This document shows, one piece after another, positions 1-64,000 of a stretch of 64,000 nt of DNA. Origin of the DNA: Candidatus Sericytochromatia bacterium (GTDB taxonomy: Bacteria > Cyanobacteriota > Sericytochromatia > UBA7694); the NCBI GenBank assembly GCA_018780035.1, contig JADMKE010000003.1, positions 18,753 through 82,752 of the forward strand. Direction: 5' to 3'. The position numbers and the translations under genes are program-made. Each line of letters opens with the position of its first letter. Position 1 is the stretch's first letter. A model generated the notes under the pieces. That model was given only the letters and a program-made list of their open reading frames with translations. It had not been told where the DNA came from and did not search any database.

Positions 1-189
1 GGGATCAAACAGTCCATTTTGGTTTAAAAAATGCCAATAGGCCTGTGAGGTGGTGGCAAATCCATCGGGCACCCGGATGCCCTGACGTGATAAATGTTGA
101 ACCATCTCACCGAGGGAGGCATTTTTGCCACCAACCTCTTCTATATCTTCAATGCAAATCTTTGAAAAGGGTTTAATAAAGCTGTTCAT
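1..189 (-). CDS. PEP synthase / pyruvate phosphate dikinase-family protein, N-terminal fragment (gene runs off the window to the left)
   Basis: Minus-strand translation from the ATG at 189..187 reads MNSFIKPFSKICIEDIEEVGGKNASLGEMVQHLSRQGIRVPDGFATTSQAYWHFLNQNGLFD. This matches the conserved PpsA N-terminus (VGGKNASLGEM...G..VP.GFATT). A GGAG Shine-Dalgarno sits upstream. It is not in the ORF track because it is truncated by the window edge. Confidence 0.7.
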   Translation of the reverse strand, partial: MNSFIKPFSKICIEDIEEVGGKNASLGEMVQHLSRQGIRVPDGFATTSQAYWHFLNQNGLFDP

Positions 190-227
190 ATCTAACTCTC
201 CATGCTCTCTTGATGTTCTCTGTCGGT

Positions 228-497
228 TTAATCTTCGTCTTCAACTTCAATGCGAATTAACAGGATTGATTGGGCATCGGGGGCGTTTGGATCGCTGTCC
301 TCTTCGATGATTAATTCTGCACCCTCGCAGCGGGTGCCCCTGACGGCATGTTCAAAGTGTTCGCGAAAATGGGAGCCTGAAATATGTGCCAAAGCCCCAA
401 TTTTGACCGAAACACTGACCACACGGCTGGCATTTTCGCGTTGCGCGGTGTCTTCAATTTTTCTGAGCAAATTGGCCAAAAGCGAAAATTCATGCAT
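228..497 (-). CDS. hypA: Hydrogenase nickel-incorporation protein HypA-like, short form lacking the CxxC...CxxC zinc finger
   Basis: Starts at the internal MHEFSLL (HypA MHE nickel-binding N-terminus). It aligns to HypA through ...AEGAELIIEE and ends with LLIRIEVEDED, the HypA C-terminal tail. The roughly 27 residues carrying both CxxC motifs are absent. It overlaps the upstream protease gene by 8 nt. Confidence 0.65.
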   Translation of the reverse strand: MHEFSLLANLLRKIEDTAQRENASRVVSVSVKIGALAHISGSHFREHFEHAVRGTRCEGAELIIEEDSDPNAPDAQSILLIRIEVEDED

Positions 498-981
498 GGG
501 GTATTTCTCCTTGAAATATTTGAAAATAGGCGGGGTAGCGGTTGTGGATTCGCAACAATAATTCTGGCAGGGCAGCAGTGACAATCGGGGAAAGCCCTGT
601 GCCTGAGCCAAAGTCGGCTCCTTCGATGCCAAACAGCGTTAGGGCTTGGGGCAATTCCCCCAAGGCCTTGGCCATTTCAATCGCTTCGGCCACACTGAAG
701 GCATGGGTGGAATAGTGAAAAAAACGTGAGGGAATGACCTGTTCTGAGGCCTCCAGCTCAAAGACCGTGCCAGGCAGCGCGCCAGAACAGACCGCGTCTA
801 CCAGCACAACCTGCTCATGCCCTTGCCAAGCCGCCATCAACGAACTGCCTTCGCCACTTTGGGTCTGCAGTTCGACTCCCTGCAAGTCTGACCTTTGCAG
901 CAGTTTGATGATGGCTGGGCCCAGGCCGTCGTCTTTGCGAAAGCCATTGCCAATGCCGAGGACCAAAAGCGGTTTTAACAT
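490..981 (-). CDS. [NiFe]-hydrogenase maturation endopeptidase (HyaD/HybD/HoxW family)
   Basis: N-terminal LVLGIGNGFRKDDGLG motif, about 160 aa. Sits in the hydrogenase operon and overlaps the pntB stop by 7 nt. Confidence 0.8.
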   Translation of the reverse strand: MLKPLLVLGIGNGFRKDDGLGPAIIKLLQRSDLQGVELQTQSGEGSSLMAAWQGHEQVVLVDAVCSGALPGTVFELEASEQVIPSRFFHYSTHAFSVAEAIEMAKALGELPQALTLFGIEGADFGSGTGLSPIVTAALPELLLRIHNRYPAYFQIFQGEIPHA

Positions 982-2414
982 GTTTTGAACTCCCGAATCA
1001 GGGTTTGCAGGGATTCTCGGGCGTCGCCAAAGAGCATGCGGCTGTTGTTTAAAAAGAAGAGCGGATTGTCGATGCCCGCAAACCCTTGGCCCATCGAGCG
1101 TTTGAGAATGATCACATTGTGCGCTTTTTCGGCATCCAAGATCGGCATGCCGTAAATCGGGCTGTGGGGATCGCTGTGGGCTGAAGGATTGACGATATCG
1201 TTGGCGCCAATTACCAAACAGACATCAACACGGGGCAGCCGGGTATTGGCCTCTTCCAATTCGAGCAATTGTTCATAAGGGACATTGGCCTCTGCCAACA
1301 GCACATTCATATGGCCGGGCATGCGTCCTGCTACCGGGTGAACCGCGTAAAAGACCTCTGTGCCGCGTTTGTTTAAAAGTTCGGCCAATTCAAACACGGC
1401 GTGTTGGGCCTGGGCCACAGCCATGCCATAACCGGGGATAAACATCACAGTTTCTGCGCTCTCCAGCAGGTAAAAGGCCTCTTCGCCGGTCAGGGGATGG
1501 GCGTGCAGGGCGGGCCCTGTGGCACCCGCTGCGGCAGCACTGGCGCCAAAATGGCCAAAGAGCACCTGGGCCAAGCTGCGGTTCATGGATTTACACATGA
1601 TCTGGGTCAGGATCAAACCACTGGCCCCCACCAAACAGCCCGTGACAATTAAGACCTTGTTGAGCAAAACAAAACCCACGGCACAGGCTGCCAGCCCAGA
1701 AAAGGCATTGAGCAGGGAAATCACCACGGGCATGTCGCCTCCGCCAATCGGCAAAACAGCCAAAACCCCCAAGAGCAGGGCCAAGCCCCCTGCGATCAGC
1801 AAAAGCGCAAAAGGGGGCGAGGGCAAAGCCAAGTAGAGCAATCCCAAGCCCAAGCTCAGACAAAAAAGCAGGAGATTGATCAGGCCCTGGCCGCGAAAGC
1901 GCAGGGGTTTGCCGCTGAGTTTTTCCGAGAGTTTGGCCCAGGCGATCAGGCTACCACTGAAGGTGATACCGCCAATCAAAACCGAGAGATAACCCGCTCC
2001 ACTGGATAAAACGCCGAGCGCCGGGCGAATCAGGGTCTCTGCCAGGGCCACCAAAACAGAGGCCAAGCCCCCCAAACCATTTAACAGGGCCACCATTTCG
2101 GGCATCCCCGTCATCGGCACCCGCAGGGCCAAAACCACCCCCAGGGCGGTGCCGATCAACAGCCCCAATAAGATCCACTGAAAATGCAGGCCCGTGCTCA
2201 ACAGCGTGGCCAAAATGGCCAATAACATTCCCCCCGCAGAGAGCAAATTGCCTTGGCGGGCAGAGGTTTGTTTGCCCAGCAATTTTATCCCCAAGACAAA
2301 GGCCACTGCAGAAAAAACATATAAAAACTCGCGGGCCAGATTCAGATCCAGGTTCAGATTCAGGTTCAGATTCTGGGCATTCAAGAAAGGTAGACTCAAG
2401 CCAAGCACACTCAT
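975..2414 (-). CDS. pntB: NAD(P) transhydrogenase subunit beta (PntB), with an N-terminal (NL)6 extension
   Basis: Multi-TM N-terminal region, then a C-terminal NADP(H)-binding dIII domain (GYGMAVAQAQH...VHPVAGRMPGHMNVLLAEA...LVIGANDIVNP...ILKRSMGQGFAGIDNPLFF). ATGA overlap with pntAA2. Confidence 0.9.
   Translation of the reverse strand: MSVLGLSLPFLNAQNLNLNLNLDLNLAREFLYVFSAVAFVLGIKLLGKQTSARQGNLLSAGGMLLAILATLLSTGLHFQWILLGLLIGTALGVVLALRVPMTGMPEMVALLNGLGGLASVLVALAETLIRPALGVLSSGAGYLSVLIGGITFSGSLIAWAKLSEKLSGKPLRFRGQGLINLLLFCLSLGLGLLYLALPSPPFALLLIAGGLALLLGVLAVLPIGGGDMPVVISLLNAFSGLAACAVGFVLLNKVLIVTGCLVGASGLILTQIMCKSMNRSLAQVLFGHFGASAAAAGATGPALHAHPLTGEEAFYLLESAETVMFIPGYGMAVAQAQHAVFELAELLNKRGTEVFYAVHPVAGRMPGHMNVLLAEANVPYEQLLELEEANTRLPRVDVCLVIGANDIVNPSAHSDPHSPIYGMPILDAEKAHNVIILKRSMGQGFAGIDNPLFFLNNSRMLFGDARESLQTLIREFKTC
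2337..2375 (-). repeat. Hexanucleotide tandem repeat (about 6 units) encoding (Asn-Leu)6 at the PntB N-terminus
   Basis: Plus strand cagattcagatccaggttcagattcaggttcagattctg. Minus-strand translation NLNLNLNLDLNL. Confidence 0.85.
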
Positions 2415-2701
2415 GAGGGCGGTCCCGCAGAATCGGATTTTTTCTCAAACATGTTTAACATGCGGTCGGTGACCACATAGCCCCCGACCACGTTGACCGT
2501 GGCAAAGATCACCGCAGCCGTGCCCAAGAGGGTCCCCCAGAGGGAATGCCCCGAACCCGCAGCCAAGATCGCCCCCACCACCGTGATCCCTGAAATGGCG
2601 TTGGAGCCCGACATCAGGGGGGTGTGCAATTGTGAAGGCACACGGGCAATGAGTTCAAAGCCCAAAAAAGCGGAGAGAATGAGGATCAACAGCAGTTCCA
2701 T
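2411..2701 (-). CDS. pntA: NAD(P) transhydrogenase alpha subunit part 2 (PntAA2, small membrane subunit)
   Basis: Start taken at MELLLILILSAF (ATG 2701..2699), which overlaps the stop of the upstream pntAA as ATGA. Hydrophobic 3-TM sequence typical of the split PntA membrane part. The ORF-track N-terminal extension overlaps the upstream gene and is rejected. Confidence 0.75.
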   Translation of the reverse strand: MELLLILILSAFLGFELIARVPSQLHTPLMSGSNAISGITVVGAILAAGSGHSLWGTLLGTAAVIFATVNVVGGYVVTDRMLNMFEKKSDSAGPPS

Positions 2702-3858
2702 CAGCCCAGCCTCCCTTGCCAAAAATTTTTGAGTTTGGCCTGTTGCCATTCGCCGTGAGAGGTCAGCAAAGCGGCCGTGTAGATTTCGTTGTGGGGATCC
2801 AAAACCCATGTTTTTGTTTCTGCTTGCGCTTGGCTATCTGCCAATTCTTTGAGCAAAAAATACAGATTGGCGGAATACATCCGACTGGCGTCGTGGGGCA
2901 CCCGGCCAGCCAAATTGCGGTAGCCGATCAATTTCACACCTTTGCGTTCGATCAGCTGATCAGCAACGATCCCTTCCACATTGCCGCCACTGTCCACGGC
3001 CCCATCGACCACAACCGAACCCGGTTTGAGCAGATCCAACAGGGCCTCTGTCAGAATCAGCGGCGCGGGTTTGCCAAAAACCTGTGCGCTGGTGATCACC
3101 ACGTCGCTGTGGGAGACAGCCTCGGCCAAACCTTCGGCCTGTCTTTTGAGTTGTTCTGAACTGACCGCTGTGACATAGCCTTCTGCATTGGTCTCGGTGG
3201 AGGAGAGGGCAATTTGAATGGCCCGCGCCCCCAGGGACAAAATTTGCTCTGAGGCTTCCGGGCGCAGATCATAGCCCTCGACCCGCGCCCCCAGTCGCCG
3301 GGCTGTGGCGATGGCCTGCAGGCCCGCAACCCCTGCGCCAATCACCAAGACCCGTGCTGGTTGCAGGGTTCCGGCTGGGGTGCTCATCATGGGAAAGACC
3401 CTGGGCAAATATTCTGCCGCCAACAAAACCGCCACATAACCTGCCAAACTGGCTTGAGAGGTCAGGGCATCCATGGCTTGGGCCCGGCTAATGCGGGGAA
3501 TCCACTCCATGCTCAGGGCCCTGATTTTGTTGGCGAGGCAGACTTGCAAAAGGGCCTGATTCTGAAAGGGATTCAAATAGCTAATATGCAGGGCCTTGGG
3601 GGAGACTCCCGCCATTTCTTCGGGTGGGGGTGGATTGAGGCGCAAAATGAGATCCGATTCTGCCAAGATCTGCCGCCGGTCTGTTAACACCGTGGCACCC
3701 ATCTCCAGATAGGCACTGTCGGGAATCTTCAGGCTTGCTGCCAGATCCGCTTCGATCTGCACCGCTAAGCCCAGGGCCTTGAGTTTGTTGACCTCAGCGG
3801 GCAAAAGTGGCACACGGGCCTCTTCGCGCTGACTTTCACGGGGGACCCCCACGATCAT
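2701..3858 (-). CDS. pntA: NAD(P) transhydrogenase alpha subunit part 1 (PntAA, dI NAD(H)-binding, alanine-dehydrogenase fold)
   Basis: [18 protein letters not shown] start and Rossmann VLVIGAGVAGLQAIATARRLGARV, typical of PntAA. The ATG overlaps the hydrogenase large-subunit stop (ATGA). Confidence 0.9.
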   Translation of the reverse strand: MIVGVPRESQREEARVPLLPAEVNKLKALGLAVQIEADLAASLKIPDSAYLEMGATVLTDRRQILAESDLILRLNPPPPEEMAGVSPKALHISYLNPFQNQALLQVCLANKIRALSMEWIPRISRAQAMDALTSQASLAGYVAVLLAAEYLPRVFPMMSTPAGTLQPARVLVIGAGVAGLQAIATARRLGARVEGYDLRPEASEQILSLGARAIQIALSSTETNAEGYVTAVSSEQLKRQAEGLAEAVSHSDVVITSAQVFGKPAPLILTEALLDLLKPGSVVVDGAVDSGGNVEGIVADQLIERKGVKLIGYRNLAGRVPHDASRMYSANLYFLLKELADSQAQAETKTWVLDPHNEIYTAALLTSHGEWQQAKLKNFWQGRLG

Positions 3859-5153
3859 GCGCGCGCCACCTCCAATTTGAGGAAATGGGTCGAGCAGGAG
3901 ATGCAGGGGTCGTAATTGCGAATGGCCTGTTCGCAGAGATGTTGCAATTCGGGGTCGGCTTTGTCCAAATACAAGGGCAATAAATGCCGCAAATCTGCTT
4001 CGATGGTCTTCTGGTTCTGCGAGGTCGGCGGCACAATTTTGGCATTAAGAATCAGCCCATTGGCATCAATCTCGTAGCGGTGATAACAGATGCCCCTGGG
4101 GGCTTCGGTACAGCCATGGCCTTTTCCCGCTTTAAGAGGCCCAGACACAAACGCCGTATCGGGCTTTTGGTAAAGTTCAATCAGGCGCAGGGCTTCTTCC
4201 AGTGCGTAGAGGGTTTCCAGGCTGCGCACCAAAATGCTTTTAAACGGGTTGTGGCAATGTTCAGCAATCCCCACTTCTTCGGCGAGGGCTTTGACACTGG
4301 GGCTGAGTTGCTCAAAATTGAGGTTGTACCGTGCCATGGGCCCGACAAAATAGGCCCCATGGCCAGTGTGGATGGAATGCAATGCCGTCGAGCGGGCCAC
4401 GTGTTCTTCTTCAAAATGTCTTTCGTATTCAGAGATGGGAATATCCAGGCCCAAATTGGAGACCAAGCGGCCTTCGTGAATGGCGTATTCGCTCGGGTGT
4501 TTGAGGGCCACATATTCATATTCCCGCTCAAAGGCTGGGAATTCAAATCCTGCCACCCAGCGCAGGGTTTCTATTGCCGCTTCCCGCGCCCATTCCAATT
4601 CGGGTTTCAGCGCAAGCAATTCTGTTTTTTCGGGCAGGCGGTAAAAGCCCCCCACCTGTAAATTGATCGGGTGGATTTCCCGGCCACCCAAAAGGGTCAT
4701 CAGGGTATTGCCAATTTTTTTTAAACGCAAACCGCGTTTGACGGCTTCTGGCGCGACTTTGGCCAGGGCCACCGCATCTGGAAAACCGAGAAAATCTGGG
4801 GCGTGTAACATGTAAATATGCAAAACATGGCTTTCGATCCACTCGCCGCAGTAGATCAGCCTGCGCAAACTGCGCAAAGGTTCGGGGACTTCAAGTCCGA
4901 GAATCGCTTCCATGGCCTGCACGGCCCCCATTTGGTAGGCAATCGGGCAAATGCCGCAGATCCGCGAGGTGATGTCTGGCGCTTCGCGGTAGTCGCGGCC
5001 CCGCAAAAAGGCCTCGAAGAAGCGGGGTGGCTCAAAAATTTTCAGTTGGACTTCTTCCAATGTGCTGCCGTTCATTTGGATATACAGCGCCCCTTCCCCC
5101 TCGACCCGGGCCAGGTAGTCCACAGATATGATCCGGCGTTTTTTCTCACTCAT
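3855..5153 (-). CDS. [NiFe]-hydrogenase large (alpha) subunit, group 3b sulfhydrogenase-like
   Basis: N-terminal [10 protein letters not shown] and C-terminal DPCISCSTH nickel-ligand motifs. Start chosen at [13 protein letters not shown] (ATG 5153), preceded by GAGGAG at -13. The longer ORF-track start overlaps the small-subunit gene. Confidence 0.85.
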
Positions 5154-5910
5154 GCTGCAGGCTCTCCTCTCGAAAGGCGGGGGCATTGCTATTAAAGCCC
5201 CGGTATAATCGGACCAATTCGGCTTCACTGACCCCCAAAGATTTAAACGCTTGGCTCAATGCCGCCGGATGGGGGGAATCCGAGGGGCCAAAACAGCCAT
5301 AACAGCCCCGTTGGTAGGCTGGGCAAATCGCGCCACAGCCCGCGTGGGTCACTGGGCCCAAACAGGGGATTCCCTGTGAGACCATGACACAGACCGTGCC
5401 CCTGAGTTTACATTCATGACAGACACTTTCGCTGGGCAAATGGGGCTTGCGCCGGTTTAAGAGGGCGTTGATCAGCTCCAGCAATTGGTTTTTATTGATC
5501 GGGCAGCCCCGCAATTCAAAATCGACTTTGATATGCTCGGAGATCGCCGTGGATTGGCTGAGGGTTTGAATGTATTCGGGCCGGGCGTAGACCATGCGCA
5601 TAAAATCTTCGACAGCCTGAAAATTGCGCAGGGCCTGAATCCCCCCAGCGGTGGCACAGGCCCCAATGCTGATCACCCAAGTTGATTGGGCCCGAATGGC
5701 TTCGATCCGCTCCAAATCGTGGGGGGTGGTGATGGAGCCCTCGACCAGAGAAATGTCATAGGGGCCCGCCACCACCGCCCGGCTGGCCTCTGGAAAATGG
5801 GCAATTTCAAGGGCCTCTGCCACCATCAGCAATTCGTCTTCACAGTCCAATAAACTGAGCTGGCAGCCATCACAGGAGGCAAATTTCCAAACAGCCAATT
5901 TGGGTTTCAT
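5146..5910 (-). CDS. [NiFe]-hydrogenase small (delta) subunit, group 3 type
   Basis: [22 protein letters not shown] Fe-S cluster-binding N-terminus and a C-terminal Cys cluster ([11 protein letters not shown]...[15 protein letters not shown]). Confidence 0.85.
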
Positions 5911-6750
5911 TTAGACCTCCCGGGTATTCAAAAGAGATTGGACCTTGTCATAGCGAAAGACAGGGCCGTCTTTGCAAATAAAGTGGGGGCCATATTGGCA
6001 GTGGCCACAGAACCCCACGGCACATTGCATATTGCGCTCCAAAGAGACATAGATCTGTTCGGGCTTAAGGCCTTTTTCCAAGAAGGTGTGGGCACTGTAG
6101 CGCATCATAATTTCGGGGCCGCAGATCAGGGCCAAAGTCCGATCGGCATCCAGGTCTTGGGCTTGGATCAGCGAAGTCACCACCCCTACCCGGCCCTGCC
6201 AGCTCTGTGTGGCTTGATCGAGGGTGATATGCACGGCGATCTCTGCACCTGTCTGCCAGGACAGCAATTCGTCGGCATAGAGGATTTCTGCATGTTGTCG
6301 GGCACCATAGAGCAAGGTCAGCGAACGGATTTCAGAGCGCATCGCCAGCGCGGCATAAATCACAGGCCGAACAGGGGCCAAACCCAGCCCCCCGGCCACA
6401 ATCACCAAATCTTTGCCTTTGGCTTTGTGTAAGGGCCAGGCGGAGCCAAAGGGCCCACGAATGCCCAGTGATTGCCCTGGTTTGAGTTCAGCCAAGGCGT
6501 TGGTCACAGCTCCCACTTTGCGAATGGTGTGGATTTGCGCCGAGGTGTTTTCGGGCGAGCCTGAGATTGAAATGGGCACTTCTCCCACCCCAAAGACATA
6601 GAGCATATTAAACTGCCCTGGCCGAAACGGATTGAGCGTCTGGACACGCGTTTGCACTTCAGGCTTTTCACAACTCAGGCTAAAGGTCTGAGGGGTTTCC
6701 CAGCGAAAATCGCTGATACGCCAGACCTCTGGCAAAAGCGCTGGGCTCAT
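5911..6750 (-). CDS. Hydrogenase gamma subunit, FAD/NAD(P)-binding oxidoreductase with C-terminal 2Fe-2S (AsrB/PyrK-like)
   Basis: FNR-like fold ([42 protein letters not shown]) and a C-terminal [17 protein letters not shown] cluster motif. Confidence 0.8.
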
Positions 6751-7208
6751 TTTTGATCTCCATAGAAATCCAATAATTGTAATCGCGTGGCCTGCAGTCG
6801 TTCTACCATCATTTGTCCAAAGCGGCGTTGGATCAAATACCCCATTTCATGGTCTGTTTCACATTGCTCCAAAAAGGCTTTGGCATCAAAGACCAGAATT
6901 TGGCTTTCTTCGAGGGCCTGGGCATCAAAATGCCATTTATACGGGGGATAGAGCCAAGACCAGCCCAGCAGATCCCCTTCATGCAGGGTTTGGATCCGCA
7001 CACTGCCCCGCTGTGAAGAAAACATTTCAATCGCCACCGTGCCCGATTGAATCAGGTAAAAGGCTTCCGCTTTGCCGCCCAATTTAAACACAAAATCGTG
7101 AGCGGCAAAGGTCTGAAGGTGTGCGCAGCGAATCAGGGCCTGCAGATAGGGGGTGGGTAAATCTTTAAAATGGCGTTGTTTGCGGATCGCGTCCTCTTTA
7201 ATTTCCAT
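6747..7208 (-). CDS. Stand-alone cyclic-nucleotide-binding (CAP effector) domain protein embedded in the hydrogenase operon
   Basis: 153 aa with the full cNMP-binding beta-roll pattern (FVFKLGGKAEAFYLIQSGTVAIE...GSVRIQTLHEGDLLGWSWL...ALEESQILVFDAKAF) and no HTH. AGGAGA Shine-Dalgarno 6 nt upstream of the ATG. ATGA overlap with the gamma subunit. Confidence 0.7.
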   Translation of the reverse strand: MEIKEDAIRKQRHFKDLPTPYLQALIRCAHLQTFAAHDFVFKLGGKAEAFYLIQSGTVAIEMFSSQRGSVRIQTLHEGDLLGWSWLYPPYKWHFDAQALEESQILVFDAKAFLEQCETDHEMGYLIQRRFGQMMVERLQATRLQLLDFYGDQK

Positions 7209-7219
7209 GGGGGTTCTCC

Positions 7220-8392
7220 TTATGTTTTTGTTTGTAATGCGTTCAAAGCTTCAATTTCTGAGGTGAGATCGATTCCCACCGGGCACCAGGTAATACAGCG
7301 GCCACAGCCGACACAGCCCGATTGGTCAAATTGGTCCTGCCAAAAGGCCAGTTTGTGGCTGATCCACTGTCGGTAGCGTGCGCCTGGGCTTTGGCGAATC
7401 GGCCGACCCGCAGTAAGTGTAAAATTCAATGAAAAACAGGAGTCCCACTCACGCCAGCGCTCACTGCTTGTGCCTGCCAAGTCGGTCACTTCTTGAACCC
7501 CCGAACAAAAACAGGTGGGGCAAACCAGGGTGCAATTGCTGCAACTCAGACAGCGCTCTCCCACGTCTTTCCAATGGGTGCTTTCATACCCACTTTTTAA
7601 GGCCGCGCTGGCCTGTTCGGGATTCAAACTGCGGCCCATCTGTGCTGCCGCCGCTGTCCACAACGCATTTTCTTTTTCCAGCAGTGTTGCTGGAGCATGG
7701 CTTGGGTTGCAGTGTTTGAGCAGCTCAGCCCCTTTGGCGCTGCCGGCACGGGCCAGATAACAGGGCTCTGCGGTTTCAAGCATTTCAGTGATGGCCAGAT
7801 CGTAACCGGGCCCGGCTGCTGGGCCTGCCTCCATCGAGACACAAAAGCAGGTATTGCCGGGCTCGGTGCAGTTCACAGCCAAAATAAAGATCTGTTCCCG
7901 TCTTTCCCGGTAAAAATCATCGCTGTAAGGGCCTTCGAGAAAGACCCTGTCTTGGATTTGAATCGCTTTGAGTTCACAGCCACGCACGCCAATCATGGCG
8001 TATTTGGGCACTTCCTGATCGGGGGCCGTGATCTGCAAACCACGGCTGTTTTGTTCCGCTCTCATCAACAATTGCCGGGGTGGGTAGAGGTATTTTTTCC
8101 AAGCTTGGGGGCCCACAACATAGCCAAACAAGGCTGCATCGTCTCGGGACCGCAAGCGGTAAGAGCCTTTTCCTTGAATATCGCCGATACCCATCGGCAG
8201 ATCCGCTGTACTCTGAATGCGGTCGTAGACAATGGCCTGATCCCTGACCACGGGGCCCACGGTCTGATACCCAGCGGCCTGTAATTGGCTGAGCAGCAGA
8301 TCCAAATGCAGGCGCTGAAGAAGTACGACTTCTGTTTGCATCTTCCCTGATTCCCCCGTTTCTCGGCTCCTTTGAGGAAACACGATCCTCAT
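7220..8392 (-). CDS. Hydrogenase beta subunit, 4Fe-4S ferredoxin-type (AsrA-like)
   Basis: CLSCSNCTLVCPTCFC and CVGCGRCITWCPVGI cluster motifs. The start may instead be the internal MQTEVV at 8341 (GGGGGA Shine-Dalgarno). Confidence 0.75.
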   Translation of the reverse strand: MRIVFPQRSRETGESGKMQTEVVLLQRLHLDLLLSQLQAAGYQTVGPVVRDQAIVYDRIQSTADLPMGIGDIQGKGSYRLRSRDDAALFGYVVGPQAWKKYLYPPRQLLMRAEQNSRGLQITAPDQEVPKYAMIGVRGCELKAIQIQDRVFLEGPYSDDFYRERREQIFILAVNCTEPGNTCFCVSMEAGPAAGPGYDLAITEMLETAEPCYLARAGSAKGAELLKHCNPSHAPATLLEKENALWTAAAAQMGRSLNPEQASAALKSGYESTHWKDVGERCLSCSNCTLVCPTCFCSGVQEVTDLAGTSSERWREWDSCFSLNFTLTAGRPIRQSPGARYRQWISHKLAFWQDQFDQSGCVGCGRCITWCPVGIDLTSEIEALNALQTKT

Positions 8393-8513
8393 CTACAGCA
8401 TGGCTGATTATCCCTTAATTATCTTTGATGGATCTGCAGTCTGAAATTGATCTTGATCAGGAAACTTCAAATACGCCAGATAAAATAGTAATAAAGCGTT
8501 AAACTGAGAATAC
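8393..8513. promoter_or_regulatory. Divergent promoter region between the hydrogenase operon and carAB
   Basis: 121 bp AT-rich spacer between divergently oriented first genes. No specific boxes assigned. Confidence 0.4.
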
Positions 8514-9566
8514 ATGAAACCCCAGCCACGAAATTCTGTCGGAGTACATACCAAAAATGCCCAATTTGCAGGCTTTTCTTGGGCTTATCCCCGCAATATT
8601 CGTGCAGAAATTGTCATTTATACAGGGCTGACGGGGTATCTTGAAGCCCTAACAGATCCGTCTTATCAGGGGCAAATTCTGGTGTTTACCTCTCCCCAAG
8701 TGGGCAATTATCTGCCTGATTTGACCCGGATGCAGTCCCCCCGGATTCAAGTCGCCGGTCTGGTGGTCAGGGCCTATAGCCCGCCTCCAGAGCGCCCAAA
8801 CCAAGTCACTTTGGCCCAGCTTTTGCACACAGCCCAGATCCCGGCCCTGATGGGGGTCGACACCCGCAGTTTGACTTTGGCGCTGCGCCAAGACACCCAA
8901 ACCAGGCGCGAAGTCGCGCTGATCACCGCGCCGGGAGCGCCGATTGAAAATCCCGCCTTGCCCCATCCCGCTCAGGTCGCAATTCGGGCCCCGTATTTGC
9001 ACAAGGGTGGCGAAAAAACAGTGGTCTTGGTGGATTGTGGCGTCAAAAAACAGCTTTTAGACCTGCTGCTGCAGGCAGGTTTAAGTGTTTGGCAGGTTCC
9101 CTGGGACTATGATTGGCGGGATTTGCCCCATCAGGGCCTGTTGCTTTCAAATGGCCCAGGCAATCCCGCTGAGTGTGAAACCACAATTTCGATTTTAAAA
9201 GCCGCTCTCAATCCGCAGATCCCTGTTTTGGGCATTTGTCTGGGGGCACAATTGCTCGGCCATGCGGTGGGAGCAAGCACCGCTCCCCTGCCTTTTGGCC
9301 ACCGGGGGGCCAATCATCCCTGCCGCGATCGTTTGAGTGGGGCCTGTTATATCACCGCCATGAATCATGGCTATGCGCTTGTTTCGGAGAGTTTGCCCCC
9401 GGAATGGCATCTTTGGTTTGAACATCTCCACGATGGCAGTTGTGCAGGCCTGAAACACCGTGTATTTCCTTGGCGGGGGGTGCAATTTCACCCGGAGGGC
9501 TGCCCTGGCCCCACAGACACGGCATTTATCCTTGAGGATTTTCTGAGCGAGGTTCTCGATGCCTGA
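8514..9566 (+). CDS. carA: Carbamoyl-phosphate synthase small (glutaminase) subunit
   Basis: CarA N-terminal domain plus class-I glutamine amidotransferase motifs (GICLGAQLL, GHRGANHP). Confidence 0.9.
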   Translation: MKPQPRNSVGVHTKNAQFAGFSWAYPRNIRAEIVIYTGLTGYLEALTDPSYQGQILVFTSPQVGNYLPDLTRMQSPRIQVAGLVVRAYSPPPERPNQVTLAQLLHTAQIPALMGVDTRSLTLALRQDTQTRREVALITAPGAPIENPALPHPAQVAIRAPYLHKGGEKTVVLVDCGVKKQLLDLLLQAGLSVWQVPWDYDWRDLPHQGLLLSNGPGNPAECETTISILKAALNPQIPVLGICLGAQLLGHAVGASTAPLPFGHRGANHPCRDRLSGACYITAMNHGYALVSESLPPEWHLWFEHLHDGSCAGLKHRVFPWRGVQFHPEGCPGPTDTAFILEDFLSEVLDA

Positions 9567-12237
9567 ATCCGTTTTGGTGCTGGGCTCGGGGCCGATTCAA
9601 ATTGGCCAAGCAGGGGAGTTTGACTATGCCGGGGCCCAGGCCCTCAAAGCGCTCAAAGAAAAGGGGTTCCGCACCCTTTTGTTAAATTCGAATCTGGCCA
9701 GTGCCCAGACGCTGGGGGTCTTTGCCGATCGCGTGTTTGCCCTGCCACTCTCACCCGCCTCGGTAGAAACTATTCTGGCAAGTGAAACCCCAATCGGGGT
9801 TTTGGCGGGATTTGGCGGCCAATCGGCCCTCAATTTGGCCTTGGAACTCGATCAAGCAGGGCTGTTAAAGCGCTTGCCCCTGCTCGGCACCGCTCTGGAG
9901 ACCCTGATGATCTGTGAAGATCGCTTGAAGTTTTTTAGATTTTGTCAGAATCTGGGTTTGCCAGTTCCCAAGACCTATGTTTTGTCGGATCTCTCGGCCT
10001 TTAATACTGAATTAAACGCAACAGACGTCTTTCCCTTGCTGCAGCGCAAAAGTTTTGCCTTGGGGGGCCAAGGCGCGGTCTTTTATCCCAACTTGGCGGC
10101 ATTGTGGGCAGATCCCGGCCTCAAAGATCGTTTGAACCCCGCAGCACTTTTAAACGCGCCACTTCTGCTCGAAGAAGATCTCAGGGGCTGGCAAGAAATC
10201 GAGTTTGAAGTTTTGGCAGATGCTGCGGGCAATCAATTGGTGGTCTGTGCCACTGAAAACATTGACCCAATGGGCATCCACACGGGGGACAGCTATGTGG
10301 TCACGCCGCCGATGACATTGAGTGATACCAGCTATTTTGAGCTGCGGGCGGCAGCCTTGAAATTGGTCTCCGCCCTGAAATTGGTCGGGGAATGCAATGT
10401 GCAATTTGCTTACCATCCCAAATGCGGCGACTACCGCCTGATCGAATTGAACCCCCGTTTGAGCCGCAGTTCTGCGCTGGCCTCCAAAGCCACGGGTTAT
10501 CCGATCGCCTATGTGGCCACCCAATTGGCCTTGGGTGCGCTTTTGCCAGACATCGCCCATCCGCTAACGGGGGGCACCTCCTGTTTCTTTGAACCGGCCC
10601 TGGACTATGTTGTGGTCAAAGCTCCCCGGTGGCAATTTGACAAATTTCCGGGGGCCGATCGGCATTTGGGGCCCGAGATGAAATCCATCGGTGAAAACAT
10701 GGGGATCGGGGAAGATTTTGCTTCTGCCTTTGCCAAAGCCTGGGCCATGACTCAAACATTGCCCCTGCCCCATTGGTCAAACAGCGCTTTGCGGCAAGAA
10801 TTGGCCTGTCCCACAGATTTGCGCATGTCGGCCCTGTTTTCGGCATTCGAACAGGGCCTGGATTTGGCTGAAATTGAGGCCTTAACAGGGTTCTCTGGCT
10901 GGTTTTTGCAGGCCTTTAAAGATCTGGCACCCTCGCTCAAAACGGGCCGACTTGGTTTTTGGGGCTTTCGCCAAATCGACACCTTGGCGGGCGAGTTTCA
11001 GGCCCAAACGGCTTATCTCTACGGTGGCCAAGCCCTTGAATACACCTTCGGGCCAGGGCCCTGGGTCTTGATTCTGGGCAGTGGGCCCTATGGGATTGGC
11101 AGCTCGGTTGAATTCGACTTTTGCTGTGTCAGCGCGATTTATGCCTTGCAAGCGGCGGGGTACAAGGTGGCTTTGCTGAATTCAAATCCAGAAACCCTGA
11201 GTACAGATTGTGATGTGGCGGATGCCTTGATCTTTGAGCCGCTGCTGCCTGAAAGCCTGAATGCGGTGGTGGCTGCACTCAGACCCGTGGGGATCTTGGC
11301 TTCGCTGGGGGGGCAAACACCCCAGAATTTATTGCAGGTCTTGCCCCGGCATTGGCCTTTTTGGGGCCCGCCGCTAGACCAGATTTTAAAAGCTGAAAAT
11401 CGCCTGGCATTTGCCCTGGCCCTGGATCAATTGCAGATCCCCCAGGCCCCTTGGGCCAAAGTGACATCTTTGGCTGACGCTTTGGCGTTTGGCCAAAAGG
11501 TCGGATACCCACTGATCTACCGTCCCGCGTTTGTCTTGGGGGGCGGGGGTATGCAAGTGATTAAAAATGCCCAAGCATTAGAAAAATGGGGCGATTTATT
11601 GCAGCTCCAGGGGCCTTTGCCCCGTACAGAGGGGGCCTTGCTGAACCGCTTTTTGGCGGAGGCCCAAGAGTTTGAACTCGATGGCATCGCCCGTTTGGGG
11701 CATTTGGAATATTATCTGTTTTCAGAAAATATTGAACCCTCAGGCATTCATTCCGGGGATTCTCACCATGTCTTCCCGGCCCAAAGCCTGTCCCCTGAGG
11801 TGCGCGCCCAGGCTTTGACTTATGCAATAACTTTGGCACAATCGTTTGAACTTCACGGTTTGTTTAATCTCCAGTTTTTTTACCATCAAGGTGCGGTTTT
11901 GCTGGTCGAAGCCAATTTGCGCGCTTCCCGCAATCTGCCTTTTTTGAGCCATGTTTCGGGCCAGAACCTGGTCAGTTTGGCGATTGAGCGCCTGCTTTCA
12001 GACGCCCCCTTGGCAGAAGCCCCTGTCGAAATCAGCGCAGATCAGGTTGGAATCCGTGTGCCGACGTTTTCTTGGGAGCGCATGTGCGGGGCCAAACGAG
12101 AATTGGGGGTGGAAATGAAGGCCACTGGCGAGTTTTGTCTGCTGGCGGACAGCTTTGAAAACGTGCTTCAGCTGTGTTATACTTTGCCAGATTTTTGTGC
12201 CTTCACACCGTCTTGGCGCCTCTCCAAAGGAGAATGA
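9559..12237 (+). CDS. carB: Carbamoyl-phosphate synthase large subunit, compact 892 aa form lacking the C-terminal MGS-like allosteric domain
   Basis: MPESVLVLGSGPIQIGQAGEFDYAG start. Two ATP-grasp halves, the second starting near WVLILGSGPYGIGSSVEFDF. The protein ends right after the second synthetase half. Overlaps carA by 8 nt. Confidence 0.85.
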   Translation: MPESVLVLGSGPIQIGQAGEFDYAGAQALKALKEKGFRTLLLNSNLASAQTLGVFADRVFALPLSPASVETILASETPIGVLAGFGGQSALNLALELDQAGLLKRLPLLGTALETLMICEDRLKFFRFCQNLGLPVPKTYVLSDLSAFNTELNATDVFPLLQRKSFALGGQGAVFYPNLAALWADPGLKDRLNPAALLNAPLLLEEDLRGWQEIEFEVLADAAGNQLVVCATENIDPMGIHTGDSYVVTPPMTLSDTSYFELRAAALKLVSALKLVGECNVQFAYHPKCGDYRLIELNPRLSRSSALASKATGYPIAYVATQLALGALLPDIAHPLTGGTSCFFEPALDYVVVKAPRWQFDKFPGADRHLGPEMKSIGENMGIGEDFASAFAKAWAMTQTLPLPHWSNSALRQELACPTDLRMSALFSAFEQGLDLAEIEALTGFSGWFLQAFKDLAPSLKTGRLGFWGFRQIDTLAGEFQAQTAYLYGGQALEYTFGPGPWVLILGSGPYGIGSSVEFDFCCVSAIYALQAAGYKVALLNSNPETLSTDCDVADALIFEPLLPESLNAVVAALRPVGILASLGGQTPQNLLQVLPRHWPFWGPPLDQILKAENRLAFALALDQLQIPQAPWAKVTSLADALAFGQKVGYPLIYRPAFVLGGGGMQVIKNAQALEKWGDLLQLQGPLPRTEGALLNRFLAEAQEFELDGIARLGHLEYYLFSENIEPSGIHSGDSHHVFPAQSLSPEVRAQALTYAITLAQSFELHGLFNLQFFYHQGAVLLVEANLRASRNLPFLSHVSGQNLVSLAIERLLSDAPLAEAPVEISADQVGIRVPTFSWERMCGAKRELGVEMKATGEFCLLADSFENVLQLCYTLPDFCAFTPSWRLSKGE

Positions 12238-14384
12238 GTTCAAACGTGGATTTTGAGCCCCCCCACAGCGATGATTGGATTGAATTGACCCAGTTGGAAG
12301 ACCTCCTGCCGCCAGCCAGTGTGGCGGACCCCGCGTCCCCACTTTTGCCGCCGGCCCCCGAGCGTTATACCTTTATGGGCACCGTCGGCAAAGGCGCCAT
12401 GGGTGAGGTTTTGCTGGCCCAAGATGTGCATTTGCGTCGCAAAGTGGCCTACAAAAAAATCCTGCCGCAGATGGCTGTCAGTCAGCAGGTGTTGAGCCGC
12501 TTTTTTGCCGAAGCGCAAATCACCGCCCAACTCGACCATCCGGCCATTATTCCGGTTTACAACCTGGAAGTCAGTCCCGAAGGCCAAATCGCCTATTCGA
12601 TGAAGCTGATTCAGGGCAAAACCCTCAAAGAGCTGATCAGCGAAGCCCGCGAGCAATACCAGGCCGGACAAAAGCCCGATCCCCAGCACAGTCTCGATGC
12701 CCTGCTCAGGCATTTCCTCAAAGTCTGTGATGCCCTCTATTTTGCCCATATCAAAGGGGTGATTCACCGCGATCTCAAACCCGCCAATATCATGGTGGGC
12801 ATGTACCACGAGGTCTATGTGATGGACTGGGGCATTGCCCGAATTATGGGTGGGGCCGAAGCCCGGATCGATGACGAGGTGGTCAGGTTGATTCATCCCG
12901 ATGCCGATGCGCCCCCGCTCGAACGCACCCAAATGGGCCAAATCATGGGCACACCGCGTTATCTTTCACCTGAGCAGGCTGCCGGGAAAAACGATTTGCT
13001 CGATGGCCGCAGCGATCTCTTTGCCCTGGGCCTGATCCTGTTTGAATTGGTGACGCTCAAACCGGCGTTTACAGCCAAGACCCAGATCGAACTCCTCAAA
13101 AAAATCCTCAAAGCCGAAAAAGAGCCGCTGGAACACAGCCAAGCGGGTGTCAAAATTGCCAAAGAATTAGAGGCGATTATTCACAAAGCCACCGCCCGGC
13201 GCAAAGAGCACCGTTATGCTGATGTGGCCGAATTGGCCGAAGATCTGCGCCGCTATTTGCGGGGCGAAGCGGTGCTTGCGCGCCCGGATCGTTTTTGGCA
13301 AAAGACCCGCCGTCAGATGATGCGACACCGGCAGGCCACGCTGTTGGGGCTGTCTCTGTTGGTTTTTCTCTCGCTCAGTGGTGCAGCAGGGTTATTGGCC
13401 TTGCGCAGCCAGGCCATGTTGGCGGCACGGGCCCACGAACAGCGTCTGGGGGACTTTCTCGAAACCGTGGCAGAGCGCAGCCGTTTGCTCGACCGGCAGT
13501 TTTTTCTGACGGAGATGGCGCTGGAAAGTCTGGCGGCGATTGTGACCGAGGCCCTGTTTCAGGGGGAACGCAGTGATCAACGCCTGTATCTGGACGGAGA
13601 TTATGCCCAAGTGCCTCCCCCAGATTTTGGCTTTGCGCCCCGCTATGGCAAAGCGATCAGCACGGCCTGGCCGGTGTTTAAATTGGCCCCTGGCAGTGAT
13701 TTAAACGCCCTGCGTGGGAAAATGCAGAAACTCAATCGCCTGCATTTGGATCTGGGCCGCCTCTTTTTGCGCGGGCAATTGGGCAATTTGCCTGTGCCGC
13801 CACCTGCGCAATTGCGCCAGAAGATTGTGAACGGGGAAGGCACCCTCTTGCGTTGGGTCTTTGCGGGGCTCAAAGAGGGCCTGATGTTTGCCTATCCCGG
13901 CAAAGGGGGCTATCCCGCTGATTACGATCCCAGGCAACGCCCCTGGTACAAACAAAGTGCTCAGACCCGGGGGTTGCACTGGCAAAAACCCTATTTGGAT
14001 GTGCAGGGCCAAGGCCTGATGTTGACCTGCACCCGTGCACTGTATGACTATAACGAGCGCTTTTTGGGCGTCGCAGGGGCAGAAATTGCCCTCAAAGACA
14101 TTCTCAAATTATTGCCCCTGCCCGATGCCCGCGCCCGCAAGGTCTATTTGCTGAATCAGGCCATGCAGGTGGTTGCCGAACAGAGCACAGGCCAAGCGGC
14201 CAAGACCATGGGCGCGGCGGGCCAACGTTTGGCTTTTCCCTGGCCCGAAGCCCTGCCCGCTTTGCGTGCCCGCGACAGTGGCTTTGTTAACCAGGGCCAA
14301 ACGCTGTTGGTCTTTTACCGCCTGGATATTCTCGGTTGGACCTATGTGGTCGAAGCCGATCAGGCTTTGGAGCTGCAGCCATGA
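12234..14384 (+). CDS. Receptor Ser/Thr protein kinase with periplasmic Cache-like sensor domain
   Basis: Start at MSSNV (AGGAG Shine-Dalgarno, ATGA overlap with carB). Gly loop GKGAMGEV, VAYK lysine, HRDLKPANIM catalytic loop, DWG in place of DFG, SPE motif. A TM helix (LLGLSLLVFLSLSGAAGLLAL) follows. The C-terminal extracytoplasmic domain carries a Cache signature (PWYKQS...W.KPYLDVQGQGLMLTCTRALYD...FLGVAGAEIAL). Confidence 0.8.
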   Translation: MSSNVDFEPPHSDDWIELTQLEDLLPPASVADPASPLLPPAPERYTFMGTVGKGAMGEVLLAQDVHLRRKVAYKKILPQMAVSQQVLSRFFAEAQITAQLDHPAIIPVYNLEVSPEGQIAYSMKLIQGKTLKELISEAREQYQAGQKPDPQHSLDALLRHFLKVCDALYFAHIKGVIHRDLKPANIMVGMYHEVYVMDWGIARIMGGAEARIDDEVVRLIHPDADAPPLERTQMGQIMGTPRYLSPEQAAGKNDLLDGRSDLFALGLILFELVTLKPAFTAKTQIELLKKILKAEKEPLEHSQAGVKIAKELEAIIHKATARRKEHRYADVAELAEDLRRYLRGEAVLARPDRFWQKTRRQMMRHRQATLLGLSLLVFLSLSGAAGLLALRSQAMLAARAHEQRLGDFLETVAERSRLLDRQFFLTEMALESLAAIVTEALFQGERSDQRLYLDGDYAQVPPPDFGFAPRYGKAISTAWPVFKLAPGSDLNALRGKMQKLNRLHLDLGRLFLRGQLGNLPVPPPAQLRQKIVNGEGTLLRWVFAGLKEGLMFAYPGKGGYPADYDPRQRPWYKQSAQTRGLHWQKPYLDVQGQGLMLTCTRALYDYNERFLGVAGAEIALKDILKLLPLPDARARKVYLLNQAMQVVAEQSTGQAAKTMGAAGQRLAFPWPEALPALRARDSGFVNQGQTLLVFYRLDILGWTYVVEADQALELQP

Positions 14385-16489
14385 GTTCCGAACAGATCTC
14401 CCCGCCCGATGAAATGGAAGAATTATTGCAGACGATCACGGCTGATTATAAACTCAGCTCAGAGCAACTCAGCACCCCGGGGCGTCAGTTTTACGCCCTG
14501 ATCGCACATTTGGCAGCCGGTGAAATGGGCCAGATAGATTTGGTCAAAGAGAGCGCCTTGCAGCGCAAAGTGGCGATGAAAATGGTGCGTCAGCAAGAAA
14601 AACCGGCCCGCATTCGGCGTTTTTTGTTGGAGGCACAAATCACCGCCCAACTCGACCATCCCCACATTGTGCCCGTTTACAGCCTCGAAAACACCCAAGC
14701 CGGTCTGGCCTATACCATGAAACGGGTCCAGGGACAGACCTTCCGAGAGCTGATCGATGCTTCACAATCGCAGGCCATGCCCGTGATGCCTTTGACCCAG
14801 CGTTTGGAAGTCTTTTTGGCTGTGTGTGATGCCCTGGAATATGCCCACAGCCGGGGCGTGATTCACCGCGAATTGGAGCCCAATAACCTGATGATCGGCC
14901 ATTTTCATGAGGTCTATGTGATGGATTGGGGCTTGGCCCGTGTTTTGCCTGACTCACCTTTAGAAGTGCGCATTCCGCCAGAATTGGCGCAAGATCATGA
15001 GGAAGACAGTCCGCTTGAAGGCAATCTCTGCTATTTTTCGCCCGAACAGGCCAAAGGACAATGGGCCGAACTGGATCAGCGCAGCGATCTCTATGTCCTC
15101 GGCCTGATCCTCTACGAATGGATTTGTCTGCGCCCCGCCCGCACGGGTGATTCTTACCTGGCGCTTTTGCAAATGGCTGAACAGGGCTGGGTCAACCCGC
15201 CCGCTTTGCCAGGCGCACAAAAACTCCCGAGTGAGCTGACTGCGATTTTGCACAAAGCCACGGCTTTGAAACCTGAGCAGCGCTACGCCAGTGCCAGCGC
15301 ATTGGCCGATGACCTGCGCCGCTATCTCAAGGGAGAGAGTGTCTCCGCCCAACGGGACACCCTGTTGCAGAGCACAAGTCGGTTGCTCGTCAGGCACCAG
15401 TTGTTGGCCCTCGGCACGGTCTTGACCTTGGTTCTGCTCTGCTCTCTGCTTGGGCTCTGGAGTCTTTGGAGCCAACAGCGTGAATTGGCGCGTTTGCGTG
15501 CCCGCGAGCAGGCCCTCAATCGCTATTTGGGTGCGGTTTACGCCCAAAGCCGCCTCATGAACCGCCAATTTCTCAAAGCCGAAATGCAACTCGAAGCGCT
15601 GTCTGCGGTGGCGGTCTCCCATCTGACCCAGCAAAATCCGGTCAGGGATCGCTATTATTTGCACAAAAAATTTAACCCCCCCGATCAAGTGGCCTCCCAG
15701 CAATACCACAGTCAGCTCAGTGTCAATTGGCCTCTTTCAGTCAAAACCTGGTCTTTGCCTGAATCTCAAGTGGCAAAAGAATTGGGCAGCTTGTCCAGTT
15801 TGCGCCATTTTCAAAAACGCCTCTTGATCGAGAGCAAAACCCCCGAACGCCTCAGCCCTTTGGAGAAACAAACCCTGATTGCCCAAAGTGGCACCCCTGT
15901 GAGTTATGCCACTTTGGTGCTCAAACAAGGTGCGGGGGCCTGGCTGCCGGGGGGCGATTTTGAGAGCCAAAACTACGATCCGGTGATCCGGCCCTTTTAC
16001 AAATTTGGGGCCTACCAACACGCCCGGCGCTGGGGCAATCCGTATATCGACGTCAGTGGGGCTGGCTTGCTCTTGATTGCTGCCACAGGTCTCTTTGATC
16101 ACCAGAACCAGTTTTTGGGCACCGCCAGCCTGGATGTTAAATTTGACACGATCATTCAGACCATGTTGGCCCTGCCACCGGCGTTGCGCACCTTAAAAGG
16201 GGGCTATTTATTGGACGATCAGGGCCGGATTGCGATTCGCTCGAATCAAAAGGGCCAGCAGTTTTCAGCCACCATTCACCCCGATTTAAAATTGCCCGAC
16301 TACCCCCACCCGGCTGTGGTGAAAGCGATCAAGGCCCAACAATCGGGTCACCAGATTTTGCCCGGCAAACAGCCGCTTTTGGTTGCCTATTACCGCATTC
16401 CCGCTTTGGGTTGGTATTATTTGGTCGAAAGCGATTTGGAAAAGGCCCTGTTAAATGAATTTACTCAGCAAAAAAATGAATTTAATTAA
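14381..16489 (+). CDS. Paralogous receptor Ser/Thr kinase-like protein with Cache-like sensor. Predicted pseudokinase (HRD to HRE, Lys to Glu in the catalytic loop, degenerate Gly loop)
   Basis: Same MSS start and ATGA coupling as its upstream neighbour. VAMK lysine kept, but the catalytic loop reads HRELEPNNLM and the Gly loop is AAGEMGQ. DWG motif. TM helix (LALGTVLTLVLLCSLLGL) and a C-terminal Cache signature (RPFYKFG...W.NPYIDVSGAGLLLIAATGLFD...FLGTASLDVKF). Confidence 0.75.
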   Translation: MSSEQISPPDEMEELLQTITADYKLSSEQLSTPGRQFYALIAHLAAGEMGQIDLVKESALQRKVAMKMVRQQEKPARIRRFLLEAQITAQLDHPHIVPVYSLENTQAGLAYTMKRVQGQTFRELIDASQSQAMPVMPLTQRLEVFLAVCDALEYAHSRGVIHRELEPNNLMIGHFHEVYVMDWGLARVLPDSPLEVRIPPELAQDHEEDSPLEGNLCYFSPEQAKGQWAELDQRSDLYVLGLILYEWICLRPARTGDSYLALLQMAEQGWVNPPALPGAQKLPSELTAILHKATALKPEQRYASASALADDLRRYLKGESVSAQRDTLLQSTSRLLVRHQLLALGTVLTLVLLCSLLGLWSLWSQQRELARLRAREQALNRYLGAVYAQSRLMNRQFLKAEMQLEALSAVAVSHLTQQNPVRDRYYLHKKFNPPDQVASQQYHSQLSVNWPLSVKTWSLPESQVAKELGSLSSLRHFQKRLLIESKTPERLSPLEKQTLIAQSGTPVSYATLVLKQGAGAWLPGGDFESQNYDPVIRPFYKFGAYQHARRWGNPYIDVSGAGLLLIAATGLFDHQNQFLGTASLDVKFDTIIQTMLALPPALRTLKGGYLLDDQGRIAIRSNQKGQQFSATIHPDLKLPDYPHPAVVKAIKAQQSGHQILPGKQPLLVAYYRIPALGWYYLVESDLEKALLNEFTQQKNEFN

Positions 16490-16604
16490 TGTTTTACTTA
16501 TTTCAATCGGCCCTTGCCCTTATCTTGTTAGAATGGACTACCCATGGTGAGAGATAGAGAACGAATTAACCCCCCCTATTTTTTTCTAAACACCAAACCA
16601 ATAC

Positions 16605-18536
16605 TTGAATTTCCAGGATAAAATAGTGAAGAAAAAAGCATTTTCGAGTCATTTCCGCTACCATTTTGACAATTTGATGTCTAAAGGAACGCCAGCAATG
16701 ATTGGCTTGCTGTTTGCGTTTACGGCTGTTGTCTTGTTTGTGATTGCCACTGTGCTGATCAACTCTCCGGCAGTTCCGATCGAAAACAACAAACCCATGG
16801 GACTGGGCAAAGCCCTTTACATTATTTTGTTGCGCACCCTTGATCCGGGCACCATGGCCGGAGACGTTGGCCCCTGGTCCTTTTTGTTTACCATGTTGGG
16901 CGTCACGCTCTTTGGTCTTTTTGTTGTCAGTATCTTAATTGGTTTGATCACCAGTGGTATCGAGAGCAAATTGGACGAATTGCGCAAAGGGCGCTCAGGT
17001 GTGATTGAAAGCAATCACACGGTGATCTTGGGCTGGTCCTCCCAGGTGTTTACAATTATCTCCGAATTGATGGTGGCCAATGAAAATGCCAAAAAGCCCG
17101 TCATTGCCATTTTGGCCGAAAAAGACAAAGTTGAGATGGAAGATGAGATCCGCGATCGACTTGGTTCAACCGGCAAAACCCGTGTGATCTGCCGCAGTGG
17201 CAATCCGATTGAAATGAGCGATTTGCAAATCATCAATCCCCAAGAATCCCGTTCGATTGTGATTCTGGCCCCCGAAGACTCCGATGATCCCGACTCCCAC
17301 GTGATCAAAACCATTTTGGCTTTAACCAACCACCCCGAGCGCAGACCCGAACCCTACCATATTGTTGCCGAAATTCACTCGCCACAAAATCTGGATGTGG
17401 CCAAAATGGTGGGCGGAGACGAAGTCGAATTGGTGTTGGGCGAAGATCTGATTGCGAGAATCTCGGTTCAGACCTGCCGCCAATCGGGTCTGTCGGTGGT
17501 CTATACCGAATTATTGGACTTTGATGGCGACGAAATTTACTTTCAAACAGAACCCGGTTTGGTCGGCAAAACCTTTGCCGAAGCGATCATGTCTTACGAA
17601 GAGTCGGCCCTGATGGGGCTGCGCAAAGCCAATGGCGAAATTTTGATCAATCCCCCGCTCGAAAGCCTGATCGCCACCGGAGATAAAGTGATCGCCATTG
17701 CCCGTGACGATGATGCGGTGGTGCTGTCCAAGACCACCGATTACCAGATCGACGAAACTGCGATTCAATTGCGCGCTCCCGAGGCCAAAGTCCCTGAGAA
17801 AACCCTGATTCTGGGCTGGAACCAGCGGGGCTTTATTATCATGTCGGAACTCGACAATTATGTCAGCCCGAACTCAGAATTGACGATTGTGGCCGATGTA
17901 GAAGAATCTGTCGAAATGGCGATTCGGGCCCTCGGTGAAAAAATGACAAACCAAAGTCTGAGTTTTACCCAGGCAGATACCACCGATCGCCAAGTGCTGG
18001 AAAGCCTTCCGCTTGAAAGCTTTGCACATATTATTACCCTGAGTTATTCCGACACACTTGAAATTCAAGCTGCAGATGCCAAAACCCTGGTGACCCTGCT
18101 GCACCTCAGAGATATCTCCGAAAAAAGCCAGGTCGGCTTTTCGATTGTCAGCGAGATGTTGGATACCCGCAACCGCGAGCTGGCCTCGGTGACCCAGGCC
18201 GACGATTTTATTGTCAGCGATAAATTGATCAGTTTGATGCTCTCGCAGCTCTCAGAAAACAAAGAGCTGGGCCGGGTCTTTGACGATCTCTTTCAATCCG
18301 AGGGCTCCGAAATCTACCTCAAACCGATCGACGAATATATCCGCTTGGATCAGCCTGTCAATTTTTATACCCTGCTCAAAGCGGCCAGCCAGCGGGGAGA
18401 GTTGGCGATTGGCTACCGCCTGCAGGCCCACGCTCAGGATCGGGAAAATGGCTTTGGCGTCAAAGTCAATCCGAAAAAATCTGAGCGGATCCAATTTGGC
18501 CCCTTGGACAAATTGATCGTCTTGGCCGAAGATTAA
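16605..18536 (+). CDS. Castor/Pollux-like ion channel with two cytoplasmic RCK (TrkA-N-like) domains
   Basis: Conserved N-terminus (RYHFDNLMSKGT), two or three TM helices with a pore-like loop (GTMAGDVGPW), then two Rossmann-like regions (HTVILGWSSQV...; KTLILGWNQRG...). Start codon uncertain (TTG or GTG, no clear Shine-Dalgarno). Confidence 0.6.
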   Translation: MNFQDKIVKKKAFSSHFRYHFDNLMSKGTPAMIGLLFAFTAVVLFVIATVLINSPAVPIENNKPMGLGKALYIILLRTLDPGTMAGDVGPWSFLFTMLGVTLFGLFVVSILIGLITSGIESKLDELRKGRSGVIESNHTVILGWSSQVFTIISELMVANENAKKPVIAILAEKDKVEMEDEIRDRLGSTGKTRVICRSGNPIEMSDLQIINPQESRSIVILAPEDSDDPDSHVIKTILALTNHPERRPEPYHIVAEIHSPQNLDVAKMVGGDEVELVLGEDLIARISVQTCRQSGLSVVYTELLDFDGDEIYFQTEPGLVGKTFAEAIMSYEESALMGLRKANGEILINPPLESLIATGDKVIAIARDDDAVVLSKTTDYQIDETAIQLRAPEAKVPEKTLILGWNQRGFIIMSELDNYVSPNSELTIVADVEESVEMAIRALGEKMTNQSLSFTQADTTDRQVLESLPLESFAHIITLSYSDTLEIQAADAKTLVTLLHLRDISEKSQVGFSIVSEMLDTRNRELASVTQADDFIVSDKLISLMLSQLSENKELGRVFDDLFQSEGSEIYLKPIDEYIRLDQPVNFYTLLKAASQRGELAIGYRLQAHAQDRENGFGVKVNPKKSERIQFGPLDKLIVLAED

Positions 18537-19396
18537 TTCGACGTATTTCGGGCCAATTCGGCAAAATAATCCTTGAGTTTTTGGCTGCCCACCGCCGGAG
18601 CAATGCAGTCGCTGCTGCTGACTTGGGCAGCAAAACGCATCAAGTCTCCCATACGCGGATCAAAGAGGCCCGCCAGGGTGGCCATGCCGGTCATCACAGG
18701 CAGGGGCAGATTGAGGAATTTGGGCTTTTTGCCCAAGGCATCAAAGGCCAATTCAAAGATCTGTTTGCGGCTGAAGACTTCGGGCCCCCCCAGACCGACC
18801 TCTGTGGGCCCCTGTTCTAAATAACCCAGCAAGGCCGTGGCCAAATCGGCCTGGTGGATCGGATTGGAGCGGCAATGCCCCCCGCCAGGCAGCGGAGCAA
18901 GGCCTTTGCGCGCCAGCTCAAAGAACTCAGCCATGGCTGAAAAAAAGCCGGTGGGCCGCATCACGGTCAGGGAAATCCCACTTTGTTTGAGCAAGGCCAC
19001 CACAGCCTCGTGGGCGGCGACATAGCCATTGTCGAGGTAGCCATTTTCGGTCCAAAGTGAGACATAGACCAGGCGTTTGACGCCCGCCTTTTGGGCCTCC
19101 CTGAGCAAATGGCGGTGGGCAACAAGATCAACCTCTTTGTAATTGCGGCGTTCTTTGGCCTGCATGCCCACACTGGCGCCCAAACAAGAGACCAAAACAT
19201 CAATATCTTCGCAGACCCCTTTGAGACTGTCAGCCTGGGTGGCATCGGCCAAAAAGACCTGATCGGCCTCTGCCGAGGGACGGCTGCGGGACAAGGTCCT
19301 GACCCAATGTCGGTTTTCCTGTGCAGGGGCTCGGGCCTGGGTCAATACCGCCTGTCCGAGTTGTCCCGATGCCCCAGCCAAGAGTATGCGTGCCAT
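18533..19396 (-). CDS. NAD(P)-binding NmrA-like / atypical SDR family protein
   Basis: MARILLAGASGQLGQAVL Rossmann motif, about 287 aa. Confidence 0.7.
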   Translation of the reverse strand: MARILLAGASGQLGQAVLTQARAPAQENRHWVRTLSRSRPSAEADQVFLADATQADSLKGVCEDIDVLVSCLGASVGMQAKERRNYKEVDLVAHRHLLREAQKAGVKRLVYVSLWTENGYLDNGYVAAHEAVVALLKQSGISLTVMRPTGFFSAMAEFFELARKGLAPLPGGGHCRSNPIHQADLATALLGYLEQGPTEVGLGGPEVFSRKQIFELAFDALGKKPKFLNLPLPVMTGMATLAGLFDPRMGDLMRFAAQVSSSDCIAPAVGSQKLKDYFAELARNTSN

Positions 19397-19410
19397 TTTT
19401 GCGGCTTTCT

Positions 19411-21315
19411 TTAATACAATTTTAGGTCTTTAAACACATCGTCGCGGTTGCGGACGGAGAGGTAATCCCCTTTTTGGCGTTTGGCCAGGTTGGGATCTGT
19501 GGGGGGGCCAAACGATTCCGTATATTTATACAGCCCAGGAAAATTCGCAGCGGTCATGCGGGGGGACTGTTTAAATGGATTGAAGTCCGACCATTGTGAG
19601 CTGTAATCGTCTTGCAAAGCGCTGAATTTTTGCACCTCGGCTGGGGACATCTCCACAACCTGCACCTGCTGATTATTAAAGGCATAGACGCGATCACCGA
19701 CTTTGGCCAGATTAAAGACATGGCCGGGTTGGTGAATCGGCAAAGAGAGATTTCCGGGAGCGAGGGTATCGAGCAGAATCTGAGAGAGTTTGGTAAAACC
19801 TTCACAATCGATCAGGGCCCGGCCATCGGGCAGGCGGTCCAAAGGGGGAGGGCTGCCAAAGAAAACCTTTTCCGACATGCCCAAACGCTCAGACAAATGG
19901 GCCAGGGCCGACCAAGAGGTGCCTTTGCCGGGATGTTCGTAATGGGCATTGAGGTAGAGTCCGATAAAGTTAACCTGATCCTCTGGCGTCTTGAGCTTGG
20001 CTTTGATTGCTTTGATGGCGTTGAAGTCGTGGGGGTTGGCGGGTTCAAATCCGTATTTCACGCGCAGCTCTTGGCGGGCACCCTCCGCTTTGCGGGACCC
20101 TTCACTCAGGTCAAAGTCTTTGAAGGTGTTTTTGCTGGGCTCTAAGATCCGCAAATTGTGACCCTGAACCTCTAAATTCCAGCCCCCACGCTCGATTAAA
20201 TCGGGATCTGAAAGGGTTTTTTCGATCTGCTTGAGATTGGCTTGAAAGGCTTCCAGGTCTGCTTTGGGCAATTTCAAGGGCTCAAAGCTGCGGGTCATAT
20301 AGGGCCTGGGCTGTTGGCCCTTTTCAAAGGCAAAGGAGGTATTGCCAAACATGTTCAGGCCTTCGGGCCGACTGAGCTGGGTGATGAGTTGAACCAGGCG
20401 TTGGGCATGGGGGGGATTGCCTGCCTGTTTGAGGGTTTGCAAAAGGGTTTTGACGGCTTGGGGAGAGGCTTTGGCCAAGTCCAAACTGGATAAATTGGCG
20501 GCGTTGCCGTCGGCGGCCATCCAGGCTTTGAGGGTCGTTTTGGCGGCTGCAGGCAATTGGTCTAAATCCGCCTGGCTAATACGGGTGGGCTGATTCAACA
20601 TCTGTTGCCAGGCCATGGCTTCTTGCAAAGCCGTTGCAAGTTGTTGCTCTTGGACAGTGGGCTGGTGTTTGAGCAGGCTATTAAACTCAGCCGCTTTGAG
20701 CTGAAACAGCCAATTCATGTCTTCGGGAGTGGGCTCGGGCGGAGGAGATTTTTTGTAATGGGCCAATTTGCCCGCTACATCCTGGTTTTTGAGGCCTTCA
20801 GCTAATTTTGCAGCTGCCGTTTGTTGCGCCTCGACAACTTTGGGCACGTCGATTTTCGCGGGGTCGTCCAAAAATGAGAGGCTCGGCGTGGCGTTGCCTT
20901 CGCTCTGAAACTTGGGCAAGATCGCAGGCAGGAGAATCACTTGGCCTGCTTGGAGCTGATGGGGAGAGGGGAGTTTATTGAGCTTGGTTGCGGCTTGTAC
21001 CCAAAGCTGAATCTCTTGGGGACTGCGGTTCTGAGGCGGCAATTTTTGCCTGGCGATCTTTTCCAGGCTCTCACCTTTTTCGACCTTGTGGGCAACCGGG
21101 CCAAACCCCATTCCCATGCCGATGCTGGCTATGCCCCCAAATAGGCCAAAATCTCCAGTCGGCTTCCCCGCTGATGCTTCAGGCAGACAGCCCGCGACAG
21201 GCGGGTTCGCAGGCTGACTTTGGGGCTGCGACTGCGGCAATTTTTGCGCCTGGATCTGACCTTTGGTAGATTCAGCGGGCGAATAAGTGGTGGGCTGAGG
21301 TTTTATACTTGTCAT
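19411..21315 (-). CDS. LysM-domain protein with low-complexity Q/P-rich region and a C-terminal putative papain-like (Cys...His...Asp) hydrolase module
   Basis: LysM-like segment (HKVEKGESLEKIARQKL...LQAGQVILLP). C-terminal IDCEGFTKL ... PGHVFNL ... VGDRVYAF is a candidate catalytic triad. No database check possible. Confidence 0.45.
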   Translation of the reverse strand: MTSIKPQPTTYSPAESTKGQIQAQKLPQSQPQSQPANPPVAGCLPEASAGKPTGDFGLFGGIASIGMGMGFGPVAHKVEKGESLEKIARQKLPPQNRSPQEIQLWVQAATKLNKLPSPHQLQAGQVILLPAILPKFQSEGNATPSLSFLDDPAKIDVPKVVEAQQTAAAKLAEGLKNQDVAGKLAHYKKSPPPEPTPEDMNWLFQLKAAEFNSLLKHQPTVQEQQLATALQEAMAWQQMLNQPTRISQADLDQLPAAAKTTLKAWMAADGNAANLSSLDLAKASPQAVKTLLQTLKQAGNPPHAQRLVQLITQLSRPEGLNMFGNTSFAFEKGQQPRPYMTRSFEPLKLPKADLEAFQANLKQIEKTLSDPDLIERGGWNLEVQGHNLRILEPSKNTFKDFDLSEGSRKAEGARQELRVKYGFEPANPHDFNAIKAIKAKLKTPEDQVNFIGLYLNAHYEHPGKGTSWSALAHLSERLGMSEKVFFGSPPPLDRLPDGRALIDCEGFTKLSQILLDTLAPGNLSLPIHQPGHVFNLAKVGDRVYAFNNQQVQVVEMSPAEVQKFSALQDDYSSQWSDFNPFKQSPRMTAANFPGLYKYTESFGPPTDPNLAKRQKGDYLSVRNRDDVFKDLKLY

Positions 21316-21359
21316 GGTGTCTTTTGTTTATTGTCGGTCAAAGGCCCAAAAACTTGTGT

Positions 21360-22475
21360 TCAGGGCTGACTCAGATTCAGTTTGGGAATTAACCCCCGCA
21401 GGATTTCCGCGCTAAAAGGGTAATCCCGTGGATCTGCGCCCAACCAGCCCAGTTCAAACCTGTAAAAATCTGCCCAGGCAAAGTCAAACAGCTCCCGCCA
21501 TTCGGCAATAATGGCTTTTGCCAAGCTGGGATTGCCCAAGGCCTGTGCCAAAGTGTCAAAGTACAGCTCTAAATAGCCAGGAATTGCGGCTGCGGCCTGC
21601 GTCTCGGAAAAACAGGCAGACAAAAAATAGGCCAGATCTTTCATGCCACAGCCCCTGCCAACGTATTGAAAGTCCACGGCGGCCACCTGAAGCGGGGCGG
21701 TCTTGTGGGTTGAAAAACAGAAATTGGCGGGTTTGGCATCCCCGTGAATCAGGGTTTGAAAATGGCAGGTCTTGAGTTTTGTTGCAATGGCCGGTGCGGA
21801 TGATTTGAGGGGCCCATGTGGCAGGGCCTGCCATTCGTCTGGACGCGTCTCCAGATGCCAATAACTGCCCTCTTCCCAGAGTTCGGGGGCGACTTGGCCG
21901 AGAAAGCTTGCATGAAAATGAGCCAGCCAGCTCACAACTGCTGCCATTTCGGCGCTGTTTAAGTGTCGCCTGCGCTCGGGGTAGCCGACTGGGTCGAGGT
22001 CTTCTAAGAGCAGCCAATCGCCGTCTTGGGACTGTCCTTGTGCGAGAAAACGCGGGACCCGGCATGTTTGATTCAGGCCGTTGCTGTAGAGACTGTACCA
22101 GGTCCGCTCGATCTGGTACGACCTGACCTTACGCTGGTGGGAAAGGCTCTTTCCAGAGGTGTCAGCGGGGGGAGCGATCTGTTTTAAAATCACAGAGCCC
22201 ATTGGCGCCCCTTCCAGTTGCAGTCGCAGGATCTGGCCATAGCCTTTCCAAAGGGTTTGCACGGTCTCTATTCGGCTCAGGCCTTTGGCCCCGATTGCGT
22301 CTACAATGGGCGTCAGCCAGGGGCGAGGAACATTATTTGCGTTTTTCAAGTTCGGCCAACAGATCCGCGTGTTTGATGGCATTTTCATACTGCACTTCTG
22401 CGGAAATGTGTTCCTGTTCGCGGGCCACCAACGAGGCTTCGTAGAAAAAACCTCCCAGCCCCTGCTGCTGTTCAC
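21360..22475 (-). CDS. Phosphotransferase-family kinase (APH / choline-ethanolamine kinase-like fold)
   Basis: Brenner motif LIHGDAKPANF and VDFQYVGRGCGMKDLAYFL (DFG-equivalent). Start uncertain; it could be the internal MKMPSNT. Confidence 0.65.
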   Translation of the reverse strand: MNSSRGWEVFSTKPRWWPANRNTFPQKCSMKMPSNTRICWPNLKNANNVPRPWLTPIVDAIGAKGLSRIETVQTLWKGYGQILRLQLEGAPMGSVILKQIAPPADTSGKSLSHQRKVRSYQIERTWYSLYSNGLNQTCRVPRFLAQGQSQDGDWLLLEDLDPVGYPERRRHLNSAEMAAVVSWLAHFHASFLGQVAPELWEEGSYWHLETRPDEWQALPHGPLKSSAPAIATKLKTCHFQTLIHGDAKPANFCFSTHKTAPLQVAAVDFQYVGRGCGMKDLAYFLSACFSETQAAAAIPGYLELYFDTLAQALGNPSLAKAIIAEWRELFDFAWADFYRFELGWLGADPRDYPFSAEILRGLIPKLNLSQP

Positions 22476-22514
22476 TCAAACTGGGGGAATTCAGGCTTTC
22501 AAATTCTTGCATTT

Positions 22515-23444
22515 TTACCTCTGCAGTTCGTGGCGCACGAGCGCTTCGTCGAGCAAATCGCGGTAGAGATCGAGTTGCAATTGGAATCGTTGCCATTGGG
22601 CTTCGGTGCGCAGGTCTTGCTGGTTTTGCAAGCGTAAATTTTCCAACTTAAGGCCATAGGCATCAGCGCGGTCGAGGTAATACTCCAGGCGTTTTTCGAG
22701 GAGGTCTATCGCTTCGGGTTGTACCGCTGTAAGTGTGGCGTGCATATCCAGATTGAGCAGCGAGATGTCTTCACTCAGCCATTTGTACATACTCGCAAAA
22801 CCTTTACACAGACGCAGACTGGCCTGAATATTTGAAATCAGGGTTTCAAGGGGCTGGAGGGTAAAGCTCAAGCTGGCATTGTTGTATCCCCAATCCAGGT
22901 CTTTGAGATGGGCCAAAAATGCCTGGTGTTGTTTTTGCAGTTTGGCCAGGTCTATTTCACAGCGGTTGATCAGCTCTGGATCGGATGTGACAAAGGGGAT
23001 GACCGTTTGTTGGGCTGCCTGCACCAAGCTTTGGATTTGGTTGTCAATCTCCGCGTATTGATCCAGATCTGAGACCGGAAGCCCTGTATCGTCCTCGCCC
23101 AGCAGATCCGCTTCGATGCGTTTGACAAAGGTCTGCGCCAAACGATCTTGGGGATTTTTTTCGAGCACCTGCAGGGCGTATTGGCGGGCCAAGGTGTGAT
23201 TTTCGAGCAAGAGTAAAATATAGGCAAAAGCCAAGCCTGGATTGGGGTTGTCGGGCGTAATTTGGTTGGCCCTTAAAAAAGCCTTGCCGGCCTCTTGTAA
23301 ATGCTCTGGATTCTGAAATTTTTTGCTGTGGGCCTGTTTTAAAAACAAAAGCCCTTGATTGTAAATGACTTGCGCGTGCTCAAACCTTTGGGCTGTGAGT
23401 TTGCGGTGATGTTCACTGAGTTGCTCTGAAGAGATAACACCCAT
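22515..23444 (-). CDS. Hypothetical TPR-like / coiled-coil protein
   Basis: 309 aa ORF with helical repeats. First gene of a four-gene minus-strand operon. No recognisable catalytic motif. Confidence 0.5.
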   Translation of the reverse strand: MGVISSEQLSEHHRKLTAQRFEHAQVIYNQGLLFLKQAHSKKFQNPEHLQEAGKAFLRANQITPDNPNPGLAFAYILLLLENHTLARQYALQVLEKNPQDRLAQTFVKRIEADLLGEDDTGLPVSDLDQYAEIDNQIQSLVQAAQQTVIPFVTSDPELINRCEIDLAKLQKQHQAFLAHLKDLDWGYNNASLSFTLQPLETLISNIQASLRLCKGFASMYKWLSEDISLLNLDMHATLTAVQPEAIDLLEKRLEYYLDRADAYGLKLENLRLQNQQDLRTEAQWQRFQLQLDLYRDLLDEALVRHELQR

Positions 23445-23815
23445 GTATCCCTCTGATGTTTAAAAGATATACCAGTATAGGGCTGTGAACCTGGGCAGGC
23501 AAGTTGGCAGATCTGGAAAGAATCTGGCACACAGCCAAAATCCGACGAAATAGCTCACAAGAATAAGATTGAATTTGCCGCTGCTCCTCTTACATGGCTT
23601 TGGTGGTTCTGGTCTAAACTGGCGTCCCTTTATCGCCACGGCACTGCGATTTCTTTAGTCCCACGATTAACGGACGGTTTTTTGCGATTATCTCAGAAGT
23701 GGATGGAGATTGGACCGGCCAGCGCAACTGATTTTGAGTGCCGTGAACCCAGTCTGTGAAAAAAATGCCTCGCTGAGCGTACCTCTGTTTATCCTGTTTT
23801 TCAGAGGTAATCGCC

Positions 23816-25747
23816 ATGACGGACTTTATCCCAAACAACGTGAATCGCTCGTTTCAAGCTGTCCCAGGTATTCCCAAAGAAACCACTGCCACCAGACAGG
23901 CCCCTTCCCTACCCCCAAAAGCCAATACCAGTCCCAATCTGTTTAAACAAAATGGGACCAAATATCTGCAGGCAAATGCGGATTCTCCCCCCACACAGGG
24001 CCTGGGCCTCCGCAACCTCCTCGGGTTGGGCCTGGGAAAAAAAAATGATGACTTTGCTGTTTTGAGTGCGGCTCAGCCATCACCCCAAACGACCTCTCAA
24101 AACCGGATTTCAGATGCATTTAACCCCGACTTATTGCCTGCGGTCAATCAAGCTGCACCCCTCAGCCCTCCCGCTGTCTGTACCGACCTCAATACTTGTG
24201 AGCCTGGCAGTGTCCGACCGCCCATCTATGCCTTTGATTTTGCGCCCAGTAAAATGAGGCCCTTTCCAGAAGCCCGCAGCTTAAAAGGCCCATTGGCCAC
24301 CCGCACAAGTTGGCTGAGTCAATTAGAAAAAAGTCACAGGGGTTATAATCTTGAGATTTTTCATAACGGTATTCCTTTTGGAGCGCTTAAATCTGCCTTG
24401 GGAAAATCCGACAAAAATCAGGATTCCCAACTCAATTTGGATGAGGCAAAACGGGCTGGTGTACTTAACTCGACTCAAGCAGATGCCCTAAAACAGCTTG
24501 CGCGCGCTCATCAGCTTATGCCAGCTGACCCAAAGAATATCGACGCGGTAGCGCTGGGCAAAGCCCTTGAAACACAGGGCGTCACAATTCCAGCAGAACT
24601 GGCTGATGCACTTTCTGATTTGGAAGTGTTGAATCACTATTTGGGTCAAGTGGATATTGCCCCAGAAGAAATAATCTTGCAAGCGGATCCCCAAGCCCGT
24701 GCAACGTCTAAAACCACCCTTACGATCAAAGACTATGCCGAAACGACGATTGAACAAAAGGCTGAAACCAAAGAGCAGTACCGTGCAGCCAAACTTGAAT
24801 ACCTGAAACTAAAAAGTGAGGTTCGATCATTGGAACAAAATGTGAAAACACTCACAGGAAAAATGGAAGCAGCAACAAAAGAGCGGGATCGCCTGATAGC
24901 AAGAAATCCGAGTCATTCTGGGATTCCGTCTCTGCAAGCAAAAATGGCAAGTCTGCAAACAGAGTTAACGCCTAAAATCGCGGAATTGGCCGCAAAGCAA
25001 GCTTTGCTTTCTGAAAAGGGAAATGCCACAGTAGAAGGGGTTTATGCGAAAGGGGGCACTGTGGTAGACAAATATTTATTTGGTCCCCAAACCCCTGAAC
25101 AGAAGGCCGTCCAGTTTGGGGATATTTTCGATCGCAGGGCTCAACAAGGCATTACCGATGGCTATAAACACGATAACGTGGGGTGTGCTGCTTTGACAGA
25201 CCTGTTGCATACCCTGGTGCTCGGCCGAGAAATCAATGTCCAAAAAATGTTAGAACTCACCCAAAGTTCAGATCATTATGGCTCCGTCCAAGTCACCCAT
25301 ACAGCAGGGACGCGGACAACGCCATTTGCCAAAGACAAACCCAATCCTGCAGATCCTGGAGCCAAACCACAGGAAGAAAATTTGCAGGCCCTGTTCGATC
25401 AAGGCGTGATCAAACCAGGAATGGTGTTGTTTATCAACACCGATTCTGATATGCGTCTGACCGGAGAAAGTGCAGAGATGGGCAGTAAACCATTTGGTTC
25501 AAGTGACCGGCACTGGTTTACCTATATGGGCAAATCAGGAGAAACCCCCCTGTTCTTGGATAATACGGGCACAAAGTATACGCTCCAGCAAATGATCAAC
25601 CACTTCCAGGTCGGCCGAGAGGACAATATCGGCTCTCCAACAGTATTACACACTGTCTTTGATTTTTACCCCACTGAAGCCGAACGCGAAAAATTTAAGG
25701 CCTTTGCCCAAAAACTGTTGGGAAATGCCCTCTCAGAAAACGGATGA
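23816..25747 (+). CDS. Hypothetical protein with low-complexity N-terminus, central coiled coil and a C-terminal Cys/His-containing globular domain
   Basis: 643 aa. Coiled-coil segment (EQKAETKEQYRAAKLEYLKLKSEVRSLEQNVKTLTGKMEAATKERDRL). The C-terminal domain has conserved-looking GYKHDNVGCAALTDLLH and SDRHWFTY. Divergent from the upstream operon. Confidence 0.5.
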   Translation: MTDFIPNNVNRSFQAVPGIPKETTATRQAPSLPPKANTSPNLFKQNGTKYLQANADSPPTQGLGLRNLLGLGLGKKNDDFAVLSAAQPSPQTTSQNRISDAFNPDLLPAVNQAAPLSPPAVCTDLNTCEPGSVRPPIYAFDFAPSKMRPFPEARSLKGPLATRTSWLSQLEKSHRGYNLEIFHNGIPFGALKSALGKSDKNQDSQLNLDEAKRAGVLNSTQADALKQLARAHQLMPADPKNIDAVALGKALETQGVTIPAELADALSDLEVLNHYLGQVDIAPEEIILQADPQARATSKTTLTIKDYAETTIEQKAETKEQYRAAKLEYLKLKSEVRSLEQNVKTLTGKMEAATKERDRLIARNPSHSGIPSLQAKMASLQTELTPKIAELAAKQALLSEKGNATVEGVYAKGGTVVDKYLFGPQTPEQKAVQFGDIFDRRAQQGITDGYKHDNVGCAALTDLLHTLVLGREINVQKMLELTQSSDHYGSVQVTHTAGTRTTPFAKDKPNPADPGAKPQEENLQALFDQGVIKPGMVLFINTDSDMRLTGESAEMGSKPFGSSDRHWFTYMGKSGETPLFLDNTGTKYTLQQMINHFQVGREDNIGSPTVLHTVFDFYPTEAEREKFKAFAQKLLGNALSENG

Positions 25748-26283
25748 ATTTTCATCTGGAGTCAATGCCATATCCCGAAATTCAATTATTACAGCGCAAG
25801 TCTAGCCAAATTTGGAATATATATTGTTGTTTTTATTGGAGTAAAAGTCTAATAATCAAATATATTGAAAAAATATTTCTAAGATAATTGTGTAAATTTT
25901 GAAAAAAAATTTAAATTTTTAAAATTAATATCTATTTGAGCAATCAAATTTTGAATCAAATTAATAATTCTTTATATTTCGGAACTATTATTTTATAGTC
26001 TCGTCTTAAATGTATGCTTGCTCATAGTTGACACTCTACTGTATTAAACTTTTGAATTTATTCATTCCGTCCAATGTCTGCTTGTGGAGGAAAAATAAAT
26101 TTTGTCGTCTTGCTGCAAATTTTTAAAAAACAATTTTTTTTATTTAATATTCATAAAAATAAATAAAGATATAACAAAAAATCTTTTTAAATTAAGGCAA
26201 AAATTGTGTTGTTTGAAAAATTCAAAACAAGATTATAGGGCTGTGTTTAAGTATAATTTTTTTCTATAAATGGAGATTATTAA
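25748..26283. other. Roughly 535 bp extremely AT-rich intergenic tract (about 20% GC against about 55% elsewhere) upstream of the large lipoprotein gene
   Basis: Compositional contrast visible by eye. Long A/T runs, no ORF, and a TGGAGA Shine-Dalgarno just before the 26284 ATG. Confidence 0.8.
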
Positions 26284-28893
26284 GTGAAAGTATTTGCGCG
26301 TAAATTCCGGGTCAATAAGACATCGCTGTTTTCGATGGTTTTGTTGATTTCCACAGTTGGATGTCAGCCAACATCTACTTCTGGACCTAATGTCCCCACC
26401 GCTCCGACTTCGAGCCCTGTCCATTCTGCGGCTCCGGCTGCGACACCCACTCCAGGCGCCTCTGCGACACCCGTTCCGACGAGTTCGGGTCTTTCGGGGC
26501 AGAACGACACGACCCCTCCCACAGTGTCGTTTACCAGTCCTATCAATGCCGAACTGGGTATTGCCGTTAACCGCAAAATTGTCGCCACCTTTAGTGAGGT
26601 CATGGACCCAACTAGTTTGTCTGAATCCACCTTCACGGTAACAGCTCCCGGACCTGTTGCTGTTGCTGGTAAGGTGACGTATATCGGTAGCGTGGCCACC
26701 TTTACACCCACCAGCAACCTGGCTGTTAGCACCAGCTATACAGCGACGATCAGCACCAAAGCCAAGGACTTGGCTGGCAATGCCATCGCACTTAAAAAAA
26801 GCTGGGTTTTTACCACGGATGCTTCGAGTGATACCACAGCCCCAAGTGAAAGTTACTCAAACCCAGCCAATGGCGCAACCAATGTCGCTACCAGTGGCAA
26901 TCTAGGCTTGACCTTCAGTGAAGTGATGGACCCCGCAACGGTCAACACAGACACGTTTATCCTGAGAGAGCAACCCGGTTCAAAGCCCGTTGCTGGCACG
27001 GTGACATATATTGGCAATATTGTCAGCTTCAATCCCAAAGAATCGCTCAAGCCCAATACAAGTTATACGGCAACGATTACAACCGGAGCCAAAGATCTGG
27101 CAGGCAACCCCTTTGCCGCAGATAAAACCTGGACCTTTATCACAGGCTCGTCTGACGGTGCTGGCAGTGGCAGCACTGGCGGTGGCGGTGGCGGTGGCGG
27201 TGGTGGAGGTGGCGGCGGCGGCGGAGGTGGCGGTGGTACTGTCGTCACCCCAGACACCTCCCCTCCAACCCTGAGCGCAAGCAACCCTGTCAATGCAGTC
27301 CTGAATGTCTTCACCAATGGCAAGTTGGCAGTGACTTTCAGCGAGGTGATGGATGCCTCAAGTATAAATTCAACCACTTTTTCTCTGGTCGGCCCCGGTC
27401 AGACCCCTGTCCCAGGGACGGTAACTTATGCGGGCACGACGGCGACCTTTACCCCCAACGCGAATCTCGCCGCCAATACCCAGTTTACGGCCACGATCAC
27501 CAATGGGGTCAAAGACCTGGCAGGCAATGCCCTGGCAGCCAATCAGACTTGGACCTTTACCACCGGGTCCGCCACCGATACAACCGCCCCAACAGTCAAC
27601 CTGAGTACACCAGCCAACGCGGCCATAGGCGTGGCTGTCAACGCAGCTGTTTCAAGCACCTTTAGCGAAGCGATGAATGCCTTGACCATCAGCACCAACA
27701 GCTTTCAGCTGACGGGGCCTGGTGCAACGCCCGTTTCTGGCGCTGTCACCTACGTTGGCAATATTGCGACCTTTACACCCACCAGCAACCTGGCTGCCAA
27801 TACCCTGTATACAGCCACTGTGAACATGGGCGTCTTGGACCTCGCTGGCAATCCGTTGGCGGCTAACAAAGTCTGGACGTTCACCACCGGTGCTGCTCCT
27901 GATACCACGGCGCCTTTGGTGAATGCAAGCAACCCTGCGAACCTGGGCGCCAGTGTCTTGACCACAAGTCTGAACACAGCCACCTTCAATGAGCCGATGA
28001 ATCCGCTCACGCTGACCACCGCCACGTTTACCCTGACTGGGCCTGGTCAGGTACCCGTTCCGGGCACTGTCAGCTATATCGGCAATGTGGCCACCTTTAC
28101 CCCCACAACCGAGCTTGCACGCAAGACCCTCTATACGGCGACCATTACCACGGGCGCTCAGGATCTCGCAGGCAATCCGCTGGTGGCCAACAAGGTCTGG
28201 ACATTTACCACCGCTTTGGGGCCTGCTGCTGTCAACCTCAGAACCGCCGCTGATTTTGCCGTCTTATCCAAATCCGGCATTTCGTCGGTTCCGGGTTCGG
28301 TGATCACCGGGGATATTGGGGTGAGCCCAATCGGGCTGACCGCCATTACCGGTTTCTCAGAGGTGATGGATGCTTCGACCACCTTTGCGACCTCGACTCA
28401 GGTCACTGGTCGGATTTATGCGGCCAATCTGACCGCGCCCACACCCACAAAAATGACGACGGCAATTGGGGATTTGGCCACTGCATACACAGATGCGGCC
28501 GGACGGGCCATTCCTGACTTCTCTGAGTTGGGCACAGGTCAAATCGGGGGGCAGACATTGGTGCCAGGTCTCTACAAATGGGGAACCAATGTTTTGGTCT
28601 CGACCGATGTCACCTTAAACGGGGGCCCCAACGATATCTGGATCTTTCAGATTTCGGGTGGTGTGATCCAGGCTTCTGATAAACGGGTGATCCTGTCCGG
28701 TGGGGCCCAGGCCAAAAATGTCTTCTGGCAGATTGCTGGCGATGTGAGCATCGGTGCTCGCGCCCATTTTGAGGGAATCATCATGTGTGAAACCGAGATC
28801 AATCTGGGTTCAGACGCCTCGATCAACGGCCGCCTTTTGGCCAATACGGCGATTAACCTGATCAAAAACACCGTGACGCAACCGGCTCTCTAA
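26284..28893 (+). CDS. Surface lipoprotein with about 5 tandem Ig-like (SbsA/BIG-type) repeats, a Gly27 linker and a C-terminal DUF3494 ice-binding-protein-like domain
   Basis: Lipobox LLISTVGC. Repeated roughly 95 aa units (TxTYxGNxATFTPxxNLAANTxYTATIxxGAKDLAGNxLAANKxWTFTT). Run of 27 Gly. The C-terminal domain starts AADFAVLSKSGISSVPGSVITGDIGVSPIGLTAITGF and ends with a beta-helix-like G/N-rich region. Confidence 0.8.
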   Translation: MKVFARKFRVNKTSLFSMVLLISTVGCQPTSTSGPNVPTAPTSSPVHSAAPAATPTPGASATPVPTSSGLSGQNDTTPPTVSFTSPINAELGIAVNRKIVATFSEVMDPTSLSESTFTVTAPGPVAVAGKVTYIGSVATFTPTSNLAVSTSYTATISTKAKDLAGNAIALKKSWVFTTDASSDTTAPSESYSNPANGATNVATSGNLGLTFSEVMDPATVNTDTFILREQPGSKPVAGTVTYIGNIVSFNPKESLKPNTSYTATITTGAKDLAGNPFAADKTWTFITGSSDGAGSGSTGGGGGGGGGGGGGGGGGGGGTVVTPDTSPPTLSASNPVNAVLNVFTNGKLAVTFSEVMDASSINSTTFSLVGPGQTPVPGTVTYAGTTATFTPNANLAANTQFTATITNGVKDLAGNALAANQTWTFTTGSATDTTAPTVNLSTPANAAIGVAVNAAVSSTFSEAMNALTISTNSFQLTGPGATPVSGAVTYVGNIATFTPTSNLAANTLYTATVNMGVLDLAGNPLAANKVWTFTTGAAPDTTAPLVNASNPANLGASVLTTSLNTATFNEPMNPLTLTTATFTLTGPGQVPVPGTVSYIGNVATFTPTTELARKTLYTATITTGAQDLAGNPLVANKVWTFTTALGPAAVNLRTAADFAVLSKSGISSVPGSVITGDIGVSPIGLTAITGFSEVMDASTTFATSTQVTGRIYAANLTAPTPTKMTTAIGDLATAYTDAAGRAIPDFSELGTGQIGGQTLVPGLYKWGTNVLVSTDVTLNGGPNDIWIFQISGGVIQASDKRVILSGGAQAKNVFWQIAGDVSIGARAHFEGIIMCETEINLGSDASINGRLLANTAINLIKNTVTQPAL
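27160..27237 (+). repeat. (GGN)n microsatellite encoding the poly-Gly linker
   Basis: ggtgctggcagtggcagcactggc(ggtggc...)n, about 26 consecutive GGN codons. Confidence 0.9.
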
Positions 28894-28920
28894 ACATCCG
28901 GCGGCGAAACAAGCTTGACT

Positions 28921-28953
28921 GAATGCCCCGACTGTCTGACAGCCGGGGCATTC
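28921..28953 (+). terminator. Stem-loop downstream of the lipoprotein gene (putative intrinsic terminator)
   Basis: gaatgccccgactgtc-tga-cagccggggcattc is a 14 bp stem with one mismatch, followed by a T-rich ttcttgtt tract and a duplicated cattcttgttggg. Confidence 0.4.
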
Positions 28954-29074
28954 TTGTTGGGCATTCTTGTTGGGCTGGGTGTCTAAATGGAGTTTGACCT
29001 TTTGTCGTCTCTTGCACCGGAAAGTCAGGTGTAAAATAGAGGACAGATTCTAAAAAAAGAACTTTCAAAAAAAC

Positions 29075-29713
29075 ATGATTACGATTCAGGCTTTTGAGCA
29101 TACCCAGCAAACCCACTTGGAACGCTACGACCAGATCCCGATGGTTGTAGACGTGCGCAGTGAATACAAACTGGAAAAAATCCAGGCGGGTTTGGGAGGG
29201 ATTCGTCTGGTAGAAACCCCTGTAGAACCTTACCTCAAGGATTTGGGGCAATATTCCCGCATGACCGAATTGGCTCAGCAATTTGATCTGAGCCAGTGGG
29301 GCTTTTGGTTGGCCAGCGACGCCCACACGCCTGTTGGTGGAGCTGCTGTGCTGTGTAAATCTCCCCAAATCCAGATGCTGGCTGGGCGAGAAGATTTGGG
29401 CGTGTTGTGGGATATTCGGGTGGCCGATAGCCACCAGGGCCAGGGTGTGGGGCAATTGCTGTTTGAACAGGTCAAAATCTGGTGCCAAGCCAGAGGGCTG
29501 AAACAGTTAAAAATTGAGTGTCAAAACAACAATCTTGCTGCTTGCAGGTTTTATCACAAACAGGGGGCTGTTTTGGGGGAGATCAACAGCTATGCGTATT
29601 ATCTGGATCCAGATTGTGCGCATGAAACCCAGCTGATCTGGTATTTGGATTTAACCAATGGGCTTGAAATTGCCCCTCAGGGTCATAGCGCTGGGCCTGG
29701 CCTTCGGGATTAA
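29075..29713 (+). CDS. GNAT family N-acetyltransferase
   Basis: Acetyl-CoA motif A (QGQGVGQLLFEQVKIWCQARG) and C-terminal ACRFYHKQGA. The 3' end overlaps the convergent photolyase gene by 131 bp. Confidence 0.75.
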   Translation: MITIQAFEHTQQTHLERYDQIPMVVDVRSEYKLEKIQAGLGGIRLVETPVEPYLKDLGQYSRMTELAQQFDLSQWGFWLASDAHTPVGGAAVLCKSPQIQMLAGREDLGVLWDIRVADSHQGQGVGQLLFEQVKIWCQARGLKQLKIECQNNNLAACRFYHKQGAVLGEINSYAYYLDPDCAHETQLIWYLDLTNGLEIAPQGHSAGPGLRD

Positions 29714-30938
29714 AGCGGCGCATGGGGCGGGGATCATTGCCCACCCCTGCCAAATACATCCAATTGCCCCAATTGCTACAGGGATCGTAGTCAATCAAGC
29801 AATGTTCAAACCAAGCCGCTCCCCAGGTCCAGGGCAAATTTAAATCATGAATGAGATAACTGGCCACATTCTGGCGTCCCCGATTGGACATCCAGCCCGA
29901 GAGCGCCAATTCGCGCAAATTCGCGTCGATAAAGCTCTGGCCGGTTTGCCCCCGACACCAAGCCGCAAAAAGCGTTTGGTCGACTTTTGCGGGCGGTACT
30001 TTGCCCCGCAGCCCCCCCGACAGAAAAATCTGTTTGCCTGCTTGGAGTGCCACCAGCCGAAAATATTCCCGCCAGAGCAGTTCAAAGATCATCCAATAGG
30101 TGGAATCATTGGCCCCGCACTGGTTTTCATATTTGCGTACCTGCCTGTAAATCTGCCTGGCAGAGAGGGCCCCATTGGCCAACCAAGGCGAAAATTTGGA
30201 GGAATAAGCCTCTCCAAGCAGGCCATTGCGGGTCTCTTTGTATGTGCGGATCAGACCGCGTTGCCAGATGTAATCATCTAAACGCGCCAAGGCAGCACGT
30301 TCTCCACCCCCAAAGCGCAGTACGGCACGTGGGTCATCTTGGGGCGGATCCTGAAACAGATCTTGCATGCTGGGGAGGGCCGGACAGTCGGGGCTCAATT
30401 CTGGCAATTGAGGCAGGTGTTGGGGGGGCGGCAGTGGGGGTGGAACTTGTAGATCGGGTTCGATCAGTTTGCGAAAAGCCGTGAAGTTCTTCGGCAAGTC
30501 TTTGAGGTCAAAAGGCAGATTTTCGAGGGGCAATAAACCTTCGCTGGGATGAAGCAAAAAAGGCAACCCCCCTTCTGCCAGCGTTCTTTGAAGGGCATCT
30601 GCTTCGGCTTTTTCTTCGGGCAAGAATGCTCCCAAGCCGTAGACTGCGTCGGCTTGAATCTGCCTGGCCAAGGCAGGAATGATCTGTTGGGGATGGCCCA
30701 GATACACATACAGATCGCTGCCCAATTGCCTCAACTGGGTCTGTAACGCTTTTAGACTTTCCAGCAAAAAACGCGTTCGCCATGGCCCTGTTTTGGCAAA
30801 GCCCAAAGTGAGTCTGCGAAACAGATCTGGGTTAAGGCAATAGACTGGCAGGAGAGTATCGGCACTTTCACAGAGTTGACTGAGCAGGGCCTGATCATGC
30901 AGACGCAGATCTTGACGGAACCAATAAATAACATTCAT
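29583..30938 (-). CDS. Cryptochrome-DASH / DNA photolyase family protein
   Basis: MNVIYWFRQDLRLHDQ N-terminus, FAD-binding C-terminal domain (W..GQTG....DANLREL..SGWMSNRGRQNVASYL). Confidence 0.85.
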   Translation of the reverse strand: MNVIYWFRQDLRLHDQALLSQLCESADTLLPVYCLNPDLFRRLTLGFAKTGPWRTRFLLESLKALQTQLRQLGSDLYVYLGHPQQIIPALARQIQADAVYGLGAFLPEEKAEADALQRTLAEGGLPFLLHPSEGLLPLENLPFDLKDLPKNFTAFRKLIEPDLQVPPPLPPPQHLPQLPELSPDCPALPSMQDLFQDPPQDDPRAVLRFGGGERAALARLDDYIWQRGLIRTYKETRNGLLGEAYSSKFSPWLANGALSARQIYRQVRKYENQCGANDSTYWMIFELLWREYFRLVALQAGKQIFLSGGLRGKVPPAKVDQTLFAAWCRGQTGQSFIDANLRELALSGWMSNRGRQNVASYLIHDLNLPWTWGAAWFEHCLIDYDPCSNWGNWMYLAGVGNDPRPMRRFNPEGQAQRYDPEGQFQAHWLNPNTRSAGFHAHNLDPDNTHSC

Positions 30939-31009
30939 GTTCTTCAGAAAAACATGTGACAGAGGCTGCTTGCAATTTTGGGCGGGCTTACGGCGGGCTC
31001 ACCGTGTGT

Positions 31010-33118
31010 TCAGGTCATAAACTCCCAGCCGCTGCGCCAGGCGTCGAGTCCTTCACAATACTCCTGAAAGGCGTGGTAAAAGCGGTGATTGGCCAAGGTG
31101 GCGCTGTCGCCAATCACCACCAGTTTTTTGCGTGCGCGGGTCAGGGCCACATTCATGCGCCGGGTGTCTTTGAGAAAGCCCAATTCACCTTCGCCATTGG
31201 AGCGCACCAGCGAGATATACATAATATCCCGCTCTTGGCCTTGAAAGCCATCGACGGTATCCACGCTGAAACTGCCCAGCTTTAACACGAGTGGGTCTGT
31301 CCGCAAAAGATCTTTAAGCAGATTGACCTGCTGGCGATAGGGCGAAATGATCCCCAGGCTCAAGGTGCTGAGATCCAGACCTGCAGACTGGAGGCCCACC
31401 AGCAATTGTGTCAGGTGGATTTGTAAGAGGCCTGCTTCGCCCGGATTGCCTGTGCTTTTGCTTTCGGGGTTGAGTTCTTCTTCATGGCCACAGCCTGCGG
31501 TGTCGATAAACTCCAGGGGCCGGTTCAGCCAGGGATCGTCGCTCCCGAGATTATGACTGGGATCATGACTGAGCACCTCACGGTCCAAGAGTCTGTGTTC
31601 GGCCACCGAAGCATGTGCCAAGAGCCGATCTTGGTAAAATTCATGGCTGGAAAAGCCCATGATTTGCTGATTCATGCGGTACTGGGTATCCAGCAATGTT
31701 GCGGCTTCGGGCTGGGCCTCTGCACAAATTTCAAACAGGGTTTTGTTCAGGCCTCCAGCCAAGGCCTGGGGAGATTTGACCGTGGGGGGCAATTGGCAAT
31801 GATCTCCCGCCAGAATCACCCGTTTGGCTTTGAGAATCGGGATCAAGGTGCCGCCCAACAATGCCTGGGCCGCTTCGTCGATAAAGACCGTTTCAAATTT
31901 GCGCTTGTGCATGATCTCCTGCGAGGCCCCCACCAAGGTGCAGAGAATGACCCTGGCGCGGTCGAGAATATGTTCCAGCATCTGGTTTTCCATCTCACGG
32001 GCCATCGCCAACATGCGTTTGACCTCTGCCATTTCTTCGCGGCGTTGGGCCCGTTCTGCGGGCCCAAAATTGCGTTTAAACCGCAGGGCCTTGCTGCGCG
32101 TGTCGCGGGCCTCGCGGCGCAAATTCTGGAGCACCTGAAAATTGGGATGTTGGCTCAATTGTTCGTCGAGGGTATAAGGCAAGATTTTTTCGGACATGCG
32201 TGCAGGATGACCCAACCGCACCACGGGCAGACCCGATTCGGCCAATTTTTCGCAAAGCAAATCTGTGGCGGCATTGCTCGGGGCCGAAACCAAGACCTGA
32301 TTTTCGTGTTGCAAGACAGCCTGAATGGCCGCAACCAGCGTGGTGGTTTTGCCTGTGCCGGGTGGGCCGTGTATCATGGCCAATTCCTGGGCCTGTAAGA
32401 CCTGTGAGACCGCCCGGTTCTGGGAATCGTTTAAATGGGGCAAGGGCTGAAAGGGAAAGGCCAAGAATTTAACGGGCGCTTCGCCAAAGAGTTTTTCTCG
32501 CAAACTCAGCAGAGGGCCTTGTTGAAGGCCTTTAAAAATCTCCACGGCCCGGCGCATCTCGCGGTAGGTGGTCTCGTCATAACAGAGATCGAGACCCAGT
32601 TTGCCCTCGTCGAGCCAATCGGGCAATTCGTCGCGTTGCATCACCAATTTGAGGCTGTTGCGGCTCACATGTGTGGCCACGCCGGTTAAAGGCGCCTCTT
32701 GCGGGAAGGCCATGCTGAAGATCGCCAAAATCTGGCCATTTTGAAAGAGGTGGTGTTGATCCAGTTCACTTGTGCGCTCCAACTCCAGAATCAGCTTCTG
32801 GCCCAGACCCAAATCTGTCTGTTTGAGTACCACCGGATACCAGCAAATTCCTTGGGCCTTGCGGGTTTTTAAGGGGGTTTCCAAGACCTGGGTGCGGTAG
32901 AGTTCTTCTTCCGCTTTTTCTTCGAGCTTGAGCAATTGCAACCACTGTTCCAGCTGAGCTGAACTGTTCACACCTTGTATCTCCCTGTTCTGATTGTTGC
33001 CCAGTATACCAGAGGCGAAGCGAAGAGAAATTCCAATGTCGGATCTGACTTGTTGAATCGGGCGATTGCGTCTATGCTTAGGGAAGAATAAGAGCGAAAA
33101 TTCAAGAATCAATCCCAC
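31010..33118 (-). CDS. Superfamily 1B helicase, Upf1/Smubp2/Dna2-like (AAA_11/AAA_12)
   Basis: Walker A GPPGTGKT, DEAAQ box, C-terminal VDGFQGQERD and VALTRARKKLVVIGD. Confidence 0.8.
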   Translation of the reverse strand: MGLILEFSLLFFPKHRRNRPIQQVRSDIGISLRFASGILGNNQNREIQGVNSSAQLEQWLQLLKLEEKAEEELYRTQVLETPLKTRKAQGICWYPVVLKQTDLGLGQKLILELERTSELDQHHLFQNGQILAIFSMAFPQEAPLTGVATHVSRNSLKLVMQRDELPDWLDEGKLGLDLCYDETTYREMRRAVEIFKGLQQGPLLSLREKLFGEAPVKFLAFPFQPLPHLNDSQNRAVSQVLQAQELAMIHGPPGTGKTTTLVAAIQAVLQHENQVLVSAPSNAATDLLCEKLAESGLPVVRLGHPARMSEKILPYTLDEQLSQHPNFQVLQNLRREARDTRSKALRFKRNFGPAERAQRREEMAEVKRMLAMAREMENQMLEHILDRARVILCTLVGASQEIMHKRKFETVFIDEAAQALLGGTLIPILKAKRVILAGDHCQLPPTVKSPQALAGGLNKTLFEICAEAQPEAATLLDTQYRMNQQIMGFSSHEFYQDRLLAHASVAEHRLLDREVLSHDPSHNLGSDDPWLNRPLEFIDTAGCGHEEELNPESKSTGNPGEAGLLQIHLTQLLVGLQSAGLDLSTLSLGIISPYRQQVNLLKDLLRTDPLVLKLGSFSVDTVDGFQGQERDIMYISLVRSNGEGELGFLKDTRRMNVALTRARKKLVVIGDSATLANHRFYHAFQEYCEGLDAWRSGWEFMT

Positions 33119-33144
33119 TTAAATTCAAAGCAGGTATTGCTATT

Positions 33145-34794
33145 ATGGGTTCCATTGGTGGTTTAGGTTCTTCACCTATCATGCCGATTTCTCAAGTGTC
33201 GACCGCTCCCGATTCTGCCAACAAAGTTGCCCCCGTTCAGACGGTCACTGCGACCCAATCCCCGTCCACTTCTTCTGTCACCCAGGCGCCCGAAAGCCAA
33301 GAAACAGCCCAATTGGTCAGAGCTGCCAAAATAGGATCCGAGTCTGGCCCAACGGTTGAGGCAACCACTCAGCTTGGCACCGATCTTGAAAGCCAACCGA
33401 TCACGGAGCCCAAGGGATTCCCGCTGACGCGCATGGATGGCTCTACTGCCAGCCCTGCACCGCTCACATCGGGCTATACCGCTTACGTGGTTCTTTCTGA
33501 ACAACCACAGGCAACGACAACCCGTCAATCTCAAACTGCGCCAAGCTATGAAGCTGTAACAAAAACCCCGGAATCCAGTTATGCAAGCAGTTTGACACCC
33601 TCAGCACCCAGTTCACAACCGACCTCACCCACCCACCATACGGGGTACGCATCCAGCTTGACGCAAACTTCCCCAAGCTCTGTTCAGGCTTCGCAGATTT
33701 CGCATTCTCCTTCGTCTGTCACCCCAACCCATTCCTCCCCGTCAGACAGTCTGGCTCCTATCTCTCTGCCCAAAACCTACCACGGTGAAGATACCCGTGT
33801 GGCCTGGCGAGCGACCTTTGGCGCAGAAGACCTGAAAACCTCGGATCCAGAAGAATACAAGCGAAGGGAGGATTTTGGAAAAAACAGTGCTCAAATTGTG
33901 ACCGAGTACTTTAGCAAAGACCAGATCACTGAACATACCTTGACTCCCAAAGATGGCAAATTGGTTACCCATGACGGCCAGACGGCCTCCTCTGTCTCTA
34001 ACCATTCTATTTATGCCATGAGCCCAGATGGCAAGATCGTTTCGCAACAGAGTAAACCCTTTCAGACCGTTATTAAAGATGCCGATGGCAACGAGATCCA
34101 AAAAAGGAATGTCCATCACTCCTCTATGCTGGCCGGCGGTGATGTGGCCCATGCTGGGCATATCGGAACGGATACCCAAGGCAAAGTCAATTATCTCGAT
34201 GACGACAGTGGCCATTATCGCCCAGACGAAAAACACACCCACAACGCTTTCCAGCGCATGGCCAAAGACAAGATTGTCGATACCAACTCCACCAGTGGAC
34301 GCGTCAAACTGGTCGATAAGCAAACCCGCAAAGGTCTAGAGGAAAGAGACAAAGATGGCAAGATCATCGACAAGACGATCTCCGTGCATTTCTCGGGTTA
34401 TCAACAGTCCCAGGGAAATGAAAAAGGCATTCGTGCCAAAGCGGATGTCATGAAAGAACTGCTCGCCAAAAAATCTGAAAGCGAAAAAAAACCATCGGTC
34501 CCTCTCACCGTCGTTTCAGTGGAGGGCTATGAGTCTTATTCACAAAGCGATGCAAAACCCCTTCAGACCTCCGTTCCCCAGGAACAAGTCTCATCATCTC
34601 TGTCAGATCAGCACAGCAGTTCATCTGTCAGTGCGACACAGCCCTCGGCGCCAGTCACCTTTGTTTCCATGGAGGGCTATGAGTCTTATTCGCGCAGTGA
34701 TGCAAAACCCCTTCAGACACCGCAGAACCCAGAACCCTCATCATCGGCTCCGCCAGAACAGCCCAGCAATCCGGTTCCTGAGCTTAAACCCTGA
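33145..34794 (+). CDS. Hypothetical S/T/P/Q-rich low-complexity protein with a central globular region and two C-terminal repeats of about 55 aa
   Basis: 549 aa. Repeats ...VSVEGYESYSQSDAKPLQT... and ...VSMEGYESYSRSDAKPLQT.... No signal peptide seen. Confidence 0.5.
   Translation: MGSIGGLGSSPIMPISQVSTAPDSANKVAPVQTVTATQSPSTSSVTQAPESQETAQLVRAAKIGSESGPTVEATTQLGTDLESQPITEPKGFPLTRMDGSTASPAPLTSGYTAYVVLSEQPQATTTRQSQTAPSYEAVTKTPESSYASSLTPSAPSSQPTSPTHHTGYASSLTQTSPSSVQASQISHSPSSVTPTHSSPSDSLAPISLPKTYHGEDTRVAWRATFGAEDLKTSDPEEYKRREDFGKNSAQIVTEYFSKDQITEHTLTPKDGKLVTHDGQTASSVSNHSIYAMSPDGKIVSQQSKPFQTVIKDADGNEIQKRNVHHSSMLAGGDVAHAGHIGTDTQGKVNYLDDDSGHYRPDEKHTHNAFQRMAKDKIVDTNSTSGRVKLVDKQTRKGLEERDKDGKIIDKTISVHFSGYQQSQGNEKGIRAKADVMKELLAKKSESEKKPSVPLTVVSVEGYESYSQSDAKPLQTSVPQEQVSSSLSDQHSSSSVSATQPSAPVTFVSMEGYESYSRSDAKPLQTPQNPEPSSSAPPEQPSNPVPELKP
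34504..34720 (+). repeat. Direct repeat (about 50 bp, 2 copies about 150 bp apart) inside the 33145-34794 CDS
   Basis: ggagggctatgagtcttattc(a/g)c(a/g)(a/c)agcgatgcaaaaccccttcagac occurs at about 34521 and about 34671. Confidence 0.8.
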
Positions 34795-34926
34795 TTTTCT
34801 CCTTCGAAAAGTAGATATCAACCCACCACTGCGTGAAGGCCTGCTGCTGGCTTTCACGGTTTTTTCTCACTCCCAAGAGTGGGAACAAAAAATTGCCAAT
34901 CCAGCGCAATTGAAGGAGAAAAAAGG

Positions 34927-35913
34927 ATGGATCTCAGCCAACTCTCACGCATCCAGAGCAAAAAAGCGAAACTGGTCCAAGAGCGCAGCCAAAACGCAAG
35001 TGCGGCCTGCGATTTGGGCTTTCAATGCCTGGCAAATGCCTTTCAGCCAGAAAACAGGGTTCAATCGCGTCAACTGCTGATCCAAGCCTATGATGCCTTT
35101 CAACAGGCCCTCGAACAGCAGCGCACCAACCCCGAACCCTATGTCGGCCTCAGTTATCTGTTGACGTCGATGGAACAATACGACAATGCCCTGGTTTATC
35201 TCGAAGAAGCCAATCGGCTCTGCCCCAGTTATCCCAATCTTCAGGCCATGTTCAGGTCAATCACAGAAGCTCAGCAGCACAAAGCCAAACTCCGCCGTCA
35301 GCAGTCTGGGGCCGCAAAAGTAGACAGGTCAAAACCACCTGTTCCCCCATTCAAGCCCAGCGAACCCCAACCGATCGATTACGATGCGCTTTACGATCAG
35401 ACCCTAAACCTGATAGTCCAGCGTGTGCATAAGATCATGGGTGAAAACCGCCTGCCACACCATCCGACCCTGAACAGCAAAGAATTGGAATTGCTCTCAA
35501 TTCAACGCAAAAACTGGCGCAAATGGCACAAAGAGGTTCAATCCAACCTCGACATCCTGGATCAGGAAATCGACGTTTCGCCGCTCCAATTACAGCTCAA
35601 ACCCTTTGAGCTGCTCCTCAAACGCTATAGCGATTTCATTGTTGCCTCCCAACTGCTCATCGAGCTCAAACTGCGTATTCGCGACGAATCAGTGCTGGTG
35701 CTGGCACAAATCCGCGAAGGCCAAGGTGTTGTCGATCCCAGCGATGTGGCCATCCTGCAAGAAAACCTCGAATCGATCCTCGATCAATGCGATAAAATGG
35801 CCGATCAATTGGATCAGATTGAAGCCCTGGGCTTTGACAACAGCGTGGTGCTGGCCGATTACGAAAAGTTAATCCGCTATGTTGAGGCCCTGCAGGAAGC
35901 GATCGACACCTAA
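34927..35913 (+). CDS. Hypothetical TPR-like / coiled-coil protein
   Basis: Start taken at MDLSQL, preceded by AAGGAG. 329 aa, helical and Q/E-rich. Confidence 0.5.
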   Translation: MDLSQLSRIQSKKAKLVQERSQNASAACDLGFQCLANAFQPENRVQSRQLLIQAYDAFQQALEQQRTNPEPYVGLSYLLTSMEQYDNALVYLEEANRLCPSYPNLQAMFRSITEAQQHKAKLRRQQSGAAKVDRSKPPVPPFKPSEPQPIDYDALYDQTLNLIVQRVHKIMGENRLPHHPTLNSKELELLSIQRKNWRKWHKEVQSNLDILDQEIDVSPLQLQLKPFELLLKRYSDFIVASQLLIELKLRIRDESVLVLAQIREGQGVVDPSDVAILQENLESILDQCDKMADQLDQIEALGFDNSVVLADYEKLIRYVEALQEAIDT

Positions 35914-36002
35914 ACCTCAACCCCTCCTTTGCCAAATGTGTCGAATGCACATCTCTCGCGCTTATGCCTGTGTTAGGCTTAAAGTAACCGCTATACCTAG
36001 GT

Positions 36003-36314
36003 TTGGTCAAAAAAATGAAAAAAAAACACATCATGGTTGCCGCCGCTTTTCTCTATCTGGTTGGCAATCTCGTCAATTTAATTACCCAAGAGTTTCGTCT
36101 GCAGAAATACCATGCCTTGCTTGAACAAGACCTGCAAGTTGCGCAAAAAGAACAAGAAAGTCTCAAAGGTGCGATCAAACGTTTTGAGACCAAACAAGGG
36201 GTCGAAGAATTGGCCCGCAAACGCCTGGGGTATTACCAAAACAACGAAGTGCCTGTGCGTGTGATTGAATCCAATCCTGCTCAGGTGAATGATCCGGCAT
36301 TAACCAGCCCTTGA
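36003..36314 (+). CDS. Septum formation initiator family protein (FtsB/DivIC-like)
   Basis: About 100 aa. N-terminal TM (IMVAAAFLYLVGNLVNLI), coiled coil, then ARKRLGYYQNNEV. Confidence 0.6.
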   Translation: MVKKMKKKHIMVAAAFLYLVGNLVNLITQEFRLQKYHALLEQDLQVAQKEQESLKGAIKRFETKQGVEELARKRLGYYQNNEVPVRVIESNPAQVNDPALTSP

Positions 36315-36369
36315 TTCTGGCCAAGCAGTGGTATACTGAACCAGAGGCTATTGGCAGAAAGGGAGAAGC

Positions 36370-37206
36370 ATGGATACCCGCGAAATGATTCAGACCATGA
36401 TTGGGTTTGGAGGCAAGTGGGAGAGCGAACACCGTTTTCGCGTCGATCCCCTGACCTATGGGTATCTCACCCCGATTGAAAAGGTAGAGATCGAATTTGG
36501 GGGCTTGGTACTCAGCTCCAGCCCTCTGACCAATACTGAATGGTGGCACCATTTGATGCCCGCCATGGGTTTGCCCCCGCATATCAAAGTCGATGAATCC
36601 GAAATTGAAGATGGCTTTGTTGAATTGAGCGCAGGCAAATTGAGTCTGCTCGATGATGCCGAATTTATCGAAAACCACTTTATCCGCTTATACACCTACC
36701 TCTCTCGTGCCATGTCGATGATCGAAAAGACCAATACGGTTTTGACCATGGGCATTGGTCTGGATTTAAGTGGTTCGGTCATGCGTTTGCAATCCCGTGT
36801 TGTCACCGACCAGGATTTGTTTATTCGCAATTGTGAGGCCTTCAAAAAGCTCTATTCTAAAATTACGGATATTCACGGCAAAGTTGATACCTCCATTCTG
36901 CCCCAGCCTTCCGACTTCAATGGGCAGGATATCGAAGACATTATCCGCGAATCGAAGTTTTATGCCCTGATGGAAGCGGTTCGCTTGGAGAGCATGGATA
37001 TTCTCTCGTACATCATGTCCAAAAAAGGCGGTCAGGTGGACGGGTTCGAATACCAATTGCCCAAAGAGCGCATGGTCTACCGCGTGCACCCCAACCGGAT
37101 CGAAGCCCACCGCGCCGGGAATTATATGGGTATGATTGGCTTTGACAAAGGCATCAAACAGATGCAGCAATTCTTTGCCACCACACTCGGCGGCGGTCGC
37201 TGGTAA
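36370..37206 (+). CDS. Hypothetical protein
   Basis: 278 aa ORF sitting in the gene gap. No motif recognised. Confidence 0.45.
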   Translation: MDTREMIQTMIGFGGKWESEHRFRVDPLTYGYLTPIEKVEIEFGGLVLSSSPLTNTEWWHHLMPAMGLPPHIKVDESEIEDGFVELSAGKLSLLDDAEFIENHFIRLYTYLSRAMSMIEKTNTVLTMGIGLDLSGSVMRLQSRVVTDQDLFIRNCEAFKKLYSKITDIHGKVDTSILPQPSDFNGQDIEDIIRESKFYALMEAVRLESMDILSYIMSKKGGQVDGFEYQLPKERMVYRVHPNRIEAHRAGNYMGMIGFDKGIKQMQQFFATTLGGGRW

Positions 37207-37227
37207 AACGCTAAATTAGAAACATCT

Positions 37228-37998
37228 ATGGAAACCCTTCAGACCGAACGCCCCGACGAATACAATCAGGCGCGCCTCGTTATTTCCCTCAACCGGGGCA
37301 AAGCCAACCCGATCAATATGCAAATGGTCACAGAGTTGCGCGCAGCCGTGAAAACGCTGCGTGAAGACGAGACCCTCCAAGGTGGCATTTTAACCGGCCA
37401 GCCCCGCTATTTTTCTGCCGGACTTGATGTGGTTGAACTCTACGGCTACGACGAAGCCACCATGCGCGAATTTTGGGTTCAGTTTTCGGCTTTGATTGTC
37501 GAGTTGGTCAGTTTGCCCAAGCCGCTTGTGGCTGCAATTTCTGGCCACAGTCCAGCAGGGGGCTGTGTTTTGGCTCTGTGCTGTGATCAGCGCCTGATGG
37601 CTGAAGGGCCCTACCGGATTGGTTTAAACGAAGTTCCTGTGGGCATTGTGGTCCCGCCCACCATTTATTATCTCTATGCCGCAGTGATCGGTGAAGGCAA
37701 AGCCTACCACCACCTGCTCAATGGCTCATTGATGCTGCCCGAAGAGGCCCTGGCCGAAGGGCTGGTGCATCAGGTCTTGCCTGCTGAGTCGCTGATGGAA
37801 GTGGCCCAGGGGAGACTGACCCATTATTTGGGCATGAATCCCACTGCCTGGGGTACCAGCAAAGGGCTGTTGCACAAACAGCTCTTGGGCCAATTGCAAG
37901 GCGATTTTGAAGACCTCTTTGGCCCTGTGCTCAAACATTGGTGGTCGCCTGAGTTTCGTGCTCAGCTCGCAGCCATGATTCAAAAATTAAAAAAATAA
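37228..37998 (+). CDS. Enoyl-CoA hydratase/isomerase (crotonase) family protein
   Basis: Crotonase fold pattern (NRGKANPINMQMVTEL...YFSAGLDVVELY...). Confidence 0.7.
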   Translation: METLQTERPDEYNQARLVISLNRGKANPINMQMVTELRAAVKTLREDETLQGGILTGQPRYFSAGLDVVELYGYDEATMREFWVQFSALIVELVSLPKPLVAAISGHSPAGGCVLALCCDQRLMAEGPYRIGLNEVPVGIVVPPTIYYLYAAVIGEGKAYHHLLNGSLMLPEEALAEGLVHQVLPAESLMEVAQGRLTHYLGMNPTAWGTSKGLLHKQLLGQLQGDFEDLFGPVLKHWWSPEFRAQLAAMIQKLKK

Positions 37999-38025
37999 CC
38001 CGCTTTTGCTCTTGAAGGAGTTCTT

Positions 38026-39891
38026 ATGGTGTTAATTCCCGGCAATATGCATGTCGAAAACGTGCCCGATCTCTATTACGAAACTGCCGACCGCGTGCGC
38101 CAGTATTTACAGGTTCGCTCAGCTTGGTTCTGCGACTGGCACCCCGATGGCCAACGCATGTTGATCGCCACGCGTTTTGCCGATACCATGCAATTGCATC
38201 TGCTCGAACGGCCCGGTGGGGCACGCAAACAATTGACCTTTCTGCGTGAACCTGTCTCCAGTGGGGCTTTTTGCAGTGCCCCCGGCGAAAATGGCTTTCT
38301 CTACAGCATGGACCAAGGCGGTGGCGAAAATTACCAGCTCTTTTATTTCGACAAAGACAATGGCCAGCGCAAATGTCTGACCGACGGCCTTTCCAAAAAT
38401 GGCTCGCCACTCTGGGCCCGTGGCACAACCGCTTTTGCCTATAGCAGCACGGCCCGCAATGGCCGTGACCACGATATTCACCTCAGTGATATTAAACGGC
38501 CCGAAGCCTCTCGGCTGATCTGCCAAGTCCAGGGCCTTTGGGCCCCTTTGAGCTGGTCGCCGGATTCCAGCCAATTGCTGCTGCTCGACTATATCTCTGC
38601 CACCGAATCGTATCTGTATATTCTCGACGTCGAAAGCGGCGATACAAAATTGCTCTTTGCAAAAACAGGACAAGCTGTGGCTTACGGCGATGCCTATTGG
38701 AGCCGTGACGGCAAAGGAATTTATTTTATTGCCGACCGCGATGGCGAGTTTCAACAGCTCTATTATGTTGATCTCGACACCCACAAAGTGGAGGCCCTGA
38801 GCCAACATATCCCTTGGAATATCACAGAGATTGAACTCTCTCCTGACGGCAATTTGCTGGCAGTGGTGGCCAATGAAGATGGGGTTAGCAAACTCTACCT
38901 GATGGACACCCAAAACAACCAAATGGAGCCGCTGGAAATGGGCATGGGCCTGATCTCCAGCCCGCGATTCAGTCCCGATGGGCAATTGTTGGCCTTTACC
39001 TTTAACCGGCCCCACAGTCCGGCGGATATCTATACCCTCACCCTCGAAAGTGGTGAAGTGATCCGCTGGACCGAGAGCGAAGTCGGGGGCTTAAACACCC
39101 GTCATTTTGCCATTCCCGAGCTGATCCGCTATCGATCTTTTGACGATCTCGAAATCCCAGCTTTTTATTACCGGCCCAAGCTCAATTCCGACCGCCCCCT
39201 GCCGGTTTTGATTCATATCCATGGTGGCCCTGAGAGCCAGTTTCAGCCCGGTTTTTCGTCGATGTTCCAGTATTGGATCAACGAATTGGATCTGGCTGTG
39301 ATCGCGCCCAATGTGCGCGGTTCAACCGGGTACGGCAAGACGTATATTAAACTCGACAATGGCTATCTGCGCGAAGACTCAGTCAAAGACATTGGCGCAT
39401 TGCTCGATTGGATCGAACAACAGCCCGAACTTGACCAAAAGCGCGTCTGCGTCTACGGTGGTTCGTATGGCGGCTATATGGTGTTGGCCTCATTGATTCA
39501 CTATTCACACCGCTTGCGGGCTGGGATCGACATCGTCGGTATCAGCAATTTTGTCACCTTTCTCAAAAACACCAAGGCCTACCGCCGCGACCTGCGCCGG
39601 GTCGAATATGGCGATGAGCGCGATCCTGAGATGTGCGCCTTTTTGGAGAAGATCTCCCCCACCACCAACGCCCACCAGATCAAGGTGCCGCTGATGGTGG
39701 CCCAGGGCTTGAACGACCCACGTGTTCCCGCTTCCGAGGCCGAGCAGATTGTCAAAACCGTGCGCGAAAATGGCAAAGAGGTCTGGTATATTCTGGCCAA
39801 AGACGAGGGCCACGGCTTTCAGAAACAGGTCAATTTGGAATATTATTACACCGCTGTATCCGAGTTTTTAGAGACCCATCTCTTGGATTGA
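38026..39891 (+). CDS. S9 family serine peptidase (prolyl oligopeptidase / acylaminoacyl-peptidase-like) with N-terminal beta-propeller
   Basis: Nucleophile elbow GGSYGGYM. Asp (AQGLNDPRV) and His (DEGHGF) of the catalytic triad. WD-like propeller repeats at the N-terminus. Confidence 0.8.
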   Translation: MVLIPGNMHVENVPDLYYETADRVRQYLQVRSAWFCDWHPDGQRMLIATRFADTMQLHLLERPGGARKQLTFLREPVSSGAFCSAPGENGFLYSMDQGGGENYQLFYFDKDNGQRKCLTDGLSKNGSPLWARGTTAFAYSSTARNGRDHDIHLSDIKRPEASRLICQVQGLWAPLSWSPDSSQLLLLDYISATESYLYILDVESGDTKLLFAKTGQAVAYGDAYWSRDGKGIYFIADRDGEFQQLYYVDLDTHKVEALSQHIPWNITEIELSPDGNLLAVVANEDGVSKLYLMDTQNNQMEPLEMGMGLISSPRFSPDGQLLAFTFNRPHSPADIYTLTLESGEVIRWTESEVGGLNTRHFAIPELIRYRSFDDLEIPAFYYRPKLNSDRPLPVLIHIHGGPESQFQPGFSSMFQYWINELDLAVIAPNVRGSTGYGKTYIKLDNGYLREDSVKDIGALLDWIEQQPELDQKRVCVYGGSYGGYMVLASLIHYSHRLRAGIDIVGISNFVTFLKNTKAYRRDLRRVEYGDERDPEMCAFLEKISPTTNAHQIKVPLMVAQGLNDPRVPASEAEQIVKTVRENGKEVWYILAKDEGHGFQKQVNLEYYYTAVSEFLETHLLD

Positions 39892-40007
39892 GTCGAAACT
39901 TAAAATTAGCATAAAATTCCGAGTTAAACTGAAAAGAGCGCTTGAATAGCGGCATTTCTGAGAGTATGCTTTTTTGAGTTCTGATTGAGCCAAAGGAAAT
40001 TGCCTAC

Positions 40008-43000
40008 ATGACAGAGAGCCCCAAACACAGTGCGCCGCGTCAGGTGTTTCCTGCGTCGGACCCCATTTTGTTTGAGGGGTCCCATTCGCTGATCTACCTC
40101 TCACACGCAGCTGAAACTGGCAAACCTGTCATTATTAAGGTCTTAAAAAAAGAACAGCCCTCGCTGCAAGAAATTGCCCAATTTAACAACGAATTTGAAT
40201 TTACCCACGATCTCGCGATTGTGGGCATTCGCAGCGCCCGCCAAAAAACCCATTACATGCACCAATCGGCTCTGGTACTGGACTATATCGAAGGCAAAAC
40301 CCTCAAGCAGCATTTGGCAGAAATGCCCATGTCTTTACAAACGGGGCTTCATTTGGCCATCCAATTGGCGCAACTCTTGGGCGAAATTCATCAATTGGGG
40401 ATCATCCACAAAGACCTCAATCCGGCCAATATTCTGATTGAAGCGGGTACACAACAGCCCTGGTTGATTGATTTTGGCCTGTCTTGCAAATGGGACATGA
40501 AAGTCCCCCATCTCAACCCACCCCATACCCTGGAAGGCACGCTGGCTTACCTCTCTCCCGAACAAAGTGGCCGCATGAACCGGTGGGTGGATTACCGCAG
40601 CGATCTCTATTCTTTGGGAATCAGTCTGTATGAGCTTTTCACGGGGCAATTGCCTTTTGTCGCTGAAGACAGTTTGGGCTGGGTACACGCCCATATTGCC
40701 AGGCCTCCCAAGCCCCCCCATGAAGTCAATCCCAAGATGCCTGTCAGCCTTTCTGAGCTCATTTTAAAACTGATCTCTAAAAATGCCGAAGACCGTTACA
40801 AATCGGCCTTTGGCTTAAAAAAAGACCTCGAAAAATTGGCCCAGGGGCAGACCCAATTTGAATTGGCCCAAGACGATCATTCTGCCCGGTTGCAAATTCC
40901 GCAAAAGCTCTATGGCCGTGAACAAGAAATGGCCATTCTTTCAGGGGCTTTTGAGCGCATTTGCCAAGGAAAATGTGAATTGATGTTGATCGCAGGTTAT
41001 TCGGGGGTGGGCAAAACAGCCTTGGTTTACCAATTGCACAAACCCATTACCGAAAAACAAGGCTATTTTATTTCGGGCAAATTTGATCAGTTTCAACGCA
41101 ATATTCCCTATTCTGTGTTTACCCAGGCCTTTAACCAACTCTGTGAATATCTGCTGACCGAAAGTGAAGACAAGCTGGCCGATTGGCGACAGCGCATTCT
41201 CACTGCGGTGGGTCAAAATGGTCAGGTCCTGTTGGACATCATCCCCAAGTTGGTTTGGATCATCGGTGAACAGCCCGAAATTCCCAGTTTGGCACCGCTT
41301 GAAGCCCAAAACCGCTTTAACCTCTATTTTGGCTATTTTATTGATGCGCTTTGCAGCCCAGATCACCCCTTGGTGATCTTTATTGATGACTTACAATGGG
41401 CCGATTTGGCCTCGTTGGAATTGTTAAAATTGCTCTTTTCGGAATCCCATTCCCATCTGCTTTTGGTGGGGGCCTACCGCAATAACGAGGTCTCACCCCG
41501 TCATCCCATGATGTTGACCCTGGCTGAAATTCAAAAATTGGGAAACCCCATCAATCAGGTTCAGCTCGAAAACCTCAGCAAAGCCGATCTGGCCGTTTTA
41601 TTGCAAGAAACGCTTCACCATTCCCCAGAACTGCCTGCCTTATTGGATCTGATCTATGAAAAAACCCTGGGCAATGCCTTTTTTGTCAGCCAGTTTCTGA
41701 CGTCGCTCAACGAATCAGATTGGCTGACCTTTCATTTTCAGACCAGGAAATGGCAATGGGATATTGAGGTGATTAAAAGAAAAGAGATCACAGACAATGT
41801 GATTACTTTTATGTCGAATAAAATTCAAAAACTGCCCCAAAACACCCAAGAAATCTTAAAACTGGCTGCATGTATTGGCAATCAATTTGACTTGGCCCTG
41901 CTGAGTCGTCTGGCAGAAGGGCCTGTCCAAGAAACCGCCAGAGCTGTCCAAGCCTGTTTGGTTGAAGGGCTGATCAGTCCTTTGCAGGATATTTACCAAC
42001 TCCGGGTAAAGGTGATGGAGGACCCTCGCAGCCAGAATACCGCGCCTCAGATGGCCGAGTATTATAAATTTATCCATGACCGGGTTCAACAGGCGGCTTA
42101 TGCCCTGCTGTCTGAGTCCGAGCGCGAAATTCTGCATTTGCGCGTGGGTAAACTGCTTTTGGCAGAGGTGCAAACGCAGACCAGAGACCCCGAAAGCCAT
42201 CTCTTTGACCTGGTTGAACATCTCCATTTGGCTTTAAATTTGGTGCAAACGCCTGCCGAGCGCCTGCAAATTGCCCAACTCAGTTTGCAGGCGGGCAAAC
42301 GGGCCAAATTATCCGCAGCGTATGAATCGGCGTTTAAATACCTTAAAACCGGTCTGAGCTGTTTGCCCGAGCAGGCTTGGGCCAGTGATTATGATTTGAC
42401 CTTTGAGATCTATTTAAATGCCATTGAAACAGCGCTGCTGAGCGGCAATTTTGAGCAAATGACTGCGTGGTCTGATCTCGTTTTGGCCTCCACCGATCGG
42501 CTGCTCGACCGCACCCGCGTTTACGAATTGCAAATCACCTTTCACCATGCCCAATACCGCTTGGAAGAATCGGTCAAAACGGGTTTATTTGTCTTGGGAA
42601 CATTGGGCATTGCCATTCCCGAAGATCCCTGTCCTGCAGATTTGCAAAAGGCCTTGGCGGAAACCCATTCTAAGTTGGCGGGCCGCAGCCCCGCAGATTT
42701 ACAAGCGCTTCCCCTGATGGAAGATGCCGCGATGAAAGCCGCGATCCGGATTATGTACAATATCAACCTCTCGGCTTTTTTCTTTCGCCCTTTGCTCTAT
42801 CCTCTATTGGTTGCCAAAGAAGTGGGCCTGATTGCCCAATTTGGCAATGTGCCAGAATCGGCTTTTGTCTATGCCACCTTTGCGATGATTCTCTCAGGGG
42901 TGTTGGGGGAGATTGATTTGGGCTATCAATTTGGCCAAGTCAGCAAAAATCTGCTGGCCTTGCCCCGCTCAAAACAGGTTGAAACGCGCACCCTTTTGGT

Positions 43001-45986
43001 TTTGGGCAATGGGGTTTTGCACTGGAAAGAATCGATCCACGCTTATTTGGACATTTATCCCGAGGCCTATAAAAAGGGGCTGGAGACCGGCGACCATGAA
43101 TGGGCCGCTCAATCGGCGCAGGCCATTTGTTTTATGGCTTTTTACGCTGGGGTTGAATTGCGTTCGATCTCCCAGAATATGGCCCATTATATGGAGGTGA
43201 TCGCCAAGCTCAAATCAGCCATCACCCTGCAATACCAATCGATTTATTATCAATCGGCTTTAAATCTGTTCACCCCGACAGAGAACCCAGGTTTGCTCAA
43301 AGGCCAGATTTACGACGAAACAGAGATGCTGCCCGTACATGAAGCAGCGAAAGACTATACCGGCATCTGTGTGATGTATTTTAGCAAATTGGTCCTGGCT
43401 TACCTTTTTGAGGACTATCAAGCGGCTTATGCCAATACCCTCAAAGCCGCAGAGACCTTGGATTCGATTGTCTGTGTGGTGCATATTGTCCTTTATCACC
43501 ACTATGATTCTCTCTGTCGCTTGGCCCTCTATCCCAACTGGTCCGAGCAGGAACAGGCTTTACAATGGGCCAAAATAGAAGCCAATCAAGCCAAAATGAA
43601 GCTGTGGTCCGAACATGCCCCCGGCAATCACCGCCAGAAATACCAATTGGTCGAAGCTGAAATGGCCCGCATCTTGGGGCAAACAGAGCGGGCCATGGCC
43701 GCTTACGAACAGGCCATTGCAAGCGCACAAGCGAATAAATACCTCAATGATGAGGCCCAGAGCAATGAGTTGTACGGCAAGTTTTGGCTCAACCGGGGTC
43801 AGCCCAAAATTGCAGGATTATACCTGCAAGAAGCGCTCAGGCTTTACCGCTACTGGGGAGCCACAGAAAAGGCCAAACAGCTCGAAAAAAAATATCCAGC
43901 CTTGCTTCATGGCTATCCTCAGATTCCCTCGGCAGCCCTCACCACCCAGACCACCTCTCAAAACGAATCTCAATTTGAATTGGATTATTTTACGATCTTA
44001 AAATCGACCCGCGCCATTTCACAAGAGATCGATCTCAAGCTGCTCTTAAAACAGCTTTTGGAAATACTGTTAGAAAATACCGGGGCCGAAAAAGGGGGAC
44101 TTTTATTGCCTTTGGGGCAAGCTTGGTTTCTCGAAGCTTACCGCGAGTTTCAAGGCAAGTCAGAGATTCTCCAACACACGCCTTTGGAACAAGCGACCGG
44201 CATCCCCCATGTGATCATTCAATATGTCTTGCGCTCGGGGGAAAATCTGGTGATCGAAGATGCCCAAAATGATGAGCGCTTTCGCCTGGATGAACAAATC
44301 AACGCCAGCGGCATCAAATCCATCCTCTGTCTGCCTGTCTCGCACCAGGGCAAAACGGCCCTGGTGCTGTATCTCGAAAACCGACTCTTGGCAGGGGCCT
44401 TTACCCCCAGTCGCCTGGAATTGTTAAACATCCTGCTCAATCAAGCGGTGATCTCTTTGGAAAATGCCCGTCTCTACCATTCGCTCGAAGAAGAGGTCAA
44501 AGTGCGCACCCGCGAATTGCAAGAGGCCAAAGAAGCGGCGGAATGGGCCAAAGAAGCAGCAGAACAAGCCAATCAGGCCAAGAGTCTCTTCTTTGCCAAT
44601 TTAAACCATGAGATCCGCACGCCTTTAAACGCCATTATTGGCTTTTCCAGATTGGTGAGCAGAGAGCCAGAATTGACCCCCGAGCAGAGCAATAAACTGC
44701 ATATTGTTGTCCGCAGTGGCGAACATTTGCTGGACCTGATCAACGACACTTTGGAAATGTCCAGGATCGAAACGGGCAAATTGCAATTGCAAAATTCGGT
44801 GTTTGAACTCAGTGGGTTTCTGGCTGAAATTGAGTATATTTTACGCTTGAAGGCTGCCGTTAAAGGGCTGGAGCTGAATTTTCAGATAGACAAAGAGGTG
44901 CCCCGCTCGATCGAGGCAGATCAAGGCAAATTGCGACAGGTCTTGATCAATTTTATCAGCAACGCCCTTAAATACACCTTAGAGGGACGGGTCGACTTGC
45001 GGGTCAGTTGCAAAGCCCAAGGGGCTGACAGCAGTTTGGAGGGAGCAGTACTCGATTTTAAGATTGAAGATACCGGCATCGGCATTTCAGAGCGGGATTT
45101 GGCCACTATTTTTCAACCTTTTGTCCAATTGGAAACAGGCTCTCTTTCTCAAGGGGGCGTAGGCCTGGGGCTGGCTATCAGTCAGCGTTTTATTGAATTG
45201 ATGGGGGGGGCCTTGACGGTGGAAAGCCAACAGGGGAAAGGTTCGCGTTTCCAATTTTCTCTGCCTGTTGGGAATGTCCGTACACCAGTGGCCGTGACGG
45301 CACAGCCGGCTGCTCTTGTGATAGGTCTGGCCCCCGGACAGGCCCGTTACAAAATCTGTATTGTTGACAATGATCCTTCTAATCTCAGCCTGATTGCCCA
45401 TTATTTAAAACCACTCGATCTGGAGTTGCATTTGGCGGAAAACGGCCAAGCAGCGCTCGACATTTGGCGACGTTGGCAACCCGATTTGATCTTTATGGAT
45501 ATCCAAATGCCAGGTTTAAATGGCTATCAAGTCACTGAGCAGATCCGGGCCGCTGAGACCGAAAAAAGGACGGTGATTATCGCCGTTACGGCCTCTGCCT
45601 TTGCTGAAGAACGGGCGATTGCCCTGCAAAAAGGCTGCGATGACTTTGTGCTCAAACCCCTGCTGGAAGAAGAAATTTTTGCAACTTTGCAAACACACCT
45701 GAAACTCGAATACCTGTATCAAGCGCTCCCGAGGGGGGAACAGCCGCCCGTATTTCAGATTCAGACACCCGATAAATTGCAGGCAGAGATTATGCAATTG
45801 CCTTTAGAATTGCATTCTCAATTGGCGCTTGCCACAGAATTTGGCTCGATTGAAAAAATCGAGTGGGTGATTCAGAAAATAAAGGCCCGCAGTCCCGTCT
45901 TGGGCAATCATCTCGAAGCTCTTTCCGAGCAATTTGACTATGACGGTATCTTATCTCTGCTTGAGGCCGCTGAAAAAAAACGTTAG
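40008..45986 (+). CDS. Multi-sensor signal-transduction multi-kinase: Ser/Thr kinase, STAND/AAA ATPase, TPR, GAF, histidine kinase, receiver
   Basis: 1992 aa. Ser/Thr kinase ([25 protein letters not shown]). P-loop [13 protein letters not shown]. Long helical repeat region. GAF. HisKA H-box ([16 protein letters not shown]). HATPase ([19 protein letters not shown]). Receiver (KICIVDND...[15 protein letters not shown]). Confidence 0.85.
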
Positions 45987-46646
45987 CTACAGCGGCACAA
46001 ACGCAATTTGATCAATCCATTGGCCGGTGCCTGCGGTATCAAAAACGTAAAAGGACTGGGTCTGCCGCTGGCTGGCAGGCAAAACACTCAGGGCATGGCT
46101 TTTGTTTTTGGTGCGGCCCGAGTTTAAGCTGCGGTTGAGATCGAGGCCAAAGTGTTCGCGGCGATAGGCAGGGCGTTTGTGAGACAGTTCCTGGTAAATT
46201 TCGCTCAGCAAGACCGGCTCACCCTCTGCGCTACAGAGCAATTGGACTTGTTCAAAGAGCTGGTTTAAAAAGGCCGTGGGGTCACTTTTCCAGGCGGCAG
46301 CTTGGGCCAGATCTGCTGCGATTTGCATCTGCAAGCCATCCAGGGTCAGTGGATCCAACGCCGTATGTGAACGGGCGTTTACGATCCGGCAAAACCCTTT
46401 GTTTTTCAGGCTCAGCGTGACCTCCACTTGGTTTTGCACAAAGAAGCGGGGATATTCACCACTGAGTTTCCACTTTTTTAATTCACAGGCCTTGCGCAAA
46501 AGAAACAGTTCGGGATTTTGGCCCTGTTCCATTTCCAGGTCCAGGCCGTCAAAGCCCAGGAGATTGTGAATCAGGTCTTGCGACTGGGCATAGGGTATCT
46601 CCTGATCTTCAGGATGATCAACGGCTTGAAAAATTAAATGGTGCAT
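45987..46646 (-). CDS. Hypothetical protein
   Basis: 219 aa ORF that exactly fills the gap between the convergent multi-kinase and ccdA. Last gene of the minus-strand operon. Confidence 0.4.
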   Translation of the reverse strand: MHHLIFQAVDHPEDQEIPYAQSQDLIHNLLGFDGLDLEMEQGQNPELFLLRKACELKKWKLSGEYPRFFVQNQVEVTLSLKNKGFCRIVNARSHTALDPLTLDGLQMQIAADLAQAAAWKSDPTAFLNQLFEQVQLLCSAEGEPVLLSEIYQELSHKRPAYRREHFGLDLNRSLNSGRTKNKSHALSVLPASQRQTQSFYVFDTAGTGQWIDQIAFVPL

Positions 46647-46658
46647 ATGGTCTCCCCC

Positions 46659-47462
46659 TCAGGAAATTGGCAGGCTGGGCGCCTGTAGGAAATTGGAAAG
46701 TGTCTGTAAAAAATTGGTAAAGATCAAAATCCCGACCAAAATCAAAAATGCCCCACTGGCCACCGAAATGGCCTGCATATGTTTTTGCAATTTGCGAAAA
46801 TAGACAAAGATCTTGTCCATTAACAGGGCTGTGATAAAAAAGGGAATGGCCAATCCCAGCGAAAAGACAGCCAAGAGGCGTATACCTTCGACCACCGAGG
46901 TTTTGGTGCTGGCAATGGCCAGGATTGTGCCCAATTGCGGGCCAATACAGGGTGTCCAACCCAAGGCAAAACTCAAGCCGATCAAAAAAGCCCCCAGATA
47001 ACCCGGCGGGCGGGCCTTGAGATGAACCCGTTTTTCGTAGAGCAGGGCATTGATCTGAATCAGGCCCATCATATGCAGGCCCATCACAATCACCACCCCC
47101 CCCCCGATTTTGCGCAGCAGATCTTGGTGGGCCTTGAGCATGGCGCCCAGCCCTGTGGCTGTTGCACCCAGGGCGATAAACACCAACGAAAAACCGAGAA
47201 TAAAACAGAGGGAACTGAGAATGATCTGGCGCTGGGTTTTTTGCTTTTCTTGGGCTTTTTCGTCAGCCTTGCTGTCTGAACGGGCATCTGCTTGGGCATC
47301 CGACCCTGCTTCTGACTCATTTGCTTTTAAAGCAGCGGCTGAAGTGCCTGAGATAAAAAACATATACGAGGGAATGATCGGCAAGATGCACGGTGAGGCA
47401 AACGAAAAAACGCCGGCCCCAAAAGCAGTCCAGAGATCAATCGAACGGACAAATGGATCCAT
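46659..47462 (-). CDS. ccdA: Cytochrome c biogenesis / thiol-disulfide transporter CcdA (DsbD transmembrane-domain family)
   Basis: Cys pair in TM1 (FASPCILPIIP) and multiple TM helices. Acidic/basic insertion loop. Confidence 0.65.
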   Translation of the reverse strand: MDPFVRSIDLWTAFGAGVFSFASPCILPIIPSYMFFISGTSAAALKANESEAGSDAQADARSDSKADEKAQEKQKTQRQIILSSLCFILGFSLVFIALGATATGLGAMLKAHQDLLRKIGGGVVIVMGLHMMGLIQINALLYEKRVHLKARPPGYLGAFLIGLSFALGWTPCIGPQLGTILAIASTKTSVVEGIRLLAVFSLGLAIPFFITALLMDKIFVYFRKLQKHMQAISVASGAFLILVGILIFTNFLQTLSNFLQAPSLPIS

Positions 47463-47465
47463 TCT

Positions 47466-48158
47466 TTACCAGGCAATCGGCGGATTGGGCGTGGGCAGGG
47501 GGGGCAACGGCGGTGGCGTGGGACCCGGAGGCAGGGGCTCAGGATAGCGCCGCCGCTTGATATCGTCAATCAGGGCCTTAAACACGTCTTTTTTGTAAAC
47601 CGAGACTTCCATGCCGCCTTTGTGAAACCCGACCTTATAGCCATAGAGATCTCCCAAATAATAGGCGTAACCGTCGTAACCTTTGGGAATCAGAGATTTT
47701 TCTGAACCTTCATAGGTTGCCATTTCCATTTTGTATTTATTGAGATGCTTTTTATCTTTGGCGTCTTTAAAGTCTTTCACAATTTGTGAACCCGAATTGC
47801 TTTCGGAATAGACCAACTCAACCAATTTTAAGGCACGGGCAAAAGTGGCATCTTTGGGGGTGGCTGGAGTGACATAGAGAACCACTTCATCGACAATCGG
47901 GGGTGCGCTCTCGACATACATCCAGATCATCAATTTGCGGCCATTGTCCAGGCGGTATTGGGCATGGTAATTGCCCACACCCAATTTGTCAAAAGAGGGA
48001 AGATCGCTGACCCTGCGGTGTTTAAATTCATTGCCCACAGGTGTGGGCTTGCGACTGAGCAGGGTATTTTTGGCGCTGGTAATTTCCATTCCGGGCAGGG
48101 CCCAGGCCGGGGCTGACAGGCACAGCAATGCGGCAGACAGTAATAGGGGATGTTTCAT
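47466..48158 (-). CDS. Secreted hypothetical protein with Pro-rich C-terminus
   Basis: Signal peptide MKHPLLLSAALLCLSAPAWA. C-terminal PEPLPPGPTPPPLPPLPTPNPP. Confidence 0.55.
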   Translation of the reverse strand: MKHPLLLSAALLCLSAPAWALPGMEITSAKNTLLSRKPTPVGNEFKHRRVSDLPSFDKLGVGNYHAQYRLDNGRKLMIWMYVESAPPIVDEVVLYVTPATPKDATFARALKLVELVYSESNSGSQIVKDFKDAKDKKHLNKYKMEMATYEGSEKSLIPKGYDGYAYYLGDLYGYKVGFHKGGMEVSVYKKDVFKALIDDIKRRRYPEPLPPGPTPPPLPPLPTPNPPIAW

Positions 48159-48161
48159 CGT

Positions 48162-49460
48162 TTATTCAATCAGAGGGGGCGCACCCACTCCGTTGAAAAC
48201 CTCCTTTGAGCTGGATATTGCTCCCGTTTGATCAAAACGGGAGGGGTATTTATAAACTTCGGTTTCGACATCGCTGATCATGCGGTAGTAAATCTGCCGC
48301 CAGACAAAGCGATCGGTAAAGGCAGAAGCAAAGAGCGTCAGCCAGACAAAGACGTAAGCAAACGGGGACCAGAGCGCCCAGTATACCTTGCCACCGAGCG
48401 GATCGGAATCCGGGCGGCGATCGCGAATCATGTTTAAGGCCCGAATAAACAGGGCCGATTGTACCATCCCTGCCGGAAAAATGCTCAACATGCCCCAGGT
48501 TGTTGCCGCAATCGGCGCACCTGTTTGCAGGGAGACAAAGAATTGCCAGAGCCCGACAGCCCCAGCGATATGGATCGCGGTGAGCATGGTGACTGTGGCA
48601 TACCAAACCTCTTTGAGGGTGTGTTTGCCGATCACACATTGGCGTACAGCAAAGATCAAAATATCTTTGAGGCTGTATTCACTCGACAGGCTGGTCATCG
48701 AGGCCGTGACAAACTCCACACGGTAACCGCCCCTGCGCACACATTCGTTGAGCACACAATCGTCAGACAGGGCATTGTCCCACTCTTTGCGAATATTTAA
48801 TTCTTCAAAGCGCTTGCGTGTAATGGCCATGGTACCGCCCCAGGTGACCACATAGCGGTTGAGGTAAAAATTGCTGAATTGGAAACCGGTCCAGAGGGCC
48901 AACGCATAGGTGATCGCACGGCCTGGCTCGGGTCGGTACCAGCGATAAGAGGTGGTGGCCCCCACTTTTTCTTGGGCCAAAGGTGCGACCAGATTGCGCA
49001 GCCAATCCGTTGAAACCCGTGCATCGCTATCGACAAAGGCATAAATATCCACACTGTCGTCGAGGGCGTCCATCGCTGCCATGATATTGTCTAATTTTTG
49101 GCAGCGCTTTTTGCTGAATCCGCCCAAGAGCAAACGAGCCGGTACTTTGGACTCGGCCACCATGCGCTTGAGAACGGGATAGCTGTCATCCTGCTCATCC
49201 AGCGTGACAAAGAGGATCTCGTAATTGGGGTAATCCTGATGCAGCAACATGCGCATATTGTCTTCAAAATCAGGGTCGAGATCTTTGCAGGGGGAAATCA
49301 GGGCTACACGGGGCCACTCACTGGCAGGTTTGTCTCCGGGTTGGGCCACTTTTTTATTCAGCTCAGCTTTAAAAAAGCGGAGGGTCATCAGGCCGCCAAA
49401 AATGATAAAAGCTGAAAAAAAGCTTGCCAAGACTGATAATAGCAAAAACAGGAGCGCCAT
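48162..49460 (-). CDS. Family-2/21 glycosyltransferase (ceramide glucosyltransferase-like), membrane-anchored
   Basis: N-terminal TM, then ISPCKDLD, D.D (FVDSDARV), and C-terminal TM helices typical of GT21/HpnI-like enzymes. Confidence 0.6.
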   Translation of the reverse strand: MALLFLLLSVLASFFSAFIIFGGLMTLRFFKAELNKKVAQPGDKPASEWPRVALISPCKDLDPDFEDNMRMLLHQDYPNYEILFVTLDEQDDSYPVLKRMVAESKVPARLLLGGFSKKRCQKLDNIMAAMDALDDSVDIYAFVDSDARVSTDWLRNLVAPLAQEKVGATTSYRWYRPEPGRAITYALALWTGFQFSNFYLNRYVVTWGGTMAITRKRFEELNIRKEWDNALSDDCVLNECVRRGGYRVEFVTASMTSLSSEYSLKDILIFAVRQCVIGKHTLKEVWYATVTMLTAIHIAGAVGLWQFFVSLQTGAPIAATTWGMLSIFPAGMVQSALFIRALNMIRDRRPDSDPLGGKVYWALWSPFAYVFVWLTLFASAFTDRFVWRQIYYRMISDVETEVYKYPSRFDQTGAISSSKEVFNGVGAPPLIE

Positions 49461-49517
49461 GATTCCCCACTTTTTTTATCAATTATAGCAGGGGCAAGGC
49501 GTGACTCGGAACACCTG

Positions 49518-50120
49518 TCAGTCATTCTCTGAGAGTTGTAAACATTCCCGAATCCAGTCCGCTGGTTGATTGGAGACCGTGGCAAAGGCATGAATTTCGA
49601 ACAAATCTGTCATTGCAATCACTTTGCGCCATTCAAAGCCCGCTGCTTTTAAGACCTTTTTCAAGAGCTTGGGGCTGAAGCCAAATTTATGCGCATAGGG
49701 CTCCCCTTTGCGGGCAATTTGGGGGCCATGGCCAAAAATCAGATCCAAATATCGCACTGGTCCGGCAGAAGAGAGATAAAGAACCGCATCGGGTTCAGCC
49801 ATGCGCACCGCCATATGGCCCATGGCCTGTTGTAAATTGGGCACGATAATATGCACAAAACCCGTGGGACTGAGCATATGTTTAAAACCCGCCAATACCT
49901 GGGGAATTTCGTGTTCGTAATAATGCTCGAGATTGTGAGAGCAAAACAGGGCATCATAGTCTGCGCGGGGCTGTTCGGTCAGTAAACGGGCATCTGAACA
50001 CAGGTCCACATCTGGGCCCGGTAAAATATCGAGCAGGTGGTGTTCCATGCCTGCAAAATGCGCTGGCAGCTCACCGCGTTTACTGCTGCCACCCACATTG
50101 AGAAATTTACGTTGAATCAT
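49518..50120 (-). CDS. Class I SAM-dependent methyltransferase
   Basis: Motif I LNVGGSSK and about 200 aa of methyltransferase fold. Confidence 0.55.
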   Translation of the reverse strand: MIQRKFLNVGGSSKRGELPAHFAGMEHHLLDILPGPDVDLCSDARLLTEQPRADYDALFCSHNLEHYYEHEIPQVLAGFKHMLSPTGFVHIIVPNLQQAMGHMAVRMAEPDAVLYLSSAGPVRYLDLIFGHGPQIARKGEPYAHKFGFSPKLLKKVLKAAGFEWRKVIAMTDLFEIHAFATVSNQPADWIRECLQLSEND

Positions 50121-50197
50121 GAGAGCAGTTTAACAATTTTTCTCAGCTCTCCCAAGAAAGCTGAGAAAGTGCCAAACAAACGTTAAAATAAAAGCAG

Positions 50198-50578
50198 TTG
50201 GCCGAGGAGTTCCATATGATTCATACACCGCCTTATGTCAGTCTGATTCAAAGTGGGAATATTCAACTCTATTCGCTTGACCGTGCAACTGTAAAAAAAA
50301 TGCGTCAAAGCGGTCTCAACCCCGGATGGGTGTGGTTTGGCAATGGGGATTTGGCTTATCCAGAATCCGACGATTTTAGCCACCCGCCCGAATTCATTGC
50401 TACCCTAAAACGACTCGCGGAAGCAGGGATTTGTTTTTCGGAAGATTATAAACAGCAATGTTCACCGGCAGATCTGATGCGGGAACTGCGTGAAGCGGGC
50501 CAACTCAAGATTGAATTTAACAGTATCTCCTGGAAAGGGCCCGGCCAATGTCAATTACACCCCCATCCCCCCGATTGA
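50198..50578 (+). CDS. Hypothetical protein
   Basis: 126 aa ORF. Its start may be the internal MIHTP. It overlaps the next gene by 31 nt. Confidence 0.35.
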   Translation: MAEEFHMIHTPPYVSLIQSGNIQLYSLDRATVKKMRQSGLNPGWVWFGNGDLAYPESDDFSHPPEFIATLKRLAEAGICFSEDYKQQCSPADLMRELREAGQLKIEFNSISWKGPGQCQLHPHPPD

Positions 50579-51378
50579 ACCTGTGTTTGGGGGGGCTCCT
50601 TGGCTCGCTGCTTTTGCTGGCCTGTAGCCCTGCTCCGCCAGTCCCGCTGGATCTGCCAGAGCTCAATCAATCCATTCACCGCTTAACCAATGCGCTGCGG
50701 GTCGAAAAGGGCCTACCGCCATTGGCTGAACTTGAAAGTTTAAATGCGCTTTCAACGCGCCACAGCTTGGATATGGCACGGCAGAATTTTTTCGACCATA
50801 CCAATCCCCAGGGACAAGATCCGATTGCCCGCATGCGTTCCCAGCAAAAGGGCTTGCTTGTCAGCCACTCGGGTGAAAATATCGCCATGCGCAGCACCGC
50901 AGGCGAAAAGGCGACCGAATTTGCCCAGGTTTTACTTGAGCTTTGGAAAAATTCGCCCGAACACTATGCCCATTTGGTCGAACCCAAGTTTCGGCATTTG
51001 GGGGTGGGTGTGGCCCAGGCCGAAGATCGGATCTATGCCACCCAAACCTTTGCCTCCGCTGTGGCTGAATTGGAAGCCCCGCTGCCTGAAACGGTTTCAA
51101 CAGGAGAGACTGTCAACCTCTCCTTCCGCTTTCATGCCGAATTTCCGCCAGCGGAACTCAGTGCCTTTATGAGTGCCCCCGATGGCACTGCCCGGATTCC
51201 CAGCGGCGACGGGCGCTATTATATCGGCAAAGGCCCGATCGGTATTCAATGGAGCGATAGCCTGCATTTTCAGATTCAGATTCCCACCCTTTACGGTTTG
51301 GGCAATTACAGGCTGAGTTTGGGACAAAAATCCCAGTATTATGATCATCCCTTTGTGTTTAAAGCCCTGGCCAAATAA
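50548..51378 (+). CDS. CAP (SCP/PR-1-like) domain lipoprotein
   Basis: Lipobox LLLACSP. CAP domain motifs (LTNALRVEKGLPPL...HSGENIAMRS...HYAHLVEPKFRHLGVGVA). Confidence 0.7.
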   Translation: MSITPPSPRLNLCLGGLLGSLLLLACSPAPPVPLDLPELNQSIHRLTNALRVEKGLPPLAELESLNALSTRHSLDMARQNFFDHTNPQGQDPIARMRSQQKGLLVSHSGENIAMRSTAGEKATEFAQVLLELWKNSPEHYAHLVEPKFRHLGVGVAQAEDRIYATQTFASAVAELEAPLPETVSTGETVNLSFRFHAEFPPAELSAFMSAPDGTARIPSGDGRYYIGKGPIGIQWSDSLHFQIQIPTLYGLGNYRLSLGQKSQYYDHPFVFKALAK

Positions 51379-51528
51379 CCCATCAAGGCATAGGCGGTGC
51401 ACCAGCAGGGCCCCTCTCAAACGGCAAAAGCAAACCTGCTAATTGGTTATAATGGTAAACAGCCCCAATCACTTAGCTCTTTTACGATCAGAGCCAGTTT
51501 ACTATTCAGAGTCAGGAGTTCGCATTCC

Positions 51529-53172
51529 ATGTCTATTGAACCCATATCCGAAGCCGAAACTGAGGATACGCTCGAGCGCTTTCTTGCGACAGAAACCACA
51601 ACCGAAAGTTTAGAGACCCCCACAGAGAGCTACCTTTCTCCTTTTGCAGGCTTGAGCCTGTATGCCGAAGAGGATGAATACCAAGAGGAAGATGAAGATC
51701 TTCCGCCATTTATGCGGGCCCAAGCCCAAAAAGCCGAAACAAAACCAGAGCCTGTTGCCCATTCGGTGCCAGAAACAACCCAGGCCAAGGCGGCTCCAAC
51801 TGCACCAGCCGTTCCGGTTGCGCCCCCCATTCCCCAACGGGCCGCGGCTGAATTGGCCCCTGAAGAGCTGCAAGAGACCTTGATTGTGGGGGGATTCAGT
51901 TTAAATTCAGGCGATAGTCAATACAAACAAGAAGAGAGCATGCTCAATTACCTGATCAAAAATGCCTTGGTTGATCAGGTTTCTGCGATCCACATTGAAC
52001 CGATGGACCGGTATATTCGTGTGCGCTACAGAATTGGCGGTGTTTTACAACAAAAAACGGCCTTGCCCCCCAATTTGGGAATGCCCATGCTTGCACGTTT
52101 AAAACAACTCTGCGCCTTAAATGCAGAAATGGTTACCACACCTCAGCAGAACCGGGTTCATGCCAGTTTTAACGAGCAAGAATTTGAATTGGGTTTGGCC
52201 ACCTATCCCACCGCCTGGGGTGAGAATATGGTCATGAGTTTGCGTCAGAAACAGAAATCCGCCAATGATGTACTCCGACTCGACAGTATTGGGCTCTCAC
52301 CCCTGAATCTTTGGCGCTTGCAAAAATTATTGGGGCAGCCCGGCGGTCTCACCATTGTGACCGGCCCCGCCCGTTCAGGCAAAACAACCACCCTTTACGC
52401 GGCCTTAAATGCCTTAAATTTGCTCAGCCGTTCGATTGTGACAGCCGAAAATCCGCTCGAACACCTGATCATGGGCATTACCCAGGGCAATTGGAGCCCC
52501 GAAAATGGCGAATCTTACCCAGATTTGATCCGCGCCATGTCTCATTTGGATCCCGATGTTTTGATGGTCAGCCAATTGGATTCACCCGAAACTGTTGAAG
52601 CCACTGTGGATCAAGCACTTACTGGTGCCAAGGTGCTCACTTCGTATCACAGCTTTGATACCATGGGGGCCTTGCTGCGTTTGGGGGTGCAGGGGCTGGA
52701 ATCGTATTTGATCGCCTCCAGCAATGTGACCCTGATTTCTCAGCGATTGGTTCGCAAGCTCTGCCCCCATTGCCGCCATGCAGATTCGCCTCCCAAAGAA
52801 TTCCTCGATGTCTTGGGACTCAAAGGCGTTCATCCCAAATCTTTTCAGGTGTATTGGGCCCGTGGCTGCAGTGAATGCAATCAAATGGGCTATTTGGGCC
52901 AGACCACATTGCAAGAGATGTTGGTCTTAAACGAATCCATGCGTGAGGCCATTTTGGAACATCAACCCGCCGCCCGGATTCGCGAGTTGGCGAGACAAGA
53001 AGGCAAATTGGTGACCATGGCTGAAGATGGCTATTTTAAAGCCACCGAAGGGATCACCTCGCTCTCAGAAGTGCAGCGGGTGGCTTTTGTGAACGAATTT
53101 GATGCCAAATCACCCTGGGAAGCTGAAAAAATCCTCAAGGTGTGTAAAGGCGAAGATCAGAGCTATTTGTAA
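51529..53172 (+). CDS. GspE/PilB-family secretion ATPase paralogue with a degenerate catalytic core (predicted non-hydrolysing)
   Basis: Start at MSIEPISEAE. Acidic low-complexity N-terminus. Walker A GPARSGKTTT. The Asp box is ENPLEH (not EDPIE). The Walker B region is DVLMVSQLD (not D..MVGE.RD). His box TSYHSFD. Tetracysteine CPHC...CSEC. Confidence 0.75.
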   Translation: MSIEPISEAETEDTLERFLATETTTESLETPTESYLSPFAGLSLYAEEDEYQEEDEDLPPFMRAQAQKAETKPEPVAHSVPETTQAKAAPTAPAVPVAPPIPQRAAAELAPEELQETLIVGGFSLNSGDSQYKQEESMLNYLIKNALVDQVSAIHIEPMDRYIRVRYRIGGVLQQKTALPPNLGMPMLARLKQLCALNAEMVTTPQQNRVHASFNEQEFELGLATYPTAWGENMVMSLRQKQKSANDVLRLDSIGLSPLNLWRLQKLLGQPGGLTIVTGPARSGKTTTLYAALNALNLLSRSIVTAENPLEHLIMGITQGNWSPENGESYPDLIRAMSHLDPDVLMVSQLDSPETVEATVDQALTGAKVLTSYHSFDTMGALLRLGVQGLESYLIASSNVTLISQRLVRKLCPHCRHADSPPKEFLDVLGLKGVHPKSFQVYWARGCSECNQMGYLGQTTLQEMLVLNESMREAILEHQPAARIRELARQEGKLVTMAEDGYFKATEGITSLSEVQRVAFVNEFDAKSPWEAEKILKVCKGEDQSYL

Positions 53173-53191
53173 TACGCTTAGGTGTGCAAAG

Positions 53192-53218
53192 AAAAAACGG
53201 CGGGTGAAAGCCCGCCGC
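53192..53218 (-). terminator. Rho-independent terminator for the glycine-zipper gene (hairpin plus T6 on the minus strand)
   Basis: Plus strand aaaaaa-cggcgggtgaaagcccgccg. The minus strand reads hairpin followed by TTTTTT. It may also terminate the convergent ATPase gene. Confidence 0.7.
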
Positions 53219-53249
53219 TTGAGAGAGATACAAATACGAGAATCGAAGT

Positions 53250-53966
53250 TTACTTGTCGGTATTGAGCAAACCAATACCTGCGCCAATCGCAGCACCGAT
53301 AACAAAGGCAACTGGAGAGGCATGAGTCAGGCGATCGGCGGCCATTGAGGCGATCGCAGAGCCCGCAATACCGACAGCAGAGCCGCCGATTAATGCGCCA
53401 GCAACGGTATTTTTAATCGCGTTGGTATTTTTGTCGCCGGTGTCGAGGTTAACCAATCCAATGCCGGTGCCCAGAGCGATACCGATGCCCACACCCAGAC
53501 CACTGGGGCCAGAAAGCTGATCAAATCCTATGGAACGGACGGCGCTGTTGGCAATTGCCATGGCTGAACCGCCAATTAAGGCGCCTGCAGCGGTATTTTT
53601 AATTTGATTGGTGGTTTCGTCGCCGGTTTCGAGATTGAGCAGGCCAATGCCAGCGCCCATCGAAACACCGATGCCAACACCTGTCAGGGTGGGAGCGGTC
53701 AGACGGTCGGCAGCAATGGAGTTGACGATGCCATTGGCCAGAGTGCCTGCACCCCCGCCGATTAAAACGCCACCTGCAATTTTTTTTGCGATGTCTAAGG
53801 GATCAGAGGTTTGTTTTTTAAATTCTACAGCGTCACCCTGGTCAAGGGGGCTGGGCGCAGGCGGCGCGGGAGGCAGGGGTTGCTGCTGGGGTTCTGCGGC
53901 GCGGGCGGTAATCCGGGTTTCAACCGTCACTTGAACATTGGAGCCAGAAACTTGAAAACTTCCCAT
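53250..53966 (-). CDS. Hypothetical protein with three tandem repeats of about 60 aa carrying glycine-zipper motifs (GxxxGxxxG)
   Basis: Repeat unit D..TN.IKNT.AGALIGG.A..IANS.V.SI..D.L..P..LGVGIG...G.GIGL.NL(E/D)TGD occurs three times. Pro-rich N-terminus. No signal peptide. Confidence 0.6.
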   Translation of the reverse strand: MGSFQVSGSNVQVTVETRITARAAEPQQQPLPPAPPAPSPLDQGDAVEFKKQTSDPLDIAKKIAGGVLIGGGAGTLANGIVNSIAADRLTAPTLTGVGIGVSMGAGIGLLNLETGDETTNQIKNTAAGALIGGSAMAIANSAVRSIGFDQLSGPSGLGVGIGIALGTGIGLVNLDTGDKNTNAIKNTVAGALIGGSAVGIAGSAIASMAADRLTHASPVAFVIGAAIGAGIGLLNTDK

Positions 53967-54112
53967 TTTTCGAATTCTCTCTTTTCAATTAATCTCTCTT
54001 GATAATAAAGTTATACCCCAAAAAAGACGCTTTCTGACCTTAAGAAAAACAAGACCAATTTAAGCTTGGGTTAGATTTGATTAATCCTTTTTGAATCTGG
54101 GGGAAAGCCACT

Positions 54113-55315
54113 TTAAAGATCTGCAGGGGCCTTGCGGCGCCGGGAGATTTCCCGAATAATCAGATCCAATTCCCGGCCCACCTGCCCAGCCACAGAGGTA
54201 TTTTCCTCGGCCCGGCGAATCAGATAGGGCACAATTTCTTTGACTGGGGCATAGGGCACGTATTTGACCACATGGTACCCCGCCCGTGCCAGATTGAAGC
54301 TGAGATGATCACTCATGCCCAGCAATTGGGCAAACCAAATGTGGGGGTGCTCAGCAGGCAAATTGCGTTTTTGCATTTCTGCCACAAGGTGGTAATTGCT
54401 CTCTTCGTTGTGGCTGCCTGCGCAAAAGGACACACGCTCCAAATGATCCAAACAGAGGCTGACAGCGGCATTAAAATCACGGTCAGTGGCCGCTTTATTG
54501 GGCTGAATTGGGTCGGGATAACCTTTGCGGGCAGCACGGTCACGCTCTTTCTCCATATAGGCACCGCGTACCAATTTTAAGCCCAATTGAAACCCCTCTT
54601 GCTCAGCCAGGTGCAGGCTGTCTTTGAGATAGCTCAGGCGATCACTGCGGTACATCTGCAGTGTATTCCAGACCCAGGCCTGTTTGCGGTTGAATTTGCG
54701 CATCATATTGAGGGCAAAGCGGTCTATAGCTGGTTGAATCCAACTCTCTTCGGCATCCAAAAAAACCGGTGTCTCGGCCTCTGCGGCTGCGGCACAAATG
54801 CGCTCAATTCGGGCTTCCACCCGTTCCAATTCAGCTTTTTCGCTTTGGCTCAGCCCGCCCCATTGGCTGACTTTTTCCAAAAGCTCAAAGCGGGCCAGGC
54901 CCGTGACTTTAAAGACGGCAAAGGGAATATGTGCATCCCCTTTGGCCCGGGCTATTCCGTGCAAAAGTTCAGTGGTGGTATTTTCAAAACTGCTTTCGGA
55001 AGATTTGCCTTCAGCAGAATAGTCCAAAATGGTGCCAATATTGTACTTGGCCAATTGGCTGATCGTCTCAGCACAGGCTTCAATATTTTCACCCCCGACA
55101 AATTGGCGAAACAGCGTTGCTTTGATCAGGGGGCCAATTGGCAAATGCAAGGCAAAACTGGCCTGGGTGACATATTTTCCCATTTCGACCAGCTTGCGGT
55201 TACCAAGTGTCTTAAACAGCAAATAGGCCCTGCGTAAATCCAAATTGCTGCGGGATTCAAAGGCGATTTGGGTGTTGTCAAAGGAGAGTGGGGTCGGCAT
55301 AAACGGTTCTTTCAC
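54113..55315 (-). CDS. Proline dehydrogenase (monofunctional PRODH)
   Basis: PRODH barrel motifs including C-terminal VVKYVPYAPVKEIVPYLIRRAEENTS. Confidence 0.75.
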   Translation of the reverse strand: MKEPFMPTPLSFDNTQIAFESRSNLDLRRAYLLFKTLGNRKLVEMGKYVTQASFALHLPIGPLIKATLFRQFVGGENIEACAETISQLAKYNIGTILDYSAEGKSSESSFENTTTELLHGIARAKGDAHIPFAVFKVTGLARFELLEKVSQWGGLSQSEKAELERVEARIERICAAAAEAETPVFLDAEESWIQPAIDRFALNMMRKFNRKQAWVWNTLQMYRSDRLSYLKDSLHLAEQEGFQLGLKLVRGAYMEKERDRAARKGYPDPIQPNKAATDRDFNAAVSLCLDHLERVSFCAGSHNEESNYHLVAEMQKRNLPAEHPHIWFAQLLGMSDHLSFNLARAGYHVVKYVPYAPVKEIVPYLIRRAEENTSVAGQVGRELDLIIREISRRRKAPADL

Positions 55316-55393
55316 ATCTTCAAGATAGAATTCCCTGGTATCTTAACCCCAGAATGGGGGCTTCCCCAAGTAAAAGCCCTGTAAAAGCCAAAG

Positions 55394-55421
55394 AAAAAAC
55401 CTGCCCCGGGGGAGAGGCAGG
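55394..55421 (-). terminator. Candidate intrinsic terminator (hairpin cctgcc...ggcagg followed by T6 on the minus strand)
   Basis: aaaaaacctgccccgggggagaggcaggctt lies about 110 bp downstream of the nucleotidyltransferase stop. Confidence 0.35.
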
Positions 55422-55531
55422 CTTCGGGCCACTTGCTGAAGACAAGCATTTGAAGGGACAGAGTCAAATCCTGAACTCTTTTATTATATAAAGAATTGTA
55501 AACTTTTGTCAACCATTGTTAATATCTTTTT

Positions 55532-56293
55532 TTAATCTGCGTTTTCGCTCGCTAAAAGCGAGGGCTGAAACATCAGAGAATTGGCGTAATACCAAGAATC
55601 AAAGGTGCCGGCATCGGTCCACCAGCCGGGCATCACCTCGTGCTGCAAAAGCGCTGCGTGTAAATAGGCCCGGTTGACCTCGGTGATCTCCAATTCGTTG
55701 CGGGTCGAAGGCTTGAGGCCGCGGATGATCTCAAAGACCTCGGCATCATAGCCATAAATGCCCGTCACGGCATAATCCGAAGGGGCTTGCTCTGGTTTTT
55801 CAAGAATATCGCTGATCACGTGGCTGGTTTGACCGTCTTTGCTGACCTCTTGAAAGGCCACCACCCCGTAGCGCGTGGGGTCGGGCACCTGTTTGAGTAA
55901 AATTCGCGCTCCGCTTCCCTGTTTTTCGAAGCGCCGAATAAAACCCTTGAGATCGCTTTGAAAAATATTGTCACCGAGGATCACCGTCATCAGATCGTGA
56001 GCGGCGAAGTGTTCTGCCAGAGCCAGGGCCTGGGCAATGCCACCCGGTTGATCTTGGACCCGGTAGGTCAAACGGCAGCCAAGTTCATAGCCGCTCCCCA
56101 GCAAGCCAATCACAGCGCCCATATGTTCGACCCCCGTGACAATCAAAATTTCTTCGATCCCCGCTTCGATCAATTTGCGCAAAGGGTGAAAAATCATGGG
56201 CTCTTTGCCCACAGGCAAGAGATGTTTGTTGGTGACTTTGGTCAGCGGAAAAAGACGGGAGCCTGTGCCACCGGCCAAGATAATACCTTTCAC
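55532..56293 (-). CDS. Sugar-phosphate nucleotidyltransferase (glucose-1-phosphate thymidylyl/cytidylyl-transferase-like)
   Basis: MKGIILAGGTGSRLFPLT signature, about 250 aa. Confidence 0.75.
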   Translation of the reverse strand: MKGIILAGGTGSRLFPLTKVTNKHLLPVGKEPMIFHPLRKLIEAGIEEILIVTGVEHMGAVIGLLGSGYELGCRLTYRVQDQPGGIAQALALAEHFAAHDLMTVILGDNIFQSDLKGFIRRFEKQGSGARILLKQVPDPTRYGVVAFQEVSKDGQTSHVISDILEKPEQAPSDYAVTGIYGYDAEVFEIIRGLKPSTRNELEITEVNRAYLHAALLQHEVMPGWWTDAGTFDSWYYANSLMFQPSLLASENAD

Positions 56294-57609
56294 TGTTGAA
56301 TATGCTCCTGAATTTGATGCAAGTGACTTTCCCAGGCGGCATAGCCAGCAGGTTCAGACGGATAGCTTTTAAAATGTTTGTGCAAATCCCCTGCCCAGTT
56401 CAGACGGTGATTAAAGCGCAGCAAGAGCGAGGGGTTTGAGGCGCCCCGCAACCCTTTTTGTAGTTTTTGCATGGTGCTGAAATCCAAAATTTTGCCCCCC
56501 AGCGCACTGCGGATATCGTCAGCGGTGATAATATCGCGTTCAAAGGCAAATTCCATATTTTCAACGCTTTCGTTCATCAAAATCATGCGCATCACGTCTT
56601 GATAGGCCAATTGGGCACCGACATCACGCTGATAGTTCAAATTATACTCCCAAAGCCGCTCCTGGCTTAGATCCTGCTCGGCCAAAGCGACTTTGGCCAC
56701 CTCTGCCAGGGCCTTTGCGCCTTTGAGACCCGCAGAAATGCCCCCACCGCGCACCGAATTCACCATAAATGCGGCATCGCCCACGGTTGCAAAGCCATTG
56801 GTTACCATATTTGTGAGTGGGTAACGCAGGGGGATCTTGCCCAAGGCCTCTTGGCTGATTTCCCCCACTTCCCAGCCAAATTGTTCAATCGCCTGATCCA
56901 GGATCATTTTGACCTGCTCAGGCTCCACCCGCGACATCATGCCCACGCCGATATCATTGGGAGAGCGCCAGACATAACCCCCTTCAACCGAAAAATAAAT
57001 ATGCAATTCAGAGTCACCCGTTTGGCTCTGACACATGCGGCGATAGGCAATGCCATATTCACTTTCGAGGGTCAGTGGGTGTTCGGACAGTGGCAGCCCC
57101 AAAGCGGCCAATTGACTGCTGAGGACCTGATGCATCCCCGAGGCATCGATGATTAACCGGGCTTTGAGTTGCTCGCCAGTCTTGAGTTCGACTCCGCTCA
57201 CCCGCCTATCGGCTCCGACTCCGCTCACCCGGTTATTTTCCACCAAGGGCCCTTTAACTTCGGCTTGGAGATAGCTGAGATTGTTTTCCAGCGCTTCGTG
57301 AAAGAGGCGCTGTAAAAGGGCATACCCATTCACCAAAATGGAGGAGAAATCGATCGGCTTTTTGATCCGGGCCGAAGGTGAATAGGCATAAAATTGATCG
57401 AGCAAATGCAGGAGTTCGTCTCCCTGCGGGCGTTCCATCGCGGTTTTGGAAAAGGTATCGACATCGAGCATCACACTTTCAAAGCGGGATCCCAATTCGG
57501 TTTCGGGGTGGCGGTCGATCAGCAGGACTTTGTAGCCTGCTGCGCTCAGGATCTTTGCGCAAAAAACACCGCTAAATCCGCCGCCTGTAATAATGACATC
57601 CAAGCTCAT
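56290..57609 (-). CDS. FAD-dependent oxidoreductase (geranylgeranyl-reductase-like family)
   Basis: N-terminal dinucleotide fold DVIITGGGFSGVFCAKIL...LIDR and a GD motif (TVGDAAFMVN). Internal duplicated RVSGV segment. Overlaps the downstream gene by 4 nt. Confidence 0.65.
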   Translation of the reverse strand: MSLDVIITGGGFSGVFCAKILSAAGYKVLLIDRHPETELGSRFESVMLDVDTFSKTAMERPQGDELLHLLDQFYAYSPSARIKKPIDFSSILVNGYALLQRLFHEALENNLSYLQAEVKGPLVENNRVSGVGADRRVSGVELKTGEQLKARLIIDASGMHQVLSSQLAALGLPLSEHPLTLESEYGIAYRRMCQSQTGDSELHIYFSVEGGYVWRSPNDIGVGMMSRVEPEQVKMILDQAIEQFGWEVGEISQEALGKIPLRYPLTNMVTNGFATVGDAAFMVNSVRGGGISAGLKGAKALAEVAKVALAEQDLSQERLWEYNLNYQRDVGAQLAYQDVMRMILMNESVENMEFAFERDIITADDIRSALGGKILDFSTMQKLQKGLRGASNPSLLLRFNHRLNWAGDLHKHFKSYPSEPAGYAAWESHLHQIQEHIQQ

Positions 57610-57623
57610 GACTCAAGTTTCCT

Positions 57624-60299
57624 TTAATCTGTGGTGAGTGTGGTTGGGGCCCCGGCCACCACCAAGGTGCAGGCCGCAGGCATAAGATGTTTTTGGGCCG
57701 CAGCTTGAATCGACTCAGGGGTGAGTGATTCCAAGCGCTGCCAATGGTCTTCTAAATGTTTCTCGGGCCAGGCGTAGATTTCACGCTGCAGCAAAAAACC
57801 GACACGCTGGTCGTTGGTTTCAAAGCGGAAAGGCAATCGCCCGCTGAGATAGGCACGGGACCGGTCCAATTCCAATTGGCTAATTCCGTCATTTAAGAGC
57901 TTTTCGACTTCTTCGCGCATGGCTTTGAGGCCGGGGGCCACCCCTTCTGGACGGGTTTCCATCCAGGCCATAAAGACGCCGGGGTAAAGACCGGCGCTGC
58001 CCGTAATTGACGCTCCTGCACTGTAAGCCAGGCCCTCTTGCTCGCGCAAACGAGCTGGCAAGCGTGAGGTAAAACCAGGGCCTGCTCCCAAGACCAAGTC
58101 GAGAATCTGCAAGGCGGCAAAATCGCTGTGGCGACGATCCACCCCCAAATGGCCCCAATAGACTTGGCATTGTTCTTTGCCTGGCAAATGAATTTGCTGA
58201 TACGAAGGGGTCTTTTGGCGCTGGGGCAGGGGATAGAGGGGGGCGATGCCTTTGGCCGGAGAAAAATCGTGCCAAATTTCGGCGAGTTGGGCCAGGGTCT
58301 CTTTGGCAGAAACTGCGCCCGACAGGGCCAAAATTGCCCCCTGAGAGCCGTACCAGGTCTGGTAAAACTGGCGCACATCTTTTGCCTGCAGCGGTTTGAC
58401 ACTGCTGATCATACCACTTTCGGGTCTTGAGGCCGGAAAATCGCCATAGATTGACTTGTAAAAGGCCCGACTGGCCAAATACGAGGCCTGTTCTTCAGCG
58501 GCTTCGAGGTCGGTCAAGATCAGGCGTTTTTCACGCAAGATTTCGACTTCGTCCAAAGCCGGTGAGCCCAAAATTTCGCGCATCAAATGCAAAGCTGTGT
58601 CTTGATGTTTGGCCAAAATTTCGAAACTCAAAAAACTGCCACTCAGGCCAGTTGCCACACTCAAGCTGCCGCCCAATGATTCCAAATAGCGTGAGAGGGC
58701 CACACCGGGTTTGGCTTGGGTGCCTTTGATCAGGACCGAGGCGGTCAGATTGGCCAGTCCCTGCTGTTTGATGGGGTCGTGCAGGCTTCCGGCGGGCCAA
58801 AAGACCTCCATAGACAGGGTGGGAATGCGTATGTTTTCGTGCACCAAAAGCGTCATACCATTGGGCAAAGACAGCCTTTCGGCATGTAAGCTCGGAAACC
58901 AGAGATGGGGGGCGGGCAGGGGTCTTTCGGTAAAATTCATGCTGCGATGGGCCTGGGGCCGGGAGTGGGTACGATCGGCCAGGGGCGCTGCCGAGGATTC
59001 CCCTGCTTGATCGGGGTCAGAATGTTCGGGCAAGAGCCAACCCACAGTGCGGCGCTCTGCTGCCAACCAGCTTGAGGCCACGCGGGTGATATCTTCCACT
59101 TTAACAGCCTGAATCTGGGGCACAAAATCATGAATCAATTGCCAACGGGCCAAACTTGCCAACTCACCCAGCACCTCGGCCTGATCTTCAGCGGTTTCTT
59201 GACTGAGATAAAAGTCGGTCAACATCTGGTTTTGGGCCTTGGTTAAATGGGAAAAATCCCACTCTCCGTTTTGGACTTGGGCCAAGGCCTTAAAAAGTGC
59301 GGCTTCGGTCTGGGCCAAGGGAATGCCTGTATGGCCATCCACTGCAATCCAAAACAGATAGGGCTGTTCGGTTTCAAAACAAGCGGCGTCGATATCCGTG
59401 GCGACTTGCTCCTCTTCCACCAAGGTTTGATAAAGCAGTGAGCTGAGGCCTTCGGCCAGGATGTACTGCAACAAACTCAGGGCATAATAATCGGGATGGG
59501 TCAAGGCTGGCGCGGGCCAAGCGACGACCAAACGCGGCAGGGTCACATCGGCCTGGGTCAAACTGACCCGGCGTTCAGCATTTTGCAGCGGTTCCGCTTG
59601 GTATTGGCGCGGCGGCAATTTACCTGCGGGCAGGGCCTCAAAATAGTGTTTGACCCGTTCAAGCGCCAACTCGGGTTGAATATCGCCGACGATCACCAGG
59701 GTCGCATTGTTGGGGTGGTACCAGTTTTGGTAATAGCTCCGCAATTCTTCGGGGCTGAGGTTTTGAATATCTTTGACCCAGCCCAACACCGGATTGCGGT
59801 AGGCGTGTGTGGTTAAGGCGGCCTGGGTCACGGCCTCCCAGAGGTTTTCTTCGGGATCGTCTTTGGACGTGCGCCACTCTTCGAGAATCACCTGGCGCTC
59901 AGCTTCGATCTCGATCGGATCAAGCAGGCAATTTAACATGCGGTCGGCTTCAATTTCGAGTGCAATTTCCCAGCGGTCCGAGGCAAAATTAAAATAATAT
60001 GCGGTATTGTCAATCCAGGTATAGGCGTTGTTTTCGCCCCCACCTGAAAGGGTCAGTCGGTCGATTTCGCCCCGTGGAAAAAGCCGGGTGCCTTTAAACA
60101 GCATATGCTCCAAAAAATGAGAGACCCCGGTGGGCGAGCCCGCTTCATTGCCTGAACCCGTGTGATACCAAATCATGACCGTGACGACAGGCAGGGCTGA
60201 GTCGGCTTTGAGTAAAACACGCAAACCGTTGTCCAGGTGGCTTTCTTGGACATCGGCAAAAAGGTCAGTAGGAGAAGGGGATTCAGGCATTAGACTCAT
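57624..60299 (-). CDS. M16 family zinc metallopeptidase (pitrilysin/insulinase-like, two tandem M16 units)
   Basis: Inverted zinc motif HFLEHMLFKGT. Roughly 890 aa spanning two halves. Start taken at MSLMPESP; the ORF-track GTG start at 60347 is an alternative. Confidence 0.75.
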   Translation of the reverse strand: MSLMPESPSPTDLFADVQESHLDNGLRVLLKADSALPVVTVMIWYHTGSGNEAGSPTGVSHFLEHMLFKGTRLFPRGEIDRLTLSGGGENNAYTWIDNTAYYFNFASDRWEIALEIEADRMLNCLLDPIEIEAERQVILEEWRTSKDDPEENLWEAVTQAALTTHAYRNPVLGWVKDIQNLSPEELRSYYQNWYHPNNATLVIVGDIQPELALERVKHYFEALPAGKLPPRQYQAEPLQNAERRVSLTQADVTLPRLVVAWPAPALTHPDYYALSLLQYILAEGLSSLLYQTLVEEEQVATDIDAACFETEQPYLFWIAVDGHTGIPLAQTEAALFKALAQVQNGEWDFSHLTKAQNQMLTDFYLSQETAEDQAEVLGELASLARWQLIHDFVPQIQAVKVEDITRVASSWLAAERRTVGWLLPEHSDPDQAGESSAAPLADRTHSRPQAHRSMNFTERPLPAPHLWFPSLHAERLSLPNGMTLLVHENIRIPTLSMEVFWPAGSLHDPIKQQGLANLTASVLIKGTQAKPGVALSRYLESLGGSLSVATGLSGSFLSFEILAKHQDTALHLMREILGSPALDEVEILREKRLILTDLEAAEEQASYLASRAFYKSIYGDFPASRPESGMISSVKPLQAKDVRQFYQTWYGSQGAILALSGAVSAKETLAQLAEIWHDFSPAKGIAPLYPLPQRQKTPSYQQIHLPGKEQCQVYWGHLGVDRRHSDFAALQILDLVLGAGPGFTSRLPARLREQEGLAYSAGASITGSAGLYPGVFMAWMETRPEGVAPGLKAMREEVEKLLNDGISQLELDRSRAYLSGRLPFRFETNDQRVGFLLQREIYAWPEKHLEDHWQRLESLTPESIQAAAQKHLMPAACTLVVAGAPTTLTTD

Positions 60300-60414
60300 G
60301 ATTGCAACAGTATACCGCAATTGGAGGGGGCGGGCCTGTGATCGCACTTTTGCGCATTTTTGGATTTAGCGGGTACAATGAAGTAATTTCACAGAATCAA
60401 GAGGGTGCCTTTTT

Positions 60415-62402
60415 ATGAGTCAAACGCAGCCATCCAGACAAGGACAGGCCGGTTTCCGCATTGGTGAACTGCTGGTACGCGAAGGCTATCTCACCATGGA
60501 TGCCCTGAACAAAGTCCTGGCGATTCAAAAGCAGCAAAAAGAGGCCCTGAGCGGTGAATACAAGCCCTTCGGACAGATTTGTCTGGAGCTGAAACTGATC
60601 ACCCGTGAAGAGTTACAGCGCTTTCTGAAAAAATACAATAAACGCATTTACCTGGGTGAATTGCTCGTGAATATGGGACTGATCACGATCAAACACGTGG
60701 ACCTGATTCTCAACCAACAAAAACAAAGTGGCAAACGCTTTGGTGAGCTTTTGGTGGAACAGAAAATCATCACCGAATCCCAATTGACCGACGCCCTTTC
60801 GACCCAATTGGATGTGCCCAAAATTATCCCTTCGCTGCAATTGATGGATCGCTCTCTGATGGACGGTATGTCTGAGCAATTTGTGCGCTCCAATCAGTTT
60901 TTGCCAGTCTACAAAGAGGGTGACCAACTCACGGTTGTGATGGCCGACCCTGCCAATCAGGATCTGGTCAAAGAACTGGAACACCAATTGCAATTGCGGA
61001 TTGCCCCCGCCATTGCCCCTGCCTCTGAAATTTCCCGCACGATCAACGAGTATTATCACAGTTCGACCTCGATCGACAAAAAAATGGATCCGAATTTGGA
61101 GCAGGTCAAACTCGAAGGCATTCAGCCCGAAGCAGAAGACAAAGTCAGTTCTCAAGACAATTCAGCGGCCATTGCCAATTTCTTGATCTCCAATGCCATG
61201 AAAGACCGGGCCTCGGATATTCACGTCGAACCCCAAGAAAAATATATCCGCATCCGCTACCGCATCGACGGCGTTTTGCACCACAAAACCGACCTGCCCA
61301 GCAATTTGGGCCCGGCCCTGGTCACCCGCCTGAAAAAGGTCTGCCGCCTCAATCCCGACGATGTCAAAGCCTATCAAGATGGGCGTGTGGTCGGAGATAT
61401 TGCTGGCAGCAAGATCGAAATCCGGGTCTCGACCTATCCCAGCATCTGGGGCGAAAACGTCGTGATTCAACTGCAGGACAAAGAGAGCACCTTCCAAGAT
61501 CTGCTCTTAAATATGGACCGCACAGGCTTTTCGCCGCTGTATATCCAGCGCTACCAAAAGATCCTCAACCAACCCGGTGGAATTGTGATTGTGACCGGCC
61601 CTGCCAATACCGGCAAAACCACCACACTCTACGCTTCAATCAATTATCTCAATCAGCAAAACCGCTCGATTATCACGGCCGAAGACCCAATTGAACGTCC
61701 CGTGCCAGGCACCGTTCAAGGGGCTTATAACCCCGAATCGGGCATCAGCTACGCAGAGATGATTCTGGCCATGTTGAAACAGGATCCAGATATTCTCGTG
61801 GTGGGTGAAGTCAAAGACAAAGCCACCATGGGTGCGGTGGTTGAAGCGGCACTTTCGGGCTCCAAGGTGCTCACCACCTACCCGGCCTTTGACGCCACCG
61901 GCGCGCTTTTGCGCCTGATGAATCTGGGCCTGGAAGACTATTTGATCGCCTCCAGCAATATCACAGTCATGAACCAGCGTTTGGTACGCCGCCTCTGTGA
62001 TTCTTGTAAAGCCACTTACACCCCCAAGAAAGAAACCTTTAATCTCTTGGGACTGGTCGATGTCGATCCCTCTTCTTATGAGTTTTACCGGCCAGTGGGT
62101 TGCCCCGAGTGCAGCCAACACGGCTTTAAAGGCCAGACCGCGATTCATGAATTGCTGCAGATCAACGAAGCGATTCGTGAGGCCCTGATCGAGCGCAAGC
62201 CCGCCGCCACCATTCGCGGGATTGCCCGAACCGAAGCCAAATTGGTGAGCATGGCCGAAGACGGGCTCTATAAAGCAATCGAAGGCATGACCTCGGTCGA
62301 AGAAGTCCAGCGCGTGGCCTTTGTCAATGAATACGACTCTCAAACCCCTTGGGAAGCTGAAGAGATCTACCAGATCTGTTCTGGCCTGGAACCCGAATAC
62401 CT

Positions 62403-62406
<4 letters not shown>
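60415..62406 (+). CDS. GspE/PilB-family ATPase with N-terminal tandem MshEN-type (c-di-GMP-binding) motifs
   Basis: N-terminal RIGELLVREGYLTMDALNKVLAIQ, YLGELLVNMGLITIKHVDLILNQQ and RFGELLVEQKIITESQLTDALSTQ match the MshEN consensus RLGxxLVxxGLIxxxxLxxxLxxQ. Walker A GPANTGKTTT, EDPIER, Walker B DILVVGEVKD. The His-box position reads TTYPAFD, so the His is absent. Tetracysteine CDSC...CPEC. Confidence 0.8.

Positions 62407-64000
<1,594 letters not shown>

Follow-up and report, generated by a model that had tools for sequence, protein, structure and literature searches.

An orphan PilB/GspE-like ATPase of Sericytochromatia with two predicted c-di-GMP-binding MshEN_N modules and no His-box histidines

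The ATPase gene and its catalytic core

The stretch of DNA analysed here (the window, 64,000 nucleotides) encodes a 663-residue PilB/GspE-like ATPase, hereafter the query, together with a paralogue upstream and a putative exported protein immediately downstream. The features are listed below; aa numbers within the ATPase are those of the query.

51397..53172, + strand: paralogue of the same His-less clade, without an MshEN domain, with the same C-terminal tail
60415..62406, + strand: double-MshEN_N PilB/GspE-like ATPase (query), ATG start, ORF of 663 aa
60457..60636, + strand: first MshEN_N module, aa 15-74 (motifs 1 and 2, 12-residue spacer), NF053729 at 42.1 bits
60649..60807, + strand: second MshEN_N module, aa 79-131 (motifs 3 and 4, canonical 5-residue spacer), NF053729 at 61.5 bits
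60841..61068, + strand: MshEN_C/GSPII alpha-beta subdomain, aa 143-218, PF05157 at 64.9 bits vs a cut-off of 23.1
61162..61479, + strand: N2 domain, aa 250-355, with both Arg fingers, R324 (QDGR) and R337 (EIRVST)
61597..61620, + strand: Walker A GPANTGKT, aa 395-402, Lys401 kept
61678..61695, + strand: Asp box AEDPIE, aa 422-427, Mg-coordinating Glu423 invariant
61789..61818, + strand: atypical Walker B DILVVGEVKD, aa 459-468, catalytic Glu465 present (G464-E465)
61849..61893, + strand: His-box position ALSGSKVLTTYPAFD, aa 479-493, H413 to S483 and H420 to P490
61996..62112, + strand: tetracysteine Zn motif, C528/C531/C563/C566, a PilB/GspE clade marker, invariant in alignments A1 and A2
62311..62403, + strand: C-terminal tail, aa 633-663 (31 residues), subfamily-specific, modelled as two short helices with pLDDT ~90
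62403..63509, + strand: DUF4424-like protein of 368 aa, N-terminus resembling a signal peptide, GTGA overlapping the ATPase stop

The query matches Pfam T2SSE (PF00437) at residues 255-633 with 309.7 bits against a cut-off of 24.9. Its best NCBIfam match is the PilB equivalog at 445 bits, and it stays under the equivalog cut-offs of both TIGR02538 (PilB, 445.3 vs 675.65) and TIGR02533 (GspE, 417.7 vs 630.25). The AF2 model has a pLDDT of 88 and a pTM of 0.82, and in the fold search its core superposes on PilB and PilF with target-normalised TM scores of 0.88-0.90 and an rmsd of 2.7-3.1 Å. Pfam, NCBIfam, PDB alignments, the AF2 model and the fold search all agree on a PilB/GspE core and, by its domain score and its PilB-type two-domain (N2D and CTD) fold, the query belongs to the PilT-like/T2SSE superfamily.

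Walker A and B, the catalytic Glu, the two Arg fingers and the Asp-box Glu are reported to be completely conserved in PilT-like ATPases. The query core retains, judging by its residues, all that would be necessary for Mg-ATP binding and, in principle, hydrolysis, namely K401, E423, E465, R324, R337 and the Zn tetracysteine; the pore-loop Asp468 is kept as well. R324 and R337 are the counterparts of R271 and R286 in PilB from Geobacter metallireducens (PDB codes: 5tsg and 5tsh), and counterparts of its E357, E395 and tetracysteine are also present (PMC5424180). Each of the strings GPANTGKTTT, EDPIER, DILVVGEVKD and TTYPAFD, quoted in the first-pass annotation, is found in the translation. The same annotation called the ATPase core canonical, which is right for the presence of the Walker and Asp-box strings but not for Walker A itself: the P-loop keeps GxxxxGKT and departs from the family consensus GPTGSGKT (T-G to A-N), with Asn as the fourth residue in the query vs Gly in 62/62 canonical relatives. 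Many residues of the C-terminal tail are invariant in the 35-sequence alignment A1, and a homologous tail (RVVFxNESD..AEEI..C.G) is found in the canonical outgroup. A scan for promoters and terminators around the gene gave no signal above background.

A predicted c-di-GMP-binding N-terminus

The first 131 residues of the query carry four 24-residue MshEN motifs, arranged as two MshEN_N modules with a predicted capacity to bind c-di-GMP. Motif 1 (residues 15-38, RIGELLVREGYLTMDALNKVLAIQ) matches the motif perfectly, motif 2 (residues 51-74, PFGQICLELKLITREELQRFLKKY) is a variant (P-F-G..C..K..Y), and motifs 3 and 4 read YLGELLVNMGLITIKHVDLILNQQ (residues 79-102) and RFGELLVEQKIITESQLTDALSTQ (residues 108-131). 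Among the key ligand contacts, all four motifs have Gly at position 3 and maintain the hydrophobic positions, and Gln-24 is missing only from motif 2. As deviations, Lys takes the place of the turn Gly at position 10 in motifs 2 and 4 (K60 and K117), and Tyr opens motif 3 and closes motif 2; the relaxed pattern of PMC5013675 is fully satisfied by motif 1 only. Across ~118 homologues the four motifs are kept, including the Gly at position 3.

Against NF053729, the 53-residue c-di-GMP-motif model of NCBIfam with a cut-off of 38 bits, the whole protein scores 83.5 bits. When scanned alone, residues 1-78 give the listed 42.1 bits, with the match at residues 15-73, and residues 79-140 give 61.5 bits, with the match at 80-131 covering model positions 2-53 of 53. 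Three, possibly four, motifs had been suggested for this region; four are present, both modules separately exceed the cut-off, and the four-motif N-terminus lies well beyond chance expectation. In the AF2 model, helices are found at residues 16-22/28-43 and 52-58/64-74 for the first module and at 80-86/92-105 and 109-115/121-132 for the second. The PF05157 match that follows spans profile positions 12-88 of 90, and residues 219-245, after MshEN_C, form a low-confidence linker.

Each MshEN_N module is, from its motifs, a predicted site for one c-di-GMP molecule. For Vibrio cholerae MshE, the variants G11L and G40I, both at motif position 3, bound c-di-GMP poorly if at all (PMC5013675). The tandem arrangement of the query is nothing new, as tandem MshEN_N modules and multi-motif GSPII domains were previously described (PMC5013675, PMC11731258).

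MshE is the extension ATPase of the V. cholerae MSHA pilus and the prototype of MshEN c-di-GMP receptors (PMC5013675). It shares with the query the plan of MshEN_N, MshEN_C, N2 and a Zn-containing PilB/GspE core, along with a 24-residue motif pair separated by a 5-residue spacer (query residues 79-131). However, the query has an additional upstream MshEN_N module, lacks both His-box histidines, has a non-consensus P-loop and ends in a conserved tail of ~30 residues past the end of the T2SSE match. Moreover, MshE serves the MSHA pilus, whereas for the query no pilus genes are found in the 64-kb window and c-di-GMP binding is a prediction.

By sequence, the top solved-structure match of the query is PilF from Thermus thermophilus (PDB code: 6f8l, E 5e-101). 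Motifs 2-4 of the query align with the three-motif GSPII-C domain of PilF, and each of the two proteins offers at least two potential sites for c-di-GMP. In PilF the Arg at motif position 1 is dispensable for tight c-di-GMP binding (PMC11731258), which bears on Y79 of the query. Nonetheless, GSPII domains occur as three complete copies in PilF, while the query combines two N-subdomains with one C-subdomain; a triple-GSPII architecture of the Thermus PilF type was ruled out, since a single MshEN_C (143-218) follows the two MshEN_N modules. PilF also has the canonical His box that the query lacks, and has been shown to function in pilus biogenesis, twitching motility, adhesion and DNA uptake (PMC11731258). 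A search for GGDEF and HD-GYP domains in the window and ~694 kb of relatives' loci (a small sample, the query's own locus L010 aside) returned only receiver-domain matches.

Loss of the His-box histidines within Sericytochromatia

Secretion, pilus and archaellum ATPases share four signature motifs, among them the His box. Numbered after G. metallireducens PilB, its histidines are H413 and H420, for which the query has S483 and P490, as placed by HMMER alignment to the solved PilF and PilB chains. The earlier reading of a His box without histidine was correct about Pro at the second position and missed that the first His is also gone, so that both are absent. In G. metallireducens PilB, H413 and H420 sandwich T411 (PMC5424180); in the query the three are Ser, Pro and Ser, respectively. 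H420 touches the gamma-phosphate (PMC5424180) and has been proposed to couple neighbouring subunits, and function depends on both His-box histidines (PMC6762196).

In the sampled tree (neighbour joining from p-distances), the His-less proteins form a single clade inside the Sericytochromatia members, recovered in 100/100 bootstraps. The first His is present in 0/57 members of this clade vs 61/62 canonical relatives, and the second in 1/57, the exception being the window paralogue, vs 62/62. The replacement motif Y-P-A-F-D-A-T-G-A is itself conserved in the clade, and among the substitutions that distinguish it, one group (T397A, G398N/R, V422A, F489Y, H490P and T491A) falls in the P-loop, the Asp box and the His box. 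Its members have a remodelled P-loop, with several paralogues per genome, many of them lacking an Arg finger or the catalytic Glu. All 57 retain both the Walker A Lys and the Asp-box Glu; the catalytic Glu persists in 23/25 clade A and 21/32 clade B members, and Arg finger 2 in 20/25 and 1/32, respectively. Clade A contributes one orthologue to nearly every Sericytochromatia MAG matched, most matched MAGs hold at least two members of the His-less clade, and GCA_002781665.1 holds at least four MshEN-T2SSE genes.

The paralogue at 51397-53172 ends 7.2 kb before the query start, in agreement with the earlier mention of a degenerate copy about 7 kb upstream. Its Walker B reads VSQLDS (catalytic Glu to Gln), the second Arg finger is lost, and the second His is kept (SYHSFD); a CAP/YkwD gene lies directly upstream of it.

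The query gene is under strong purifying selection, with dN/dS values of 0.010, 0.017 and 0.036 against close orthologues, and the 663-aa frame is unbroken in many assemblies. On contig JBPXJQ010000049.1 the ATPase is 99.5% identical to the query and its neighbours are 94-96% identical.

The query belongs to a broad orphan subfamily defined by the double MshEN_N module and the conserved C-terminal tail. Its true nearest relatives (P0057-P0120), at 42-47% identity, are orphan PilB-like ATPases with a double MshEN_N from Desulfobacterota, Binatia and other groups. The four-motif N-terminus and a homologous C-terminal tail are common to them and the query, and the three genomic contexts examined are orphan as well. 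In contrast with the query, these relatives keep the canonical GPTGSGKT, EDPVE, GEIRD and TGHKVLSTFHTDD motifs.

Gene neighbourhood and candidate mechanism

The first-pass annotation saw no pilus or type II secretion genes nearby, and this holds on a wider sample. By tblastn with Legionella PilC and PilD, no homologue of either was found in the 64-kb window or in 35 relatives' loci (~10 kb around the gene); the ORFs of the window include no prepilin-type N-terminus; and genes for a membrane platform, prepilin peptidase, (pseudo)pilin or secretin are absent from the window. Pfam gene tables for 18 loci (L001-L012 and L036-L038) list no pilus or T2SS families, and orthologues, paralogues and canonical outgroup members (three contexts) are all without such neighbours. 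In blastp comparisons of the window neighbours with the ORFs of all loci, no neighbour is shared beyond the closest relatives, save one M16 case. Our literature search met no description of pili in Sericytochromatia, and on pili or motility there or in Blackallbacteria, as well as on GspE-type 'pseudo-ATPases', it gave nothing useful. As a separate observation, a double-M16 peptidase adjoins one outgroup member (L011, 27% identity), which is unexplained and probably coincidental.

It had also been proposed that the query drives secretion of the neighbouring exported proteins, which would make it a motor under c-di-GMP control, dedicated to secreting the 62403-63509 protein and the CAP lipoprotein encoded immediately 5' of the paralogue. 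The downstream gene does overlap the ATPase stop by 4 bp, although the overlap is ctGTGAgt with a GTG start and not the ATGA first described, and its product would indeed be exported, its N-terminus reading by eye as a Sec signal peptide. Such a peptide, however, argues against an ATPase-driven route. Moreover, the 368-aa protein, which is 100% identical to one in a Sericytochromatia MAG with locus tags IV090_, is encoded next to the ATPase only in the closest relatives (L001, L013-15 and L038); the adjacency is gone in orthologues at 64-77% identity, and a 46%-identity homologue is encoded after a tRNA-synthetase gene, where no ATPase lies close by. Downstream of the ATPase, successive gene overlaps continue into the housekeeping gene aroB, so that the overlap reflects compact packing. 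Together with the lack of platform, pseudopilin and secretin genes in the window and loci searched, this leaves the DUF4424-like protein probably not a functional partner, and coupling to it or to the CAP protein was rejected on two grounds, the unconserved linkage and the run of overlaps into aroB. For the same failure of linkage, the secretion-motor proposal is largely refuted and we consider it very improbable.

The predicted c-di-GMP modules, with the absence of both histidines and of pilus genes alongside, suggest that the query is probably a signal-controlled switch more than a classical motor. With middling confidence, we propose a c-di-GMP/ATP-gated switch, a cytoplasmic hexamer of PilB/GspE fold, instead of a fast filament-assembly motor. 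The NTPase would form a hexamer with weak or altered hydrolysis, in which ATP binding is kept and turnover may be slow or uncoupled; in such a state, nucleotide and c-di-GMP occupancy would set the conformation. The invariant C-terminal tail, the N-terminal modules or both could then relay this conformation to a partner whose gene presumably lies elsewhere in the genome. The word motor, used in the first-pass annotation, is less apt than switch or regulator, given the His-box loss, the remodelled P-loop and the catalytic erosion of the sister paralogues, which have lost the catalytic Glu and Arg fingers but neither the Mg-binding Glu nor the Walker A Lys. Nonetheless, Walker A/B, the catalytic Glu, two Arg fingers and the Asp-box Glu are all intact in the query and the four relatives closest to it, and with this full set the protein could still be a competent ATPase that senses the gamma-phosphate through, for example, N398 or Y489. 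Also against the switch, clade A occurs once in nearly every matched Sericytochromatia MAG, as would also be expected of an assembly ATPase whose machine is encoded at another locus.

Such an ATPase, an ordinary displaced PilB/MshE-type motor of a type IV pilus or T2SS-like machine, with MshE-style stimulation of assembly by c-di-GMP and a His-box change that the lineage tolerates or compensates, is in our view unlikely but deserves the most weight among the alternatives. It would account for the kept Walker A Lys, Asp-box Glu, catalytic Glu, Arg fingers, Zn tetracysteine and Asp468, the PilB equivalog as top NCBIfam match (445 bits), the PilB-like core fold (target-normalised TM 0.9) and the single clade-A orthologue under strong purifying selection. 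However, it leaves aside the loss of both histidines with a remodelled P-loop, the scores under the PilB and GspE equivalog cut-offs (445 vs 675.65; 418 vs 630.25), the lack of PilC, PilD and prepilins ~10 kb around (35 loci) and in the 64-kb window, the orphan setting of the three canonical-motif outgroup contexts, which is unusual for dedicated motors, and the catalytic residues lost in sister paralogues. Mixed hexamers with the 51397-53172 paralogue or clade-B copies, in which differently degenerate sites alternate, so that some interfaces hydrolyse ATP and the rest just sense nucleotide or c-di-GMP, seem improbable. The presence of at least two clade members in most matched MAGs (at least four MshEN-T2SSE genes in GCA_002781665.1) is consistent with them, as are the invariant tail and conserved core common to all members and the complementary losses, the query having the catalytic Glu and both Arg fingers without His and the paralogue the second His without Glu or Arg finger 2. 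Yet no single operon holds the paralogues, which also lack conserved linkage, and we know of no described mixed PilB-type hexamer. Finally, a pseudo-ATPase decaying towards loss would explain the missing conserved motif and the degenerate paralogues, but the dN/dS of 0.01-0.04 and the intact 663-aa frames in many assemblies rule it out for practical purposes, and the conserved His-box replacement and the confident AF2 model speak against it too.

If the switch reading is extended to the class, PilB-type ATPases in Sericytochromatia may have given rise to filament-independent second-messenger switches: the His pair would have been lost once and the paralogues radiated, binding ATP and c-di-GMP with little or no hydrolysis, perhaps in mixed rings, with the tail signalling to a partner outside pili and secretion. 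We offer this scenario only tentatively and think it rather doubtful as a whole. Even so, a His-less PilB fold is kept across a bacterial class under strong purifying selection, beside paralogues at successive stages of catalytic loss, which makes this lineage a natural experiment on the role of the His box. It suggests that PilB-fold proteins can act as nucleotide/c-di-GMP sensors instead of motors. Members of the cluster are labelled 'PilB', 'TadA' or 'GspE/PulE' in public records; these labels over-state what is known of the proteins, and metabolic or motility reconstructions for relatives of Cyanobacteria could be misled if such ATPases were taken to indicate pili or type II secretion.

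The wider double-MshEN_N subfamily, orphan in each context examined, appears uncharacterised even where the catalytic motifs are intact. No Pfam match was obtained, in the three proteins examined, for a further C-terminal extension that many of the Desulfobacterota, Binatia and other relatives carry (~760-890 aa in total) and that is absent from the query.

Domain architecture and predicted fold

The ATPase under study (the query), its neighbors and a paralogue are arranged as follows:

51397-53172 (+): paralogue from the same His-less clade, with the same C-terminal tail
57624-60347 (-): ~900-aa peptidase with two M16 modules, adjoining the query divergently
60415-62406 (+): query, ATG start, 663 aa
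62403-63509 (+): DUF4424-like protein, 368 aa, with a GTGA overlap at the query stop codon
from 63506 (+): aroB (3-dehydroquinate synthase), with an ATGA overlap with the 368-aa gene

A plausible Shine-Dalgarno sequence (AGAGGG) precedes the query inside the 67-bp gap that separates it from the divergently oriented peptidase gene. Pfam places MshEN at residues 143-218 (64.9 bits) and T2SSE at 255-633 (309.7 bits), and the top NCBIfam equivalogs, PilB (445 bits) and GspE (418 bits), fall far under their cut-offs of 675.65 and 630.25. The first-pass annotation of an ATPase with MshEN motifs and a His box lacking histidine holds, with minor corrections, by Pfam, NCBIfam and alignments. Moreover, the 53-residue "c-di-GMP_motif" domain NF053729 matches the protein at two places (83.5 bits against a cut-off of 38), residues 1-78 scoring 42.1 bits and residues 79-140 scoring 61.5 bits on their own. 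Since each half alone exceeds the cut-off, both are predicted to be bona fide MshEN_N modules by this curated threshold, which agrees with the c-di-GMP sensing proposed in the first pass.

The four 24-residue motifs occupy residues 15-38, 51-74, 79-102 and 108-131, with spacers of 12, 4 and 5 residues. Motif 1 fits the published consensus RLGxx(L/V/I)(L/V/I)xxG(L/V/I)(L/V/I)xxxxLxxxLxxQ perfectly, motif 2 has the fixed variant P-F-G...C...K...Y, motif 3 starts with Tyr, and motif 4 has Lys in place of the turn Gly. The paper defining the domain already recorded tandem (MshEN_N)2 arrangements and genomes rich in MshEN proteins, with up to 22 in M. xanthus (PMC5013675). Also, T. thermophilus PilF carries three GSPII domains, the three motifs of GSPII-C aligning with query motifs 2-4, and its GSPII-B makes no arginine contact yet binds c-di-GMP with an affinity of 6 nM (PMC11731258), so the Tyr opening motif 3 is not disqualifying. 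Given these (MshEN_N)2 tandems and the multi-GSPII PilF, the N-terminal feature is a known architecture.

AlphaFold2, run on a 76-sequence alignment, gives a confident model of the query (pLDDT 88, pTM 0.82). In it, eight helices pair into four N-terminal hairpins, MshEN_C forms an alpha/beta subdomain, residues 219-245 are a disordered linker, and the N2 and C-terminal ATPase domains precede a well-predicted tail of two short helices. The core superimposes on G. metallireducens PilB and T. thermophilus PilF with target-normalised TM scores of 0.88-0.90 and rmsd of 2.7-3.1 Å.

His box and catalytic residues across the subfamily

The His-box region was placed by aligning the query with HMMER to PilF and PilB chains of known structure, in agreement with a 121-sequence MAFFT alignment. 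Query residues 479-493, ALSGSKVLTTYPAFD, stand opposite the canonical ALTGHKVLSTFHTDD, with the replacements T411→S481, H413→S483 and H420→P490 (G. metallireducens PilB to query). T411 of PilB lies between these two histidines, H420 touching the gamma-phosphate (PMC5424180), and both histidines have been described as needed for function (PMC6762196). Pro at the second His was read correctly in the first pass, but the loss is not limited to that position, since H413 is also replaced. The remaining site is kept: Walker A Lys401 (within GPANTGKT), the Mg-binding Asp-box Glu423, the catalytic Glu465 in Walker B, both arginine fingers (R324 and R337), the pore-loop Asp468 and all four Zn-binding cysteines.

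All of the nearest homologues belong to Candidatus Sericytochromatia/Blackallbacteria, a non-photosynthetic class that is sister to Cyanobacteria; within the 90% cluster of the query, public records use the names "TadA", "GspE/PulE family protein" and "PilB". Relatives fall into three tiers: clade A, orthologues with 63-100% identity; clade B, further Sericytochromatia proteins with 49-68% identity that include the paralogue; and proteins with 42-47% identity, of which 62/64 have canonical motifs and, where named, come from Desulfobacterales, Desulfatiglandaceae, Binatia, Deltaproteobacteria and Proteobacteria. P0066 and P0108, degenerate proteins from Sericytochromatia, share this last range and were handled apart. 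The four-motif N-terminus and a homologous C-terminal tail (RVAFVNEYDSQTPWEAEEIY.IC.G in Sericytochromatia, RVVF.NESD...AEEI..C.G in others) are shared by all tiers, so the query belongs to a distinct subfamily, which we call double-MshEN_N, tail-bearing PilB-like ATPases.

A neighbor-joining tree built on 375 core columns recovers the His-less proteins as monophyletic in 100/100 bootstraps and joins them in one clade (100/100) with a third degenerate Sericytochromatia lineage, P0066 and P0108. This clade appears nested among canonical members, a provisional placement because the distance tree was rooted arbitrarily. Scanning 185,579 species genomes with two tail-specific peptide patterns gave 23 loci, 21 of them from about ten Sericytochromatia MAGs, nearly all with one clade-A copy and most with one or two clade-B copies. 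Of the 150 representatives of 50%-identity clusters lying nearest to the query (out of 1.8 billion proteins), 136 retain both histidines and six lack both, four of these six carrying the tail and a fifth being named Sericytochromatia.

The replacement motif Y-P-A-F-D-A-T-G-A is close to invariant across the His-less clade. Among the positions that mark this clade against canonical relatives, several cluster at the nucleotide site, in the P-loop (T397A, G398N/R), Asp box (V422A) and His box (F489Y, H490P, T491A). Across the clade, there is stepwise loss of residues for which McCallum et al. reported complete conservation among PilT-like ATPases.

Residues kept in clade A (n=25); clade B plus paralogue (n=32); canonical outgroup (n=62)
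Walker A Lys: 25/25; 32/32; 62/62
Asp-box Mg-binding Glu: 25/25; 32/32; 62/62
Catalytic Glu: 23/25; 21/32; 58/62
Arg finger 1: 5 Arg, 19 Lys; 28/32; 62/62
Arg finger 2: 20/25; 1/32; 58/62
Asp-box Asp: 15/25; 2/32; 60/62

The full conserved set minus the histidines occurs only in the query and its four closest relatives. Within the His-less clade, nucleotide-binding residues are invariant and hydrolysis residues are dispensable, a pattern typical of a fold used as a nucleotide-dependent switch. Comparison of the query with close orthologues gives dN/dS values of 0.010, 0.017 and 0.036, and the protein is constrained and remodelled, not decaying. A limited literature search found no account of a consistently orphan PilB subfamily in which a whole clade shows selected loss of the two His-box histidines together with P-loop remodelling and a series of paralogues that differ in how far catalytic loss has gone.

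The paralogue probably starts at Met45 (51529), judging from orthologues at two other loci, and its N-terminus is acidic and Pro-rich, ~135 aa, without MshEN. Its Walker B reads VSQLDS (catalytic Glu to Gln), Arg finger 2 is lost, the Asp box is AENPLE, and the second His is retained (SYHSFD). A CAP/YkwD gene (50548-51378) ends 19 bp ahead of it. In GCA_002781665.1 (contig PFFQ01000012.1), the 416-kb contig with the 91% orthologue of the query carries two further MshEN-T2SSE genes 10 kb apart (locus positions 10001-11947 and 21625-end); the first, P0108, has degenerate Walker B (MVQDIPD) and Asp box (LEKPIV), and genes for an MFS/PGA_cap protein and an MMPL transporter come after it. Many canonical members of the double-MshEN_N subfamily (among P0057-P0120) bear an extra C-terminal extension (e.g. 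P0061 residues ~650-876) with a conserved EGE.YRIRFD..TIE.E segment and no Pfam match in the three checked.

Genomic context and possible function

No T2SSF/PilC, prepilin peptidase, secretin or PilMNO gene occurs in the 64-kb window, none of its ORFs of at least 40 aa has a prepilin-type N-terminus, and Legionella PilC and PilD (from locus L035) gave no tblastn match in the window or 35 fetched loci; the orphan status proposed in the first pass is thus borne out over this range. Neighbors are unrelated in the gene tables of orthologues, paralogues and canonical outgroup members, one canonical outgroup locus being flanked by REC-GGDEF and HD-GYP-type genes.

We give about even chances to the query being a hexameric switch, in which c-di-GMP and ATP would gate the ring, ATP hydrolysis would be weak or uncoupled, and the signal would pass to a partner. 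Its main rival, a displaced but functional assembly motor, seems rather unlikely.

Secretion of the neighboring proteins by the query, also suggested in the first pass, is very unlikely, given the unconserved linkage, the overlap chain into aroB and the N-terminus of the 368-aa protein, which resembles a Sec signal peptide (by eye, ending ...LFWVSLCWA|GD). The chain (62403-64000, +) runs from the query through GTGA to the 368-aa gene and through ATGA to aroB; the 4-bp overlap reported earlier stands, but not as ATGA. Because the 368-aa gene also overlaps aroB, these overlaps reflect compact gene packing. The 368-aa family is tiny (15 members in 5.8 billion proteins; the four organism-named ones all Sericytochromatia or Blackallbacteria). 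A functional link to the ATPase was rejected on this overlap, on adjacency confined to the closest relatives and on a 46%-identity homologue preceded by a tRNA-synthetase gene instead of an ATPase.

A double-M16 peptidase (27% identity) also adjoins, co-directionally, the distant canonical-motif relative P0060 (locus L011, 12167-14824, +); it is absent beside the ATPase at other loci, possibly a coincidence. Finally, the window encodes:

490-8392 (-): [NiFe]-hydrogenase large and small subunits, HycI-type maturation protease, NAD-binding/Fe-S and 4Fe-4S subunits and a cNMP-binding protein, interleaved with PntA and PntB transhydrogenase genes
12174-16489 (+): two tandem overlapping Ser/Thr kinase genes with C-terminal dCache/PDC sensor domains
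26284-28893 (+): five Big_5 Ig-like repeats in an 869-aa protein that has an ice-binding-like domain at its C-terminus (PF11999, 240 bits)
40008-45986 (+): 1992-aa multidomain signalling protein with Ser/Thr kinase, AAA_16 (STAND-like), GAF, HisKA, HATPase_c and receiver domains and a weak TPR-like match
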